A DNA stretch of 55,100 nucleotides from an uncultured archaeon (GTDB taxonomy: Archaea; Thermoplasmatota; Penumbrarchaeia; JASLWR01), in contig CAYSHM010000020.1 of NCBI GenBank assembly GCA_964430885.1, positions 1 through 55,100 of the forward strand, in the 5' to 3' direction. The notes beneath the pieces were generated by a model. That model searched no databases. It saw only the letters and a program-made list of their open reading frames with translations, and had not been told where the DNA came from. A program made the translations under genes and the position numbers. Numbering within the stretch: the first letter of the stretch is position 1; each line of letters starts with the position of its first letter. Of this stretch, positions 1-55,100 are shown piece after piece.

Positions 1-943
1 ATCCCGCCAGTATCTCATCCTCATCCATATATCCATCATCATCATCGTCTTCATCGTATGCATCTGGCATCATGTCGCCATCGTAATCATCAGGGTAGGA
101 GGTTGCATTGGTTTTGTTGGTGCCCAGGTCATCTTCCCAAAGATCGGGGTATCCGTCACCGTCGGTATCAAGGAATTCCAGGTCCAGCCACATCATATCA
201 GATCCGTAGCCAACCATTGTGTTGTAATCCCAGACCCGCATTGTAAAATCCGCGCCATAGTTCATATCATATCCCTCTGACAAATTGAAATCCCATTCCT
301 CTCCGCTGTTCAAGGGGAAGGCTAATTCAATTACATAATCACCAGTTGCATTTTCTTCCCAATCTCCAGTAAAATTGATAACGAGCTCACCGTCCTGCAT
401 TGGGTCTCCGCTCACATTGAACTCGGCCCCGTCATCTCTGTAATCAAGGGGCCTATCAAGGAATGTATCCAATTCCATAATGGATATGTTCTCAGTCTCG
501 TTCCAGTAGATACAAAAAACAAATGCGTTATCCCCTTCGTTGAAACCGTCGTAATTATCATCGAAGGCTATGAAGAACATATCGCCCGCAGGTCCCATAT
601 CTGGCCCTCCCATTGGTTTATTGGGGAAGGTTGCGTTCTTTGCTACTATGCTCATATATAGAGTGTTCTGATCGTTATTCACGGCCATATTCAGGATTGT
701 TTCGTTCTCCATCCCTTTAAGGCTCAATTCTTTGAAATGGGATTCATTCCAATCTCCAGTCACATTACCGTCGATAATGGGAGGGGCAACATTGTATTGG
801 GATTCAACTTCCCAATCCCATTGATCGCGGTTCTCCCTGTTTCCATTTTCTTCATGAGATTCAGCAAGAATATTGATTGTTGGTGCGGTCAATATCATTG
901 CTAAAAAGATTACCAATAATCGTTTATTTTTTTTCTTCAGCAT
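1..943 (-). CDS. Secreted/surface protein with DOMON/CBM9-like domain and thrombospondin type-3-like Ca-binding repeats (3'-partial)
   Basis: Not in the ORF track; translated by hand. ATG at 943 follows an AGGTGAG RBS. The frame stays open to the window edge: MLKKKNKRLLVIFLAMILTAPTINILAES (signal peptide)...APPIIDGNVTGDW...NNDQNTLYMSI...YVIELAFPL...DTDGDGYPDLWE...DYDGDMMPDAYDEDDDDDGYMDEDE. Confidence 0.85.
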   Translation of the reverse strand, partial: MLKKKNKRLLVIFLAMILTAPTINILAESHEENGNRENRDQWDWEVESQYNVAPPIIDGNVTGDWNESHFKELSLKGMENETILNMAVNNDQNTLYMSIVAKNATFPNKPMGGPDMGPAGDMFFIAFDDNYDGFNEGDNAFVFCIYWNETENISIMELDTFLDRPLDYRDDGAEFNVSGDPMQDGELVINFTGDWEENATGDYVIELAFPLNSGEEWDFNLSEGYDMNYGADFTMRVWDYNTMVGYGSDMMWLDLEFLDTDGDGYPDLWEDDLGTNKTNATSYPDDYDGDMMPDAYDEDDDDDGYMDEDEILAG

Positions 944-1119
944 AAGCTCACCTTAAATCTACCATATAGAAAAAATTTAATAATAAGGTTTTAGAACTGA
1001 TATTAAACAAGGTTATTCATTTATAAAATTATCGGTAGGATATATCTATAGCCAGATTGAATTAATCCCGATTCATACAGTAACTCAATGGAATGATGTT
1101 CGAATATATCAAATTCCCT

Positions 1120-1596
1120 TTACCTTTTCACAGCTTTATGCTCCAAACTGTGTTTGTTGATGCCCTCTATTAGTGTCGGATCATTTTCAATTGCCTTCTG
1201 GGTAAGGGATAGGTATCTGCTTAATCTGATAGCCTCAGGGCTGATCTTGATGGTTTTTCCGTTCAAAATCACAAAATGCTCTCTCGGAACATCTATATCC
1301 GAAATATAATAGGCTTCATTTACGCCGGCATGCAGAGTGTAGCAGTCTGGCGAACAGTCTACCGTAAGTACAGTAATACTTCGGGGCTTTGTGGATGTAA
1401 GCATGGAGGCTAGTTTTCCGAAGATAGGCTGTTCCGCTTCGGGACACACTGTGAGAACTACCCTCCCCTTTGAGAATTCTTTGAATATGTCGCTATATGA
1501 ATTTCGAACACATTCACCCATGATCAATACATCCGCGCCATTCATGAATGGGCTTTTAGCCCAGCTCTCTATCAGTTTTGCTTCTATAGACCCCAT
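1120..1596 (-). CDS. Putative Fe-S/metal-binding protein (family usually annotated as 4Fe-4S ferredoxin-associated)
   Basis: Motifs SPFMNGADVLIMGEC, VLTVCPE and SITVLTVDCSPDC resemble the 'GADLLIAADC..GCPK..SITV..EVPCC' family. ATG 1596 is preferred over TTG 1611. Confidence 0.55.
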   Translation of the reverse strand: MGSIEAKLIESWAKSPFMNGADVLIMGECVRNSYSDIFKEFSKGRVVLTVCPEAEQPIFGKLASMLTSTKPRSITVLTVDCSPDCYTLHAGVNEAYYISDIDVPREHFVILNGKTIKISPEAIRLSRYLSLTQKAIENDPTLIEGINKHSLEHKAVKR

Positions 1597-1838
1597 AAGA
1601 CCAACTTCCAAAATATCAGTGATTTAAACTACCCTTTCAATTACTCAACTATTTTCAATCCTAAAGCATGAGGCCATATACATAATTTTATGTGATTATC
1701 ATATTGTTGAGAACGATTAATATTTTTACATTCATTCACCATAGTGGGCCGGATGAAGTGTAAATGACAAAAAATATTTATCCATCGATAACTGTGACTT
1801 TAATAGCTAGGCCATACATAAATCTAATGGGGGATGCA

Positions 1839-4800
1839 ATGAAGAAGTCTTATGAGAATCTGATCTTCGATCCACTTCTGGTACCTACAACTGTGGTTAT
1901 TCTGCTATTGCTCAATATACTGCCGGGTATTGGTGGTGTGAATTACTCCATTCAGGAGCATTTCGAAAGCGGGATAGAGTATAAAACCATCATATTCAAC
2001 ACTTCTGGATATGACAACAATGTTGAAATGAAAGTGGGTGGAAATCATTCCCTGAAGCACTTGAATGTTCAGATTACAGGGGCTCCATTCATTAGGACCA
2101 AGCCTATCAATGTGTATGACCTGGAAGATCATGAAGGAGAGTTGGATTCGAATCTGAGAATAATCAATGATGGGTCCAATAAAAGACTGGCACTGAAACC
2201 TGGTAGACTGCATTACCAGTATGATGATATGTCTGCAGGAACAGATGTTAACATTACCAGGGATGATGATCTTACACTTGAGAAAACAGACAGTCTGTTC
2301 AAAACTCCCAACACAAGGGTGGATGACTCCCCGATAGGTAAATCATCCGGGTGGCCTGCTCTAAAGGTGGATAAGGGAGGTGATATTCATGTGACTTATC
2401 ATGATGCCCGTGATGATCCGGCAAATCTGCGGTTCAAGGTATATTACACACGGTCTTCAGACGATGGGTTAACATTCCAGCCGGGAGTCAGGGTCGATTC
2501 CACACAGGTTGATGCCTTTGCTTCCTTCCCGGATATTGACATTCATGAAGACCTGGAGGGTAATGAAAGGATCTATCTTACATGGTACGACAACCGAACA
2601 GGTAATCATACAGTATACTGTGGTTTTTCCGATGACAGAGGCGCCACCTTCTCTGAAACAAGGGTCTGGCAGAATCATACGATAGGTGAATTGGATAATC
2701 CATCCATCGCTGCAGCTCCAAACGGATCGGTTCATATTACATGGACCGCATCGCCTCCCGGGGAAGGATGGCATACCTATCATGCTATGTCTATAGACAG
2801 TGCCAACTCATTCCGGCCGGCAGTCAGGGTGGATAATTCCACAAATGCGGAACAGAGGTGGAGCAACATAGCTGTTGACAACAGTAATCGAACTTATATA
2901 ACCTGGGCGGATTCCCGAGGGCCTAGAATGGAGATATATTGTGCACGTTCCGATGACGGTGTTTCTTTCAATAGTGCGGCAAAGGTCAATGATGCCTCGT
3001 TCTATCCCCTTTTCAGACCGGCAGTAGCAATAGATACCAGTAATAGGGTTCATGTTACATGGATGGATACAAGGGAGGGCGGGAATTTCAGAACGGGATA
3101 TGCAATGTCCGACAATTTTGGGGCGTCCTTCCATGATAACCGCAAGGTTGCGGACCTGAACGCAGGCTACCAGGGTACTCCTTCCATTGTCACGGATCAT
3201 GATGACAGGGTCCATATTGTTTTCGAGGATGGCCGAAACGGAAATCTAGATATATATTACACAAACAGCAGCAACTACGTACAGTTCACAGACAACATCA
3301 GGGTGGATGATACTGGCAACCTGGCAATATCTCAGGGCTACGCAGATGTTTCACTAGGCCCTGACGGCCGGCTCCATACCGTATGGATGGACGAGAGGAA
3401 AAGTGTTTTTGGTATTTATTACTCCAATACTCAATACTACAAGAACCGCGGGGAATATTCAAGCCCGACCTTGGATCCTGGGCGGGACCTAGCTGACAAT
3501 ATTACAGCTTATCTGAATTACAGTTCATATATCCCGGATGGGACCGCAATCAATGTCAGCTGGGCTTTATCCCATGACAGTCTTCATTGGAGTTATTACT
3601 ATAATGTATCCGATAATTTCTCCTTTGTACCTGGCATTGATCCGGGGTATTCTGTAAGATATATCCGAATATTTCTTGATATGGATGGCAATTCCATGAC
3701 CACGCCTATATTCCGTGGTATAACCCTCGAGGGGATGACCTATCCTGATGAGGGTATATATTTATCGAAATCATTGCATAACTCACCGTACTCATTGAAC
3801 AACATCACCTTGAATTATGTTAATATGTGCCATAAATCCGCACGACCGTTTTTCTCAGTGTATGACGGCGAGTATCCTCAGGAAATCACCTCCAATGCAA
3901 AATATGAGTTTCAGAATAACGAGAATGACTTTTACTGGGAACTTCATTTGGGATCATCAGGGAATGTTACTCCTGAGATATCGGGTATCGCTTTTATCAT
4001 CAATATGTCTTCTTTCCCCCGCAATGTGACCATTGATCTCTATGATGACGGCGACATGGATTGGTTCCATGAAGGGCAGCTGAAAGGACCATTCATAGCA
4101 TCCTTTTCCTTGGATGATGTCATAGGTATGGAAGGAATCAGATTCAACATATCCACCGATACACCCGGAACAATCAATTTGATCGATCCGCTTCTTCGTT
4201 ATAATTCCCCTCCATTCATTATCTCGAATTATCCATTATCAAAAAACCTGAAGGGTTCCGATAAGGAAAGCTTACATTTCTCCATCAATGCAACAGATGC
4301 GGAAGACCCCTTTCCTTCTGTAAATTGGTATGTCGACGATGTATGGAGGGCCAGTGGTGATAATTTCATCTATGACATGATGAAAGAGGATTTGGGAATT
4401 CATAAGGTAATGTCAGTTGTGGGCGACGGTGAATTTCAGGTGAACCGAACCTGGGATGTGGAAGTACTGCATGAGAATCGCCCTCCTTTCATATATAACA
4501 GAGACCCTGATGAAGATGATTTCCTCAGGACCATAAAAGGTCATATAAGTCCGGAGTATACTTTCACGGCAGAGGCGCTCGATCCTGATGGAGACATCCT
4601 GACATACAGGTGGTTTTTGAATGATTCACTTATAGATATTAATACATCTTCCGTAGTTATCTTTTTCACCGAATTCCAAAGAGGAAATCACACGTTGGTA
4701 TGCAATGTTACCGATGGATTTTTGTGGGATTCTGCGGCCTGGAATCTCTCTATCCAGTTTGCACCTGACCTTTCAGATCCCAATGAAACGGCTTCGGATG

Positions 4801-5306
4801 ATGATGGCCCAAATAATAATAATAATAATAATAATAATACCGATCCTGTTAAGTCCAAGGATAGCAGGGAGGAGGAATCTTCCATATCCAGCCCGGTAAT
4901 TTGGATCGTGATAGTATTGATAATCCTTCTATTGACGTTAGGTCTGTTCTTAGGTCTATTTATGATGTTGAGGAGGAAAAAAACTGAGGGTAATGAGAAG
5001 ATGGATGGTTGTCCCGAAGACTCAGATTCTGTTGATGAAGATCATTGCAAAAGGGACCCCTTAAAAACAGGTCCCGCTAGTGCTCAAGACCGCGAAATTC
5101 CTGAAGAACAACAGGATATCTCCAACAGCCAAATGATCGAGAATAATATTGATCTCCCTACCCATCAGAATATTGAAATTGAAGAAAATAATGTTGTGGA
5201 GATAAGAGATATGAATTTGGATCAAAGCGGAGTGGGAACGGCTTCAGGTCTTGTTGATAAAAAACTGCCATCTCACCAGATTTCCCCACCCCCTCCGGCG
5301 TTATGA
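1839..5306 (+). CDS. Large surface protein with Asp-box (BNR) beta-propeller, Ig-like domains and C-terminal membrane anchor
   Basis: Signal-like N-terminus. About 7 repeats of H/Y-(V/I)-x-W-x-D-x-R with SxDxGxTF Asp-boxes. NxPP..DPDGD Ig-like units, then TM VIWIVIVLIILLLTLGLFLGLFMML followed by RRKK. ATG 1839 follows GGGGGA (ORF track start 1764). Confidence 0.8.
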   Translation: MKKSYENLIFDPLLVPTTVVILLLLNILPGIGGVNYSIQEHFESGIEYKTIIFNTSGYDNNVEMKVGGNHSLKHLNVQITGAPFIRTKPINVYDLEDHEGELDSNLRIINDGSNKRLALKPGRLHYQYDDMSAGTDVNITRDDDLTLEKTDSLFKTPNTRVDDSPIGKSSGWPALKVDKGGDIHVTYHDARDDPANLRFKVYYTRSSDDGLTFQPGVRVDSTQVDAFASFPDIDIHEDLEGNERIYLTWYDNRTGNHTVYCGFSDDRGATFSETRVWQNHTIGELDNPSIAAAPNGSVHITWTASPPGEGWHTYHAMSIDSANSFRPAVRVDNSTNAEQRWSNIAVDNSNRTYITWADSRGPRMEIYCARSDDGVSFNSAAKVNDASFYPLFRPAVAIDTSNRVHVTWMDTREGGNFRTGYAMSDNFGASFHDNRKVADLNAGYQGTPSIVTDHDDRVHIVFEDGRNGNLDIYYTNSSNYVQFTDNIRVDDTGNLAISQGYADVSLGPDGRLHTVWMDERKSVFGIYYSNTQYYKNRGEYSSPTLDPGRDLADNITAYLNYSSYIPDGTAINVSWALSHDSLHWSYYYNVSDNFSFVPGIDPGYSVRYIRIFLDMDGNSMTTPIFRGITLEGMTYPDEGIYLSKSLHNSPYSLNNITLNYVNMCHKSARPFFSVYDGEYPQEITSNAKYEFQNNENDFYWELHLGSSGNVTPEISGIAFIINMSSFPRNVTIDLYDDGDMDWFHEGQLKGPFIASFSLDDVIGMEGIRFNISTDTPGTINLIDPLLRYNSPPFIISNYPLSKNLKGSDKESLHFSINATDAEDPFPSVNWYVDDVWRASGDNFIYDMMKEDLGIHKVMSVVGDGEFQVNRTWDVEVLHENRPPFIYNRDPDEDDFLRTIKGHISPEYTFTAEALDPDGDILTYRWFLNDSLIDINTSSVVIFFTEFQRGNHTLVCNVTDGFLWDSAAWNLSIQFAPDLSDPNETASDDDGPNNNNNNNNNTDPVKSKDSREEESSISSPVIWIVIVLIILLLTLGLFLGLFMMLRRKKTEGNEKMDGCPEDSDSVDEDHCKRDPLKTGPASAQDREIPEEQQDISNSQMIENNIDLPTHQNIEIEENNVVEIRDMNLDQSGVGTASGLVDKKLPSHQISPPPPAL
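4812..4838 (+). repeat. (AAT)9 microsatellite encoding poly-Asn
   Basis: Nine perfect AAT units in frame in the linker just before the TM helix. Confidence 0.95.
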
Positions 5307-5335
5307 CAAATCAAAACCGAAATGGAAATGATAAT

Positions 5336-6238
5336 TCAATTCAATATCACAAAAGAAACATGATATTCATATTTTAATTTTTCAAATGGTTCATTATCCA
5401 AAAGGGCCCCTAAGGTCCATGAACGGGCATGAAAGCGGTATGCCTTCAAGGAATTAAATCGTTTTAAGGCTTTTCCATGAAGAACAAAATCATATTCCGC
5501 ATCGGGTAATGTGCCTTCAGCGGTATCTGGAGATAGTTTATTGGTGCTGAAAGTCTCGAATATCTCGATATCGTGAGTGCTGACCGAAAAACCGATACCG
5601 AGAGCTTTGGAAACCGCTTCTTTGAGAGTATATATTTTGGTCATATATTTATGAAAAGGGTTCATGCTGCTGCCGATTTTCTTTCTTAGGATTTCGTCCA
5701 TGTTTTCCTCATTATGCCGACCAATGTTCTGTTCAGCTATTTTCAATTCCCTTTTGGTAAAGGCAGTTCGATAGAAGGACGATTCTCTTCTTTCCACCTT
5801 CTCTAGATCCGTACCCAGACCCAGCAGTTTACCTGACAGGCTCACTGCAGCAAGGACAAGTTCATTTGAGTGGGATATTGATATCCTCAAGTTTTGGAGC
5901 ATTTTGCCATTGTGATGCACTGCCGGAGCTTTACTCTCAATAGGAAGTATGGATAATTCGGGAGGTTCTGCTAAAATAAAGCCTTTCTTATGAATATTGA
6001 CCAAGAGTTTTTTTCCAGCCAACCTTCCGGAAAGCCATTCCCTCTGCCGTTTTTCACCGCCCAATCCATCAAATATCTTCCTTTCATCGTGGGTGAGAAC
6101 CGATTGGTATTCACCGCTAACATCAGGAATTATTTTATCCAGGCAACAAAATATATCATGTCTATCAATGACAATTATTCTCCCAATAAATCCTCCATTC
6201 CCTTTTTTGTGATCAGAAATCTTGTGTTCACAATGCAA
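5336..6238 (-). CDS. 4'-phosphopantetheinyl transferase, Sfp-type
   Basis: LTHDE..KRQREWLSGR, ISISHS, GLGTDLE (5801-5815), FTKRE and YTLKEAVSKALGIG match the Sfp-family motifs G[IV]D[IL]E and W/FxxKEAxxKA. Confidence 0.88.
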   Translation of the reverse strand: MHCEHKISDHKKGNGGFIGRIIVIDRHDIFCCLDKIIPDVSGEYQSVLTHDERKIFDGLGGEKRQREWLSGRLAGKKLLVNIHKKGFILAEPPELSILPIESKAPAVHHNGKMLQNLRISISHSNELVLAAVSLSGKLLGLGTDLEKVERRESSFYRTAFTKRELKIAEQNIGRHNEENMDEILRKKIGSSMNPFHKYMTKIYTLKEAVSKALGIGFSVSTHDIEIFETFSTNKLSPDTAEGTLPDAEYDFVLHGKALKRFNSLKAYRFHARSWTLGALLDNEPFEKLKYEYHVSFVILN

Positions 6239-6242
6239 ATCA

Positions 6243-7937
6243 TCATTTTTTCTTCTTATTGTAAACCACCGCTATCACTATAATGAATAATACAACAATC
6301 AAACCTAAGATCCACCAGTTCAAACCGCTCTTCGGCTCCTTGTTCGATGCGCCAGGGTTCAATACCATGAAATCCCTGGTTATAATGGCGGTCTCGCCGC
6401 CCTTGCTGTTGCTCCCTTTCACGCTGACAGTATGGTTTGTCCCTTGGATTTTAGAAAGGTCTATTGGAAAATCCCATTTCACCATATCCCCTTCATCATT
6501 GGTAAGTGCTTCTACCCAAGCACCATCATCCAGTCTAGCAAATACGCTTGGTTTTTCATTCAGGTCAACAGCTGAACCGGTCACAATAAAGGTTTGCTGG
6601 TTATTCTCAATCCTTTCCCCGGGTTTCAGATCGATGGTTATGGTAGGAGGGGTATTCTGGGCATTTGATGTCAGGTCGGTGAAATATCCGATATAATCAT
6701 CCCAGAATCCTTCCTTGGCAAAGTCCAGGGTGTCGAATTCTTCGGAATATTGTACATCGATGTTATTGGGTAGATATATGGACAATCCGTATGCCCTGGG
6801 ATGGTAGGAGTCCGTTCTCACATCAATTATGGCATTCTGAGTCTTTTCCTTTACAATCCTCAGGGCGGAATTCAGCTCCTGGGAAAGAGGGACAAGTTTG
6901 TCCAGCTGTTCCATAAGGTCCATCACATCGAATAATGTATATGATGATACCTTGAAGGGGCCAGGAACATCTGGATAAGCATAGCATTCAGAAATGCTTC
7001 TGGCGCCTTTTACCTGAATGTTATGCTGGGTATTGTCCGACGCCAATATCATAGCTAATCTGTTCACCGATTGGGCCAGATCATTTATCTTTGATAGGTC
7101 GAAGAGCGCCAAACTCACCACAGGTGAATCGGATGGGTCGTCGTTATTATCAGTGTAGGAATCGATATAATCATTTACAATTTCAGAACCCAGGTCTTGG
7201 GCTGACATTGATGGATTCTTGTCAAGAGCTGAAAAAATCAATTCATACGGCCACCCGTCTCCGGGTTCGACAAATCCCGAAGCAACAGAATAATCAGCAA
7301 AGTCTTTGATCTGGTACATTACTCCAAGCTGGGCCATTAGACATGCATCGAATCCGATTATATCTAGATTGTGTCCGATCTCTTTTCTGATAGTTGACAG
7401 GGCATATGTCAAATCTTCCATACTGAGAAAATCATGCGGTTCGCTACCGTCGTCCCAGCACACCCCCCAGAATGCACCTCCATGATTCCACAGATCCAGG
7501 AAATACCTTCTTGCAGGGTAGTTCTCGTAAGCCCAGAGAACAAAATCTATAAGGTTGTCAGGGTCGCCCATGTTCATCTCACCCATGTCCTCGAGAACCG
7601 GTGAGGTTATTGTGCTGGGTTCGCTGTCTTTCTCGATCCGGTATCTTTTGGTTCCTTTCCAATCATCATTGGATTCGTCGTAGCCCTCTGCGCGGTCGAA
7701 CTGGACTATATAATTGAGCTTGTCGTTTGATCCCACGGTTTCCATCTCATTTACGTCTTCCACTCCAGCTCCTTCAAGGTTATTGTCCGCAGCCAGATAT
7801 ACCATAAATGTCCATTCGGCCAAACCCTCATCGAGGGATGGCTCCTGGTCATCTCCGGTTGTAATGACGGAGATAGTGGTGGTTCCTAGGAGGAACATTA
7901 TCAATGTTATTATCATCATTATTTTCTTGGTGATCAT
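6243..7937 (-). CDS. Clostripain-family (peptidase C11) cysteine protease, membrane-anchored
   Basis: WTFMVYLAADNNLE, EMNMGDP, LWNHGGA (catalytic His), IIGFDACLMA (catalytic Cys), EPGDGWPY, GLSIYLP. Signal peptide, Ig-like domain, C-terminal TM plus KKKK. Confidence 0.93.
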   Translation of the reverse strand: MITKKIMMIITLIMFLLGTTTISVITTGDDQEPSLDEGLAEWTFMVYLAADNNLEGAGVEDVNEMETVGSNDKLNYIVQFDRAEGYDESNDDWKGTKRYRIEKDSEPSTITSPVLEDMGEMNMGDPDNLIDFVLWAYENYPARRYFLDLWNHGGAFWGVCWDDGSEPHDFLSMEDLTYALSTIRKEIGHNLDIIGFDACLMAQLGVMYQIKDFADYSVASGFVEPGDGWPYELIFSALDKNPSMSAQDLGSEIVNDYIDSYTDNNDDPSDSPVVSLALFDLSKINDLAQSVNRLAMILASDNTQHNIQVKGARSISECYAYPDVPGPFKVSSYTLFDVMDLMEQLDKLVPLSQELNSALRIVKEKTQNAIIDVRTDSYHPRAYGLSIYLPNNIDVQYSEEFDTLDFAKEGFWDDYIGYFTDLTSNAQNTPPTITIDLKPGERIENNQQTFIVTGSAVDLNEKPSVFARLDDGAWVEALTNDEGDMVKWDFPIDLSKIQGTNHTVSVKGSNSKGGETAIITRDFMVLNPGASNKEPKSGLNWWILGLIVVLFIIVIAVVYNKKKK

Positions 7938-7963
7938 GAAATCACATCCATTTTTGATTTAAT

Positions 7964-10900
7964 TTATTCGACCGGTAAGGTGGTCGCTATTTTAATCTTA
8001 TCATCGCTGCTCTCATCAATCACGGGTTTTGTGGTGACTGCCTTAGTGATAACTGGCCGAGTGGTTACCTTTTTGGTTGTTGTGGTCTTTCCAGGTGATA
8101 AAGGCCTAGTTGTTACCCTTTTGGTAATGACAGGTCTCATAGATGGAGCGGATTTAGGTTTTGTAGTGGTAGTTGCTGGAGCAGTTGAAACAGGCCTGGT
8201 AGTGGCTACTTTTGGGGACTCTGTTATAACCTGCGGTTCAGGAGTTGTTTCCTGGAATATATCCTTATTTGTAGTGATGGGTGCAATCGGCTTGGTCATC
8301 GGTTTAGGAATCTCCGGCTCTGATGGCATTTTTCCCCCATCAATAGGCTCTTCAAGGTTCATATCATTTTCCGGTAAAGGTTCAGGAGGCAGGAGTGCAG
8401 TTCCTTTTCCATCGCCTGTTGTATCTAGAGCTTCTACTGTTTTGGTCATCTGCGGTTCAGGCTGATGGACCTCCTCTGAAAGAACAGTATGCTGTTGAGG
8501 CATATCAGGTTGTGTTTCGGGGAAAAAGGGACTCCCCTGTTCACTCCCAATTTGCGGGATAGGATCTGCAGATTGGTCAGTAAGAGATTTCTGCGCTGGT
8601 TCAATTGAGAGAGTTTCATCTTTGGATAAGCCTCCCCATTCATCTAGATGGATCTTCAGCTCGGTAGCGTCATCAACCTCCAGGTCAGGTCTATATCTGC
8701 CTTCCTCGTCGTATCCTTCCCTATATCTGCTCTTCTTAACTATAAGAGTGAAGATGATCACAACAATGCTCAGAAGGACAATGATAAGAATAATGCCGAA
8801 GATCAGAGCACCGTCTGATATCTCGGAACCTTTATCATCCCGACCGCGGTTAGAATATGGGGACACAATATTGACCTTGAGGGAAAATACATTATTTGTT
8901 TCATCAGTTTCGGGAATTATTCCCTCTTCGTTGATGCGTACATAGAATGTCCGTTCTCCATAGATATTCAGTTCCCTGGTGAATGAGATAATTTTTGAAT
9001 TTTGGGTATCGATACTGTTCAGTTCCGCAGTATATACTAGAGTTTTACCAAGGAAGAACGATACTGTGAGGTTCTCTCCAGCTAATCCTTCGAATTCTTC
9101 AGATCCTGTATTTTTTATAGCAGCCATGAACCGTGTCTTCTCGTTATAGTTCAATGTGATTTCTTCGCCTTGACTGAAGGTCTCATTCCTTATGGTCAAG
9201 CTATCAACAATGAAATCATAATCCACCACCGGGACGCTTATGTTCAGGAGTTTGGTCTTGGAAGGGTCTCCGTTTGAAGTAGTTTTAAGGAGAAGCGCGT
9301 ATTCACCCAAAGCAGCATTGTTCTCTGCATTGATGGTCATAACAACCTGTTTGGATTCTTCATATGATAATAAAAGGTTCTTGGTCCTTATCACAGCCGA
9401 TATGGGCCCGTCAGAAGCCTTTTCCAAGTTAAGATATATGATGTCCTGGGTATTTCCCATGTTCTCAATGGTCAGGTAATAGTCCTTGGATATTCCCTCA
9501 TTCTTTCTGGCGATCTCGACAACCTTTGTCTCGGTCAATATGCTGTGTTCATATCTGGGATTGATCTGCAATAGAATTTCTGTTTGATCGCTTATAGGCA
9601 AAGGATTGATGGAATAGCCAACCATGATTTTGAAAGAATATGGGTCCAGATCCTTTGTTGTGTTATTGGAATCCGCCCCCCAGTGCATTGGAACGGTTAG
9701 AAAAGCTTTGATCATGGCGGATTCATTTGCATCAAGCCAAAGATCCTGAAGGGGATTATTCAGATACTGGAAGGAAATATGGGGTGAACCGCTGCTAATA
9801 TTGAAAGCCTCATAGGTATTACCTGTATTCTTGATAGCTATGTCATAGATCACCATATCTCCGTTGTCTGCCTGTTGCAGATTTTTAACTGAAGTGATGT
9901 TTACACCAAACTCGGGAAGTATCTGGAAATAGAAGGTGAAGGTATCTTTGGCCTCAAGAGTTTTGCCTGCAAGCACAGTAACAACTACCGGGAACACGTC
10001 ATTGGGTGTACCCCGTGGAACCCAAACTTTCAGGAATATCTGACCCCAGTATAATCGGGGCAGCCCGCCATGGAGTTTACTATCATCGACATATGTCTTC
10101 CAGCCATAGGGATGGCTGACATTGAATTCAATGGTGTCGTCATCACCGTTGCCAGTGTTGGTCACATTGAAGGAGATCCAAACATCTCTTTCAGTATGTA
10201 TGTTGTACTCCAGGACCCGCGCTTTGATATCTATATCGAATTTCTGCAGGACGGCTGTTGCAATGTGAGTGGAGGATTGTATGTTGATATTTTCCATGGA
10301 CGATGCGGTGACGGTCAATATGTCCGTTGATCCGTAGAGAGCATCTTCTGGAACAGTTATCTTTACCTGAACCGTCACATTGTCGTCATCTGTGAATGGT
10401 ACCAGCTCCGGTGTGACTGAGTAAGCCAGCAACCGGGTTTCCCAATGATTGGATGATTTCAAGCTGATTGAGAACGAATCTACAGCATTACCGATATTCC
10501 TGATAGTGAAATTGTATATGACGAACTCACCTGGTCTCGCCGCCGAGCTTTCTGGAGCAATCACTTCTACCTTCGGGTCCGGCAGGACCTCGATGGGAAG
10601 TTCAAGTGATGCATTTGTGACTCCGTCTCCCTTGGAGGCTGCCAATATCTTTATCATCTTTATTCCTGCCATTGCCGAGGCTGGAACTGCAACGATCATG
10701 CTTACCTTACGGGAACTTTCCTTGTCAAGGGAATTGAGCACGTCATGGTCGAAGAGAGGGATTGTCCATCCCTCTTCTTCGGAAGGATATTCAGTGACAT
10801 TCAGCTGAATGTCATCCTTCTTCTCTCCGTCGTTGTAGACTGTAAAAGTAATAGAAATGGCATTTCCTGGTGGACTTTTCATTATGGTCCCGTTATGGCC

Positions 10901-12355
10901 TAGACGAATATCGAAAGGAGACGGATAAATGTCCTTGTCAATATATCCGACATTGTTGGGTGCATATTCGTCTTCAGCCAAAAAGGCTGTGAAGGTTAAT
11001 CTGTAATCGCCTACTGCAGGAGGCATCCAATGAAATGTAACGTTTTCGATCTCTGATTCGATGACGCCCTCTATCTCTCCAGACTCAATAGTTTGCACCT
11101 CTTTTATCATGGAATATCCGCGTCCATCCTCCATGGTTACGGTCATGTTTGCATCTATATTGCCCCAGTTCGCCATTTGAACTGTGACAGGAATGGTCAT
11201 CAGGGGATACCACTGTCCTTTTATTCTGTTCACATCCCAAACTCCGATATCATAGAAAGTTTCACCTCTTATTGTGAACTCTTTTGTGTTACCATCACTG
11301 ACCTCATCATTTCCCATAGTGGTCTCAAGGGTTATGGTATAATCCCTATCCTCAATATCGGGGACTGTCCAATGGAAGGATACAATTGAAGATCCCATAA
11401 CGCTCATTTGGCGGGTGGTTGCGGATGTATCAGTATAGTCGTAGTTATTGCTGGTAATGGTGAGGCTGACCGGGACATTGTTCTGGTTGTTGAATCCGTA
11501 GTTAATAATGCTTGCATTTATTATTATATCTGAATTTGGACGTACCCGGGTATTTGGGACTGGGGAAATAAGGGTTTCCACACCGACATCATTACCCATG
11601 ATGCCAAAGATAATTGACTGCATTGATTGGGGGATTGGATTGCTGTAATATGGCATGTTGAAATGCACCCCGTCACCGTCATTCAGACCGACAGTCAAAC
11701 CGGAGGCGCCGCCCAAGGTCTTGTAATTGAAAAGTATGTTTCCGCTGTCTTTGTAAAGGATCATCTGAAAATCGGAAAGGGCCCCGTTCCAATCGAAGGG
11801 GGTCTTGTACCATGTGGCAACAAATCTGTCAGGATTCGAAAGTGTTTTGTAATAAATACCAGAGTTGGGTGTTGCACTCCAGTAGTATACATACTCCCAT
11901 GCAGGTGATATGACCTTTCTGTAATCGCTATTAGCTGTAGGGAATTGAAGGTTGAAATCATCGCATACTGTAGATTCAAAACTGGCATATCCATGTGTGA
12001 ACAGGTTTATGGATGAATATGTGCTATCGTAGAAATCGAAATCAAAACCGATATTTGCCGATCCCCAACCATCATAACTGAAAGCAATCCTAGTTGCTCC
12101 CTGAAGAGGTTCCTCCCACCGATAGGGTATTGTAGTATCCTGCTGGTAATTGAAACTGGCCCTTGTATCATCGCCTTTGATTTCCGAAGGTGAACCAACT
12201 ATTTCAGAAGAGTTGGGATACATAAAATTTTCCACATCTCCTTTTTGGGTTTTTGCGGTTGTCGGTAAGGTGATCTGAAGACCTGCTGTGACCATGATGG
12301 CCAATAACAAAAGGGACATGATTTTCTTTTTATTGCAACTATTATTCATAGCCAT
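7964..12355 (-). CDS. Very large multi-domain surface protein (nidogen-like N-domain, CARDB/NEW3-type Ig repeats, TM, long Pro/Thr-rich tail)
   Basis: Signal peptide. IGFDFDFYDSTY..FVATW..FQMILY (NIDO-like), many 'I.N.GN..D' Ig repeats, IPETDETNN (CARDB), TM followed by KKSRYR. ATG 12355 lies behind AGGTGT (track start GTG 12364). Confidence 0.75.
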   Translation of the reverse strand: MAMNNSCNKKKIMSLLLLAIMVTAGLQITLPTTAKTQKGDVENFMYPNSSEIVGSPSEIKGDDTRASFNYQQDTTIPYRWEEPLQGATRIAFSYDGWGSANIGFDFDFYDSTYSSINLFTHGYASFESTVCDDFNLQFPTANSDYRKVISPAWEYVYYWSATPNSGIYYKTLSNPDRFVATWYKTPFDWNGALSDFQMILYKDSGNILFNYKTLGGASGLTVGLNDGDGVHFNMPYYSNPIPQSMQSIIFGIMGNDVGVETLISPVPNTRVRPNSDIIINASIINYGFNNQNNVPVSLTITSNNYDYTDTSATTRQMSVMGSSIVSFHWTVPDIEDRDYTITLETTMGNDEVSDGNTKEFTIRGETFYDIGVWDVNRIKGQWYPLMTIPVTVQMANWGNIDANMTVTMEDGRGYSMIKEVQTIESGEIEGVIESEIENVTFHWMPPAVGDYRLTFTAFLAEDEYAPNNVGYIDKDIYPSPFDIRLGHNGTIMKSPPGNAISITFTVYNDGEKKDDIQLNVTEYPSEEEGWTIPLFDHDVLNSLDKESSRKVSMIVAVPASAMAGIKMIKILAASKGDGVTNASLELPIEVLPDPKVEVIAPESSAARPGEFVIYNFTIRNIGNAVDSFSISLKSSNHWETRLLAYSVTPELVPFTDDDNVTVQVKITVPEDALYGSTDILTVTASSMENINIQSSTHIATAVLQKFDIDIKARVLEYNIHTERDVWISFNVTNTGNGDDDTIEFNVSHPYGWKTYVDDSKLHGGLPRLYWGQIFLKVWVPRGTPNDVFPVVVTVLAGKTLEAKDTFTFYFQILPEFGVNITSVKNLQQADNGDMVIYDIAIKNTGNTYEAFNISSGSPHISFQYLNNPLQDLWLDANESAMIKAFLTVPMHWGADSNNTTKDLDPYSFKIMVGYSINPLPISDQTEILLQINPRYEHSILTETKVVEIARKNEGISKDYYLTIENMGNTQDIIYLNLEKASDGPISAVIRTKNLLLSYEESKQVVMTINAENNAALGEYALLLKTTSNGDPSKTKLLNISVPVVDYDFIVDSLTIRNETFSQGEEITLNYNEKTRFMAAIKNTGSEEFEGLAGENLTVSFFLGKTLVYTAELNSIDTQNSKIISFTRELNIYGERTFYVRINEEGIIPETDETNNVFSLKVNIVSPYSNRGRDDKGSEISDGALIFGIILIIVLLSIVVIIFTLIVKKSRYREGYDEEGRYRPDLEVDDATELKIHLDEWGGLSKDETLSIEPAQKSLTDQSADPIPQIGSEQGSPFFPETQPDMPQQHTVLSEEVHQPEPQMTKTVEALDTTGDGKGTALLPPEPLPENDMNLEEPIDGGKMPSEPEIPKPMTKPIAPITTNKDIFQETTPEPQVITESPKVATTRPVSTAPATTTTKPKSAPSMRPVITKRVTTRPLSPGKTTTTKKVTTRPVITKAVTTKPVIDESSDDKIKIATTLPVE

Positions 12356-12412
12356 TCTATACACCTGAAGTCCTATGTGACCGGAGATTGCTTTCTTCTA
12401 TTAGATGCAATC

Positions 12413-12427
12413 TTTAAAATAAGGTTT
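12413..12427 (-). promoter_or_regulatory. Putative BRE/TATA promoter
   Basis: AAACCTTATTTTAAA about 60 nt upstream of the 12355 start. Similar AAACCTTA-W-rich elements precede the genes starting at 943 and 22965. Confidence 0.45.
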
Positions 12428-12434
12428 ATGGCAA

Positions 12435-12453
12435 TATTGACAATATGTCAATA
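12435..12453. promoter_or_regulatory. Perfect 8-3-8 inverted repeat, candidate transcription-factor operator
   Basis: TATTGACA-ATA-TGTCAATA immediately upstream of the putative BRE/TATA. Confidence 0.5.
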
Positions 12454-12626
12454 AACGATGCAGTATGGAGATATTAATATTAATCCTATCTATAATGAAC
12501 GGGCAATCTAATTACCTAGTATAACAGCGGAAATAATTTAAAACCCTTTTTAAAAAAAATGTTACTTTTGAAAAAACAAATACTGCCTGAATAGTCTTTT
12601 AATATGAAATGGAAATTGTTATCAGC

Positions 12627-14153
12627 CTAAGGGTCATTCCTTCTTCTGCTGAATATTATGACAATGACTATGACAATAATCACAATGGCGGAATTGATAA
12701 TTATGATTATTAAAAATCTATTGTCTTCCTCTTCCTTTTCGGGGGCCTTTCTTACCTCAACAGAGTAATAGAAAAATTCCTCTTTGATAATTGCATCATT
12801 CTCTCTTAAAAGGGAAAGCCGAAAAAGAAACCTGCCTTCAAAGATCACCGATTCATTGATATTCATTATGAAATGATTTTTTGACGTATAGGCCAAACCA
12901 GGTATGTTGAAGACCGTCTCTGAGTGGTTGAATGCAGAGGCTCTATCATCTCCATAAAGAACCTTATCGACAACCATATCTACAACGGCATGGGAAGCAA
13001 TAGCAAATCCATTGTTCACGATAGTAATTTCAAGGGTCAAGTTCTCATCGGTATACCCGAAATTCAGAGGGATCTGGACATCCATTGTAAGGTCAGCCAG
13101 GAATTTTTTACCCAGATTCTGCATCACGGTGACCCTGCTGTTTGCAGGGGATTTCAGATCATCAAAATATTCCTCCTCCCCTTTGCAAAGTAGGTTGAAC
13201 CATCTTTCAGCATACACAAGGGCTAGGTCATCCTTCCATTCCCAGGGATTATGAGCCGCATTCTCTATTAGGACATATTCCTTTGGAGTGGGGGCGGCGC
13301 TGTATATGGCCTTGGAATTCAGCATAGGCGGCACTATAGCATCGTTTGTTCCGGCCATCAACAGTATGGGGATATTTCTTTTTCCCAGGAAATCAGTAGG
13401 ATATGGTGGTTTGTAATGGGAGTTGTTATCATAGGTTGCCATGCCTGCAAAACAGCCGAATCGTGGGTCCAGCATTGATGCTACCAGGCCCTGGGCAGCA
13501 CCGGTGGAATGCCCCATTAAACCAATATTCTGAGAGTCAATTTTATTGAATACCGGTGATGTAAGGTTATTGCTGTTCTGGGCCAGGGCCCATGTCAATG
13601 TATCGTTTATGTCATCAACCCAGGGCCACATGTCAGGCCATAGTTCAATATTGTGTTTGTTATATTTTTCAGGTAATTTGTTACCGATATCCGAATCACC
13701 CTGGCCCTGGAAATCGAAGATTACTACGATATACCCCATGGTGGAAATGTTCTCGGCGATCCAGTAGTAGAAAGATTTATCCATGCCTATCCGGTCCCCG
13801 AAACCGATGTATCCTTCACAGAACAAAACCAGGGGGAATTCTAGAGGCATATCCTTATTCTCAGAGTTTGATGCAGGATAATAAACTCTCACCGATATGT
13901 TTGCCCACCAGCGGTTTACATATCCAGTATCATAATGGAGGGTTTTGTAGGTGCCTGGTGGATGATCTTTAATGCTGTCCTGTTCATTATGATCGTCAGG
14001 CCCCACATTATCATCATTTGAATTATCTGCTTCCTCATTTACCTCGTGACCGTATTCACTGATTTCCTGGGCTCCAATATGAACTGCCAAATGCCCCATT
14101 AGAATGATGACTGCAATTAGGATTGCCTGCGTTGAATCAGCTTTTCCCAGCAT
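12627..14153 (-). CDS. Secreted membrane-anchored alpha/beta hydrolase (chlorophyllase/cutinase/dienelactone-hydrolase-like)
   Basis: VYYP, GYIVVIFDFQGQGDS, nucleophile elbow IGLMGHSTG, LLMAGTNDAIVP (Asp), IENAAH (His). C-terminal TM plus RRR. GGTGA RBS. Confidence 0.85.
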   Translation of the reverse strand: MLGKADSTQAILIAVIILMGHLAVHIGAQEISEYGHEVNEEADNSNDDNVGPDDHNEQDSIKDHPPGTYKTLHYDTGYVNRWWANISVRVYYPASNSENKDMPLEFPLVLFCEGYIGFGDRIGMDKSFYYWIAENISTMGYIVVIFDFQGQGDSDIGNKLPEKYNKHNIELWPDMWPWVDDINDTLTWALAQNSNNLTSPVFNKIDSQNIGLMGHSTGAAQGLVASMLDPRFGCFAGMATYDNNSHYKPPYPTDFLGKRNIPILLMAGTNDAIVPPMLNSKAIYSAAPTPKEYVLIENAAHNPWEWKDDLALVYAERWFNLLCKGEEEYFDDLKSPANSRVTVMQNLGKKFLADLTMDVQIPLNFGYTDENLTLEITIVNNGFAIASHAVVDMVVDKVLYGDDRASAFNHSETVFNIPGLAYTSKNHFIMNINESVIFEGRFLFRLSLLRENDAIIKEEFFYYSVEVRKAPEKEEEDNRFLIIIIINSAIVIIVIVIVIIFSRRRNDP

Positions 14154-14319
14154 TAGGTTTCACCAAACGATTTTCTACTCTAAGTTTCCGTATGTCGAGC
14201 TTCCACATAGTAGCTTGCTTTTATAATGAGATACTTGTTAGAATTATTTTACTATATTATACTAGATAAAATTAATTCTCTTTTTTACATGAAGTTTAAA
14301 GCTTGGCGCCCTTGTGTTA

Positions 14320-15456
14320 CTATGGCAATAGTTCAATAATTGCTTCCCGGCCTGTTTCCCCGATTCTCAAATAAGCGCCTGTATTATTTCTACCCATGTG
14401 GTTTGCCGAACTGAACAGCTGCAGTATCTGTTTATGGAAAAGATAACGGTATCCGTCTTCAATGAACTCATGAGAGATGATTATTTTTTTAATCCTATTG
14501 TGATCCAAAAACTCCTTAACCGCTTTCTGTCCAAATCTGATTCGCGGATGAAGGTTCTCATCTTCAACTATGAAGTCATAATCCTCTTCGGCGACCCGGT
14601 TCCAAAGTATTTGGTAATACTGGTCCAATTCCTTTGAATCTTCGGGAGGTTTTATAAGGGTTCTCTTTTTCAATCCCCCAAATTCACCAATATCAACCAG
14701 TCCTTTGGGTAATCCTCCATGCATTCCGATTATTTCGTTGTTGATCAATGATGCAATGGGCATCAGTCCGAATATTTCGTTGTACCAGTAGAATACCTTG
14801 TCAACATCCCTGTAGAGAAATCGATCCTTTATCTCCTCATAAAGACCGTAGTATTTGTTTATATTCATATCCTCGTGGTTTCCTCTAAGCAGAATGATCC
14901 TTTCAGGATATATTAATTTTTCAAGGAATAGCCTGTTCAGCACCTTTATGGAAGCGGCCCCTCGGTCCACATAATCTCCCAGAAAAATGATTCCCGTGTT
15001 TTCAGGGCGGGCCTTGAAGTCTTCAAGAATCTTTTCCAGGCAGTTGTAGTTTCCATGGATGTCTCCAACAAATAACATTTCCTCGAATTGTTTTCTGATA
15101 AGGATATTCTCCTTTTCAAATATATCTGAAACAGCTATTAGTAGGTGCATAGTGAGGTATGTATCAAAATTATCAAGGAATTCGGGATTACTCAGGAAAC
15201 CTTGGATCTTATCGGCGGTAAAAAAAAGTGTTTCCGGATCGAATGTTTCCTCTACGGAAATTGTATTTCGGGCCTTAATAGATCCCTCTATCTCCTTGTC
15301 ATCCATATGGTCTTGGTAGTGTGCCAGATATCCGGATTTCAATCCTTGAATAAGATTGTCCTCCACATCGTGTTCAAGATTTGAATTTTTTTTATCCTTG
15401 ATTATCGCCTTTTTATCTTTCCCGTCATCCGAATCCTGTTCTGGCAGTTTGACCAT
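14320..15456 (-). CDS. PPP-family Ser/Thr protein phosphatase (calcineurin-like)
   Basis: GDIHG, LGDYVDRG, LLRGNHE, MHGG, SHE and LFSSANH motifs, with an acidic N-terminal extension. Confidence 0.9.
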   Translation of the reverse strand: MVKLPEQDSDDGKDKKAIIKDKKNSNLEHDVEDNLIQGLKSGYLAHYQDHMDDKEIEGSIKARNTISVEETFDPETLFFTADKIQGFLSNPEFLDNFDTYLTMHLLIAVSDIFEKENILIRKQFEEMLFVGDIHGNYNCLEKILEDFKARPENTGIIFLGDYVDRGAASIKVLNRLFLEKLIYPERIILLRGNHEDMNINKYYGLYEEIKDRFLYRDVDKVFYWYNEIFGLMPIASLINNEIIGMHGGLPKGLVDIGEFGGLKKRTLIKPPEDSKELDQYYQILWNRVAEEDYDFIVEDENLHPRIRFGQKAVKEFLDHNRIKKIIISHEFIEDGYRYLFHKQILQLFSSANHMGRNNTGAYLRIGETGREAIIELLP

Positions 15457-15861
15457 GACTAATCATCCTCTGTACTTGGAAACCCTGGAATATAATATAT
15501 TATTTTTCATCCATTTCAAACTGTTGGTTTATCATCTCAGAACTTTGATTTGTTGTTTGAAAAAGGAATGGGGTATTTTGAGCCTTTTCGAATCTGGGAT
15601 TGGTGGCTGAAATGTTGTCAAAAGCATTGCTTAATAAAATCATCAGTAAAACTGGTAATTATAAATAATGGGGCAAATTTGTACAGCTTCATATTTTTAC
15701 TATAGTAGAAAGAATTTTATAGAACTTGAGAACATTAAAAATAATGGTTTGGTATTTATGTAAATAGTAAATTAATACCAAATTTGGATTTCATATTTGG
15801 ATGATTGAGAAATAATTAGAATGTGTCATCCTTTAAAGCAATAGGACTTTGAGGTAATAAT

Positions 15862-17259
15862 ATGAAAAAGAAATTGATAGCGATCATCGTAGTAGGAGTT
15901 CTCCTTTTGATGATAATCTCCTTTGTGGTTTACAAGCTTCAGGACGATAGGATAACAAGTCTGTATATTGGTACGATCGATGAGAATTATGACGGTGACG
16001 GTATATCAATCCGGGCATTCACGGATTCATCCGGCTGGTCTTCCATAAATGGAAAATGTGATTACAAGATAAGATATGTGGACGGTGATACAGAGGTTCT
16101 ATCTGGAAGGATGAGCATTAAGAACGATAAGGGTAATATCAATCTACCTTTCAAGGATTTCGTTGCAGGCAACGGGGAATACGAGATAACTGTCCAATAC
16201 GGAGATAAAAAGGATTCGGATGTCTATGATATCGGTTGGGTCCTGGAAGCGGTGGATGTCGATTATAATTTGGGAGATATAGTTAGAGGTGATAACGGTG
16301 ACCTTTCCCAGGGCGGATTGACTATATTCGTGGGACCTCTGAATACAGGGGGATCTTTCAAGTTCGAAATGCCTGCATCTGTGATATCAGATCTAAATAA
16401 TTACGAGGTTACCCAAAATATCTATGATCAATTCAAATCAAATAGCATAGACCTATCGGACCCTGTTACAGGTATAATCGGAGGGACGGTGGAGAAGATA
16501 GATGATGATAAATGGGTGATCAAATACGATCTAAACAAGTACTTTATACAGGAAGAAAGTGGAACGCTTTCAGTCTATCTTCTTAACTCAGGTATCGATG
16601 AAAGAATAAAGGATGCCACCATAGATCTGGAGATATTCTATGAGGGCGCCAAGGTGGATTCTTTCACAAAATCCGTATCTGATTCCAGTAAAGGCGGAAG
16701 TGCCTTCGATTATGAGAGCCAAATATATCAGCAGTACGGAGCGGGAGAGTGGAGATTTGAGGTGACCGCTTCCAATAACAATGTTTCAACGGATTCGAAT
16801 TTCTATGAGGGATTGACCACAGTAATGAAAGCGGATCTGAACCAGAATGTCAGGGCGGATTTGGAAGATTTCGCCTATGATTATAGTACGAAGCATTTTC
16901 ATAAAAGTGTGACAATTTCATCTTCAGAAGCAGAGGATGGATACACCATAGATTTTGATGCTAGCAGTTCAATGAATGATGGGGTCATTACTGAATACCA
17001 ATGGGACTGGGATTATTATAACGACCAAGAGGAGGACATTGAGGATTTTGATGTAGATGATACGGGGGAAACAGTGAGCCACACCTTCTACCCCGATCTC
17101 CCTACCCTCACGCCAAAAACTACGGTATATGACATAGGTTTGAAAGTGGTGGGTGATAGAGAGGTGGTTTTTTATGATTATCTCGAGGGGGAACAGGTAA
17201 CCCAAATGGAAGAGGATTCCCTTATGATCGAATTGGAGATTACAGTAACAGTATTATGA
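15862..17259 (+). CDS. N-terminally anchored acidic surface protein with C-terminal PKD-like domain
   Basis: MKKK plus a hydrophobic helix. IDFDASSS..ITEYQWDWD..GETVSHTF is a PKD signature. GAGGT RBS. Confidence 0.7.
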   Translation: MKKKLIAIIVVGVLLLMIISFVVYKLQDDRITSLYIGTIDENYDGDGISIRAFTDSSGWSSINGKCDYKIRYVDGDTEVLSGRMSIKNDKGNINLPFKDFVAGNGEYEITVQYGDKKDSDVYDIGWVLEAVDVDYNLGDIVRGDNGDLSQGGLTIFVGPLNTGGSFKFEMPASVISDLNNYEVTQNIYDQFKSNSIDLSDPVTGIIGGTVEKIDDDKWVIKYDLNKYFIQEESGTLSVYLLNSGIDERIKDATIDLEIFYEGAKVDSFTKSVSDSSKGGSAFDYESQIYQQYGAGEWRFEVTASNNNVSTDSNFYEGLTTVMKADLNQNVRADLEDFAYDYSTKHFHKSVTISSSEAEDGYTIDFDASSSMNDGVITEYQWDWDYYNDQEEDIEDFDVDDTGETVSHTFYPDLPTLTPKTTVYDIGLKVVGDREVVFYDYLEGEQVTQMEEDSLMIELEITVTVL

Positions 17260-17337
17260 TGTTCAGTTGCAAAAGTGTATTTTAAGCATAATTTATTTAA
17301 ATATTATATTTGAATGAAGATTGGAACGGGGATATAG

Positions 17338-17898
17338 ATGCAGGATAATTCGGGAACAGATGTTAATGGGTCAAGTGACACAGGTGAGGAACTTCGCGCA
17401 GTGGACGAGAAGATCAAGGCCATCAAAACAAAGGTTCGAAAGGCTAGATTGTTCTATAAGAAGGGAAAGATGGATAAGGCCAGGTACAGTAAATTGATTA
17501 AGAAGTACAAAAAAATGCTGAGAGGATATGAGAAGAAAAGGAAAATCCTCCTGGCAGCCCATATGGAACCGTCTTATGCATCTGATGACTCCTTTGAACA
17601 GGAGTTCGAGGGGCAGGTTCAATATGAATCCGAGGCGGGCGGGTCTGAGGGTTTTTACGAAGAGGCACCAGAATCCGGCTCAATTGAAGAAGAAACACCT
17701 TCTCAAACTGTTGAGGTTGAACACCGTTCCCAGCTGGATTATTCCCATCTGTTCAGAGAAATCGAGGCAGATGAGAGCTGGGTGGAACCTCTATTATCCA
17801 CTGAGTTCCAATGCGAGACCCGATCATGTCCGTCCTGCAGTGAGGAAGTCAGAACTCATTGGATAGTATGCCCTTCATGTAATGGCGATCTGCAGTAG
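17338..17898 (+). CDS. Zinc-ribbon protein with basic helical N-terminus
   Basis: C-terminal CPSC-x10-CPSC, a Lys-rich helical hairpin (FYKKGKMDKARY) and an acidic linker. Confidence 0.7.
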   Translation: MQDNSGTDVNGSSDTGEELRAVDEKIKAIKTKVRKARLFYKKGKMDKARYSKLIKKYKKMLRGYEKKRKILLAAHMEPSYASDDSFEQEFEGQVQYESEAGGSEGFYEEAPESGSIEEETPSQTVEVEHRSQLDYSHLFREIEADESWVEPLLSTEFQCETRSCPSCSEEVRTHWIVCPSCNGDLQ

Positions 17899-18024
17899 TG
17901 TTCAATTGCATGACATAAGTTCGTGGTCACCCTAATGGCTCAATCGCGGTAACTCAATATTCATTTGATTCTAACTTTCTTGATTCTTCTATTCAAGAAT
18001 GGCCTTTTAAAAGGAGAAAATGGA

Positions 18025-19044
18025 ATGAATAAAAAAATGATAGTGCTCCAATGTGCATTGGCAGGATTACTCTTTTCGGTTTTGTTGCTGCCCATGGCCA
18101 GCGTTCCTAATTCCATTGACGTTGAGATCAATATAGATTGGCCAAAGGAGATGAGATACGACATATCCAATGTATCCAGTAGAGGAATATCTTACAACGG
18201 GACATTGGAGGTCACTTCTTCAGGCTTCTGGGATCGTTCGAGTTTTTTCCTCAGTCTGAGTGCAAATTCTGAAGGTTGGAATTGGAATATTCATCCAGAT
18301 AAAATTCTTTTCAGAGAAAATGAGAAGAGGGGCAATTTCACTCTGCACCTCAAACCTCCAAGGGATTATCCAGCCACTGATGTCAATAAACTGATGGTTC
18401 TCTGCGAGGTAACATCACTTCCCGGTTTGGCAACATATTTGTTTCGCTCCAATAGCCACCGTGCAGCTGTATCTCCATTCATTGATTATGAACTTGAGGA
18501 AATGGAAACAGAGGTCCATATTGAATCCGGCAGGACATACAGAGTAGAAGTAGGGGCCAGAAATGAAGGGAACATACCTATGGAAATGACCATTGATTTT
18601 TTTACAGACGAAAACTTGATAGTATCACAACCAAAAAGCGATGATTTGGAGCTTTCCCCCTTTTCTACTAGAAAAAAGGTATTTTTTATTTCAACCGATA
18701 TAGATAACATAGAACCTGAAAGAACGTATTTCTTAAATATCACATTGAACGGGTCGCCCCCTGTTTATCTATCATACGATTTCCATGAAATTCCTTCCAA
18801 TAATAAGGGGAATATAAATTATATCAATATGTCCATAATATCTTATAGATACTTGCCGGAAGGAGAATGGTCGTTAGGAACCAGTTACCATCCCCTGGAA
18901 GATATTGTTATCGACGAAGTAAATGAATTAGCAGTTCTGGAAACGGTGAAGTTCAGCAAATCCAACAACTGGGGTATGGAGATATTAATTATAATATTGG
19001 TATTGCTTACACTGATAGTTTATTATCTAATGAAAAGAAAGTAA
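18025..19044 (+). CDS. Surface protein with two Ig-like domains and C-terminal TM anchor
   Basis: ATG 18025 follows AAGGAG (track start TTG 17965). Signal peptide, 'RNEGN' Ig motif, TM plus KRK at the C-terminus. Confidence 0.7.
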   Translation: MNKKMIVLQCALAGLLFSVLLLPMASVPNSIDVEINIDWPKEMRYDISNVSSRGISYNGTLEVTSSGFWDRSSFFLSLSANSEGWNWNIHPDKILFRENEKRGNFTLHLKPPRDYPATDVNKLMVLCEVTSLPGLATYLFRSNSHRAAVSPFIDYELEEMETEVHIESGRTYRVEVGARNEGNIPMEMTIDFFTDENLIVSQPKSDDLELSPFSTRKKVFFISTDIDNIEPERTYFLNITLNGSPPVYLSYDFHEIPSNNKGNINYINMSIISYRYLPEGEWSLGTSYHPLEDIVIDEVNELAVLETVKFSKSNNWGMEILIIILVLLTLIVYYLMKRK

Positions 19045-19260
19045 GTCCTCACTAAGATTGATTTTTCACTTACATAAATTCGAATCATACTTTTTCCTAA
19101 TACCAAAACTCCACAGAGCCAATTTTTTCCGTGTGAGATCAGATAGTTTGAAAAAACAAAAATTTAAAAGAATGAAGCAGAATGAAAAGGTTAGTTTGTC
19201 ATTTCATTCTGCTTGTTCAGTATCCGCATATCGGTTTATAAATGGCGAACGACTGGAATT

Positions 19261-22200
19261 TCAATTAATAATCGGATCGATGAGCTTCTTCATCTCTGCC
19301 AGCATTTTTCTATCTTCAGCAGAGGTTGTAGTATCATCGCCCTTTTCCAGCAGCCAATTTATCTTTTGTATTGTAATTGCATATGCGGTATCCTTGGCAA
19401 ATATCCCCTTGTCAACAAGGTTCTTGTAGAGGGTATGTATCTTGTAGGTATTCTGTACAAATACATCATAGTCAGCTTCATCCACTGGCTCATATAGCTT
19501 CAGGGCGCCTGATACCAGCATGGTGTAGTCCTGCAGTGCCTGTACGATGGGCTTTGTGGCCTTTTTCAGCGACAGTTCTGTGGCTCTATCTCCCTCTTTA
19601 AGTGCTCCTTTCAAAGCACTTTTTGCCCAGTCGTAGGCAGCCTGTGCATCTTCCTTCAGCGGTGCGGCTTCCTGTGAGCTCAGAACACCCTGCTCAACTA
19701 GAAGACCTAAGGCAGTACCCATCTTTGCCATCTTATCCTTCTGCATCCAGTCACCAAGGGTTTTTACGGATATTCCGCTGTCTTCAATTCCCTTGACTCC
19801 GATCTTTGTCTTCTCGTATACATCAGGTGTAACACTGGCAGATGTGATACCCGCCACAGCGCACAATGCAGCGATGAAGGGACTGTTGGATACTCCCATT
19901 CCGCAGAATCCCACTTCCTTGCCCTGCCTAATAGCTTCAAAGATGATGGCCAGCATCTGCTGGACCACTGACGGGTCCTCTTCATCATACACTTCCTGAA
20001 GCTTTGCCAGATCCCTATCGGTCATCAATACACCCTGGGTCAGGTCGTTGCTTCCGATGGAGAATCCGTCGATATCTCTCAAGAAAGACCTTGGATTCTG
20101 ACCTACTGACGGGATCTCCGCCATGACAAACAGTTTCAGACCCTTATCTCCTCTCTCGATACCGTTTGCCTGGAGGCTGGCGGTTGTTTCAATGAGCTCC
20201 TGTTCGGTTCTAACGAAGGGAAGCATGATATGAAGGTTGATGGCGTTATACTGGTCCCGGGCCTTCCTGAAAGCCTCGGCTTCCCAGACATCTATCCCTC
20301 TGGAAACCCCTCTGAAACCCAGCATGGGATTGTCCTCATCCGGTTCAAAGAGAATTCCTCCCAGGAGACCTTGATATTCGTTGGATTTATAATCCGTAGT
20401 CCTGTATATGATATCCTTGCCGTCAAAAGCTTTGGCAAACAAAGCGATCTGCTGGGACAGCATTTCCGTGTAGAACTCATAACCGCTGGAATAACCTGCA
20501 ACCAGAAGTCTTGTTTCGATCTCGGTCTTTGTTCTCTCCAGTACCTTAACCAGTTTATCGCCGTTATTGGCTCCGCCGGTTGCATACATGGACATCAAGA
20601 GACGCTCACCTTCTGTGACGTCTACCTTTTTCTTCTCTGAAAGGGTCTTCATAACACTCTTGATCTCATCGGTTCTGATAAGTTCAAGAAGCTGATTGAA
20701 TATACCTGCATCATATGCCTTGAGGGCCTGATAATGAACGCCAATGGCGCCGAGAACGAACTCTGCCCGTAGCAATCCTACCTTGAAATCGGGTATATTC
20801 TTCAGCTGGCTCAGCTTTTTAGCGGCATTTACATCTGCCAATATCAGGCCGACTGAAGTATTTGTGGGATACTCATTTCTGATCTTGTTGGTATCGATAT
20901 CCTTGCCCTTTTCCTCCAGGGTTACCCTGCCTTTAATCAGATGTCCGTTGGAGCCATCTACTGTAATTATCTGTCCATCCAGGGATTTCAATAATTCGAT
21001 ATCTCCTACACCAATAACCGCAGGGATGTTCAGTTCCCTTGAGGTGATGGCAGCGTGGGAGGTTCTTCCACCGACATTGGCCACTATAGCTCCTGCAATG
21101 TTCATCAAGGGGAGGAAATCAGGGTCGGTTCTTTCCGCTACTAATATGTCTCCCTTCTTGAAATTGATAAATGCTTCCTTGTTGATCTCACGTATGAATT
21201 TCACATCACCTGTAGCGGCCCCGGCCGACGCACCGTCTGCAGTTTTCATGATGAGTCCTTCTTTAACTGCATGTTTCATAGCAGCGTCCGTTACCTCTTT
21301 CTTTCTCATGGGAATGATGCCCGGGTGTAATTCCATCACCTCATTCCAGTTGGTCTCAGGTCTTGCCTGGACCATGTATATTCCTGAATGATCGATAGCA
21401 AATTCTATATCCATATATTTTCCATATCTGTTGTGAATGATAACTGCCATTCTAAGGATCTCATCCTCTTCCTCCTTGGAAAGTACCCAGGAGGTTCTCT
21501 CTTTCAGGGAGGTCTCGGTTTCGTGGGAACCTATTCCATCCTCGTTCCTGATTATTTTGATTTCCTTTGCACCAAGGGTCCTAACTCTCAGTTTTCCGTC
21601 AAATCCTCTCAGGATATTGTCAGGAGTTGTAAGACCCCCAACCACCGATTCCCCTATCCCGTAATTTACGTCGATCTGTACGACACCATCCATACCTGTA
21701 TTCGTTTCTACAGTGAAAACGGTACCTGCCTTCTCGGAATGGACCATTCTATGGATTACCACACTGACAGCTATATTGTCGAAATCAAAAGACCTGAGGG
21801 CCCTCTCTCTTGTGGCCACCTCGTCAAATTCCTTTCCTGCTTTTTCAGCCTTAAACCTGGCCTTCTCAATTGCCTTGTTTATCTGGCTGATTCTGTACTC
21901 AAGGGATCTAACGTTGAATCCGGATGCAAAATCTCTCTGAACATGTTCAATAACATTTTCAGCACCATATATGTAAACATAGGTATCCTGTGCACCGGCA
22001 AAGGCCGCGTCATCACTGTCCTCTCCAACAGCAGAACTTCTTACCGCGACCTCAACATCTTCGATATTGGACCGATCACAGATATCCTTGTATCCGGCTG
22101 CAATATCTTTCTTGATCTTCTCGTCCATTTCAACTGAGATTATTGCGATCTGAGCAGCTATTGATAGACTTATCTTTGCATCATACAGCACAGCCTCATC

Positions 22201-22617
22201 ATTTCCTTTTTCGGCCAATATTTTCTTGGTCTCAGCGATCTTTTTGTTGATGAACTGCCTAATGGTTATGGCATTCATTTCCGGAACACCTTTGGAATGT
22301 ACCTCTCGGCATTCCCTGCCCTTCTTGAAAACAAATTTGGGCTGTGATAGGTCCTGCCCTCCATATTCCGCAATTGCGTCCTTCACAAATTGATCAAGGT
22401 AAACCGAATCAACGATCGCATTATCGAGATGTTTATTATAAGCGGCGGCCGATACTGCACAGAATGCAGCGGTATTTACGCCTTCCAGGTTCTCCAGAAT
22501 GGCCAAATTATAATTCTTGCCACCAACCAGCTCAAGTCCTTTTCTTCCCAGCTGTTCTATTTCCGAGCCGGAAAGGACATTTTTTTGTATTATCTCATTT
22601 TCTTCCATGGTTTTCAC
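19261..22617 (-). CDS. ppsA: Phosphoenolpyruvate synthase (pyruvate, water dikinase), unusually long
   Basis: VGGK, AVRSSAVGED..FAGAQDT, QARPET, GGRTSHAAI (phospho-His), VGLLRAEF, EDNPMLGFRG, DGFSIGSNDLTQ, GFCG. Confidence 0.95.
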   Translation of the reverse strand: MKTMEENEIIQKNVLSGSEIEQLGRKGLELVGGKNYNLAILENLEGVNTAAFCAVSAAAYNKHLDNAIVDSVYLDQFVKDAIAEYGGQDLSQPKFVFKKGRECREVHSKGVPEMNAITIRQFINKKIAETKKILAEKGNDEAVLYDAKISLSIAAQIAIISVEMDEKIKKDIAAGYKDICDRSNIEDVEVAVRSSAVGEDSDDAAFAGAQDTYVYIYGAENVIEHVQRDFASGFNVRSLEYRISQINKAIEKARFKAEKAGKEFDEVATRERALRSFDFDNIAVSVVIHRMVHSEKAGTVFTVETNTGMDGVVQIDVNYGIGESVVGGLTTPDNILRGFDGKLRVRTLGAKEIKIIRNEDGIGSHETETSLKERTSWVLSKEEEDEILRMAVIIHNRYGKYMDIEFAIDHSGIYMVQARPETNWNEVMELHPGIIPMRKKEVTDAAMKHAVKEGLIMKTADGASAGAATGDVKFIREINKEAFINFKKGDILVAERTDPDFLPLMNIAGAIVANVGGRTSHAAITSRELNIPAVIGVGDIELLKSLDGQIITVDGSNGHLIKGRVTLEEKGKDIDTNKIRNEYPTNTSVGLILADVNAAKKLSQLKNIPDFKVGLLRAEFVLGAIGVHYQALKAYDAGIFNQLLELIRTDEIKSVMKTLSEKKKVDVTEGERLLMSMYATGGANNGDKLVKVLERTKTEIETRLLVAGYSSGYEFYTEMLSQQIALFAKAFDGKDIIYRTTDYKSNEYQGLLGGILFEPDEDNPMLGFRGVSRGIDVWEAEAFRKARDQYNAINLHIMLPFVRTEQELIETTASLQANGIERGDKGLKLFVMAEIPSVGQNPRSFLRDIDGFSIGSNDLTQGVLMTDRDLAKLQEVYDEEDPSVVQQMLAIIFEAIRQGKEVGFCGMGVSNSPFIAALCAVAGITSASVTPDVYEKTKIGVKGIEDSGISVKTLGDWMQKDKMAKMGTALGLLVEQGVLSSQEAAPLKEDAQAAYDWAKSALKGALKEGDRATELSLKKATKPIVQALQDYTMLVSGALKLYEPVDEADYDVFVQNTYKIHTLYKNLVDKGIFAKDTAYAITIQKINWLLEKGDDTTTSAEDRKMLAEMKKLIDPIIN

Positions 22618-22964
22618 ATCTATTTTTTTATATTGACTGAAAAATTTTGAATGGTTACTCTAGGAGTTACTATAAAAAATTTGGTGGAATGTTGGTTGTT
22701 TTTGATAGTGTGCCGAGTGATTTAAACTGGATTTTCAACAAGTTCTAGAAGCCTGCTGAACTACCTGTCGACAGACATTTTCCTGGTGGTATTTGAGGTT
22801 ACTGAAGAATTAATATTCGAGAGCTACGGGAAGGATTTGTTTCCAGTCAGTCTATTTGGTCCGTTACTATCTATTATTATTGAGTGGAATTATCAACAAA
22901 ACCTTAAAATCCTATTCAATAGATGTTTATTCAAGTGTATTTCATAATCAAAAGGTGATGAATA

Positions 22965-23264
22965 ATGCTGGAATTATATGATTCAAAGTTCATAATTACA
23001 ACCGATGACGGAAAGATGATCAATTGCTATTCCAATTTTGAGGATGCACTTGTGGATGCTAAGGATGTTGTTAAGAATCAGAATATTGAACATGTGTTCA
23101 TTTACGAGCAATTAAAGAAAGTTACTTTAGGTAAGGAATTCCTACAGAAGATCTACCAATTGAAGGAAAAGGTAGTTGAGGAAACGCCTGTACCTGAAGA
23201 AAAAGAAGAAAAACCCGATAAAGCAACCGATGATGAGCTGGTTGACCTGCTTGAAGAGGAATAG
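22965..23264 (+). CDS. Small acidic hypothetical protein
   Basis: 99-aa ORF with a strong AAGGTGA RBS and an upstream AAACCTTAAAAT promoter-like element. Confidence 0.7.
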   Translation: MLELYDSKFIITTDDGKMINCYSNFEDALVDAKDVVKNQNIEHVFIYEQLKKVTLGKEFLQKIYQLKEKVVEETPVPEEKEEKPDKATDDELVDLLEEE

Positions 23265-23329
23265 GCCGATGAATTTCACTAGTATCAAATTCCATCTACA
23301 TCTGTTTCGATCTCTAAGCAGAATAGGTA

Positions 23330-24139
23330 TTACAAAATAAAGTTTTTTATGCTTTCAAGATTGATAAAGGCGGCCCAAAGTTGGTCATATTTCTCCACCT
23401 TCTCAACCCATGTGGATAAGAGGAATATGTCCACTATCAAAAGAACGATTAAGAAGATGATTATTGATTTTACCACTGGGCCTTTGAATCTTTTTTCTGA
23501 GGATTCATAGTTTTCCTTTTTTAGAGAGAAGCATGTGTTGAGAACAATATAATAGAACAAAGCCAGGCTTGCTCCGATGAAGTTCCAGTTAATATCCTGC
23601 ATGGTGTTGCTGTATCCGCCTTGGTCCAAAGTGCCGAAGAATAGGGAGAAGCTGTATTCTCTGACCTCGCTCAGTGCACCCAATCCGGCGGCCATCACTG
23701 TAACGATAGTGAAGACAAGAACGGGGTGAATATCCACTTTCTTTTTCTTATGCAGGTACTCATAGGCATAGAACATGAAGAGCACAAATATTATATGTGC
23801 CAGACCGTGGGTAAGATGGTCCCACCATTCTATGGAATGGTACCAATCCATCATTCCGCCCAAATAATGCAGTATCCAGGCTGCTACAGCAATAAGGGAC
23901 GGCACTACAGGCATTGTCCATTTACGGGTTACGAATATGGCAATAAGTGCAAAGAAGATTCCCTCAAGGAAATATTCACTCCAGACACCCGCATCGAAAT
24001 CACGCACCTCGCCGTCGATGATTCTGTGATAGGTTTTGCTTTGAAAGTAGAACTCGATGACTGCATATCCGATAATAAGCAATATCATGTATACAAATAG
24101 GACCCTATGGACAATTTTTCTGTTCTTATCGACCCACAC
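23330..24139 (-). CDS. DUF2238/YjdF-like integral membrane protein
   Basis: About 7 TM helices. LHYLG, WWDHLTH, GALSEVREY and DQGGYSNTMQD..N..GA motifs. GTG start follows AAGGTGA. Confidence 0.65.
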   Translation of the reverse strand: MWVDKNRKIVHRVLFVYMILLIIGYAVIEFYFQSKTYHRIIDGEVRDFDAGVWSEYFLEGIFFALIAIFVTRKWTMPVVPSLIAVAAWILHYLGGMMDWYHSIEWWDHLTHGLAHIIFVLFMFYAYEYLHKKKKVDIHPVLVFTIVTVMAAGLGALSEVREYSFSLFFGTLDQGGYSNTMQDINWNFIGASLALFYYIVLNTCFSLKKENYESSEKRFKGPVVKSIIIFLIVLLIVDIFLLSTWVEKVEKYDQLWAAFINLESIKNFIL

Positions 24140-24195
24140 AATGGTTCACCTTTTCTTTATATTCTGATTCCGCCTATGGTCGGATTCGGGTCATC

Positions 24196-27100
24196 TCATT
24201 CCCTTTTCATTATACCAATCTTGAATTCGGTACCCGCAATTGTCCAATCTTTCTGGAAGTAATCCTCTTTGGGAAGGTCGTATGCCAGTGATTTTGACCG
24301 CGTATTATAGCTGATGTCCTCCAGTTCCCTTTTCAGGAGTGAAAATATTTCATCATCAACATGGATCGTGGTCACGATGTAATCCTCAACTTCCAATCCT
24401 AGTTCCTTTCTCATTTCCTGGATTCTCCGAATTGTCTCTCTGGCATATCCCTTTGCCTTCAACTCGTTGTTCATCTCTGTATCAATATAGATTATACCAT
24501 CGCAGTAGTCAGTTGCAATTATATCCTCGGGTATTTCCTGGCTGAAGCGGACCATTTTCTTGTTTATTGATACCGTTTCACCTTCGATATCAAGGGTCAT
24601 ACCCCCTTTCTCCAGACCTTCCATGGCCTCATCAGGGTTCAGTTCCCCTATCAGTGAAGCCGCCATTGTTGCTTTGCCCTTGAAAACGGGGCCCAGAGCA
24701 GACATGACCGGTTCGATAGTTGTTCTAACGTTGCCCCATTTCTCTCCAGGCTTGATCAGCTCGATATCAACCGTGTTGATCTGTTCCCTGAATATGTCGT
24801 TGTACAATTCCAGGGCTTTCTGGGAATCCCTTGAGTTAGAAACCAGAACCACCTTCTTTAGGGGCCATCTGAGGCTCAACTGCGCTCTGTTCCTTGCATT
24901 TAGGACTGCCTCGATCATTGACCGAAGGGTTTTCATAGACTCCTCATGGTCAGGGAATATGCGCTCCTTGTGTACAGTGGCAGTGTCCTCCATGGAAATG
25001 GTGATCTCCTTGCCGTACAGGTTCTGGTAAATGCTCTCTGATATATGCGGGGTGAAGGGAGCCAGTATAACGGCGGTTTCCAGAAGTGAATCGTACAGGG
25101 TCCTGAAAGCTGCCATCTTGTCCCTGTTCTCCCCCTCGATCCAGGTCCTGTCCTTGATGATCCTGACATACCAGCGGGATAGGTCTTCAAGTATGAAATG
25201 TTCGATGGCTCTCAATGATTTATGTATGTTGAATCGGTCCAGTTCCTCATAGGCTGTCTTCTTCATCCCTTCAAGACGCGAATAGAGCCATTTATCCTCC
25301 ACCTTAAGGTCCTCCTTGAGGGCCTCATAACTCCATTTCTCCGCATCGAAGTTGTCAAGAGCCATATAGGTGGATGAGAATTTGTATATGTTCCAGAGAA
25401 TATTCAGGGTTCGACTGGCATTTTTAACCTCGTCCCAGTTGAAGGGCAGGTCTTCCCAGGGAGAATTGGCGATCAGTAAGTAGAATCTCAGTGAATCAAC
25501 GCCGAATTTCTTAATTATCTCAAGGGGCGCTACAGCATTCCCCTCAGATTTGGACATCTTTCTTGAGTTATTATCTAGGGCGAATCCGTGCATCAGAACG
25601 CGTTTGTAAGGTATCTTGTCGAGAGCTATAACCCCCGCCCCCAGCTGTGAATAGAACCAGCCCCGGGTCTGATCGTGTGCTTCAGTGATCCATTCACAGG
25701 GCCACCATTTTTCGAATTCTGCGGTCTCCTGAGGGTATTTCAATTGGGCCCATGAACAAACTGCTGAATCAAACCAAACATCCAGAACATCCGGCACCCT
25801 TTTCATGTTTCCCCGACATTTAGTGCATTCAAAGGTGATCTCGTCTATCCAGGGTCTGTGAAGGTCCATGTCCCTGCTGAAATACTTTCCATCTTTTAGG
25901 TCATTCTGGGAACCCACGACCCTTTTCTCACCGCATTCACATTTCCAAATGGGTATTGGTATCCCCCAGTATCTCTGACGTGATATGCACCAATCCCTGG
26001 TATTCTCCACCCAGTTGTACTGTCTGGTCCTTCCTGCCCAATCGGGGTACCATTCTGTTTTTAGAATCTCGTCGAGCATCTTTTCCTTCAGGTCGGTAAC
26101 CTTCAGGAACCACTGTTTTGTTGTCCTGTAGGTAATAGGCGTCTTGCACCTCCAGCAGTGTCCGTATCGGTGAGTTATGTCCTCTTCCCGTATCAGCAGA
26201 CCTTTGTCAATTAATAGATCTATTATTTCCCGGTCGCAATCCTTGGTGAACCTGCCCTCCCATTTTCCTCCGTCCCTCGTGAATTTTCCCTCCTCGTCAA
26301 CGGGGCAGAAGGGCGGAAGCTGGTATTCAACACCAGTTTCAAAATCATCAGGCCCGTGTCCAGGAGCAGTGTGAACTATACCAGTCTTCTCTTTGGTAAC
26401 ATACTCCGCCAGGACGGCTTTATGCAGCCAGAACAGCTCTTTCTGTTCGTCGGCAGTGTGCCATGGCACTTCCTCCAAGAGCGGATGTTCATATTCAATC
26501 CCCTCCAGATCGATGCCCTCGAACCTCTCAATTATCTTCATATCCTGGTAGCATCCGGCCCTGGCAACTTCCTCGGCCAGTTCCTCTGCTATATACAGAT
26601 ATTCCTTTTCCCCGTCCTTATCCACTTCCAGCATCACATATGAGAAATCAGGGTGTAGGGCTACACAAAGATCAGCAGGCAGTGTCCAGGGGGTGGTTGT
26701 CCAGATCACAATATAATGGTTGTCCCTGTTCTTGAGTTTGAATTTCACATATATGCTTGGGTCGGTCTCATCCCAGTATTCCACCTCGGCCTCTGCCAAT
26801 GCGGTCTGGCATCTGGGGCACCATGTCAAAACACGCTGGGATTGGGTGACCAGCCCTCTTTCATAAGCCCTTTTCATTGTCCACCAGGCGGATTCTATAT
26901 AGTAGTTCTCCAGGGTTCTATAGGGGTTGTCCCAATCAAGCCACACCCCCAATTCCTTGAATTGACCGGTCATCCTCTTTTCGGATTCTAGAGCGAATTT
27001 CTTGCAGGTATTAACGAAGTTATCAATTCCGAATTTTTCTATATCCTGTTTATTCTTGAAATCTAGGGTCTTCTCCACCTTGACCTCTATGGGAAGCCCG

Positions 27101-27363
27101 TGCATATCATATCCGGCCTGGTCCCTGATATTGTATCCTTTCATCCGCCAATATCGTATATATAGGTCTTTCAGGATCTTGTTCCAGGCAGTCCCTAGGT
27201 GGATGTTTCCGCTGGTATAGGGGGGGCCGTCAATAAAATAGAAATCCTTTCCGCTGCTGTTCTTATCTTTGGTTTTCTGGTAGGAATTGGTCTTATTCCA
27301 ATAATCCTGAATGTTCTTCTCCATGGTGTTTGGTCTATATTCCGTAGTAACCTGTTCTACCAT
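24196..27363 (-). CDS. ileS: Isoleucyl-tRNA synthetase (archaeal/eukaryotic type)
   Basis: DGPPYTSGNIHLGT, WTTTPWTLP, GIVHTAPGHG, DWCISRQRYWG, DQTRGWF, KMSKS. ATG 27363 follows GGTGAGG (track start 27387). Confidence 0.97.
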   Translation of the reverse strand: MVEQVTTEYRPNTMEKNIQDYWNKTNSYQKTKDKNSSGKDFYFIDGPPYTSGNIHLGTAWNKILKDLYIRYWRMKGYNIRDQAGYDMHGLPIEVKVEKTLDFKNKQDIEKFGIDNFVNTCKKFALESEKRMTGQFKELGVWLDWDNPYRTLENYYIESAWWTMKRAYERGLVTQSQRVLTWCPRCQTALAEAEVEYWDETDPSIYVKFKLKNRDNHYIVIWTTTPWTLPADLCVALHPDFSYVMLEVDKDGEKEYLYIAEELAEEVARAGCYQDMKIIERFEGIDLEGIEYEHPLLEEVPWHTADEQKELFWLHKAVLAEYVTKEKTGIVHTAPGHGPDDFETGVEYQLPPFCPVDEEGKFTRDGGKWEGRFTKDCDREIIDLLIDKGLLIREEDITHRYGHCWRCKTPITYRTTKQWFLKVTDLKEKMLDEILKTEWYPDWAGRTRQYNWVENTRDWCISRQRYWGIPIPIWKCECGEKRVVGSQNDLKDGKYFSRDMDLHRPWIDEITFECTKCRGNMKRVPDVLDVWFDSAVCSWAQLKYPQETAEFEKWWPCEWITEAHDQTRGWFYSQLGAGVIALDKIPYKRVLMHGFALDNNSRKMSKSEGNAVAPLEIIKKFGVDSLRFYLLIANSPWEDLPFNWDEVKNASRTLNILWNIYKFSSTYMALDNFDAEKWSYEALKEDLKVEDKWLYSRLEGMKKTAYEELDRFNIHKSLRAIEHFILEDLSRWYVRIIKDRTWIEGENRDKMAAFRTLYDSLLETAVILAPFTPHISESIYQNLYGKEITISMEDTATVHKERIFPDHEESMKTLRSMIEAVLNARNRAQLSLRWPLKKVVLVSNSRDSQKALELYNDIFREQINTVDIELIKPGEKWGNVRTTIEPVMSALGPVFKGKATMAASLIGELNPDEAMEGLEKGGMTLDIEGETVSINKKMVRFSQEIPEDIIATDYCDGIIYIDTEMNNELKAKGYARETIRRIQEMRKELGLEVEDYIVTTIHVDDEIFSLLKRELEDISYNTRSKSLAYDLPKEDYFQKDWTIAGTEFKIGIMKRE

Positions 27364-27646
27364 AATTCTCGCCTCACCAAGACCCATATCAATATGTGGT
27401 TCTGAAATGTAAAGTGGTGAAATTGTGGAACATTATTCAACTGAATAATATAGCAATTCCGATTTTCCTTTCTAAATGTACTTCTCCCATTAAAAATTGG
27501 TCATGAATAAAATCATTTTGGTAATTTTTGGTAACCTGAACAATATAAGATTTTTTCGGGATGCTGACAAGGGATTTATATTAGTAGAAAAAGCTGCAGG
27601 CTGAATGGGCCAGAATAATTTTTTAACAGAATTTAAAATTAATAGG

Positions 27647-27731
27647 CGCTGAGGGAGGGATTCGAACCCCCGAGGCGCGATGCACCACCGGCTCTCAAGG
27701 CCGGCGCCGTTCCTGGCTTAGCTACCTCAGC
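27647..27731 (-). tRNA. tRNA-Ser(TGA), intronless, CCA not encoded
   Basis: GCTGAGG...CCTCAGC acceptor stem with G discriminator, anticodon arm CCGGC-CTTGAGA-GCCGG, long variable arm, T-loop GGTTCGAATCC. Confidence 0.96.
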
Positions 27732-27915
27732 CTATGTTGTGATTCTAGGTATGTATATACTGACTGGGCGAAGTTGTTACTGGAAGATAACAAATCATAT
27801 CTGCGGGAAACCTATAAGCGACACCCTTTTACAATTCACTGGTGAAGTATGTAAGTTATATAATTGCTTTGTGATTACAGTAAGGAGGATAGGAAGTTGA
27901 ATCGAGAAATCTATG

Positions 27916-28545
27916 CTATTCTGATGATATTTTTCTGCCTGTTAACTCCGCAATTCTTTTCATTATTCGGAGTGTAACTTTCTTGTTGATTTCTTTATTA
28001 TCCTCTGACCCGAAATCTTTGTTGAATGACATTGCTTTTCCGAATTTGATAACGGCCTTTTTCGGTCGTGGCAATTTTTTGTTCTCCGGCATGATCTTAT
28101 CACTGTTGATTATACCCGCAGGTATCACTGGCACTCTGGCCCCTAATGCCAATCTTGCAACACCAGTATGTCCTTTACCCAATTCAGGACCCATAAAAAA
28201 GGTCCCTTCGGGAAATATCACGACACATTTCCCTTCCTTCAGGGCTTCAAGGGCGTTCTTCAAGGCCTTGGAATCACCTTTTCCCCTCTCTATCTTTATG
28301 TTTCCAGTGGATGTGAAGAACCATTTTTTGATATGGGTATTGAATAATTCTGCCTTGGCGAGGTAATAGAGGCTTCTCCTTGTAGAATAGGAAAGCAGAA
28401 GCGGGTCCCAGTTGCTGGTATGATTGGGTGCAATAATAACGCCGCCCTTTTTTGGGATGTTTTCTTTTCCCTTTATCTTCGGCCTATTCCAGAATGAAAT
28501 AAATAGAACATCAAGGGCCCGGATGATTCGATAAAGGATGGTCAT
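27916..28545 (-). CDS. plsC: Lysophospholipid / 1-acyl-glycerol-phosphate acyltransferase family protein (PlsC-like)
   Basis: All four AGPAT blocks are present: NHTSNWD (28405-28425), LAKAELF..IERG, IFPEGT, VPVIP. Confidence 0.88.
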   Translation of the reverse strand: MTILYRIIRALDVLFISFWNRPKIKGKENIPKKGGVIIAPNHTSNWDPLLLSYSTRRSLYYLAKAELFNTHIKKWFFTSTGNIKIERGKGDSKALKNALEALKEGKCVVIFPEGTFFMGPELGKGHTGVARLALGARVPVIPAGIINSDKIMPENKKLPRPKKAVIKFGKAMSFNKDFGSEDNKEINKKVTLRIMKRIAELTGRKISSE

Positions 28546-28590
28546 GAATCCACCGCTGCTTTTATTTATGAATGTATTATGTAATCCAAC

Positions 28591-29739
28591 TTATCTGTTG
28601 CGTTTCTTAACTATCAACGCTATGAATAGAATTGCAAATACGGCTCCGAATGTCTCTACCATACCGAACCCTGGCAACAATCCCCCGCCATCGTCCTTGC
28701 CAACATCGGAACCGTGTTCTGACATGGTAAATGAAAATCCCTTCTGAACCGAATTGCCTGCGGAATCTACCGCTGTTATGGTAACATTATAGCTGCCCTT
28801 TTTGAATAGTTCCAGGGGGAAATGGTATTCATAATCGAAAGCTTTATCCTGGGAGTTATAGACCTCATTTTTGTATTCGAACTCGTATTCCTCGTCATCA
28901 TCGGTATCTTCCCCGTTCTTGGAGTTAATCAAAAAGTAAATCCGATCGAATTCACTGTTATCCTGCAGGGTGATGGTGATTATTTCCCTGTTATCATCAA
29001 ATCCAATATTTCTGATCAAGGGTTCACCATGCTCGTATATGCGTATTACCGAACTGCTGGTCACCTTGTTGCCTCTGCTATCTTTGGCAGTTATTGTGTA
29101 GTTAATGCCCAGAGGGATATTAGGATTCTGATTGTCCAGGATGGTATTGACCTGGTCCCATGTAAGGGAATAGAAATAATTATTATCTTCACCTTTGATC
29201 ATTTTGGCATCTATTTTGCCTATGCCCAACTGGGGCGGAAAGATGATATTGACCTCGGGTGTCTCAAGTATGTAATTATCCTTGATCTCGGCCCGGAACA
29301 TGAGGGGTGTGGTGTTGAACATGGCAGGGTTGAATTCCTGTTTTTCCAATGTGTTATCATCGAGTATTGGGTCTGAAAAATCAGAAAATGGGGGGTTCAG
29401 CGATATGGTCAATACGGCGAACCAGGTCAATCCGAAGGCCAATAGGAAATTGAACCAGCTCTTTTTATTGATATTGGTGAGCTTCACTTTCAGGGGGGGC
29501 AGAATAAAATATAGGGCTCCAAGCCCGATTACACCAGGTATGAAAATATAGGTCCATTGGTCCATAAACTGATGATAAAGGGGCAGGGTAGCTATCCCTA
29601 TGATGATACCCCAGATCACGGATATTATCACACCCCTGCCGATGAGCAACTGTTCCTCAAGATATTCCTTCTCATCGAACTCTGGAGGTTTATAAGCCGA
29701 CCTTTCTGCTTCCTCAATGTTCTTTCTTTTCTTTGCCAC
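28591..29739 (-). CDS. Membrane protein with three N-terminal TMs, Ig-like ectodomain and PGF-CTERM tail
   Basis: YKPPEFDEKEY, then 3 TM, NPPFSD, two Ig-like units (YTITAKDSRGN, VTITAVDSAGN) and LPGF-TM-KKRNR. Confidence 0.75.
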   Translation of the reverse strand: MAKKRKNIEEAERSAYKPPEFDEKEYLEEQLLIGRGVIISVIWGIIIGIATLPLYHQFMDQWTYIFIPGVIGLGALYFILPPLKVKLTNINKKSWFNFLLAFGLTWFAVLTISLNPPFSDFSDPILDDNTLEKQEFNPAMFNTTPLMFRAEIKDNYILETPEVNIIFPPQLGIGKIDAKMIKGEDNNYFYSLTWDQVNTILDNQNPNIPLGINYTITAKDSRGNKVTSSSVIRIYEHGEPLIRNIGFDDNREIITITLQDNSEFDRIYFLINSKNGEDTDDDEEYEFEYKNEVYNSQDKAFDYEYHFPLELFKKGSYNVTITAVDSAGNSVQKGFSFTMSEHGSDVGKDDGGGLLPGFGMVETFGAVFAILFIALIVKKRNR

Positions 29740-30041
29740 TGAAATGCCTTCCGTTTCAATATTTTCCCCGATCTGTACTACGCAAGCAATTTATTTCTCG
29801 GCCTTTGTATTCTGTCCCTAATGATTTGAACATATAATAATCTATAAGCCCACATTTCAATGAAAACAATACTGACCGAATAGTTAACTGAGGAAAAGAT
29901 ATTAATCGTTTTGAAGCACACCATATGTCACATTTATTATATTGATATTGTGAAAAATAATATCCAATAAGAATTTTAAGAGTTATTCTAAGCATTTCCG
30001 CCATTTTGCGGATTTATCTTTTCAGGGAAGTGGTCAAATGG

Positions 30042-30920
30042 TCAATCATGCGCTGCTTTTGAAGCAATTGCTTCCCTTATGAATTTGGCTGCCAGGGAGG
30101 ATGTGTTACCGTTATCGTAATTAGGGAATATCTCCACAACATCCAAACCTATCATCTGTTTTCCCAGACCTTGAATGATCTTCATCACCGTAATAGGATC
30201 TAATCCCATTGGCTCCGGGGTCCCGACGCCGGGAGCATAGGCGGGATCGAGCCCGTCCATATCAATGGATAGGTACACCTTGTCATTCCCAATGAATTTC
30301 ATCACCGAGTCGATAATTTCCTTGCCGGAGAAATAAAACGGATCCCTATAACTCAAGTTCATTCTATCGGCATCTCTTTTTTCCCCCTTTTCCATGGATC
30401 TCCCGCCAATGATGATGCAGTTCTCGGCACCGATCAGTTCGCTCACCCTTCTTGTTACACAGGCATGGGAGTTTGGGTCATCCAAATAGCTCTCCCTGAA
30501 GTCGAGATGTGCATCTATACAGACAAATTTCATTCCGGTCAATTGCTTCAGTTCATCCGCTTTAATGATTGCCTTCAATACTGGTGCGGTAATGGAATGT
30601 TCGCCTCCCATGAATATGGATAATGCCTTCTGTTTCATGATTTCAATGATATATGGAGCGGCCTTCTTTTCCACCTCTTCAATGCACTCTGGTTCAATAT
30701 TTCCCAGATCGCATATCTCCAGGTCATCAAGGTCCACATCCAAACGCTGGTTGTATGTCTCGAAATTATATGATTCATCCCTTATATGATCGGGAGCTGA
30801 GGCAGTACCCTTTCTATGACTGGTCGTTCTTTCATAACAAATACCAAGAATAACAAATTTGGCCTTCTCAATTGTAGAAAACGCATCGGCAAAAAGCACT
30901 TTTTCCTTATCCTCGTTCAT
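30042..30920 (-). CDS. speB: Agmatinase (ureohydrolase family)
   Basis: GGEHSIT, DAHLD, SHAC, SIDMDGLDPAYAPGVGTPEP, DVVE. Confidence 0.92.
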   Translation of the reverse strand: MNEDKEKVLFADAFSTIEKAKFVILGICYERTTSHRKGTASAPDHIRDESYNFETYNQRLDVDLDDLEICDLGNIEPECIEEVEKKAAPYIIEIMKQKALSIFMGGEHSITAPVLKAIIKADELKQLTGMKFVCIDAHLDFRESYLDDPNSHACVTRRVSELIGAENCIIIGGRSMEKGEKRDADRMNLSYRDPFYFSGKEIIDSVMKFIGNDKVYLSIDMDGLDPAYAPGVGTPEPMGLDPITVMKIIQGLGKQMIGLDVVEIFPNYDNGNTSSLAAKFIREAIASKAAHD

Positions 30921-31001
30921 GGTGTTAACCTCATCCCGTTCTATTTATTATTGATAAATAAACATCATCATTGGTTATAACATATTTCCGCTTATTGTAT
31001 G

Positions 31002-32261
31002 TCAATTACCTCTGATCGCCGATATTATTTCAACCCTGGTGGCCTTGAAGGCAGGTATCAGGGCGAAAATTGAAGCGATCAGCATTATATATGCAACGGT
31101 CCTTATGACCAGTGCAGGGGTAAATGACGTAATCTGCTCATCCCAGCCGTATTTGGTGGATAGGTAGTCCCCGGTATAGCTAGCGGTGAAATAACCCAAA
31201 ACAAGCCCCAATATCACACCGATAGATATCAATATCAATGTTTCTATGAAGACCCTTTGGAAAATTCTTCTCTTGGAAATCCCTATGGCTCTCAGAACCC
31301 CTATCCATTTCTGCTGATCATAGATGTTCATTATCATAATGCATGCAACGAACAGAAGCCCTATGATAAGTGTCACCGTTCCCGCTGCTCCGTAGAACAT
31401 ATCTGCAATAATGCTCTGCTCCTCCAATTCGCTCAAACGGTCGTTCTTGTTCATGACGAGATATGCCGGATATCGATCGCTCAGGGATCGGGTGATTTCT
31501 TCAATACTTTTCGAATCTCTTCTTTCTTTGGAAATTGATAGGGCAAGGGATGATATTATATCCTTCTGGGCTAGAGTTATGTTATTGGAATTGTAAGCCA
31601 ATAGGGACTGCATTTCACTTAAATGGAATAGGACGATTCCCTGGATACCAATTCCTATAAGTCCTTCTCCTGTTAGCGGACTTGAAAAATAGCCGTCTAT
31701 GGTGAATCGGGTCCCGTTCTCCATTTCCTGTCCGAGCCCCAATGAATCACCTATTTGAAGCCCTGCCGATTCCATTAACCTTCTATTGATCAATGTCTCT
31801 CCTGTGAAAGGGCCGCCATATGAACCATTGGAATAGTAGCCGTCTCCAGTGGTAGAGAACCATTTGTGAATGTCGATTTCGATACCGTAGAGTTCTATCT
31901 TTCCATTATCCATTAAGAATTGGCCCACCAATGAAGGATCGAGTCCGATTGCAATGATTGATGACCATTCATCATTTATCTTTAATCTCATTGAGGAGAC
32001 AAGAATAGGGGAGAGGGCACTTATGTTCCTGAGGTCCCTACTGAGTTCATCCATAATTTCATGCCCTGAATAGATATTCCCGCCGTACGATGCCGTGGTA
32101 ATCACAATATCATCTTTGCCCTGTTCTATCCATTGGGTATTGTTGTTCCTCATACCTTCTGTTATGGACAGCATGGAGATCAGCAGAGCGCAGGAACTCA
32201 TTACTGCGATCAGGGTCAGGATGGTCCTTCCAGGCCTTTTCAGAATCTGATTAATAAGCAT
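31002..32261 (-). CDS. ABC transporter permease, MacB/FtsX family
   Basis: RPGRTILT N-terminal TM, large extracellular loop, IGVLRAIGISK..F..E, three C-terminal TMs, IPA..A. Confidence 0.88.
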   Translation of the reverse strand: MLINQILKRPGRTILTLIAVMSSCALLISMLSITEGMRNNNTQWIEQGKDDIVITTASYGGNIYSGHEIMDELSRDLRNISALSPILVSSMRLKINDEWSSIIAIGLDPSLVGQFLMDNGKIELYGIEIDIHKWFSTTGDGYYSNGSYGGPFTGETLINRRLMESAGLQIGDSLGLGQEMENGTRFTIDGYFSSPLTGEGLIGIGIQGIVLFHLSEMQSLLAYNSNNITLAQKDIISSLALSISKERRDSKSIEEITRSLSDRYPAYLVMNKNDRLSELEEQSIIADMFYGAAGTVTLIIGLLFVACIMIMNIYDQQKWIGVLRAIGISKRRIFQRVFIETLILISIGVILGLVLGYFTASYTGDYLSTKYGWDEQITSFTPALVIRTVAYIMLIASIFALIPAFKATRVEIISAIRGN

Positions 32262-32262
32262 A

Positions 32263-33588
32263 TCATTTCTCCCTCATGCTGGCTATAGGGGGTGTACGTC
32301 CGATTATATATGTGGGTATCAGGCTGGATATCAATGTGATTGTGAAGGTGATGAAGGTGATGATTATTACCGTACTTGCCGTAACACGGGTAATGACCAC
32401 CGCTGGGGGCAGATTGTCATAGGACGATCTAACCATGAATTCAACTATTTGGTTACCGATTATTCCGAAAAGCATTCCCAAGAAGGATGAAATGAGGCAT
32501 AAGAACGTTACTTCAATAAGGAAATGCGACATGATGGTCCTGGATGATATTCCCAGAGATTTCATGATGCCAATCTCAGATTCCCTTTTCTTAACTGATA
32601 TCACCACTACCGTCATGGTGAACAAAAGAGCTGCGGAACCGCTGATTATGGATATGATAGAACCGAATGTCTTCATGATGCTTGTGAATTTCCCTATCTG
32701 GGTGGAGTAATCCTTATCTGAATAGGCGGATATGTCCCTTTGGTATGGTGAATCTTCCATGATCCATTTCACAATCTCATTTTTAGGGACATGGTTTTCC
32801 GTTTTAACGTAGATCTTACTCACGCTGTCGAACCTGGTCATACCTTTGAGATACTGCAGTTCACTCAGATGCAGAACGCAGCTAAGCGCTTCCTTTCCCT
32901 CATAGCGTTCTTTCATTATACCCACTACAACAAAAGGAATGGTATCGTTTATCCAGTCATTCAGACCATTCATATCCGCGGGTATATATGATCCAACTGT
33001 AACAGTGTCACCTATATCTGCATCAAGTATTTCGGCCAATCCCCCATCGAGCATTATCTCATGTGTGAATAAGGGGGAGTCCGCTCCTTTTAAATATGTG
33101 CCGTTCTGATAAAATGGGTCGTTCTTTTCGGAAAAACCTTTGCCTTCAACTATTATTTCTCCCCCGAAGGGTTCGTATAGCAGGGGAATTCGTCCTCTGG
33201 CTATACAGTTATGAACATTTATTTCTTTTAGGACCGGGCCGTATTTTTCAGTAGACATATTTTCGATTTTTTCCACAGCGGTGGATGTAATGACAATATT
33301 GTCAACAAGGATGGGGGATGCGGTGGAAATATTTTCATTAGACATAAGTGAATCAGCTATCTTTCTACCGTCGGAAAGAGGGGGGAATATATCCTGAAAC
33401 ACTATGGGGGTTCCTTTTGGTACAACATATATGTCAACTCCTTTCTCATCAAGTATCTTTTCTATTGATGTATCGATACCGGAGGACAGCGATAGTATAC
33501 AGAAGGTCAGCCCTATAGCAAAGGATATTCCCAAGGCCGTTAGAAGCGATCTGCCGGGTCTCCTAAGAATTTCCCTGATGGCATACAT
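32263..33588 (-). CDS. ABC transporter permease, MacB/FtsX family
   Basis: RRPGRSLLTALGI, RESEIGIMKSLG..FLIE, 1+3 TM topology. ATG 33588 is preferred (track start 33621). Confidence 0.88.
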   Translation of the reverse strand: MYAIREILRRPGRSLLTALGISFAIGLTFCILSLSSGIDTSIEKILDEKGVDIYVVPKGTPIVFQDIFPPLSDGRKIADSLMSNENISTASPILVDNIVITSTAVEKIENMSTEKYGPVLKEINVHNCIARGRIPLLYEPFGGEIIVEGKGFSEKNDPFYQNGTYLKGADSPLFTHEIMLDGGLAEILDADIGDTVTVGSYIPADMNGLNDWINDTIPFVVVGIMKERYEGKEALSCVLHLSELQYLKGMTRFDSVSKIYVKTENHVPKNEIVKWIMEDSPYQRDISAYSDKDYSTQIGKFTSIMKTFGSIISIISGSAALLFTMTVVVISVKKRESEIGIMKSLGISSRTIMSHFLIEVTFLCLISSFLGMLFGIIGNQIVEFMVRSSYDNLPPAVVITRVTASTVIIITFITFTITLISSLIPTYIIGRTPPIASMREK

Positions 33589-33661
33589 GTTGGGTAGGTC
33601 TCCTTGCTGTTTATTGACCAACTTGTCGGTTTTGAATAAGAAATTTTAAATATTTCGGAAA

Positions 33662-34174
33662 CTAGGCTTCATTGGTTTTTTCTTCACTTTTAAGCAGATC
33701 GAACAATAGGTATAGAAGGATATTGGTTGTGGATTCTATGATCTCTGTTCTCTTGCCATCAAGTTTAAGACTTTCAACAATTGTGATATCTTCAAAAGCC
33801 AATCCAATGTATATGGTACCGATGGGTTCACTTTCATCTCCTGTAGCAGGACCAGCATAACCAGTGGTGGATAAACCGACATCAGCATCGGAAATTTTTC
33901 TAATCTTTTCAGCCATGAGTGCAGCCACTTGGTTGGAAACAGCACCGTATTTCTCAAGGATTTCTTCCGGAATTCCCAATATTTGGTTTTTCATTCTGTT
34001 AGAGTAGGGGATGCAGCCCAAAACAAAATACTCCGAGGCGCCAGGTATCGATGTTAGAATCGATGCTACATAACCACCGGTGCAGGATTCAGCACAACTC
34101 AAGGTCAATTTGGCATTTTTGATTAGTTCAATAAGCTCTTTTAACACGACTAACACCAATGTCGTCCTTTTCAT
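33662..34174 (-). CDS. cinA: CinA C-terminal domain protein / NMN deamidase (PncC family)
   Basis: AESCTGG, PGAS, YSN..K, GAVS, STTGYAGP. Confidence 0.9.
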   Translation of the reverse strand: MKRTTLVLVVLKELIELIKNAKLTLSCAESCTGGYVASILTSIPGASEYFVLGCIPYSNRMKNQILGIPEEILEKYGAVSNQVAALMAEKIRKISDADVGLSTTGYAGPATGDESEPIGTIYIGLAFEDITIVESLKLDGKRTEIIESTTNILLYLLFDLLKSEEKTNEA

Positions 34175-34280
34175 AAGGGCGGATCTAGTACCCTGTGGTA
34201 ATTAAAAGAATATAGAATCCATTAGAGTGAATTCGATTATTGCGAGGTCAGGAGTAATTATCCTTTTACAGCTGAAATCA

Positions 34281-35129
34281 TTATTCCAGAAGATCGATCC
34301 GCAGGGATTCAATAAGAAGCTCGTCAAAGCCCTCCACTTCAAGCAGTTCATCAGTGGATGCTTTTCTTATCTTATTCAGTGTATCGAATCCCTTAGCAAT
34401 TAGGGCTTTTGCTCTGGTGGGGTTGATGCTATCCAATTTACAGAGTTCCTGAATGATATGCGCAGAGTTCAACGGCGGGACCTCTTCCAATTCTTCATCT
34501 TTATCACCAAAAAGGTCAAGACTCCCCTCCAATTCATCTTCAAGACTTGGAGTATCTACTTCTGGTTTTTTCTCTTCCACAGTAACTTCTTCTTCAGGTT
34601 CAAGTTCTTCCTTTTCAGCTTCTTCCTCGATCTTCTTCAATTCAAGCATTGTCTTTGAAGAAGTTATTGATTCACCTTGGGCAACCTTGTCTAGAAGGTG
34701 CTGGCGTTCGTTGAGGGACTTACGAAATTCATCCATGGTACTAAAATTCCTTTCAAACCACATATCTCTGGCAGAGATCTGTTTCTTTGCTTCCTCCAGC
34801 TCCTCTTCCAGTTCCTCGGTAAGGGCGTATAATTGAGCATATCGCTTATTACTTTTTTCAAGGAGTGAGTTTCTTTCCTGAAGTTTTGGATGAACCTCGT
34901 CCAGATCATTCTGCAGAGAGGTATTCTTAAGCTCCAGCTCCATTAATTCTTTGTTCTTGTCCTCAATGAGCTTTCTCATGCTGGCTATCATCTTGTTTGC
35001 TTTGAGTATCTCTTTCTCCTGTGTGAGGATCTTCTTCAGGGCTTCACTATACTCCTTTTCCTGTTCCTCATAGGCTTTCCACAGCTTAATCAATCTTTCC
35101 TTTTCGATACTCTCTTCCTTTTCCGGCAT
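34281..35129 (-). CDS. Coiled-coil protein with C-terminal helix-hairpin-helix domain
   Basis: About 150-aa heptad region, acidic linker, then LDSINPTRAKALIAKGFDTLNKIRKASTDELLEVEGF (HhH_5-like). GAGGA RBS. Confidence 0.75.
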   Translation of the reverse strand: MPEKEESIEKERLIKLWKAYEEQEKEYSEALKKILTQEKEILKANKMIASMRKLIEDKNKELMELELKNTSLQNDLDEVHPKLQERNSLLEKSNKRYAQLYALTEELEEELEEAKKQISARDMWFERNFSTMDEFRKSLNERQHLLDKVAQGESITSSKTMLELKKIEEEAEKEELEPEEEVTVEEKKPEVDTPSLEDELEGSLDLFGDKDEELEEVPPLNSAHIIQELCKLDSINPTRAKALIAKGFDTLNKIRKASTDELLEVEGFDELLIESLRIDLLE

Positions 35130-35344
35130 TTATCGTCCTCCGTTTCAGCGATTTGACCTCTCTTGAAGCACAGTTTCTTTACCATGAAGTAATAAACTGA
35201 CTGATTTGATTATTCTATTGTATCTGTGAATTGAACATTTGATACTATATAATGTTTAAGGAAACAGATTACTTCTTATTAAATTTTTCATAACATTGTA
35301 TTATTTATACGAATTGTACCAGTGATAACCAGTTGAAAGAAGTG

Positions 35345-35773
35345 TCAGGCTACTTCCATACCTCCTACCCTTGTGTTTTCCTTTTTCTTCCGGTTGAAAT
35401 TAATATTGGGTAGAGGTATTGGAGGCGGTAGCTTCAGATCTCTAGAGATCATTACAGCTTCGGGAACACATATTCTCATTATGCCAGTATGGATCTCGCT
35501 GGCAATATTATCCGGAAGGTTTCCATCCTCCAGCCATTTTTTTGATAGTTCCTTAACATCGCCCTGAAATATGATATTCCCTTCTATCCTGATGGAACCG
35601 ACCCCTCCATAGGTAGCGGTATATCTGAATTCGATTACTATTTCCTTGTCATTATAAGGCTTGATTGTGGTAATCGAGGAATTGTTATCGATTCTAACAT
35701 TCTTGATCTTCTCCTGAGGTTTGGTATACCTCTTTCCCTCAATGGAAGTGATATCAATGTTCTTTATTGGCAT
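35345..35773 (-). CDS. Conserved archaeal protein, possibly SecB-like fold
   Basis: Four beta-strand pattern (IEGKR, NSSIT, IEFRYTATY, SIRIEG), then helices and LPPPIPLP. Confidence 0.6.
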   Translation of the reverse strand: MPIKNIDITSIEGKRYTKPQEKIKNVRIDNNSSITTIKPYNDKEIVIEFRYTATYGGVGSIRIEGNIIFQGDVKELSKKWLEDGNLPDNIASEIHTGIMRICVPEAVMISRDLKLPPPIPLPNINFNRKKKENTRVGGMEVA

Positions 35774-35907
35774 TTACTACACCCTTTGCATTAAACAGAT
35801 TTAAAATTCTATTACTGGAAACTACCCACCAGCTAAGAAGGTTCTCTATATAAAAAGATACTTATTTTCTTTTAGTATTTTTCTTATGATTGAAGCCTGC
35901 AGTATTT

Positions 35908-37320
35908 TCAATCAGGAATTCCAGGTCTGGAAATTAAAGTATCTCCCAGATCCCTTAAGCTTTTTCGAACTAAAACGATAGCCAGGACAAGCGCCCAGAT
36001 AGTTGCAATTGGATAAGCTAACCAAATATTGATCAAACTCGATGCTTGGCTTAGGAAGAGAGCAAAGGGTATCAGAATAATTATCTTCTGTAATAAGATG
36101 ATTATCAAGGATTGGATTCCCTTTCCCAATGCTTGAAAATAAATGGTTATCATCACAACGGGTCCTGAAAGAAAGAAAAGAAGTCCAATCCTTCTAAAAG
36201 CTTTTGATCCAGGGCTCACAAGCCCTCCGTCGGGATTAAAAATCGATATGATAAGGTCGGGAAAAATCATTATGATTGCATAACCGATAAATGACAGAAT
36301 CAAACTCCACATAACGGCCTTTTTTAATCCTCTACGAAGGTATTGATATCTTCCAGCACCCCAACTGAACCCGAAGAATGAAAGAAATCCATGCCCCATG
36401 CCTAGGATGGGCATCATAATGAAGGATTGTAATTTAAAATAAATTCCCAGTATGGCAATGGAATAAAGGGATATACCTCCGAAGATAAAATTCATGATGC
36501 CGAGACTGATTCCTCCCAAGATCTGCACGGTAAGGGCAGGAACTCCTACTATGCCTATACCCTTTACAGTGCAAGAATCGGGCTTTTTAATAACCTTCAT
36601 AATTCCAGGGATGCTTATCAGTTTCTGTTTAAATAGGATGAATAGAACAGCGAGAAAACCTATGGTTCTTGATGCAACAGTGGCCCATGCAGCTCCTTTC
36701 ACTCCGCTTGCGGGAATAGGTCCCAAGCCGAAAATCAGTATCGGATCAAGAACAATATTCAATAGAGCTGTTCCTCCCATTATTATCATTGGAGTTACGG
36801 TGTTGCCCCTGCCTTGGAGAATTCGCTCACCAATAATGGTGATATAGATCCCGAAGGAAAAGATCAGTATTAATTCCAAATAATTTGTACCTATCCGGAC
36901 AATTTCCGGGTTATTGGTAAATAAGGACATGATGGAACTGGAAAAAATAATACCCGACAAGGCAGAAATTATTGAAAGCAGCAACCCTATTAGTATAGAA
37001 GTATTGGCAATTCTCTCAGCATCCCTTTTTTTCCCTTCTCCTAGGGTCCTGGCCATCAATGATGCTACACCAGTTCCGGTCCCAACTGCCAAAGCAATTA
37101 TTATCAGCTGAACGGGATATAAAACCGATAGGGCAGTCAAGGCTTTCAATCCCTGATCTTGATTGCCGGTAATGTTTCCAACGAAGATAGAATCCACAAG
37201 ATTGAAGGTTGATTGAAAGAACATGCCTATCATGGCAGGCAAGGATAATTTCAAAAGAACCTTTGCCATGGGTTTTTTATCGATGGTTTTCTTGTTTAGG
37301 ATAATATTAGGCCCTCCCAA
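35908..37320 (-). CDS. MATE family efflux transporter
   Basis: LSLPAM..FNLVDSIFVG, LQGRGNTVTPM, LNIVLDPILIFG..GVKGAAWAT, about 12 TM. Confidence 0.92.
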   Translation of the reverse strand: MGGPNIILNKKTIDKKPMAKVLLKLSLPAMIGMFFQSTFNLVDSIFVGNITGNQDQGLKALTALSVLYPVQLIIIALAVGTGTGVASLMARTLGEGKKRDAERIANTSILIGLLLSIISALSGIIFSSSIMSLFTNNPEIVRIGTNYLELILIFSFGIYITIIGERILQGRGNTVTPMIIMGGTALLNIVLDPILIFGLGPIPASGVKGAAWATVASRTIGFLAVLFILFKQKLISIPGIMKVIKKPDSCTVKGIGIVGVPALTVQILGGISLGIMNFIFGGISLYSIAILGIYFKLQSFIMMPILGMGHGFLSFFGFSWGAGRYQYLRRGLKKAVMWSLILSFIGYAIIMIFPDLIISIFNPDGGLVSPGSKAFRRIGLLFFLSGPVVMITIYFQALGKGIQSLIIILLQKIIILIPFALFLSQASSLINIWLAYPIATIWALVLAIVLVRKSLRDLGDTLISRPGIPD

Positions 37321-37327
37321 TCAAGGT

Positions 37328-37801
37328 TCAGGATATTTCCCATTCAATAGAGAGGGTGATGTCGCCGTTGGCCAAATTTGAGATGCTGAAGGTATAATTG
37401 GCTTCTTGATGGAGCTGAATTACTCTTTTATCCTCCAATTCAAATCCATTCTGGTTCAATGGGAGCCCCGGGACCTTAGTGGAGTTATCATCGATCAATT
37501 GCCAGAAAATATCGTCTGAGGCCTTCCATTCTATGTTCAGCTTATTTCCTTCTTGGGCTGAAAACACGATTTCGTATTTTTCACCCTCCTTTATGGTGAC
37601 TGCCTCCTCTATTTTTTCCTGGCATCCCATTAGGGTAACAGATATTACAATAATGATTGACATAATAATCATCCAAACTCTTATGGGTCTACCAAACAGT
37701 CGAATGAAAATAGTATCCTTAGATATCATAGTATCACTATCCTCCATACCGCTCATGGAGATTATGATCTTAAAACCGGTAATGGTTTCATAATGGAACA
37801 T
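37328..37801 (-). CDS. Putative small lipoprotein with beta-sandwich (GOLD-like) domain
   Basis: Hydrophobic stretch ending in LMGC (lipobox-like), followed by an all-beta pattern (YTFSISN). The true start is probably downstream of 37801. Confidence 0.5.
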   Translation of the reverse strand: MFHYETITGFKIIISMSGMEDSDTMISKDTIFIRLFGRPIRVWMIIMSIIIVISVTLMGCQEKIEEAVTIKEGEKYEIVFSAQEGNKLNIEWKASDDIFWQLIDDNSTKVPGLPLNQNGFELEDKRVIQLHQEANYTFSISNLANGDITLSIEWEIS

Positions 37802-37834
37802 CTTTAACCATACAATTCATAAATTATACAATGA

Positions 37835-38533
37835 TCAAAACGAATCTTGATCTCTGATGAAAAAGTGTTCGAACCCCTTTTCCCGGTCAGTGAACATTAC
37901 TTCGTATGTGATATTGGGGTCATCTGCATCCTTCAGGGAGTTAAATATGTCCCGACACATTTCCAATGTTTCCTGATGTGAATTTTTGAATTGATATGAA
38001 ATTTCTAATTTTTCAAGGCAGAGCAGTTTATCCCTTCCTATCACACTGGCTTTATGATCAGTTATGGCACCTGAAATATCAGTTTCATACATGTGTATGC
38101 CTTCTGTATCCAATCCTCCTATCTGAAGGGTAGTACCGAAGGGCCTTACACCACCATGCTGGGTATATGAACCTAATACATTACCCAGTCTCTTGACCAG
38201 CCTTGGAATGGATATTGATTCACCGTAGAGGATGTCCTCTCTTCTAGCAATATTCCGGCAGAAATCTATCAGCACCCTTCCGTCAGCGGTCAATCCCGAA
38301 GACGATCCTATTATGTTGGGGGCGATTTTGAATAATTTGTTAGAGGAATTGGTAATTGACCGATGCTTCTTCTTTTTTCGGCGTGCAATTATCAACGCAC
38401 CATCTGAATATTTTACACCTAATGATGTTTCTCCCCGCTTGACCGCTTCTCTGGCATATTCTACCTGAAATAGCCGTCCTTTAGGCGAGAACATGGTATT
38501 GGATGCATCATATGTTGGTGTGTCATGGAACAT
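37835..38533 (-). CDS. psmA: Proteasome alpha subunit, divergent paralogue
   Basis: YDASNTMFSPKGRLFQVEYAREAVKRG, SGLTADGRVL, YTQHGGVRPFG. GGAGGT RBS. Confidence 0.88.
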   Translation of the reverse strand: MFHDTPTYDASNTMFSPKGRLFQVEYAREAVKRGETSLGVKYSDGALIIARRKKKKHRSITNSSNKLFKIAPNIIGSSSGLTADGRVLIDFCRNIARREDILYGESISIPRLVKRLGNVLGSYTQHGGVRPFGTTLQIGGLDTEGIHMYETDISGAITDHKASVIGRDKLLCLEKLEISYQFKNSHQETLEMCRDIFNSLKDADDPNITYEVMFTDREKGFEHFFIRDQDSF

Positions 38534-38784
38534 ACATCAGACCTCCGTTCAAGTTTACTGCGGTAATATGACTGATATCAAATCCAAATAGCCAAATGTA
38601 TTTTTCATAGGCCGATACGAATTTGCCGTTAATTACCTGCTCGAGGGATCGATATTGTGATAGGTAATGCTATTATCTATAACTTACCGTAACATTTTCC
38701 CAAATTAGGGTAGAAGATTGATTGAGAAAATGAAAATATATACCGTGATTTACAGAACAACTGAAGGATTTTGGAACAAAAACA

Positions 38785-39018
38785 TTATTTCTTCTTTGTC
38801 TTGATCATATTTCCCTTGCATTTGGGGCAGGTCTTATCAAAATCATTTGTCTGGAACCCGCACTTACTGCAGTAATAATTAAAATAATCGTCCTTGGAAA
38901 GCTCTTCAACTTCCCATAAGAACTCTTTCGGTATTTCAGGAATTGTGTCTTTTTTCTTTTTATTCCTTTCTTTTCCTTTAGCTTCGACCCATTCTTTGAA
39001 TCCCAGCGTTATCACCAA
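38785..39018 (-). CDS. Small zinc-ribbon protein
   Basis: CSKC-x10-CPKC. Overlaps the stop of the upstream gene; the start is uncertain. Confidence 0.6.
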   Translation of the reverse strand: MVITLGFKEWVEAKGKERNKKKKDTIPEIPKEFLWEVEELSKDDYFNYYCSKCGFQTNDFDKTCPKCKGNMIKTKKK

Positions 39019-39557
39019 TCCTTGGGTTTCCCAATTATATCCATAACCTTAGTATCGAAGAATTTTCTGGAATTTACACATTTCATCAGAATTGCGGTAT
39101 CCGAGCCGCTTCCTGTGCCTGCCACCGACACAATTGGCTGCCATTGAGGTATGAGTCCGGCATCACTAGCCATTGTGGCGGCTTCAATACAGACCTTCAT
39201 TCCCTGACCGAACAATCTAAGAGTGTCTGCCATGATAGTGGTTGGGGTAACTGAACTGAAATTTTTCCTGTAATAGTCGTTCCATGAGTGGAATAACATC
39301 GAACTTGTCAGGACCTGGATCCCTTTGTTCTCAAGCTTATCACGGATGTCAGGCTGCATTTCCTGCTGATTATCCTCTCTAAAACCCGTTGAATGCGTGA
39401 CAACAGTGATTTGAACATCCTTGATAAGGTCCATTGCCTGCATTGCCGTTGTTCCAGTGGTGGATGCGATCACGATGTGATTGATATTGAACTTCTTACA
39501 ATAATCGTAAGCAATACTGAGAACTTTCTTTGAATCCATTTCGCTTGTATCGATCAT
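39012..39557 (-). CDS. Pyruvate-kinase C-terminal-like alpha/beta protein (MTH1675/COG1751-like)
   Basis: IVIASTTGTTA, VVTH..GF, DTLRLFGQGMKVCIE..MASDAG, AGTGSGSDTA. Confidence 0.8.
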   Translation of the reverse strand: MIDTSEMDSKKVLSIAYDYCKKFNINHIVIASTTGTTAMQAMDLIKDVQITVVTHSTGFREDNQQEMQPDIRDKLENKGIQVLTSSMLFHSWNDYYRKNFSSVTPTTIMADTLRLFGQGMKVCIEAATMASDAGLIPQWQPIVSVAGTGSGSDTAILMKCVNSRKFFDTKVMDIIGKPKDW

Positions 39558-39672
39558 GCTATAACAACCGAGTTTTATTTAAAAGAAGTATACCTGGGAA
39601 TCGGATTGAACGACGCCCAGTTTGAATAAAATTATATATAAATATGATCTCGAATGGAAAGTAAAAGTAATT

Positions 39673-39948
39673 CTATTCATCATCGAGATATTTGTTGAGT
39701 TCACCGAAATTGATGCACCATGTTCTCTTCATGGCACCGCCTTCAATGAGATAAGGTTGGAAAATCTTCTGGTTCTCAAGATGGTCGCATATGCTCTTTG
39801 CCGTCCTTCTGCAAAGGTATCTTCTCATTTGAAAGGTATTTTTCAGATGTTTTTCGACGACCGAACGTATGGTGACATTGTGACTTTCATTATATCTATC
39901 ATTCAACATCTCCAGCGTAGAACGTAATATCTCGTGCTTCTTTGTCAT
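39673..39948 (-). CDS. Small basic protein, possible winged-helix
   Basis: 91 aa with a GGGGGAG RBS. Three helices followed by a beta-hairpin pattern (LENQKIFQ..KRTWCIN). Confidence 0.5.
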   Translation of the reverse strand: MTKKHEILRSTLEMLNDRYNESHNVTIRSVVEKHLKNTFQMRRYLCRRTAKSICDHLENQKIFQPYLIEGGAMKRTWCINFGELNKYLDDE

Positions 39949-40191
39949 GAATTACTCCCCCAAGATAAGCAATTTTCTTCTATGATAAAGGTTTATTAAA
40001 TTTATATAATTTACTCTATAATTTAAATATATCTTCAATTAATTAAACTTTTGTCTTTCGGTAATATTGGATTTTCAGTACCTTGATATTATCATATCCT
40101 TGGAATCGAATCGGATTGCTTCGATTATCAGGTACAAGTAATATTAAGGCGGAATAATATTTATTTATAATGGGTGCAATTATCAATTTCT

Positions 40192-40947
40192 ATGAATATT
40201 ACTTTGAATCATCCTAGATATTTGTCATTAATGATGAGAGAGCTGCTGGCCAAGGCTGTAAATGAAGGCCTGGTCACCCCGACTGGCCTTACTGCTCACG
40301 GAAGAGGCGAGGCCTTTGACTATCTATTGGGGGAGAGGACTATCGCCCCTGCTAAAGAACAGGCTAGAGTAGCCGCAGCTCTTCTGTTGACCTCTGAAAA
40401 ACCGGTCATTTCAACAAATGGAAATTCTACTGTCCTTGCACCAAAGGAGATCATCGAGTTATCTGAAATATCCGGTGCCAGGATGGAAGTGAATCTTTTT
40501 CATCCTTCACTGGAAAGGGTTGGTAAACTGGTCTCTCTTCTTGAAGATAATGGTGCCGAGGGAGTTCTGGGCCTTAATTTAGACGCGGTCATTCCTGGTA
40601 TGGACCATAATAGAGCTAATTGTGAATCAAGAGGTATTTATGCTGCTGATACAGTACTGGTTCTTCTGGAGGATGGTGATCGTACTGAAGCTTTGAAGAG
40701 GATGGGTAAGACCCTTATTGCTGTAGATCTAAATCCCCTTTCCAGAACCGCAAAGGAAAGCCATATCCCAATAATAGATAATGTGATAAGAGCATTACCC
40801 AATATTACTGGTTTCGTGAGGGAAATGAAGAACTACCCTCGATCGGAACTGATGAAAATAGTTGATGAGTTCAATCCCAAATCGAGTTTGGAACTGACGG
40901 TAAATGAGATATCAATATGTTTGAGGAACAATTTTAAATCGGACTAG
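40192..40947 (+). CDS. Phosphopantothenate synthetase (4-phosphopantoate--beta-alanine ligase), archaeal CoA pathway
   Basis: HPRY.SL..RE, GLTAHGRGEAFDYLLGE, ISTNGN, EVNLF, LEDGDR, DLNPLSRTA. ATG 40192 is preferred (track start GTG 40174). Confidence 0.92.
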   Translation: MNITLNHPRYLSLMMRELLAKAVNEGLVTPTGLTAHGRGEAFDYLLGERTIAPAKEQARVAAALLLTSEKPVISTNGNSTVLAPKEIIELSEISGARMEVNLFHPSLERVGKLVSLLEDNGAEGVLGLNLDAVIPGMDHNRANCESRGIYAADTVLVLLEDGDRTEALKRMGKTLIAVDLNPLSRTAKESHIPIIDNVIRALPNITGFVREMKNYPRSELMKIVDEFNPKSSLELTVNEISICLRNNFKSD

Positions 40948-41000
40948 CAACAGATGCAATTGATAATATGAAAAATCCCTTGAGGATTTAAATAACGGTA

Positions 41001-44000
41001 ATGAATATGTGCGTAGACCGGAAAAATTCTGGAGTATTTTGTTTTCAAACAAAAATTAATAGTATTAGCTGTTTTTTAGTCGTTATATTTCTCATTCTCC
41101 TACCATTTCTAAATCTGATCCGGAGCTCCCCTATGATTGATTCAGAGTCAGATTGGAATAAATTTTCTTCAGAAAATGGTTTCATATGGTCAAAAGATGA
41201 TACAACCGATAGGGGTGGTGAATTATTTGACCAGAGAACCTTATTCAGCAAGCAGTATGAAGCATCTGGACAAAAGAATAAGATGGATATATGGGTGAAA
41301 CCCATTCACTTTCTATCTGACAATGGTTCATTCTCAGATTTTAATAATAGCCTATTTTTCAATAAAGGCCAATTAGGCAACTGGGTAGGAGGGCTAAATT
41401 CTATTGAGTCTAGTTTCAACGATGTTTTCAATCCTGGCGAATCCTTGTTAGAGGTTAAACTAGGTGAGGGTCTCATAGATATGAGCCCTGCATATGCTGA
41501 AGTAATATTTGAAAATAAGGGCGGACAATTCATAAATCCCTTCAAATCAATACCACAGATTGATATCAATACCATCAACTACCCGGATGTATATGATTAT
41601 GTAGATGATCGATATGAGATTCGCCTAGGCAGTATAAAGAACGATATTGTAATACGTTCAAAGGATTTTTTAAATATTACCGATTTATATAATTGTCCCG
41701 TGAATGATTACTCCACCATGGAGGGATCATTGACGTTCTTCACACGCTTAAAACTCTCTCCAGGTATAAAAGTTTCATTTGGCGGATCAAGCAATTACGA
41801 AGGAAATAATGATTATTTGGAATCACGTGAGATTTATTTCAGTTCGGGCGACACTTTTAAAAGGCAGAATCCGGAGGTCATCCGGATGCCTCAGCCTGTT
41901 ATTTATGATTCAAGCTCCGTGCAGAGTAAATTGAAATTGACTGATATAAATCAGATTTCTTCTAATTATAAAATTTTTTGTGACCAAGGCGATAATACTA
42001 TTGGTAAAGAACTGATGGCTGGCATTGAAATTCCGCTGTCATATTTATTGTCTCCAAATACAGTCTATCCGGTTTATGTAGATCCCACCATTGAGTTAAT
42101 ACAGCCGGGTTCTCAGGGTGGGAAAGATAATTTTCTCATAGGTGAGGATGCTTTTTATGATAAGAATGCTGGCGGTGATGATTCCTTTGGGCTGAATTTA
42201 GAGAGCACCGAAAGACTCCGGCCTATTATCCGTTTCAATCTTTCATCCATACCGGAGGACAGCATAATTGAGGAGGCCAGACTTCATCTAAAAATGATCG
42301 ATAAATATTCACAGGCAGGGGATTTGAATCTGGAACTGTACCGCTTAACGCATAATTGGACTGAGGGCACTGGGGATTTCTGGAGTGGGTCAACAACCGA
42401 GGACGGTTCCTGTTGGGATACATATGACGGTATTAATCCCTGGTCCCCTGGAGGTAATTTCGATCATAACCCCGCTGCGGTCAGCACCGCAAATGCCATT
42501 GATTGGTGCAGCTTCGATATCAAGGATCTTGTGAATGATTGGTACAGCGGTAATCAAGAGAACCACGGTCTTCTGATAAGAGGAGTATCAGGTGATGCAG
42601 GCTGGAAACGGTTTGCCTCTTCGGATCATGCTCTGAATACCGAATGGCCCTATTTAAGAATAATTTACGGGCGCAATCCCGTAATTGATGATATATCTAT
42701 TGGACCAAGAGAGATAGTAAAAGGGGACACAGTGAATTTTAATGCAACCTGCCATGATATTGACGGTCAAATAACAACTTTCCAGTGGTTATCTGATTTG
42801 GATGGCGTGATATCTTCAAATAATAATTTCACCGTGACATCTCTCTCACCAGGAAGTCATACTATTCTTTTCAGTATATGGGATAATGATGGATATTCAA
42901 AAGAAATTCCCTGCGGTAAAATCAATGTGAGCGATCCACCGCCTCCTGCGGTTGACGGCATTACGGTTTTCGATACTCCAGATGATCATGGGGGGTCCAT
43001 CACGGTAAAATGGGATTTTCCACACTTGTATGATCTGGATCATTTCGAAATTTATGCCTCAAAGTCGGAACCGAATGTGAACATATCCGGTATAAGTCCG
43101 GATATCACAACGGAAACTCCGAATGTGAGGTCTGTAAACCTAACTTCGGTGGATGGCTGGGCCCTCGAAAATAATATTGATATTTGGATCTCGGTTATTG
43201 GTGTTGATGACATGGAAAACCAAATATATCAGGTAAATTGGTCCGGGCCTGTTAGGTCCTTTGATAATATCCCGCCTTCGATTGTCAAGGGGTTGTTTGC
43301 GGAAGATACCCCTGATGATGAAGGGGCTAGAATTACAATAAACTGGAATCCCCTCAGTTTCGGGATAACTCAGCAGGGGAAGGAGTATTTTGATCATTAC
43401 AATGTATATATCAACAGAACCGCTTTTAATAATGTTGAAGGGATGGAACCGGAGATAAGCAATATTTATTCCTATAAGACGTCAAGCATATTAATAGAGA
43501 CCTGTCAGGGGGATTCCCTCGAACCGGATCAGGAGTATTTTTTTGCGCTCACATCAGAGGATGATTCTGGTAATGAAATCACTAACGTTTCTTCGTTCGG
43601 ACCAGTATTTGCAGTGGACAATATTCCACCGCCAAGAGTAGCCAATATCGAGTGCAGAGACTATCCAGGGGACCAAGGCGGAAAGATCGAGGTTATCTGG
43701 GATTCAGTCAGTACGTCGGATATTCATCATTACAATATCTATTGGGCCTTCGAGAAGATAGTTGACATAGATAATCTTTATCCAGGAAAAATTCACTCCG
43801 CTACTGAAGGCAGCAGTGAGACTGCCGTAATTGACAATCTTATCAATGGAGTGGATTATTACTTTGTAGTGACTTCCGTGGACAAGGAAGGAAACGAATA
43901 TGTGACTGAGCTTGGAGGATACTGGATGACGCCAATGGATAATATTTGCCCATCTAATGTGAAAAATTTCCTAGCATTGGATACACTGGATGATAATGGA

Positions 44001-45326
44001 GGATCCATAACATTGATCTGGGATGAATGTGAATCAGCGGACTTTCATAAATACATGTTATATTCAAGCGTCAATCCAACTATGCAAATGAATGATCTAT
44101 TTGAAGAAGAACCTTTCTTGGAGATTTTCCAGTTGGAAAATAATTCCATTGAAATAAAGGATGTCAAGGGACAGAGCATAGAAGATAGCGTTGAATATTA
44201 TTTTTATATAATTACCGGAGATGTCAATAATAATTTCTGCAAAACGCCCATGAAATCCGGGCCGGTCATTTCAGCGGATAACCGGCCTCCAGTCCTTACA
44301 GGGATTTATTTTTCGGAATTATTCATGGAGGGATCTGCGAATTCCAGTCATAATAAATCCATCAATCTGACCGGGAATAACTGCACAAATAGAAAGGATT
44401 CTCTGCTCAATAGGACCATAATTATCAATTCATCAAGGGAATCTTCTGAATCGGTTAAGAAAATCCAAGATGATATGCATTATCTAAATCTTTCGGCGGT
44501 TTATGAGACCTATGGCGATGAGATTGAATTTGAATGGTATTTAAATGGCAACCTCATATCCAATTTGGATAATTGCGCCATTGACCTCCGACAGCTATCC
44601 TCTGGAAATAATACACTTCTCATTGAGCTTATGGACCCACCTTTTCGAGTTTCTGGCCATCTTGTGATTTTTTTGAATGAAACATTGGGATCCCAAATAT
44701 CGGGAGATTCGGATGAAGGTTTTCTATCTACTTTTCAAATTTATATTATTATTGGATTGGTAATCTTGATGCTGTTGTTGATAATCATTTTTAAAGTTAT
44801 CAGGAGAAGAAGGATCAGGGATGAAAGAAGCAGTGATAATAAGAGATCAAGTAAAGATCAAAGACTAGCGCAGATATATGTTCATAAAAAGGTAAAGGTG
44901 GTGGGATCTGCAGCAAAACCGAAGAAGAGGACGAAACAGGTAGAGGAAAAACATAATCTGTATTATTTGGAGGATGAAGTTGAGAAGCAGTTTTCCTTAA
45001 GCAGGAAACGATACAAAATGGCAGGAAAGAAGTCTGACAAATCATGTGTTATGAGAAACACTTCCAGAGACGAGTTCAAGTGCCCTGAATCCGTTGTGAA
45101 GAAATGCGGATTGAAATGTACTCAAAAAGGAGAATTAGGTTTTACCCCTATTGAAAAGAAGAAAAAGAGAAGACCTAAACCCAATAGAAATCACCCGAAA
45201 TCATCTAAAGGGAAGTGTTCTGGAAGGGCCGATGAATCCCAGGGCCGAAAAAAGGATGAACGGAAAGAAAAGGAAGTGCTGGTCGAAGAGTTCGAAGGCG
45301 GGAAACCACTTCTCGCTACGGAATGA
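41001..45326 (+). CDS. Large surface protein: DNRLRE domain, PKD-like domain, four FN3-like repeats, TM, basic Cys-containing tail
   Basis: YPVYVDPTI, IIRFNLSSIP..A.L.L..WTEG..FDIKDLVNDW..NHGLLI..FASSD..P.L.I.Y (DNRLRE). WLSDLDG..LSPGSHTI (PKD-like). Four DxPDDxGGxIxxxW repeats, then TM plus RRRR. Confidence 0.8.
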   Translation: MNMCVDRKNSGVFCFQTKINSISCFLVVIFLILLPFLNLIRSSPMIDSESDWNKFSSENGFIWSKDDTTDRGGELFDQRTLFSKQYEASGQKNKMDIWVKPIHFLSDNGSFSDFNNSLFFNKGQLGNWVGGLNSIESSFNDVFNPGESLLEVKLGEGLIDMSPAYAEVIFENKGGQFINPFKSIPQIDINTINYPDVYDYVDDRYEIRLGSIKNDIVIRSKDFLNITDLYNCPVNDYSTMEGSLTFFTRLKLSPGIKVSFGGSSNYEGNNDYLESREIYFSSGDTFKRQNPEVIRMPQPVIYDSSSVQSKLKLTDINQISSNYKIFCDQGDNTIGKELMAGIEIPLSYLLSPNTVYPVYVDPTIELIQPGSQGGKDNFLIGEDAFYDKNAGGDDSFGLNLESTERLRPIIRFNLSSIPEDSIIEEARLHLKMIDKYSQAGDLNLELYRLTHNWTEGTGDFWSGSTTEDGSCWDTYDGINPWSPGGNFDHNPAAVSTANAIDWCSFDIKDLVNDWYSGNQENHGLLIRGVSGDAGWKRFASSDHALNTEWPYLRIIYGRNPVIDDISIGPREIVKGDTVNFNATCHDIDGQITTFQWLSDLDGVISSNNNFTVTSLSPGSHTILFSIWDNDGYSKEIPCGKINVSDPPPPAVDGITVFDTPDDHGGSITVKWDFPHLYDLDHFEIYASKSEPNVNISGISPDITTETPNVRSVNLTSVDGWALENNIDIWISVIGVDDMENQIYQVNWSGPVRSFDNIPPSIVKGLFAEDTPDDEGARITINWNPLSFGITQQGKEYFDHYNVYINRTAFNNVEGMEPEISNIYSYKTSSILIETCQGDSLEPDQEYFFALTSEDDSGNEITNVSSFGPVFAVDNIPPPRVANIECRDYPGDQGGKIEVIWDSVSTSDIHHYNIYWAFEKIVDIDNLYPGKIHSATEGSSETAVIDNLINGVDYYFVVTSVDKEGNEYVTELGGYWMTPMDNICPSNVKNFLALDTLDDNGGSITLIWDECESADFHKYMLYSSVNPTMQMNDLFEEEPFLEIFQLENNSIEIKDVKGQSIEDSVEYYFYIITGDVNNNFCKTPMKSGPVISADNRPPVLTGIYFSELFMEGSANSSHNKSINLTGNNCTNRKDSLLNRTIIINSSRESSESVKKIQDDMHYLNLSAVYETYGDEIEFEWYLNGNLISNLDNCAIDLRQLSSGNNTLLIELMDPPFRVSGHLVIFLNETLGSQISGDSDEGFLSTFQIYIIIGLVILMLLLIIIFKVIRRRRIRDERSSDNKRSSKDQRLAQIYVHKKVKVVGSAAKPKKRTKQVEEKHNLYYLEDEVEKQFSLSRKRYKMAGKKSDKSCVMRNTSRDEFKCPESVVKKCGLKCTQKGELGFTPIEKKKKRRPKPNRNHPKSSKGKCSGRADESQGRKKDERKEKEVLVEEFEGGKPLLATE

Positions 45327-45579
45327 TAAAAAAATCGATAATAAAACAACATCACAAATTTATTTGCATTAATTCAGGTAAGTTTGATTTTGCCCTATGT
45401 ACAAGAATTGAAAAATAATAAGAAAGATTTTATCATACAAGTAATCACATAGAAAAAAATGATTCATCAAACTATGAGGCATTTTGATCCAATCATAGCT
45501 AATAGTAAGAAAATAGGGAAATCGATAGTTTCCTCCGTGCTGTAAAAAAACATTGAGTTGGATAGTTTACTATAAGTAA

Positions 45580-47274
45580 GTGGTACCCATGAACGTAGAG
45601 ATATCCCCTGTGGCCATTCCGGCCTTCCTTTCAGGAGTTGTCAGTTTGACCTTGGGGTTCTATGTTATATTTAAAAGCTCAAAAGAACTCCAAAACCGAA
45701 TATTTTTCCTATTGATGATTTTCTGCGGTATTTGGTCCCTTGGAGAATTTTTAATGCAGCTGACCAATAGTCCTACCTTTGGGATTTTAGGAGGAATCAT
45801 TTCGAATATCGGTTTTATCTTTGTACCTGCTACTCTTCTTCATTTTTCTATAGTGTACGCTAGGAAATTTAAGAGCAATAAAAAGAAAATGGAAAATCTT
45901 CACCCCCGCTCTCAAGTTGATGAAGGGCCGAAGAAATATTTACTCCTGATGTATTTATTACCGTTTTTCATATCCCTTTTAATAGTATTCACCTCCGCAT
46001 TTTTCCTGATAGAGAAGGTGGTCCCATCGGATAGGATTGTGGATTCTGATGGTGGCGGTGAATACTGCGGGAGCTTCAATTCGATATTATTCATGGATAA
46101 CAATTGCCAATCCACAGAACTATTCGGTGAAGATTCCAAAGAAGATATTGAAAAATGGTTCTTCAAGGATATTAATGGTGATATGAATTATTCAGTTGTT
46201 AAAGATAAACCCGAGCCGATAATGAAATGCAACGGTTCTGCAGTATTGATATTATTTGATTATGACAATCATTCCAATAGTACCGGGAATTCAACCAATA
46301 CCGTTGCTGTAAATAATTCCATGGGCAATGTCAGTATAGGTGACAGCTCCAGTATTGGTAATGGAAGTTTCAACTGCAGTGAAGTCGGCGGGAGTTGGAT
46401 CTCCTTTAAAAATGCCAAGAATAAGGATGACCTCTTTTGGCTTGATGATGAGAAGACAATGGATTCATTGGAAGGTGTATATGATGATGGCGAGACGGTA
46501 TATTTGGATAACGGGAATGGTAAATGGGATTCCCCCAATGCTATTTGGGTGGAAGAAAATGCTGATAACCAGAACTTTGTTTATGTCCAGGGCCCATATT
46601 ATCCCTTCCTGATTTTATCATTTTTTATTTATCTCATAGCTGCTCTGGCCTATCTGTTAAATCATCTAATTACCGCCAAGAAAAAGAAATATAAAAAACA
46701 GATAAAATTCCTAGTAAACGGTCTGTTTGGAATTACCCTATATATTGTAGTTTCACCCTTTTTCCCAAGCTTTCTTCCTGGAATCATCATGGACAGTTTT
46801 CTAACCTTACTATTATCCCTTTTCCTTGCCATTGCGGTCCTCAAGTACAAATTATTGGATGTTCAATTGATCATCAAGAAGAGCTTGACCTATTCAACCG
46901 TGGTATTGACAATCGCTCTTCTATTTACCATAGTGGGTGAAACAGTTGAATTTGTTGTGGGAAATCTTCTGCCCTCTGTATCGGACCTATATTCCAACAT
47001 AATTGCTGCTCTGATCGTATCATTGATGTTCATGCCAATTATAAAAGCCACAAAGAATCTATTCAATCGCCTGTTTCCTAAAATAGCCAGATATGATAAG
47101 GAATATGTAGCTCGATTGACCGCTTACGAGGCGACAATTGAGGCCATGTGGCAGGATGAGATGATCACGGATAAGGAAGAAGAGGCAATCAAGATATTAA
47201 GGAAAAGATTGAATATTCATAAAAACGAGCATGACGATATTTTGGACCGAATTAAGACCAAAAAGACCTTTTGA
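45580..47274 (+). CDS. HisKA_7TM-type membrane receptor with inserted ectodomain and small C-terminal helical domain (no kinase domain)
   Basis: QNRIFFLL..WSLGEF..FVPATLLHFS, GPYY, QIKFL, AIAVLKYKLLDV are 7TM sensor hallmarks. No H-box or HATPase motifs. Start is GTG 45580 or ATG 45589. Confidence 0.75.
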   Translation: MVPMNVEISPVAIPAFLSGVVSLTLGFYVIFKSSKELQNRIFFLLMIFCGIWSLGEFLMQLTNSPTFGILGGIISNIGFIFVPATLLHFSIVYARKFKSNKKKMENLHPRSQVDEGPKKYLLLMYLLPFFISLLIVFTSAFFLIEKVVPSDRIVDSDGGGEYCGSFNSILFMDNNCQSTELFGEDSKEDIEKWFFKDINGDMNYSVVKDKPEPIMKCNGSAVLILFDYDNHSNSTGNSTNTVAVNNSMGNVSIGDSSSIGNGSFNCSEVGGSWISFKNAKNKDDLFWLDDEKTMDSLEGVYDDGETVYLDNGNGKWDSPNAIWVEENADNQNFVYVQGPYYPFLILSFFIYLIAALAYLLNHLITAKKKKYKKQIKFLVNGLFGITLYIVVSPFFPSFLPGIIMDSFLTLLLSLFLAIAVLKYKLLDVQLIIKKSLTYSTVVLTIALLFTIVGETVEFVVGNLLPSVSDLYSNIIAALIVSLMFMPIIKATKNLFNRLFPKIARYDKEYVARLTAYEATIEAMWQDEMITDKEEEAIKILRKRLNIHKNEHDDILDRIKTKKTF

Positions 47275-47288
47275 TTAATTTGCTTGGT

Positions 47289-49055
47289 TTAGATTTCAAT
47301 ATATGGCTCAGCAATAGTCGAGATATTGATGATTCCCGAAACAGCGGCTTTTTCCAATATGTTATTGGTCATTGCCATGAGTCCAAATCCATGGTGATTG
47401 TACGGTGTATATATTTTTGTTTGAATATCATATTCTTTAAATTTCTTGATTAACCGATTCTGTGAAATGTTGAAAATATCTGGAGAATTGGCTCCCATGG
47501 AGTACATATACGGTCCTAATGACCAAACGTCTCCGCTAATCAACTTGGTATGATTGAATACACTGCCCATTGTAGCATTGATGACCAAGCATGTTTTTTC
47601 CTTTAATATTGGTGATGATGCGTGGGATATTATTATTCCCTGGTCATTCAACATCTTGGACATGTTAAAATAGAATTCACGGGTGTAATAAGAAGTTAGA
47701 TATGGATTGCGGGGTTCTAATCTGTCTATTATTATGCAATCAAAATTCCCTAGCATAGAAGCCGTGATATCTTCAGAGAGGCTGTTGTTATTCAAGAGTC
47801 GATCCAGCATCCATGCGGGACTGTTGATCACCTCGACCCTGCGATCACTGAAAGGGGACCTTTGCAGTTTAGAAAAATAATCCTTGGATACCTTTATCAA
47901 TCCTGCATCCTCTTCCATTATTATGACCTTCTCTATGGAGGAATATTTCAGCACTTCTGCCAAAGCTCCTCCGGCACCGCCTCCCACAATAAGTACATCC
48001 TTTGGCTCCTTCAAAGTCATCATGGGAACATGGACCAGTGGTTCATATAATTGGAAATGGTCCCTCTGGGAATAGACCACCTTCATATCAGTATATAGTG
48101 TGAGGTCCAACTCAGGGTGCTTTGATACCGCTATTTCATGGTAATGGTTCTTTTCATAATAAATTACAACACCTTCAAAACGCGACTGCTGCCCGCCGTA
48201 TTTTATCGGTGCTAGATTCACGAGAACAGTTGATAAAATGGTACCTATCACAAAGATGAAGATGAATATTGTTTTGTGCCTTTTTATCCAACTCATCCAG
48301 GCAAATCCCTGGGTCGTGCGTCCTTTCTTTGGGGACTCCTTTTTTTCCTTTGGTATGTCCACTAGAGTTTGGTCGTTATTTGTTCGTTTCATGCCCCCAA
48401 AGAAGCTGACAGCAACAACTGCAGTAAGAATAAGCAGAGAAAGCCCAATGACAAGTTCTAATTTATCCTTGCCTAATTTATCCAGAAGATAAATAGCGGT
48501 AATCGATCCACCGAGAGCAGATCCCAATGAATCAAGAGCGAAGACCATGCCTGCGGTACTGCCGATATCCCGATAAGCATCTGAATCTCTGATCAGAAGT
48601 TTAATACTTAATGGAATGACCCCTCCCATCAGAAGTGGTACAATAGTAATAGTTAATGATATTGTGATTAGTAGCCAAATGTAATGAGATATTTCACCCA
48701 TTAAGGGAATATCTGCTAGAAACATGCTCAGATCGGATGCGATATGGAATAGATTCCCGGTATAGATTATGATCAGACTGGTTACAATTCCTATTAGAAA
48801 AAATACATAGATCATCTGGGTGCTTTTTTTCTTTTTATCTGCCCAGAGCCCGAAGGGTATTGAAGAAAGGTAACCGAGTATGAAGGTGGATATTACCAAT
48901 CCCATAGCAATATTGGAAGATCCAATATACACAATGGCTTCCGCCTGGGCGATTATCTCATAGGCGAAGGAAACAAAACCGAACAAGAATAGAAGAGAAA
49001 GCACTACTAGCTTCCATTTCAGGGGCAGACTTCGTTCAGATCTTATTACTTCCAT
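47289..49055 (-). CDS. Membrane-fused spermidine-synthase-like protein with altered active site
   Basis: About 7 N-terminal TMs (FAYEII.., FALDSLGSALGG), LVHVPM, VLIVGGGAGG, FDCIIIDRLEP, YYTREFY. ATG 49055 lies 4 nt after the upstream stop (track start 49094). Confidence 0.85.
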   Translation of the reverse strand: MEVIRSERSLPLKWKLVVLSLLFLFGFVSFAYEIIAQAEAIVYIGSSNIAMGLVISTFILGYLSSIPFGLWADKKKKSTQMIYVFFLIGIVTSLIIIYTGNLFHIASDLSMFLADIPLMGEISHYIWLLITISLTITIVPLLMGGVIPLSIKLLIRDSDAYRDIGSTAGMVFALDSLGSALGGSITAIYLLDKLGKDKLELVIGLSLLILTAVVAVSFFGGMKRTNNDQTLVDIPKEKKESPKKGRTTQGFAWMSWIKRHKTIFIFIFVIGTILSTVLVNLAPIKYGGQQSRFEGVVIYYEKNHYHEIAVSKHPELDLTLYTDMKVVYSQRDHFQLYEPLVHVPMMTLKEPKDVLIVGGGAGGALAEVLKYSSIEKVIIMEEDAGLIKVSKDYFSKLQRSPFSDRRVEVINSPAWMLDRLLNNNSLSEDITASMLGNFDCIIIDRLEPRNPYLTSYYTREFYFNMSKMLNDQGIIISHASSPILKEKTCLVINATMGSVFNHTKLISGDVWSLGPYMYSMGANSPDIFNISQNRLIKKFKEYDIQTKIYTPYNHHGFGLMAMTNNILEKAAVSGIINISTIAEPYIEI

Positions 49056-49059
49056 CTGG

Positions 49060-50835
49060 TCACATCCAAGGATTTTGCAGTATTGGTCGGTCAAGTGTGG
49101 ATATTCTGGCTTTTTTCATTGCTTCGTCCATGAAAGGATTATCCGCAAGTAGAAAACTGCCCTTGTGTGTATATCCATTGTAATAAACAGTCTCAATTGT
49201 TCGGTTCGTTAACCTATTTTCTATCTCAGCTATCGTGATTTCGTTCCATTTTGATTTTTCACTTCCTATGGAGAAACTCCATGGTCCAAAGGTCCAAACA
49301 TTTGCTAGATAGAGCGATATGTTAGTGAATTCAGCATCAAGGGTCTTAATAATTGAGGCCGTGACCATTGGGTATTCATACCATGAAGCCGATTGAAGTG
49401 CAAAGATACCATTGGGTTTCAGAAGCCCTTGAATGTCGGAAAAAAACTCGCATGTATACAGCATTGCTACCGCTTCGGAATCCGGATCCGGAAGATCACC
49501 TATAACCACATCGAATCCATCTCCAGAATACTCCCTGGCAAATACCCTGCCGTCGGTGGTCAGCACCTTTACTTTAGGATGATCAAAACTACCATTGTTG
49601 ATGCTCTGCAAATATTTCTGTGAGATGTCTATAACCTCTCTATCCAATTCAATCAAAGTTATTTCCTCTACAATATCGTGCTTCAATATCTCCTCTAGGG
49701 TTCCTCCGTCTCCCCCTCCTATAATCAGGATGCTTTTTGGAGAATCATGGCTTATCAACGCGGGATGAACCAAGAACTCATGATACATCTCATCATCCAA
49801 TTCACTGATCTGCATTTGCCCGTCGAGATAAAGGGCAGTCCCGGCGACTGGAATTTCAGTTATCACAATTTCCTGATAACTAGTATCGGTTTGGAATAGT
49901 ATATTGCCTCCGTACATGTCGCTTAAGGGCCCCTGTTCGATATTTTTCATATTTATTGCTACTACAAAAACAATGATCAAGGCGAGAACCGGATAGAAAA
50001 CCATTTTTTTCCTATGTTTCATAGTCCTTTTTCTTTTACAATTTTTCTTTTTATTCCCTTTTTCATCATTGCTGGGGGCGGGATGTTGCTTATTGAAAGA
50101 CACAAGTAGGATCACACCTGCTAGAAGAGTCGTTAATGCAAGTACCACCGATGAATATAATCTGCCAATAAGAGGTATCAGCACTAAAGCAGTAAGGAAT
50201 CCACCCAATGCAGCACCAATACTATCAAATGCAAACACCCATCCAGATATCTGGCCGATAACACTGTAAACCTCATCTTGTTCCTTGTTGTCGTCATCAT
50301 TCTTTCCAATACTGCCTTTAGTGCTGTTTGCCAGTAATTTAATTGCAAAGGGGATTTCAGCCCCCATAATCACAGGGACTACCAAGGAGAACAATCCCAA
50401 TGTTAGAAGCAATACATAGTAATAATCAAGATAATAGAAAAATATCAGATAACTGAGATAATCTGCAATGAAAGGTGCATATCTGAGACACGGTACTATT
50501 ATCACAAGTAAAACACATATCAAACATTCAAGCATAAGCAATTTCGATACGATTTTTATCGGTTCTTGGTTCTTATCAACCCATTTTCCGAAGTAGAAGG
50601 AAGATAGGTAGCCGAGAATGAAGGTAGAGATTATCAAGCCCATAGCGGCGGAAGATGAACCAAGAATTATCACCATTGTCCTTTCCATTACAAGTTCGTA
50701 GCCAAAGGAGCATAATCCGGTGAGGAACATATAGAGGAGTATGATTCGGGGAAATTTTGATTCTTTCATCGAGAGAAAACGTCGGATCTCAGACCCTTTT
50801 TCTTTACCTTTTTTCTCAGACCCTCCTGGATTCAT
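49060..50835 (-). CDS. speE: Membrane-fused polyamine aminopropyltransferase (spermidine synthase)
   Basis: About 7 TMs, then SYQEI, LYLDGQMQ..DEMYHEFLVHP, IIGGGDGG, IELDREV, TDGR, GDLPDP, LYTCEFF. Confidence 0.9.
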   Translation of the reverse strand: MNPGGSEKKGKEKGSEIRRFLSMKESKFPRIILLYMFLTGLCSFGYELVMERTMVIILGSSSAAMGLIISTFILGYLSSFYFGKWVDKNQEPIKIVSKLLMLECLICVLLVIIVPCLRYAPFIADYLSYLIFFYYLDYYYVLLLTLGLFSLVVPVIMGAEIPFAIKLLANSTKGSIGKNDDDNKEQDEVYSVIGQISGWVFAFDSIGAALGGFLTALVLIPLIGRLYSSVVLALTTLLAGVILLVSFNKQHPAPSNDEKGNKKKNCKRKRTMKHRKKMVFYPVLALIIVFVVAINMKNIEQGPLSDMYGGNILFQTDTSYQEIVITEIPVAGTALYLDGQMQISELDDEMYHEFLVHPALISHDSPKSILIIGGGDGGTLEEILKHDIVEEITLIELDREVIDISQKYLQSINNGSFDHPKVKVLTTDGRVFAREYSGDGFDVVIGDLPDPDSEAVAMLYTCEFFSDIQGLLKPNGIFALQSASWYEYPMVTASIIKTLDAEFTNISLYLANVWTFGPWSFSIGSEKSKWNEITIAEIENRLTNRTIETVYYNGYTHKGSFLLADNPFMDEAMKKARISTLDRPILQNPWM

Positions 50836-50993
50836 TTTAACCCCTCTTTTTGATTTTGACTAGGCTACAGTCCATTTATGACTTTTTATACCGCAGTTAA
50901 TTCTTAATATCGATTCCAGTAGAAATCTCAATTATTCTTTATAATACCTTGTACTTGTGGTATTGTCAATAAAAAATAAAATGATTAACCTAA

Positions 50994-51596
50994 TCAGGTT
51001 TTTCTTCTACGGTTAGTGATGAGTATTATTAAAAAAATCAGAAGAATAACCCCCAATAGGATAAATATCAACGAATAACCAACCATTATTTTCTCCTCAG
51101 GATTAGGCTCCTCGAAATAGACCTTTTTCTCTTGATTTGAATAAACATATTCGATCATATATGGTTCATTTGTGGAATCGTCATCGAAGTAGAAAGTGGC
51201 GAAGGAGAGTGATATATTTAGGGATTCATTGAATTCTACTATTGTCTTTTGGGGCAGATGGGAGTAATTGGTTTTTGAACATGAGTACAATCTATCCTGT
51301 TCATCATAAATATTAAAATATTCACCTTTTATCGGCAGGCCTTGGAGACTAGTATGTATTCGTTCGTCAGGAAGATCACTTTCACCAGTGTTGGTCATGG
51401 AAATATTCACTACCAAGGAATTGCCATGGCGGGTATGATTATTTATGATTATATCAATTGCTCTATTGTCCCACCTTCCCACACTGTTCTTGACACAGCC
51501 GGTAGTGCACGTTGATGGCACAATTATGATGAGGGCGGTCACCCAAATAAGAAAGAAATCATTCCTCGCTTCTTTTCCTTCGATTTTTCTTTTCAT
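50994..51596 (-). CDS. Small surface protein, possible lipoprotein, with Ig-like domain and C-terminal TM
   Basis: Hydrophobic N-terminus plus TTGC, VNISMTNTGE Ig motif, C-terminal TM plus RRRK. Confidence 0.6.
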   Translation of the reverse strand: MKRKIEGKEARNDFFLIWVTALIIIVPSTCTTGCVKNSVGRWDNRAIDIIINNHTRHGNSLVVNISMTNTGESDLPDERIHTSLQGLPIKGEYFNIYDEQDRLYSCSKTNYSHLPQKTIVEFNESLNISLSFATFYFDDDSTNEPYMIEYVYSNQEKKVYFEEPNPEEKIMVGYSLIFILLGVILLIFLIILITNRRRKT

Positions 51597-51692
51597 TTTT
51601 GTCCCAAATATGGCTTTAGATCTTTAATGAATTTTTTTCAATCATTATATTTCAGGGTAATAATATCACTGGCTATGTTATAAATATTAAGG

Positions 51693-54600
51693 TCATTTAC
51701 TTTTCTTTTCGGTTTTGTATAGTGGTGCCAAAACCTCGATTCTTATTAATTTCGCCTTGCATCTTTCACATTTCTTAATTGCTTTACTGTAATCCCCTCT
51801 TTCCTTTAGATCTTCAATGTCCTCAAGAAGAGGCATTGTATCTTCAATATCAATATTTGCTGTGTTCAATCCTTTCATTCTGTTCATTATGTCAGATAGC
51901 TGTACCCTCAGTTCTTCATATTGATCCATAATCTCTTCAAATAATTCTTTTGACTGCCTCAGTGCCCTTTCGGCATTTCTAATATCGGTCATTTCTAGGA
52001 AATCCCTTCCCTTTTGAATTAGTTCTTTAATAGGATCCAGAATTATTCCCCGATCAATTTTTTCCTTCACCAGGGCTTCAAGATCAGACAGTCCTACCCG
52101 AATTTCATCCTCCTTGGTTCTGATCTGAAGGTCCTCTCTATCAATGATGTTAATCGCATTGTCTATGCAATACTGGATCTTCTCATTTGCTTTGATGTAA
52201 TTACTTCTTGTTATTAGCGATTCAGCCTGTATGATCTCATTGTAAAGTTCATCTACTGCCCATCCTTTGTCTCTGAGAAGTTCCAATATTTCCTTAGTTT
52301 TCTCGAGTACGCCTTCTATTCCAATGTCATTATCCAGGCCTGGGTCTGGAATTATTTTATAATGCATATTGGGAAAACGGGTCCTGACGCTCTCACTTAA
52401 AATTACAAGTTTTCCTGTGGGCAGGTCGTCCATTCTTACAAGTGATTCGTTTATGGGTATTATCTCTTCATTCTTCCCTTTATTATCCCATACTAGACTG
52501 TCTATGAATTCTTGATCTGAATCATCTTTGCTTTTTGATTGAAGCTTTTCATTTTTACTATCATCCACGATACGAGGTGTCCGTTTCTTCGAAGCTTTCA
52601 CTTCAATTTCAGCTTCTATTATTTTCTCTTCCTCCCTGGCGTCTATCAATTTTTCTTTTGTTACCGATGAATGAGGTTGAGAATCAATATATTTTTCATT
52701 CTTGTTTTCCTTCTCCAAGGAATTATGCGCCTCATCAAGATCATCGAATTTAGGGCTTTGGCCTAGAGCCGAGTCAATTTCCATTTCATAATCCTTGTGA
52801 CTGTCATCTTCTAGAAAGGTTTCATTTGTTTCATTTATTTGAACCTGGTTTTTTATTGTATATTCTTTTTCTTCTCCGTTTTTTTGTTGATTTCCATTTA
52901 TATCTGTGTCCGTTTTGCTGTCTGAAATAATCTCTTCTTTGAATAGATCAACATCCTTTTTGATACTGCTTGATATATCAAAGGACATAAGAATATCTCC
53001 ATTCGCCAGCATTTCCTTTGCCTCCTGAAGTTTTGTAAAGATATTTCCGGGATCCATACCCATATCTTTGATCTCCTGCTGTTTATATTTCAGGTTTAGC
53101 AATAAATCGGAAACAAATGTTTCTATGGTCTTCTCCATTTCTCTAACGATTTCTCTGGCTTCAAACAATTCATTTTTTTCTAAAAGGGAAGACAGCTTTT
53201 CAATCTGGGCAGCATAAATAATTTCTTCCTCTTGGAGTTTCATAGTTCTAATATATTCTTTAATTATTTCAAATCGGGAATCCAATTCTTCCATTTGCAG
53301 TTCCCGCTCTTCCAGTATTTCTGCAATATTTTCAAGTTTTTTTAGAAGTTTATTATAATGATGTTTCCCCAATAATTGAGCCAGTTCTTCATCTTGAATA
53401 ATAGTTTTTTCATCAATTTCAGAACCGAGATTTTCCTTCATATTCTTCAATACCTTGTTAACATATTCCTTAAATATGGAATGCCCCTGGGTCATCAAGG
53501 TCTGGCTAAGTTTTGAAGCGCCAATATGATCATCATTGACCTCGGAATTCACGAAATCGTCAAATATTTCGGAGAACTCATCACCTGCGATATTTAATGC
53601 CTTGAGCACTCCCATTAGCTCTTCCAGATGAGGTTTTGTTTCTGAACTGAATCTTTCAGATTCGGTCTTGATTGTTTCCAGTATTCTGTTGTAGATTTCT
53701 TCGACCATGAAAATGGATTCCTGATATTTTCCCTCCACAACAACTGATGAGATAATTGCCAATTCCGATTTGAATCCCTCGACATCTGATGGGTTCAAGA
53801 TTTTGATACCGCTGATATTGTTCAGTCTCTCAAGACTCCGTTCTATCTTCCAATTACAGTATTCACTGCGGATATAATCCTCGATTTTCAAGAGTTCGCC
53901 CTGGACAAGGTCAATGGTATCAATTGCGGATTGGTATTTATCCCTATGGTAATTGCTTCTGGCCCGGGCTAGAGCGGTTTCGAGTTCCTGAAAAATATTC
54001 TCTTCCTCCAAATAGGGCGGGGAACGGTCCTTAAGGTCCAGTAAGGTAAGCCGGAGCTGTTTTATCTTATCCCTGGCTTTTTGAGATGATCTCATGTCTA
54101 TGATAAGAGATTTACAATTATTAATGATCTCCAGAGCGCTTTTATAATCTCCGCGCAGAGCGGTTTCCTCTCCCAGATTGATGAGGTTCTCTATCTGTGA
54201 ATGATCCCCCAGGGAAGTCGTAAGAGTCTTTTGGTATTCCTCTTTGACATCCATCAGTTCTCTGGTGAAATCAATATAATGGACAAGAATGGAATCATAG
54301 ATTGAGGATAAATGTGATATGTATTGCTGGGCTAGGGGGATGTTCCCTCTATCTAACTCTTCCTGTGCGGATAGAAGCAGAACCTTGAGTTTATCAGTAT
54401 CAAAACCCAGTTCTTTAGCATTGCCCAGGGCGGGCTCTACCTTTTCAAGGAACTTATTGTTTTCCTTTTCAATTAGAACTTCCATTATGTCATAGATTTT
54501 TCGAATTCTTTCATAATATGCTTTCCAATTCTCAAAGAAAAGAGGCCGGTGTTTTTTCAGATCGTTGTATGCTTCTTCCATATCTTCATCAACAATCTCC

Positions 54601-54713
54601 ATGCCGCGGCAGATTTTCATCATATCGCCGAGATATTTCAATAATTTTATGCTGTCCCGCATAGCAATTGATACTTCACCAGACCTTATTTCTGTTTCAA
54701 TTTCTTCAGCCAT
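51693..54713 (-). CDS. Large acidic all-helical repeat protein
   Basis: Recurring A/G-x3-L-x2-G-[DN]-[YI]-x2-A turns, a central disordered acidic segment and no TM. ATG 54713 follows GGAG (track start TTG 54743). Confidence 0.7.
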   Translation of the reverse strand: MAEEIETEIRSGEVSIAMRDSIKLLKYLGDMMKICRGMEIVDEDMEEAYNDLKKHRPLFFENWKAYYERIRKIYDIMEVLIEKENNKFLEKVEPALGNAKELGFDTDKLKVLLLSAQEELDRGNIPLAQQYISHLSSIYDSILVHYIDFTRELMDVKEEYQKTLTTSLGDHSQIENLINLGEETALRGDYKSALEIINNCKSLIIDMRSSQKARDKIKQLRLTLLDLKDRSPPYLEEENIFQELETALARARSNYHRDKYQSAIDTIDLVQGELLKIEDYIRSEYCNWKIERSLERLNNISGIKILNPSDVEGFKSELAIISSVVVEGKYQESIFMVEEIYNRILETIKTESERFSSETKPHLEELMGVLKALNIAGDEFSEIFDDFVNSEVNDDHIGASKLSQTLMTQGHSIFKEYVNKVLKNMKENLGSEIDEKTIIQDEELAQLLGKHHYNKLLKKLENIAEILEERELQMEELDSRFEIIKEYIRTMKLQEEEIIYAAQIEKLSSLLEKNELFEAREIVREMEKTIETFVSDLLLNLKYKQQEIKDMGMDPGNIFTKLQEAKEMLANGDILMSFDISSSIKKDVDLFKEEIISDSKTDTDINGNQQKNGEEKEYTIKNQVQINETNETFLEDDSHKDYEMEIDSALGQSPKFDDLDEAHNSLEKENKNEKYIDSQPHSSVTKEKLIDAREEEKIIEAEIEVKASKKRTPRIVDDSKNEKLQSKSKDDSDQEFIDSLVWDNKGKNEEIIPINESLVRMDDLPTGKLVILSESVRTRFPNMHYKIIPDPGLDNDIGIEGVLEKTKEILELLRDKGWAVDELYNEIIQAESLITRSNYIKANEKIQYCIDNAINIIDREDLQIRTKEDEIRVGLSDLEALVKEKIDRGIILDPIKELIQKGRDFLEMTDIRNAERALRQSKELFEEIMDQYEELRVQLSDIMNRMKGLNTANIDIEDTMPLLEDIEDLKERGDYSKAIKKCERCKAKLIRIEVLAPLYKTEKKSK

Positions 54714-55100
54714 ATCAAAACTCCAGCTCTGTTCCATGTACAAATTTGGGTATCTTAACCTGACATTATCTTTCTAAACTTATTTGAGCTATGCCTGTGA
54801 TTGGCATATTCAAAAAGGTTCAGTTCGATGATTGGAAAGATATTATATAAAATATATTATCTCTTGGATGGTAAGGATTGTTAATATCAGGCTTTTTGAG
54901 AGAATATTTAATAGAAAAACCTATAATTTTGTATAGGGACATATTCAATTATTTAACTGCAGGGCAATATTTATTTTTAAAAGCACCCTTGAAGCTTAAA
55001 ATATATTAATATCTGATTTGTTTATATATGTCTGAAATATTTCTTTATGGACTGCACCCCGTTTAGTGGACAATATAAATAGCTTCATCAACAATGGAGG

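Follow-up and report, generated by a model that had tools for sequence, protein, structure and literature searches.

The gene at positions 5336..6238 of the window, i.e. of the whole analyzed stretch of 55,100 nucleotides, is most probably (probability about 0.85) the dedicated holo-synthase of a Type R-like lipid synthase. As a pfaE homolog, it would modify the four ACPs of a PfaA-like type I synthase encoded on a different contig of the same archaeal genome. Judged from sequence and structure model, its product belongs to the Sfp-type (group II) phosphopantetheinyl transferases (PPTases); its Asp-Glu-Glu metal triad is intact, and catalysis is predicted.

The PPTase gene and its product

The gene and the parts of its product were located in the window as follows.

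5336..6238, minus strand: whole ORF of the predicted Sfp-type (group II) PPTase, 300 aa plus stop, TTG start, uninterrupted
5834..6190, minus strand: N-terminal half of the PPTase fold, residues ~17-135, from the 4PPT_N match, the AcpS alignment and the AlphaFold2 (AF2) secondary structure
5867..5881, minus strand: motif S120-I-S-H123-S124, with S120, H123 and S124 invariant in 13/13 aligned sequences
5339..5833, minus strand: C-terminal, putatively catalytic half of the PPTase fold, residues 136-300, with PF01648 over 140-233
5792..5815, minus strand: motif G142-T-D144-L-E146-K-V-E149, the first two triad residues and E149, in invariant columns
5663..5716, minus strand: lineage-specific insertion of ~18 residues (~175-192) between two catalytic motifs, from the gap pattern of the alignment
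5606..5623, minus strand: motif K206-E207-A-V-S-K211, the third triad residue E207 and a conserved lysine, with K206, E207 and K211 invariant

In Pfam, PF01648 (ACPS superfamily) was matched by residues 140-233 with 43.7 bits (cutoff 25). The 4PPT_N model was matched by residues 62-133 with 20 bits, under its cutoff of 27, and by the orthologue from genome G001 with 27.5 bits; NCBIfam returned PPTase and AcpS matches, all sub-cutoff. An AF2 model built on an alignment of 13 sequences had a mean pLDDT of 82.5 and a pTM of 0.84. Its best fold matches in the PDB were Sfp (4mrt), human AASDHPPT, PptT and PcpS (E 7e-10 to 2e-7, the former value for 4mrt), the top Foldseek matches spanning 265-306 aligned columns and the structural alignments to Sfp-type entries having only 11-16% identity. 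Searching the PDB with the single sequence gave weak AcpS matches (E 0.018-0.067), in which residues 137-226 were aligned to Vibrio AcpS 3qmn; in a profile-versus-PDB search the N-terminal half was aligned to the B. subtilis-type AcpS chains 1f7l/1f7t. Because of this predicted pseudodimer fold and the matches to Sfp, AASDHPPT, PptT and PcpS, the protein was assigned to the two-half group II (Sfp-type) enzymes.

Motifs were read from the same 13 sequences, comprising free-standing and fused PPTase relatives and the window protein itself. Invariant in 13/13 were G71, R72, K76, P105, S120, H123, S124, G142, D144, E146, E149, F160, E164, K206, E207, K211 and G216, and thus all three residues of the triad, D144, E146 and E207. 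These three are presumably the counterparts of the triad residues in the numbering of Sfp. In the weak 3qmn match, the GTDLE stretch lines up with the GLGTDI segment of AcpS and the KEAVSK stretch with AAKEAASKALG, so that D144, E207 and K211 coincide with the corresponding residues of the solved structure. According to excerpts of PMC4103896, the Asp-Glu-Glu (or Asp-Xxx-Glu) triad is Mg-binding, and Asp-Glu-Glu is the defining form in most prokaryotic group II PPTases. For the P1b' motif hShxH, the window protein has I119-S-I-S-H123 (ISISH). The P1a motif x(G/D)xP is absent, residues 102-105 reading SKAP; G or D occupies the second P1a position in 11/13 aligned sequences, the exceptions being the window protein and the orthologue from G002 (SRAP).

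Between the TTG at 6238 and M113 there are zero in-frame ATG, GTG or TTG codons. The true N-terminus is uncertain because residues 1-14 of the model have a pLDDT <50 and three free-standing orthologues of the same family align to the window protein only from ~residue 20 in the 13-sequence alignment. The ~18-residue insertion is missing in all 12 other aligned relatives, and its region has 10-residue block mean pLDDT values of 61 and 55.

Host genome and contig

The genome is a MAG of 3.13 Mb in 44 contigs, 91.6% complete with 1.4% contamination, and the window lies on contig C20. This contig is genuinely archaeal (Thermoplasmatota) and native to the genome. The best NCBIfam matches of the proteasome alpha subunit encoded in the window are archaeal models (207.7 bits, slightly below cutoff), and the phosphopantothenate synthetase is of the archaeal type (NF010324, 323.8 bits vs 227). 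Tetranucleotide frequencies correlate with those of the rest of the genome at r = 0.980 for C20 and r = 0.993 for the synthase contig, C5. The PKS gene itself scored 0.919, random 9.1-kb pieces averaging 0.916, and both genes are native in composition. Deviant composition was found in the bin for C18 (r = 0.70), C34 (r = 0.79) and C44 (r = 0.73). A related-locus scan, run with a 5-sequence PPTase alignment, found the closest PPTase orthologue under the record title 'MAG: Thermoplasmatota archaeon'.

An earlier note, made from the sequence of the window, had described complete Sfp motifs in an archaeal protein. Both parts of this description were confirmed, the former by PF01648 (43.7 bits), the triad and lysine invariant in 13/13 sequences and the Sfp-like fold, the latter by the archaeal marker genes and the composition of C20. 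It had also stated that most archaea lack ACP-dependent pathways. PPTases are not rare in Thermoplasmatota: PF01648 was found in 106/301 sampled genomes of this phylum (>= 80% complete), in family f30 in 43/47, and many of the matches sit within frames of 3000-3800 aa. With this prevalence, there is nothing unusual in the PPTase itself within its lineage. The same note had reckoned with a bacterial or chimeric contig, or with an inactive protein in a genome devoid of carrier domains; what was found is a native contig and a genome with four ACPs.

A PfaA-like synthase on contig C5

In the whole 3.13-Mb genome PF01648 was matched once, by the window gene. The PP-binding domain PF00550 was matched four times, all within one ORF on contig C5, the domains of which were assigned as follows.

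C5:108864-118007: PfaA-like type I synthase, 3047 aa, 9.1 kb, ACP-KS-AT-KS2-ACPx3-KR-DH
Residues 15-82: ACP
Residues 151-562: KS
Residues 775-1003: AT
Residues ~1462-1706: KS2, with Cys
Residues 1843-2129: ACPx3
Residues 2512-2650: KR
Residues 2733 onward: DH

The protein matched the NCBIfam model TIGR02813 (PfaA) with 1070.3 bits, the cutoff being 1010.1, and contains the motifs DAACASS (KS1), NAACSST (KS2), GHSLG (AT) and HxxxGxxxxP (DH). Its gene is flanked by genes for a lactate permease, CMD, a glutamine synthetase and queuosine salvage, which do not form a cluster.

A profile search of the 91.6% complete genome gave no Condensation domain. The PfaD-type (NMO) enoyl reductase PF03060 and the FabA-type dehydratase PF07977 (PfaC) gave no match at E <= 1e-3, absence being unproven at this completeness; the thioesterase PF00975 gave a sub-cutoff match only. 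As neither a Condensation domain nor a PfaD-type reductase nor a FabA-type dehydratase was found, the system does not qualify as an NRPS, nor as a canonical pfaABCD PUFA synthase. An NRPS reading was rejected on the missing Condensation domain and on the seven AMP-binding genes, which are ordinary-sized and none of which lies beside the PKS gene. Another carrier could be encoded in the ~8% of the genome that is missing from the assembly.

The expectation of the earlier note that a PKS/FAS/NRPS-like assembly line is encoded elsewhere in the genome was thus borne out by a 3047-aa synthase with four ACPs. Likewise, no carrier lies in the window, as it had stated, all four PP-binding matches being on C5. 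The genome search that it had proposed for PP-binding, ketosynthase and adenylation domains found the first two in the synthase and the last in the AMP-binding genes just mentioned. Of its other suggestion, a novel acceptor, the novelty does not extend to the carrier, which has an ordinary ACP fold in the C5 synthase; it does apply to the residue at the acceptor position, which is Thr and not Ser.

Linkage of PPTase and synthase among relatives

PF00550 and PF01648 occur together in 24/41 related genomes, MAGs like that of the window, and are both missing from 12/41. PP-binding domains without PF01648 were found in 3/41 (68-79% complete) and PF01648 without PP-binding domains in 2/41; this table is descriptive only, because kin genomes are not independent. 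One genome, G007 (85% complete), has a PPTase homologue and zero PP-binding matches.

Three gene arrangements exist among the relatives: fused, adjacent and unlinked. In the sister family f7 the same synthase ends in the PPTase homologue as its C-terminal domain, two full-length fused ORFs encoding 3695 and 3722 aa with the order KS-AT-KS2-ACPx5-6-KR-DH-PPTase. An NMO-like N-terminal region is weakly matched in this family (16.7 bits, under its cutoff). Fusion was also found in several families besides f7. Adjacency was found in the single-contig genome G072 of family f30, where genes for a FabI-like reductase (281 aa), a PKS (2941 aa) and a PPTase (253 aa) lie side by side on the same strand. 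A homologue of this FabI-like protein was not found in the window's genome at E <= 1e-5, tblastn giving noise only (E >= 4.7). The closest bacterial PPTase relative, in an Acidimicrobiales MAG, lies downstream of a Thr-ACP PKS gene and an acetyl-CoA-carboxylase-like (ACC-like) gene. In the window's genome the two genes lie on different contigs (C20 and C5), and the neighbors of the PPTase gene are not conserved, a C11 peptidase being encoded beside it in the window and a zinc-ribbon protein in G001. With co-occurrence, fusion and adjacency all observed, the link between PPTase and synthase is strong.

When the PPTase sequence alone was searched against 5.8 billion proteins, only three non-self matches came back. 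Searching 1.84 billion representatives with a PPTase profile returned 79,808 relatives at E <= 1e-3, of which ~14 at E <= 1e-50. Among the best 150 of the 79,808 profile matches, 18 were longer than 400 aa and nine of these 18 contained ACP motifs.

Threonine at the ACP acceptor position

The motif DLGIDTVKQVELF recurs in all four ACPs of the C5 synthase and has Thr where carrier proteins have the Ser that accepts phosphopantetheine: in place of the acceptor motif LGIDS(I/L), LGIDTV was found in 4/4. In phmmer alignments to solved ACPs this Thr falls exactly in the column occupied by Ser in 5y08 (DLGVDSI), 2ehs (DLGADSL), 2lol (DLKADSL) and 7b0n (DLGLDSL).

ACP and KS motifs were counted with self-written regular expressions. 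Across 22 archaeal genomes of families f1 and f7, Thr was present in 90/96 synthase ACP motifs; the remaining six have Ser, each in the first ACP found of a tandem array. Within genus g17 this first ACP has Ser in G025 and Thr in G018 and G019. Thr was likewise read in the synthase ACPs of representative genomes of f15, f30, f33 and f34. Codons at the acceptor site were ACG (50), ACC (32), ACT (16) and ACA (4) for Thr and TCG (5) and AGC (1) for Ser; as four synonymous Thr codons are in use, the residue has been kept through synonymous turnover.

The 120 best homologues of the ACP region, a set in which the query favors Thr types, comprised 91 Thr-only, 26 Ser-only and three mixed proteins. 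KS-cysteine-like motifs, counted in the Thr-less proteins only, numbered one in 23 of the Ser-only homologues, two in two and none in one; those with names are PfaA of Shewanella, Colwellia or Pseudoalteromonas. Most two-KS bacterial homologues in this query-biased list appear likewise to carry Thr at the acceptor site. In the nine fused PPTase proteins with ACP motifs, 22 motifs had Thr and none had Ser.

In G001 and G003 a separate AcpS-type gene adjoins discrete ACPs with Ser. In G001 these read DLEVDSL and DLGADSI and the synthase ACPs have Thr, which suggests two PPTase/carrier pairings within one genome.

From these motif patterns it is somewhat probable that the PPTase clade attaches phosphopantetheine to threonine, not serine, on the ACPs of two-KS Type R-like synthases. 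As part of the same reading, and held with the same measured confidence, the Thr-modifying clade would comprise free-standing enzymes as well as enzymes encoded adjacent to or fused with the synthase, in Thermoplasmatota and many bacteria. Thr is favored as the acceptor by elimination, since there is one PPTase, all four carriers have Thr and both genes are intact and conserved, and also because within one genus the first ACP of the tandem array has Ser in some genomes and Thr in others. The divergence of this PPTase clade may then be an adaptation to the bulkier secondary hydroxyl of Thr. No PPTase residues accounting for Thr acceptance were identified. To our knowledge, E. coli AcpS does not act on S-to-T mutants of ACP, which counts against the Thr reading.

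Proposed function and alternative explanations

In the proposed mechanism, the PPTase would bind CoA and Mg2+ through D144, E146 and E207 and transfer 4'-phosphopantetheine to the hydroxyl at the start of helix II of each of the four C5 ACPs, the Thr hydroxyl being the group predicted to be attacked. The ACPs would thereby be turned from apo to holo, and the holo-synthase would then iteratively condense malonyl units with ketoreduction and dehydration, yielding an acyl or polyketide chain. That the window shows no carrier is explained by the unlinking of the PPTase and synthase genes in this genome. Observations that run against this function are the unlinked contigs, the ACPs without canonical Ser and SKAP at P1a. 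To these are added the ~18-residue insertion, the uncertain start codon and the PPTase of G007 without a PP-binding domain in its genome.

Other explanations were weighed against the same data. The unlinked genes, the missing Ser and the G007 homologue would also fit a PPTase that has an unrecognized acceptor other than a PP-binding domain, the PKS being activated otherwise or not at all. This is very unlikely in view of the fusion of PPTase to synthase in f7 and several other families, its position next to the synthase gene in f30 and in a bacterium, the co-occurrence with carriers in 24/41 genomes and the lack of a second PF01648 gene to serve the PKS. Slightly less credible again is a broad-specificity housekeeping enzyme serving several carriers, with the PKS as one client. 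Sfp-type enzymes are often promiscuous, and the genome has no PPTase gene besides this one; against it, no other PP-binding domain is present in the assembled 3.13 Mb, and G001 and G003, with their discrete Ser-ACPs, have a separate AcpS-type gene alongside, which suggests division of labor and not one generalist.

About as improbable as such a generalist is a PPTase, or a PKS/PPTase pair, that is a decaying, non-functional relic of horizontal transfer in which Thr represents loss of function. The acceptor Ser is indeed missing in 4/4 ACPs, an enoyl reductase was not found in this genome, and a search for sequencing runs covering window positions 5000-8000 returned no RNA run. Both ORFs (9.1 kb and 0.9 kb) are intact, however, the KS1, KS2, AT and DH motifs are all present, the catalytic residues of the PPTase are invariant, and the conservation of Thr across families into bacteria with four codons points to purifying selection, not drift. 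Least likely of all is bacterial contamination, by which the PPTase contig or the PKS contig would be foreign and there would be no archaeal PPTase. By the names of its homologues the synthase family is mainly bacterial, and the bin does hold the three deviant contigs C18, C34 and C44. Neither C20 nor C5 deviates (r = 0.980 and 0.993), the window encodes an archaeal-type proteasome alpha subunit and phosphopantothenate synthetase, and orthologous PPTase and PKS genes are found in many independently assembled relatives, among them records entitled 'Thermoplasmatota archaeon' and single-contig genomes.

Implications

With a dedicated holo-synthase for the C5 synthase as the preferred reading, the presence of a PPTase in an archaeon ceases to be paradoxical, the enzyme being the activator of a synthase in the same genome. 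Many Thermoplasmatota would thus have a bacterial-type iterative lipid/polyketide megasynthase and its own activator, encoded by separate, adjacent or fused genes, and these megasynthases bear on the debate over fatty-acyl lipids in archaea. According to excerpts of a genome mining study (PMC10304266), T1PKS ranks second in size among the BGC classes of marine archaeal genomes, and polyketide-synthase transcripts from Thermoplasmatota MAGs are reported in the accessible part of 10.1101/2022.12.20.521206. A literature search, outside which most subscription journals lay, returned nothing specific on archaeal PfaA-like synthases, no archaeal Type R assignment, no account of the fused, adjacent and unlinked arrangements, and no description of Thr at a carrier acceptor site or of O-phosphopantetheinyl-threonine.

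If the Thr reading is true, the invariant-serine rule for carrier proteins has a large natural exception, with consequences for annotation pipelines and PPTase engineering. The choice of PPTase for heterologous expression of orphan synthases would also be affected, and Sfp may not work. The window's genome offers a minimal test bed for the family, with one PPTase, one synthase and four ACPs that all have Thr.

Comparison with known systems

With Sfp and other group II PPTases (4mrt, 1qr0, AASDHPPT 2cg5, PptT, PcpS) the window enzyme shares the predicted pseudodimer fold, the triad class and PF01648; it differs in having only 11-16% identity to them and a presumed substrate with Thr, not Ser. 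It resembles group I enzymes in that each half aligns to AcpS chains with corresponding catalytic D, E and K, and is unlike these chains of ~120 aa in being a 300-aa protein of the two-domain monomer type. AcpS acts as a homotrimer.

Four archaeal group II PPTases were listed in 2014, from Methanobrevibacter ruminantium, Methanocella, Methanomethylovorans and a Thaumarchaeota SAG (PMC4103896 Table 3). As far as the tabulated entries go, the window enzyme is like them in being archaeal, in belonging to group II and in its Asp-Glu-Glu triad. The listed methanogen enzymes presumably accompany NRPS genes; on that assumption the window enzyme is unlike them, its companion being a PfaA-like lipid/polyketide synthase.

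In the enediyne PKSE CalE8, as described in excerpts of PMC3107222, the KS, AT, KR, DH and PPTase domains interact with the ACP, which is modified on Ser971. The fused f7 synthase shares the domain set of CalE8/SgcE as given there (KS, AT, ACP, KR, DH, integrated PPTase) and, carrying its own PPTase domain as CalE8 does, could possibly activate itself. Unlike CalE8, which in those excerpts has one ACP with the motif HMSSI, the archaeal synthases possess an additional KS as well as a tandem array of 3-6 ACPs, and in the window's genome the PPTase is not an integrated domain but a separate gene. Compared with the canonical PUFA synthases (pfaABCDE, Types A/B), the C5 synthase passes the PfaA cutoff, but PfaC and PfaD companions were not found and the ACP Ser is missing.

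The closest described counterpart is the Type R secondary lipid synthase, a pfaA homolog with a PPTase that was catalogued in bacteria in 2011 (Shulse & Allen, PLoS One 6:e20146, PMC3098273). In the main text of that paper the words 'archaea', 'threonine' and 'serine' occur 0 times. The same text assigns hShxH as the P1b' motif to PPTases of Types M-T, Type R included, and places an ACC gene between the pfaA homolog and the PPTase in the Type R locus of Koribacter. The pfaA homolog with the order KS-MAT-CLF/KS2-ACP(3-6)-KR by which the main text characterizes Type R was found in this genome as the C5 synthase. A PPTase gene directly downstream of the pfaA homolog, also characteristic according to that text, was found in G072 of f30 and not in the window's genome. 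The archaeal system further differs from Type R, as described there, in its host, in a PPTase that is unlinked here and fused in sister families, in the extra N-terminal ACP and the DH domain of the C5 synthase and in SKAP as P1a. It agrees with that description in the single pfaA homolog as partner, built as KS-AT-second KS/'CLF'-tandem ACPs-KR, in the PPTase downstream of the synthase in f30, in the ACC-like gene between the two in the Acidimicrobiales MAG, as in Koribacter, and in the P1b' motif ISISH of the window protein. With this PfaA-like partner, the layout in relatives and ISISH, the window gene, being unlinked from its synthase, is therefore best described as the putative pfaE homolog of a Type R-like system.

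Genes possibly linked to the PPTase or to acyl chain use

Three genes of the window may bear on the substrate supply of the phosphopantetheinyl transferase (PPTase, 5336-6238, - strand), on its transcription or on the fate of the acyl chain:

6243-7937, - strand: C11 peptidase (clostripain family) whose N-terminus is signal- or transmembrane-like and whose C-terminus has a transmembrane segment
40174-40947, + strand: phosphopantothenate synthetase of archaeal type (CoA pathway)
27916-28545, - strand: PlsC-type acyltransferase (PF01553, 107.5 bits)

Because only 4 nt separate the stop codon of the C11 peptidase from the TTG start of the PPTase downstream, both genes could share a transcript. 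At the orthologous locus (L028) of G001, a relative of the same family, this pairing is not kept. The donor substrate of the PPTase is supplied by the CoA pathway, including the phosphopantothenate synthetase. The acyltransferase scored 91.5 bits against NCBIfam AGP_acyltrn, under the cutoff of 102.95, and is also similar to the acyl-[ACP]--phospholipid O-acyltransferase domain. It could use an acyl chain made by the PfaA-like synthase for ester lipids, the formation of which is unusual in archaea.

Other genes of the window

1764-5306, + strand: very large protein
7964-12364, - strand: very large protein
41001-45326, + strand: very large protein
51693-54743, - strand: very large protein
19261-22617, - strand: pyruvate phosphate dikinase, 1118 aa
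47289-49094 and 49060-50835, both - strand: two tandem, overlapping ORFs of ~600 aa, each with a spermidine-synthase domain

The four very large proteins (1016-1466 aa) have few or no Pfam matches (CARDB, PKD, disaggregatase repeat), linkers rich in Asn or Thr/Pro and transmembrane anchors at the C-terminus; they are probably located at the cell surface. In the dikinase, both PPDK_N and the PEP-binding domain exceed their Pfam profiles by ~80 residues, which suggests insertions. In both tandem ORFs, the spermidine-synthase domain lies at the C-terminus of a long region that is possibly membrane-embedded; one of the two has a sub-cutoff MFS_1 match (30.4 bits versus 33.4).

Contigs of deviant composition

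Contigs C18, C34, C44 and C16 of the same genome have a GC content of 0.48-0.51 versus about 0.43, and a tetranucleotide r of 0.70-0.90 versus 0.96 or more for most contigs. Mobile elements or mis-binning could account for this. The PPTase contig (C20) and the synthase contig (C5) are both unaffected.

PPTases and carriers in related genomes

G001:C77:6000-17000 (L027): second cluster of G001, type II FAS-like, comprising an AcpS-type PPTase, FabA-like dehydratase, KS, two SDRs, nitroreductase, discrete Ser-type ACP and radical SAM enzyme
G007:C117:9667-10176 (family f5): free-standing PPTase homologue, 297-aa frame, 32% identity
G277:C1:1005897-1021185 (family f11, single-contig 1.6-Mb genome): PPTase, 245-aa frame, adjoining several giant frames

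No counterpart of the L027 cluster was detected in the window's genome using PF00550 and PF01648, which matched the PKS and the PPTase only. Despite its PPTase homologue, G007 (85% complete) gave no PP-binding match at E ≤ 1e-3; either its synthase is unassembled or its PPTase has another client. The giant frames of G277 (1117-4148 aa, one with an in-frame TAG) carry PP-binding domains with another type of motif, and together with the PPTase probably constitute an NRPS or PKS cluster.

No enoyl reductase was found in the window's genome using the PF03060 profile and the FabI-like protein of family f30 as queries. In f30, the gene for this FabI-like protein immediately precedes the synthase gene (L079, G072:C1:1882500-1898500), and in family f7 a weak NMO/PfaD-like region (16.7 bits, sub-cutoff) occupies the synthase N-terminus (L024, G020:C33). 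The predicted source of the enoyl-reductase function differs between families.

What the first reader, a model, noticed from the sequence alone, without database searches (positions are those of the whole stretch)
47289..50835. Tandem membrane spermidine-synthase pair: one canonical enzyme plus one rewired partner
Seen: two coupled paralogues (4-nt gap) with near-identical TM2 (AMGL[IV]ISTFILGYLSS), each about 7 TM plus a Rossmann domain. The upstream copy keeps YQ, LDG..Q, YHE, GGGDGG (49702-49719), DG and DLPDP. The downstream copy has YH, TDM..V, LYE, GGGAGG (47967-47984), SP and DRLEP, yet is full length with no frameshift. Known: the GGGDG Asp selects decarboxylated SAM, and its replacement by a hydrophobic residue marks putrescine N-methyltransferases derived from spermidine synthase. 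Inference: a heterodimer whose two half-MFS-like domains form one transporter-like unit, with the second subunit being a methyltransferase or a pseudoenzyme sensor. That would be a membrane-coupled polyamine modification, export or sensing system. This is the best candidate for an undescribed system in the window.
Basis: partly seen in the sequence, partly recalled or inferred. Interest (0 to 1): 0.75.

Follow-up and report, generated by a model that had tools for sequence, protein, structure and literature searches.

The report
Paired membrane spermidine-synthase paralogues, one degenerate
Two back-to-back archaeal genes encode related membrane proteins, one a complete spermidine-synthase-type enzyme and one a conserved but altered copy, which probably pair in the membrane to form one transporter-like unit.

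Summary
Two minus-strand genes, 50835-49060 and 49055-47289, lie 4 nt apart. They are 27% identical (E=6e-66). Each has about 7 TM helices and a PF01564 domain. The upstream copy keeps every canonical aminopropyltransferase residue.

The downstream copy is not a one-off or a decaying gene. It has 13 orthologue clusters in marine Thermoplasmatota-type metagenomes. It sits beside a canonical copy in 3 of 3 loci where DNA was available. Its dN/dS is 0.17, against 0.06 for the canonical copy.

"DRLEP" is not abnormal, because B. subtilis SpeE has DSTEP.

New here:
- The TM part folds as one MFS-like six-helix bundle plus a linker helix.
- All 63 larger single-chain relatives carry two such bundles and only one SpeE-fold domain.
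- A TM-domain heterodimer model passes (ipSAE 0.64, controls 0.00), through the near-identical TM2, TM4 and TM5.

Best reading: an obligate heterodimer with one active dcSAM-dependent subunit and one that has lost aminopropyl transfer. That second subunit is a prozyme-like partner or, less likely, a SAM-using transferase. Charge bias places the catalytic domains outside the cell. All function is inferred.

The parts
49060..50835 (-). Upstream gene P0001 (591 aa): 7-TM membrane polyamine aminopropyltransferase with the full canonical site.
   Evidence: ORF. PF01564 scores 150.3 bits. NF002956 scores 286.5 bits (cut-off 472) and NF037959 scores 67.1 (cut-off 40). All 13 key positions read QDQYHE-D-E.D-D-D..DP. 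Best solved relative is 7xif, E=2.6e-50.
47289..49055 (-). Downstream gene P0002 (588 aa): divergent paralogue.
   Evidence: ORF. PF01564 scores 107.2 bits. Key positions read H D V L Y E-A-E.D-P-D..EP. There are 13 orthologue clusters at 41-48% identity. AF2 model has pLDDT 90.4.
49056..49059 (-). 4-nt spacer between the stop of P0001 and the ATG of P0002; the two genes look translationally coupled.
   Evidence: In L001 and L002 the equivalent junction is TGATG, a 1-nt overlap.
50086..50754 (-). P0001 six-helix MFS-like bundle (residues 28-250), including TM2, the TM4 Glu (E160, 50356-50358) and the TM5 Asp (D204, 50224-50226).
   Evidence: Hydropathy. Pfam MFS_1 scores 30.4 bits, below the 33.4 cut-off. 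Bundle HMM. Codons verified.
49939..50007 (-). P0001 linker helix TM7 (about residues 277-299), preceded by a K/R-rich loop.
   Evidence: Loop L6-7 holds 12 K/R against 2 D/E in P0001.
49144..49908 (-). P0001 SpeE-fold catalytic domain (residues 310-564), with GGGDGG at 49702-49719.
48372..49022 (-). P0002 six-helix MFS-like bundle (residues 12-228). The TM4 Glu is replaced by Val146 (48618-48620). The TM5 Asp175 is kept (48531-48533).
   Evidence: AF2 TM-only model has pLDDT 87.1. Foldseek hits are MFS transporters. Residues.
48219..48275 (-). P0002 linker helix TM7 (residues 261-279), preceded by a K/R-rich loop.
   Evidence: Loop L6-7 holds 11 K/R against 4 D/E in P0002.
47340..48170 (-). 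P0002 SpeE-fold domain (residues 296-572). GGGAGG lies at 47967-47984. Clade-conserved changes include K325, H333, Y337 and R449.
   Evidence: Foldseek to solved SpeE structures gives TM-score 0.76-0.86 normalised by target. Residues.

Best explanation
The two genes encode an obligate heterodimer of the membrane-bound spermidine-synthase family in a marine Thermoplasmatota-type archaeon. Each subunit has one MFS-like six-helix bundle, one linker TM helix and one SpeE-fold domain. The two bundles pack face to face through TM2, the end of TM4 and TM5, much as the N and C halves of a 12-TM MFS transporter do. Together they make one transporter-like unit. The upstream subunit holds a complete site for decarboxylated SAM and a diamine, and it performs aminopropyl transfer. 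The downstream subunit supplies the second bundle. Its SpeE-fold domain has lost the Asp that binds the dcSAM amine, the catalytic Tyr and the adenine-binding Asp. It is therefore no longer an aminopropyltransferase, and is most likely a non-catalytic, possibly ligand-binding, 'prozyme-like' partner. This reproduces the ratio of two bundles to one transferase domain seen in all single-chain relatives. Charge distribution puts the SpeE-fold domains on the outer face of the membrane. The bundle pair, with its buried Glu and Asp, would then be the route by which a cationic ligand reaches the site, either the donor dcSAM or the amine. Shown here: gene structure, homology, conservation, selection, residue patterns and domain architectures. 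Inferred: pairing, topology, loss of activity and any transport.
For: Conservation of the pair. The divergent copy has 13 orthologue clusters and the canonical copy 12. Five pairs share the same longest-contig length (6773, 5445, 10221, 4373, 170939). Adjacency is seen directly in 3 of 3 loci that hold a divergent copy: the window, L001 and L002, where the junction is TGATG. In the tree each clade is 14 of 14 with SH-aLRT 100, and the two clades have mirrored topology.

Selection, L001 against L002. dN/dS is 0.060 for the canonical copy and 0.170 for the divergent copy.

Residues. In 14 of 14 divergent proteins the Asp site is non-acidic (N 11, S 2, A 1). The catalytic Tyr is L, Q or F. The adenine-binding Asp is replaced by variable residues. 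Fifty catalytic-domain columns are conserved only in the canonical clade, against 10 conserved only in the divergent clade. According to passages read in PMC3725402, D103I abolishes spermidine synthase activity.

Half-MFS fold. The Foldseek top 50 for the TM-only model are almost all MFS transporters.

Domain stoichiometry. Forty-eight relatives plus 15 of 15 found in the 'longer' search hold two bundles and one SpeE-fold domain in one chain. None holds two such domains.

Complex model. ipSAE was 0.63, 0.64 and 0.67 in three runs, with 0.00 for the best of 3 controls. In the tool's calibration this mark was reached by 116 of 157 solved complexes and 2 of 215 mismatched pairs. Contacts agree at 82% or more between runs, and partner pLDDT is at least 68. 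Forty of 45 P0002 interface positions are equivalent to P0001 interface positions. In the divergent clade, interface positions are conserved more often than other TM positions (28/45 against 55/170, Fisher p=4.7e-4).

Link between membrane and catalytic parts. Among single-bundle proteins, 53 of 74 have the catalytic Asp, 66 of 74 the TM4 Glu and 68 of 74 the TM5 Asp. Among double-bundle proteins the figures are Asp 0 of 48 and TM4 Glu 0 of 48 and 1 of 48 for the two bundles.

Topology. A linker helix lies between the last bundle and the domain in 114 of 122 membrane-type proteins. The 15 residues before it hold 422 K/R against 59 D/E; the 15 after it hold 214 against 238. In the window's own lineage, loop L6-7 holds 181 K/R against 20 D/E across 16 sequences.
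Against: The divergent domain keeps what a cofactor-binding enzyme needs. The glycine loop (G359, G360, G362, G363), the ribose-binding Glu381, Asp383 and the catalytic Asp444-x-x-Glu447-Pro448 are invariant in A1, the 16-sequence alignment that holds all 14 clade members. It also has 26 catalytic-domain columns conserved but different from the canonical clade, including changes to basic residues (K325, H333, R449). These features fit a changed activity as well as a lost one.

The complex model cannot tell a heterodimer from a homodimer of either paralogue. Both chains were given the same 68-row alignment. The tool states that close cousins of a true partner also pass. The likeness to the two halves of solved MFS folds may help the score.

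All Foldseek E-values for the TM domain are 0.028 or weaker; none reaches 0.001.

Both AF2 models show residues 160-228 as one unbroken helix in DSSP. Hydropathy suggests two TM segments there.

An outward-facing dcSAM-dependent enzyme has no known donor supply outside the cell.

dN/dS rests on one pair of genomes, and dS against the window is saturated.

In the canonical clade, interface positions are not significantly more conserved than other TM positions (p=0.27).
Confidence: 0.45

Rival explanations
1. The divergent subunit is an active transferase that uses intact SAM. Losing the Asp removes the repulsion of the SAM carboxylate. The domain would then methylate, or transfer an aminocarboxypropyl group to, a polyamine, the product of its partner, or a protein N-terminus. 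It would act within the same heterodimer.
For: The glycine loop, the ribose-binding Glu and Asp444..Glu447-Pro are invariant in the 14 clade members. Twenty-six catalytic-domain columns are conserved but different, and three of them are gains of basic residues (K325, H333, R449) that could bind a carboxylate. dN/dS in the catalytic domain is 0.19. Two precedents were read as passages. A single D103I change gives spermidine synthase low methyltransferase activity (PMC3725402). The fungal NHMT is a 7-TM protein with a SpdS-like domain that lacks the acidic residue; it methylates secreted proteins and needs its TM part to do so (PMC10349129). All 48 double-bundle relatives also lack the Asp.
Against: The Asp site itself is not fixed (N 11, S 2, A 1). 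The adenine-binding Asp is replaced by six different residues, and the catalytic Tyr by L, Q or F. Fifty columns are conserved only in the canonical clade against 10 only in the divergent clade. No Pfam methyltransferase model matches P0002 at E<=0.1, whereas P0001 has weak matches. The PMT companion residues (Thr for Gln79, Thr for Val106) are absent.
Confidence: 0.27
2. There is no heteromer. The two genes encode separate homodimeric membrane enzymes that merely share an operon, and each forms its own two-bundle unit.
For: The single-copy relative in L003 has no second copy within 2.1 kb upstream or 2.8 kb downstream, so it must work as a homo-oligomer if it pairs at all. Solved SpeE enzymes are homodimers or homotetramers (established knowledge). 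The complex model cannot tell hetero from homo pairing.
Against: The genes are tightly coupled, by a 4-nt gap or a TGATG overlap, in 3 of 3 loci. The two clades have mirrored trees. The divergent clade conserves mainly the predicted interface (p=4.7e-4). P0002 and P0003 have lost the TM4 Glu that 66 of 74 single-bundle proteins keep; this loss is easier to tolerate if a partner bundle supplies that residue.
Confidence: 0.15
3. The SpeE-fold domains are cytoplasmic. The bundle pair is an ordinary exporter or importer of the polyamine made or used by the enzyme, so that synthesis and transport form a coupled metabolon.
For: dcSAM is a cytoplasmic metabolite, and all characterised SpeE enzymes are cytoplasmic (established knowledge). 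DSSP of both AF2 models shows one continuous helix at 160-228. If that is a single span, the protein has six TM helices and its C-terminal domain lies on the same side as the N-terminus.
Against: The residues before the linker helix are strongly positive family-wide (422 K/R against 59 D/E in 114 proteins), and those after it are neutral. In 12 of 12 bundle-CAT-bundle proteins a hydrophobic helix lies between the domain and the second bundle, and in 11 of 12 another lies between the first bundle and the domain. In 0 of 36 bundle-bundle-CAT proteins is there a helix between the two bundles. That is the layout expected if the domain lies on the side opposite the bundle termini.
Confidence: 0.3
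4. The downstream copy is a decaying duplicate with no function.
For: It evolves faster than its partner: 41-48% against 51-58% identity to orthologues. Its tree stem is 0.99 against 0.62. Its dN/dS is about three times higher.
Against: It is full length with no stop or frameshift in 14 of 14 clade members. dN/dS of 0.17 is far below 1. At 90% identity or more, 89 TM columns and 96 catalytic columns are conserved. The AF2 model has pLDDT 90.4.
Confidence: 0.03

Closest known systems
Membrane-bound polyamine aminopropyltransferase (NCBIfam NF002956 / PRK03612) and 'fused MFS/spermidine synthase' (NF037959)
   Same: The architecture is the same: N-terminal polytopic membrane part plus a C-terminal PF01564 domain. 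P0001 aligns to NF002956 over residues 29-545 and passes the NF037959 cut-off. The Atlas look-alikes of the TM part are these families.
   Different: Both proteins score below the NF002956 equivalog cut-off (286.5 and 180.6 against 472). These families are annotation labels. I found no experimental paper on them in 3 searches. A conserved tandem pair of one canonical and one Asp-less copy is not part of either definition.
Prozyme-type pseudoenzyme partners in polyamine metabolism (T. brucei AdoMetDC/prozyme and deoxyhypusine synthase/dead paralogue)
   Same: In both cases a paralogue of a polyamine-pathway enzyme has lost catalytic residues, is kept under selection, and is proposed or shown to form a heteromer with the active copy. 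Abstracts of PMC5201418 and PMC3663545 were seen in the listing.
   Different: Those examples are soluble eukaryotic enzymes with measured activation. Here no activity or binding has been measured, the organism is an archaeon, the proteins are polytopic, and the partner would also contribute half of a membrane unit. No such partner is described for a spermidine synthase in the searches I ran.
Putrescine N-methyltransferase (plants)
   Same: It derives from spermidine synthase by loss of the GGGDGG Asp. D103I alone abolishes SPDS activity and gives weak methyl transfer (PMC3725402, passages).
   Different: PMT has Ile at that site plus Thr at the Gln79 and Val106 positions. The clade here has Asn, Ser or Ala, and Tyr at the Gln79 position, and has also lost the adenine-binding Asp that PMT keeps. 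PMT is soluble.
NHMT (Aspergillus nidulans AN4663), a seven-TM N-terminal histidine methyltransferase
   Same: It has seven TM helices followed by a SpdS-like domain whose GxG(D/E)G acidic residue is replaced. It acts on secreted proteins and needs its TM part (PMC10349129, passages).
   Different: It is a single gene, fungal, and resides in the ER. Its authors report that the TM part is unique to filamentous fungi. Homology of the TM parts was not tested here because I held no sequence of it. It has no canonical partner.
Major facilitator superfamily transporters
   Same: The TM-only model matches MFS structures over about 200-230 columns, roughly one half of the target. The predicted interface uses TM2, TM4 and TM5 of each bundle.
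   Different: An MFS transporter has both six-helix bundles in one chain. Here each gene supplies one bundle. The Pfam MFS_1 match of P0001 is below its cut-off (30.4 against 33.4), and the Foldseek E-values are weak.
Arabidopsis aminopropyltransferase heterodimers (SPDS1/SPDS2/SPMS)
   Same: Paralogous SpeE-fold enzymes form heterodimers as well as homodimers (PMC3466176, passages).
   Different: All partners there are active, soluble enzymes.

Membership tests
Spermidine synthase / polyamine aminopropyltransferase (PF01564, SpeE) | Match to PF01564 above the gathering score | tested here: met
   P0001 scores 150.3 bits and P0002 107.2 bits; the cut-off is 22.9. Foldseek of the P0002 model to solved SpeE structures gives TM-score 0.76-0.86 normalised by target.
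Spermidine synthase / polyamine aminopropyltransferase (PF01564, SpeE) | Acidic residue in GGG(D/E)G that binds the amine of decarboxylated SAM | tested here: not met
   This row is for P0002, which has Ala361. Its clade has N in 11, S in 2 and A in 1 of 14. P0001 meets the feature with Asp376.
Spermidine synthase / polyamine aminopropyltransferase (PF01564, SpeE) | Catalytic Asp in D-x-x-(D/E)-P, and catalytic Tyr in Y-(H/Q)-E | tested here: inconclusive
   P0001 has both. P0002 keeps Asp444..Glu447-Pro448, but Leu336 stands at the Tyr position with Tyr337 next to it.
Spermidine synthase / polyamine aminopropyltransferase (PF01564, SpeE) | NCBIfam equivalog cut-offs (NF002956 472; NF002010 260; TIGR00417 249.55) | tested here: not met
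   P0001 scores 286.5, 246.0 and 216.9. P0002 scores 180.6, 152.8 and 117.0.
Spermidine synthase / polyamine aminopropyltransferase (PF01564, SpeE) | Aminopropyl transfer from dcSAM to an amine | not testable with these tools
   This needs an enzyme assay.
Fused MFS/spermidine synthase (NF037959) | Score at or above the subfamily cut-off of 40 bits | tested here: met
   P0001 scores 67.1 bits and meets it. P0002 scores 21.5 bits and does not.
Major facilitator superfamily | Pfam MFS_1 above the gathering score, and two six-helix bundles in one chain | tested here: not met
   P0001 scores 30.4 against 33.4, and P0002 has no match. The bundle HMM finds one bundle per chain. The fold of that single bundle is MFS-like, with weak E-values.
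Putrescine N-methyltransferase | Ile at the Asp103 position, with Thr at the Gln79 and Val106 positions | tested here: not met
   The clade has Ala, Asn or Ser at the first position and Tyr337 at the Gln79-equivalent position. The Val106 position was not mapped.
Prozyme-type pseudoenzyme partner | Paralogue of an active enzyme that has lost catalytic residues and is kept under purifying selection | tested here: met
Prozyme-type pseudoenzyme partner | Forms a heteromer with the active paralogue and activates it | not testable with these tools
   A structure model of the TM domains supports contact. Binding and activation need experiments.
NHMT-type seven-TM methyltransferase | Seven TM helices plus a SpdS-like domain lacking the acidic motif residue | tested here: met
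   The architecture of P0002 fits.
NHMT-type seven-TM methyltransferase | Homology of the TM part to AN4663 | not tested
Its authors describe that TM part as restricted to filamentous fungi.

The most novel reading that the evidence does not exclude
The pair is a natural 'split MFS'. Two separately encoded six-helix bundles heterodimerise into a conduit that hands cytoplasmic dcSAM, or a polyamine, across the membrane to an outward-facing aminopropyltransferase domain. Polyamine chemistry would then take place on the cell surface. The second SpeE-fold domain has been re-tooled to bind intact SAM and further modifies the product or a surface protein. By extension, the whole uncharacterised 'fused MFS/spermidine synthase' family would be outward-facing SAM- or dcSAM-dependent transferases that carry their own donor channel.
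Probability: 0.2. Interest if true: 0.85.

Novelty: new variant of a known kind. Interest (0 to 1): 0.6.

Why it matters
Membrane-fused spermidine-synthase-like proteins are widespread and are named by annotation pipelines. Three literature searches found no experimental account of them.

If this pair is a heterodimer, it would be a natural case of an MFS-like unit built from two half-size gene products. It would also be the first prozyme-like partner for an aminopropyltransferase, and in an archaeon.

Two family-wide patterns found here suggest a general mechanism. First, one hydrophobic helix with a strong positive charge before it always separates the bundle from the transferase domain. Second, the buried Glu and Asp in the membrane co-vary with the dcSAM-binding Asp. 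Together they point to a transferase on the far side of the membrane fed through its own conduit. That would be an unrecognised way of carrying SAM-type chemistry outside a prokaryotic cell.

The pair gives a clean test system, because it holds one active and one altered site in a defined complex.

Tried and rejected
- **Pseudogene reading.** Rejected. The gene is full length in 14 of 14 clade members and dN/dS is 0.17.
- **PMT-type reading resting on a hydrophobic Ala.** Rejected. The site is Asn or Ser in 13 of 14.
- **'DRLEP' as a sign of rewiring.** Rejected. 1IY9 has DSTEP.
- **Genome-contig scan.** It gave only 3 loci. Adjacency could not be read directly for the other 11 orthologue clusters. 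Equal contig lengths for 5 pairs are indirect evidence only.
- **dN/dS between the window and L001 or L002.** dS was saturated and gave no value.
- **Foldseek with the full-length model.** It returned only SpeE structures. A TM-only model was needed.
- **ESM Atlas.** Two calls (57, 78) returned only the same families.
- **'Longer' search for a fused form of the pair.** It returned 15 distant two-bundle proteins, none with two SpeE-fold domains.
- **N-glycosylation sequons as a topology clue.** The divergent domain has 3-6 against about 2 expected, and the canonical domain 0-3 against about 1.3. This is inconclusive.
- **Upstream neighbour.** It is not conserved.
- **Literature.** Four terms including 'membrane-bound spermidine synthase' gave 0 papers. 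'spermidine synthase' with MFS and fused gave 6 irrelevant papers. Thermoplasmatota with 'spermidine synthase' gave 2 papers, each with a single passing occurrence of the term in the search listing; neither was read.
- **Not run, for lack of job allowance.** A homodimer model of either protein and a heterodimer model of the catalytic domains.
- **Model coordinates.** They were not available to scripts. Helix geometry, membrane orientation and the position of R449, K325 and H333 in the pocket could not be inspected.

Full report
**What is there.**
On the minus strand, P0001 runs from 50835 to 49060 (591 aa). P0002 runs from the ATG at 49055 to 47289 (588 aa). Four bases lie between the TGA and the ATG. 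The two proteins align end to end at 27% identity, E=6e-66. Both match PF01564 (150.3 and 107.2 bits). Both align to the NCBIfam model for membrane-bound polyamine aminopropyltransferase, NF002956, but below its equivalog cut-off (286.5 and 180.6 against 472). About seven hydrophobic helices precede the catalytic domain in each. The window is archaeal: it encodes a proteasome alpha subunit and an archaeal-type phosphopantothenate synthetase. The closest loci come from Thermoplasmatota-type MAGs.

**The divergent copy is a conserved gene, and the pair is a conserved unit.**
- The 5.8-billion-protein search found 13 orthologue clusters of P0002 at 41-48% identity and 12 of P0001 at 51-58%.
- Five pairs have identical longest-contig lengths. 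This is indirect evidence that they lie on the same contigs.
- The species-representative genome scan returned only three loci. L001 and L002 each hold a canonical copy (P0044, P0045; GGGDGG, DLPDP) immediately upstream of a divergent copy, joined by TGATG.
- L003 holds a single canonical-type gene (P0016) with no second copy on its 6.6-kb contig.
- The exhaustive HMMER search over 1.84 billion representatives found only 7 proteins at E<=1e-30. This subfamily is therefore narrow.
- A maximum-likelihood tree was built with 41 rows, LG+G4, a quick search and SH-aLRT support only. The nine outgroup rows were chosen by me from the hit lists. It puts all 14 canonical and all 14 divergent sequences into separate clades, each with support 100 and with mirrored internal topology. 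The duplication therefore predates the radiation of the lineage.
- The divergent stem is longer (0.99 against 0.62).
- Between L001 and L002, Nei-Gojobori dN/dS is 0.060 for the canonical gene and 0.170 for the divergent gene. Values are similar in the membrane and catalytic halves: 0.076 and 0.046 against 0.153 and 0.190. This is one genome pair only, and dS against the window is saturated.

**What has changed in the divergent copy.**
Key positions were mapped through a profile alignment and through the alignments to solved structures.
- P0001 and its clade read Q, D, Q, Y-H-E, D (GGGDGG), E.D, D (TDG), D..D-P. This is the full canonical set.
- All 14 divergent proteins read [N/H], [N/D], V, [L/Q/F]-[Y/F]-E, [N 11 / S 2 / A 1], E.D, a variable residue (P, G, Y, F, M, L), D..E-P.
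- Lost are the Asp that binds the dcSAM amine, the catalytic Tyr position and the adenine-binding Asp.
- Kept are the glycine loop, the ribose-binding Glu and the catalytic Asp.
- D..EP also occurs in the solved B. subtilis enzyme (DSTEP).
- A column-by-column comparison of 13 canonical and 14 divergent sequences counts columns conserved at 90% or more. The canonical clade has 151 in the catalytic domain and the divergent clade 96. Fifty are conserved only in the canonical clade and 10 only in the divergent clade. Twenty-six are conserved in both but differ, among them Q340>K325, D348>H333, H352>Y337 and D452>R449.
- Passages read in PMC3725402 state three things. The Asp is thought to repel the SAM carboxylate. 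D103I abolishes spermidine synthase activity while giving weak methyl transfer. The analogous T. maritima D101I mutant loses about 2000-fold in kcat.
- I conclude with good confidence that the divergent domain is not a dcSAM aminopropyltransferase. Whether it is inactive or has a new activity is open.

**The membrane part is one MFS-like bundle.**
- AF2 models are confident: full-length P0002 has pLDDT 90.4 and pTM 0.75, and residues 1-290 alone have pLDDT 87.1.
- Foldseek of the full model finds only SpeE structures.
- Foldseek of the TM-only model returns almost only MFS transporters in its top 50. These include a polyamine-bound entry (9d7v, described only as 'spd-bound structure'), FLVCR1/2, Spinster, YajR, DgoT, VMAT2, MCT1 and NorA. 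They align over about 200-230 columns, roughly half of each target.
- TM-scores are 0.4-0.49 normalised by query. E-values are weak (0.028 and above; none at 0.001 or below).
- Pfam MFS_1 touches P0001 below its cut-off.

**Relatives with two bundles.**
- 132 proteins match.
- 48 match twice over nearly the full profile. Of these, 36 are arranged bundle-bundle-domain and 12 bundle-domain-bundle.
- A further 15 of 15 proteins from a 'longer' search are bundle-bundle-domain.
- None of the 63 has two SpeE-fold domains.
- Where evolution has put the unit into one chain, it therefore consists of two bundles and one transferase domain. Single-bundle proteins would need to dimerise to reach the same membrane unit, and would then carry one transferase domain more than needed. 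This gives a simple reason why one of two domains could drift after duplication.

**Predicted pairing.**
- ipSAE was 0.63, 0.64 and 0.67, against 0.00 for the best of three controls.
- In the tool's calibration this mark was reached by 116 of 157 solved complexes and 2 of 215 mismatched pairs. Contact agreement between runs is at least 82%, and partner pLDDT is at least 68.
- The tool warns that such a pass supports binding but does not show it, that my own alignments were not calibrated, and that close cousins of a true partner also pass. A homodimer cannot be excluded.
- Forty of the 45 P0002 interface positions are the equivalents of P0001 interface positions, so the interface is pseudo-twofold.
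- In the divergent clade, interface positions are conserved more often than other membrane positions (28 of 45 against 55 of 170, Fisher p=4.7e-4). In the canonical clade the difference is not significant (32 of 51 against 94 of 175, p=0.27).

**A link between membrane and catalytic parts.**
- Among 74 single-bundle proteins, 53 have the catalytic Asp, 66 the TM4 Glu and 68 the TM5 Asp.
- Of the 21 single-bundle proteins without the Asp, 14 are the clade studied here.
- Among 48 double-bundle proteins, none has the catalytic Asp. The TM4 Glu is present in 0 and 1 of 48 for the two bundles. The TM5 position is Asn or Glu in the first bundle and Asn or Asp in the second.
- Buried acidic residues thus go with the dcSAM-type site.
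- My inference is that the bundle handles the same cationic ligand class as the domain, either dcSAM (which carries one more positive charge than SAM) or the amine.
- P0002 and its nearest relative P0003 have replaced the TM4 Glu by Val and Thr. The other 12 divergent proteins keep it.

**Topology (inferred).**
- In the 16 sequences of alignment A1, the loops after TM2 and TM6 are positive (46 K/R against 19 D/E, and 181 against 20). The loops after TM1 and TM3 are negative (1 against 11, and 1 against 17).
- Family-wide, 114 of 122 membrane-type proteins have a hydrophobic helix between the last bundle and the domain. The 15 residues before it hold 422 K/R against 59 D/E. The 15 after it hold 214 against 238.
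- In bundle-domain-bundle proteins, a hydrophobic helix lies between the domain and the second bundle in 12 of 12, and between the first bundle and the domain in 11 of 12. Bundle-bundle-domain proteins have no helix between the two bundles (0 of 36).
- By the positive-inside rule, and by the known cytoplasmic termini of MFS bundles (established knowledge), the SpeE-fold domains lie outside the cytoplasm.
- Two points count against this. DSSP of both AF2 models shows residues 160-228 as one unbroken helix where hydropathy suggests a hairpin, and I could not inspect coordinates. No extracellular supply of dcSAM is known.
- A precedent for this layout exists. The fungal NHMT has seven TM helices and a SpdS-like domain lacking the acidic residue. 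It methylates secreted proteins and is inactive without its TM part (PMC10349129, passages).

**Best explanation, with my odds for each step.**
- The two proteins form a heterodimer through their bundles: about 0.65.
- P0001 is the aminopropyltransferase: about 0.8, with the acceptor unknown.
- The P0002 domain has lost aminopropyl transfer: about 0.8.
- The P0002 domain is non-catalytic or regulatory: about 0.5. That it is a SAM-using transferase: about 0.3.
- The domains face outward and the bundle pair is the supply route: about 0.55-0.6 for the topology and less for the conduit.
- The prozyme precedents in the same pathway are the T. brucei AdoMetDC and deoxyhypusine synthase partners (abstracts seen in the listing).
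- Heterodimers of active SpeE paralogues are reported in Arabidopsis (PMC3466176, passages).

**Novelty.**
Both families are known as annotation labels, and the single ideas (Asp loss, pseudoenzyme partners, MFS fusion) have precedents. The following appear not to be described in the searches I could run (and passages of PMC11107197):
- the conserved coupled pair of one canonical and one Asp-less membrane copy;
- the half-bundle logic;
- the 2:1 stoichiometry in fused relatives;
- the co-variation of membrane and catalytic acidic residues;
- the outward-facing prediction.

Subscription-journal papers are outside that library. I rate the finding a new variant of a known kind, with interest 0.6.

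Noticed in passing
window 45580-47274 (+); L001 10805-12772 (-); L002 9930-11951 (-): A membrane protein with a split HisKA_7TM region (PF16927), a large inserted loop and no kinase domain lies convergent to the pair in all three paired loci. It is directly adjacent in the window (15 nt between gene ends) and one or two genes away in L001 and L002. The window and L001 proteins are 46% identical over 380 aa, E=2e-110. A small HTH protein sits between it and the pair in L001 and L002. A functional link to the pair is possible but untested.
   Followed up: partly
relatives P0019-P0043, P0094-P0263 (not in the window): The double-bundle 'fused MFS/spermidine synthase' proteins all lack the dcSAM Asp (0 of 48). 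Many also carry C-terminal TPR repeats in their precomputed Pfam lists. This suggests protein or polymer substrates rather than free polyamines.
   Followed up: partly
window 48618-48620 (P0002 Val146): The TM4 Glu is kept in 66 of 74 single-bundle family members. It is Val in P0002 and Thr in its nearest relative P0003, while the other 12 divergent orthologues keep Glu. The window's sub-lineage has therefore gone further in losing family-conserved residues.
   Followed up: yes
window 47340-48170 (P0002 C-terminal domain): N-x-S/T sequons are enriched in the divergent domain (3-6 per 295 aa against about 2 expected by shuffling, in 14 of 14). They are not enriched in the canonical domain (0-3 against about 1.3). 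This might reflect an exposed, glycosylated surface, or it might be chance.
   Followed up: partly
window 48372-48578 (P0002 residues 160-228): Both AF2 models give one unbroken DSSP helix of 69 residues across what hydropathy reads as TM5, a 4-residue loop and TM6. This is unexplained, and coordinates could not be inspected.
   Followed up: no
window 30042-30920 (-): An arginase-family protein (PF00491, 230 bits), possibly an agmatinase or aminopropylagmatine ureohydrolase, lies about 17 kb from the pair. No SAM decarboxylase gene was seen among the 32 window ORFs scanned against Pfam.
   Followed up: no
window 41001-45326 (+), 51693-54743 (-), 7964-12364 (-): Several very large predicted surface or coiled-coil proteins flank the pair. 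One is 1441 aa with PKD, fn3 and disaggregatase-like repeats and a C-terminal TM anchor. One is 1016 aa with no Pfam match. One is 1466 aa with CARDB and Ig-like domains.
   Followed up: no
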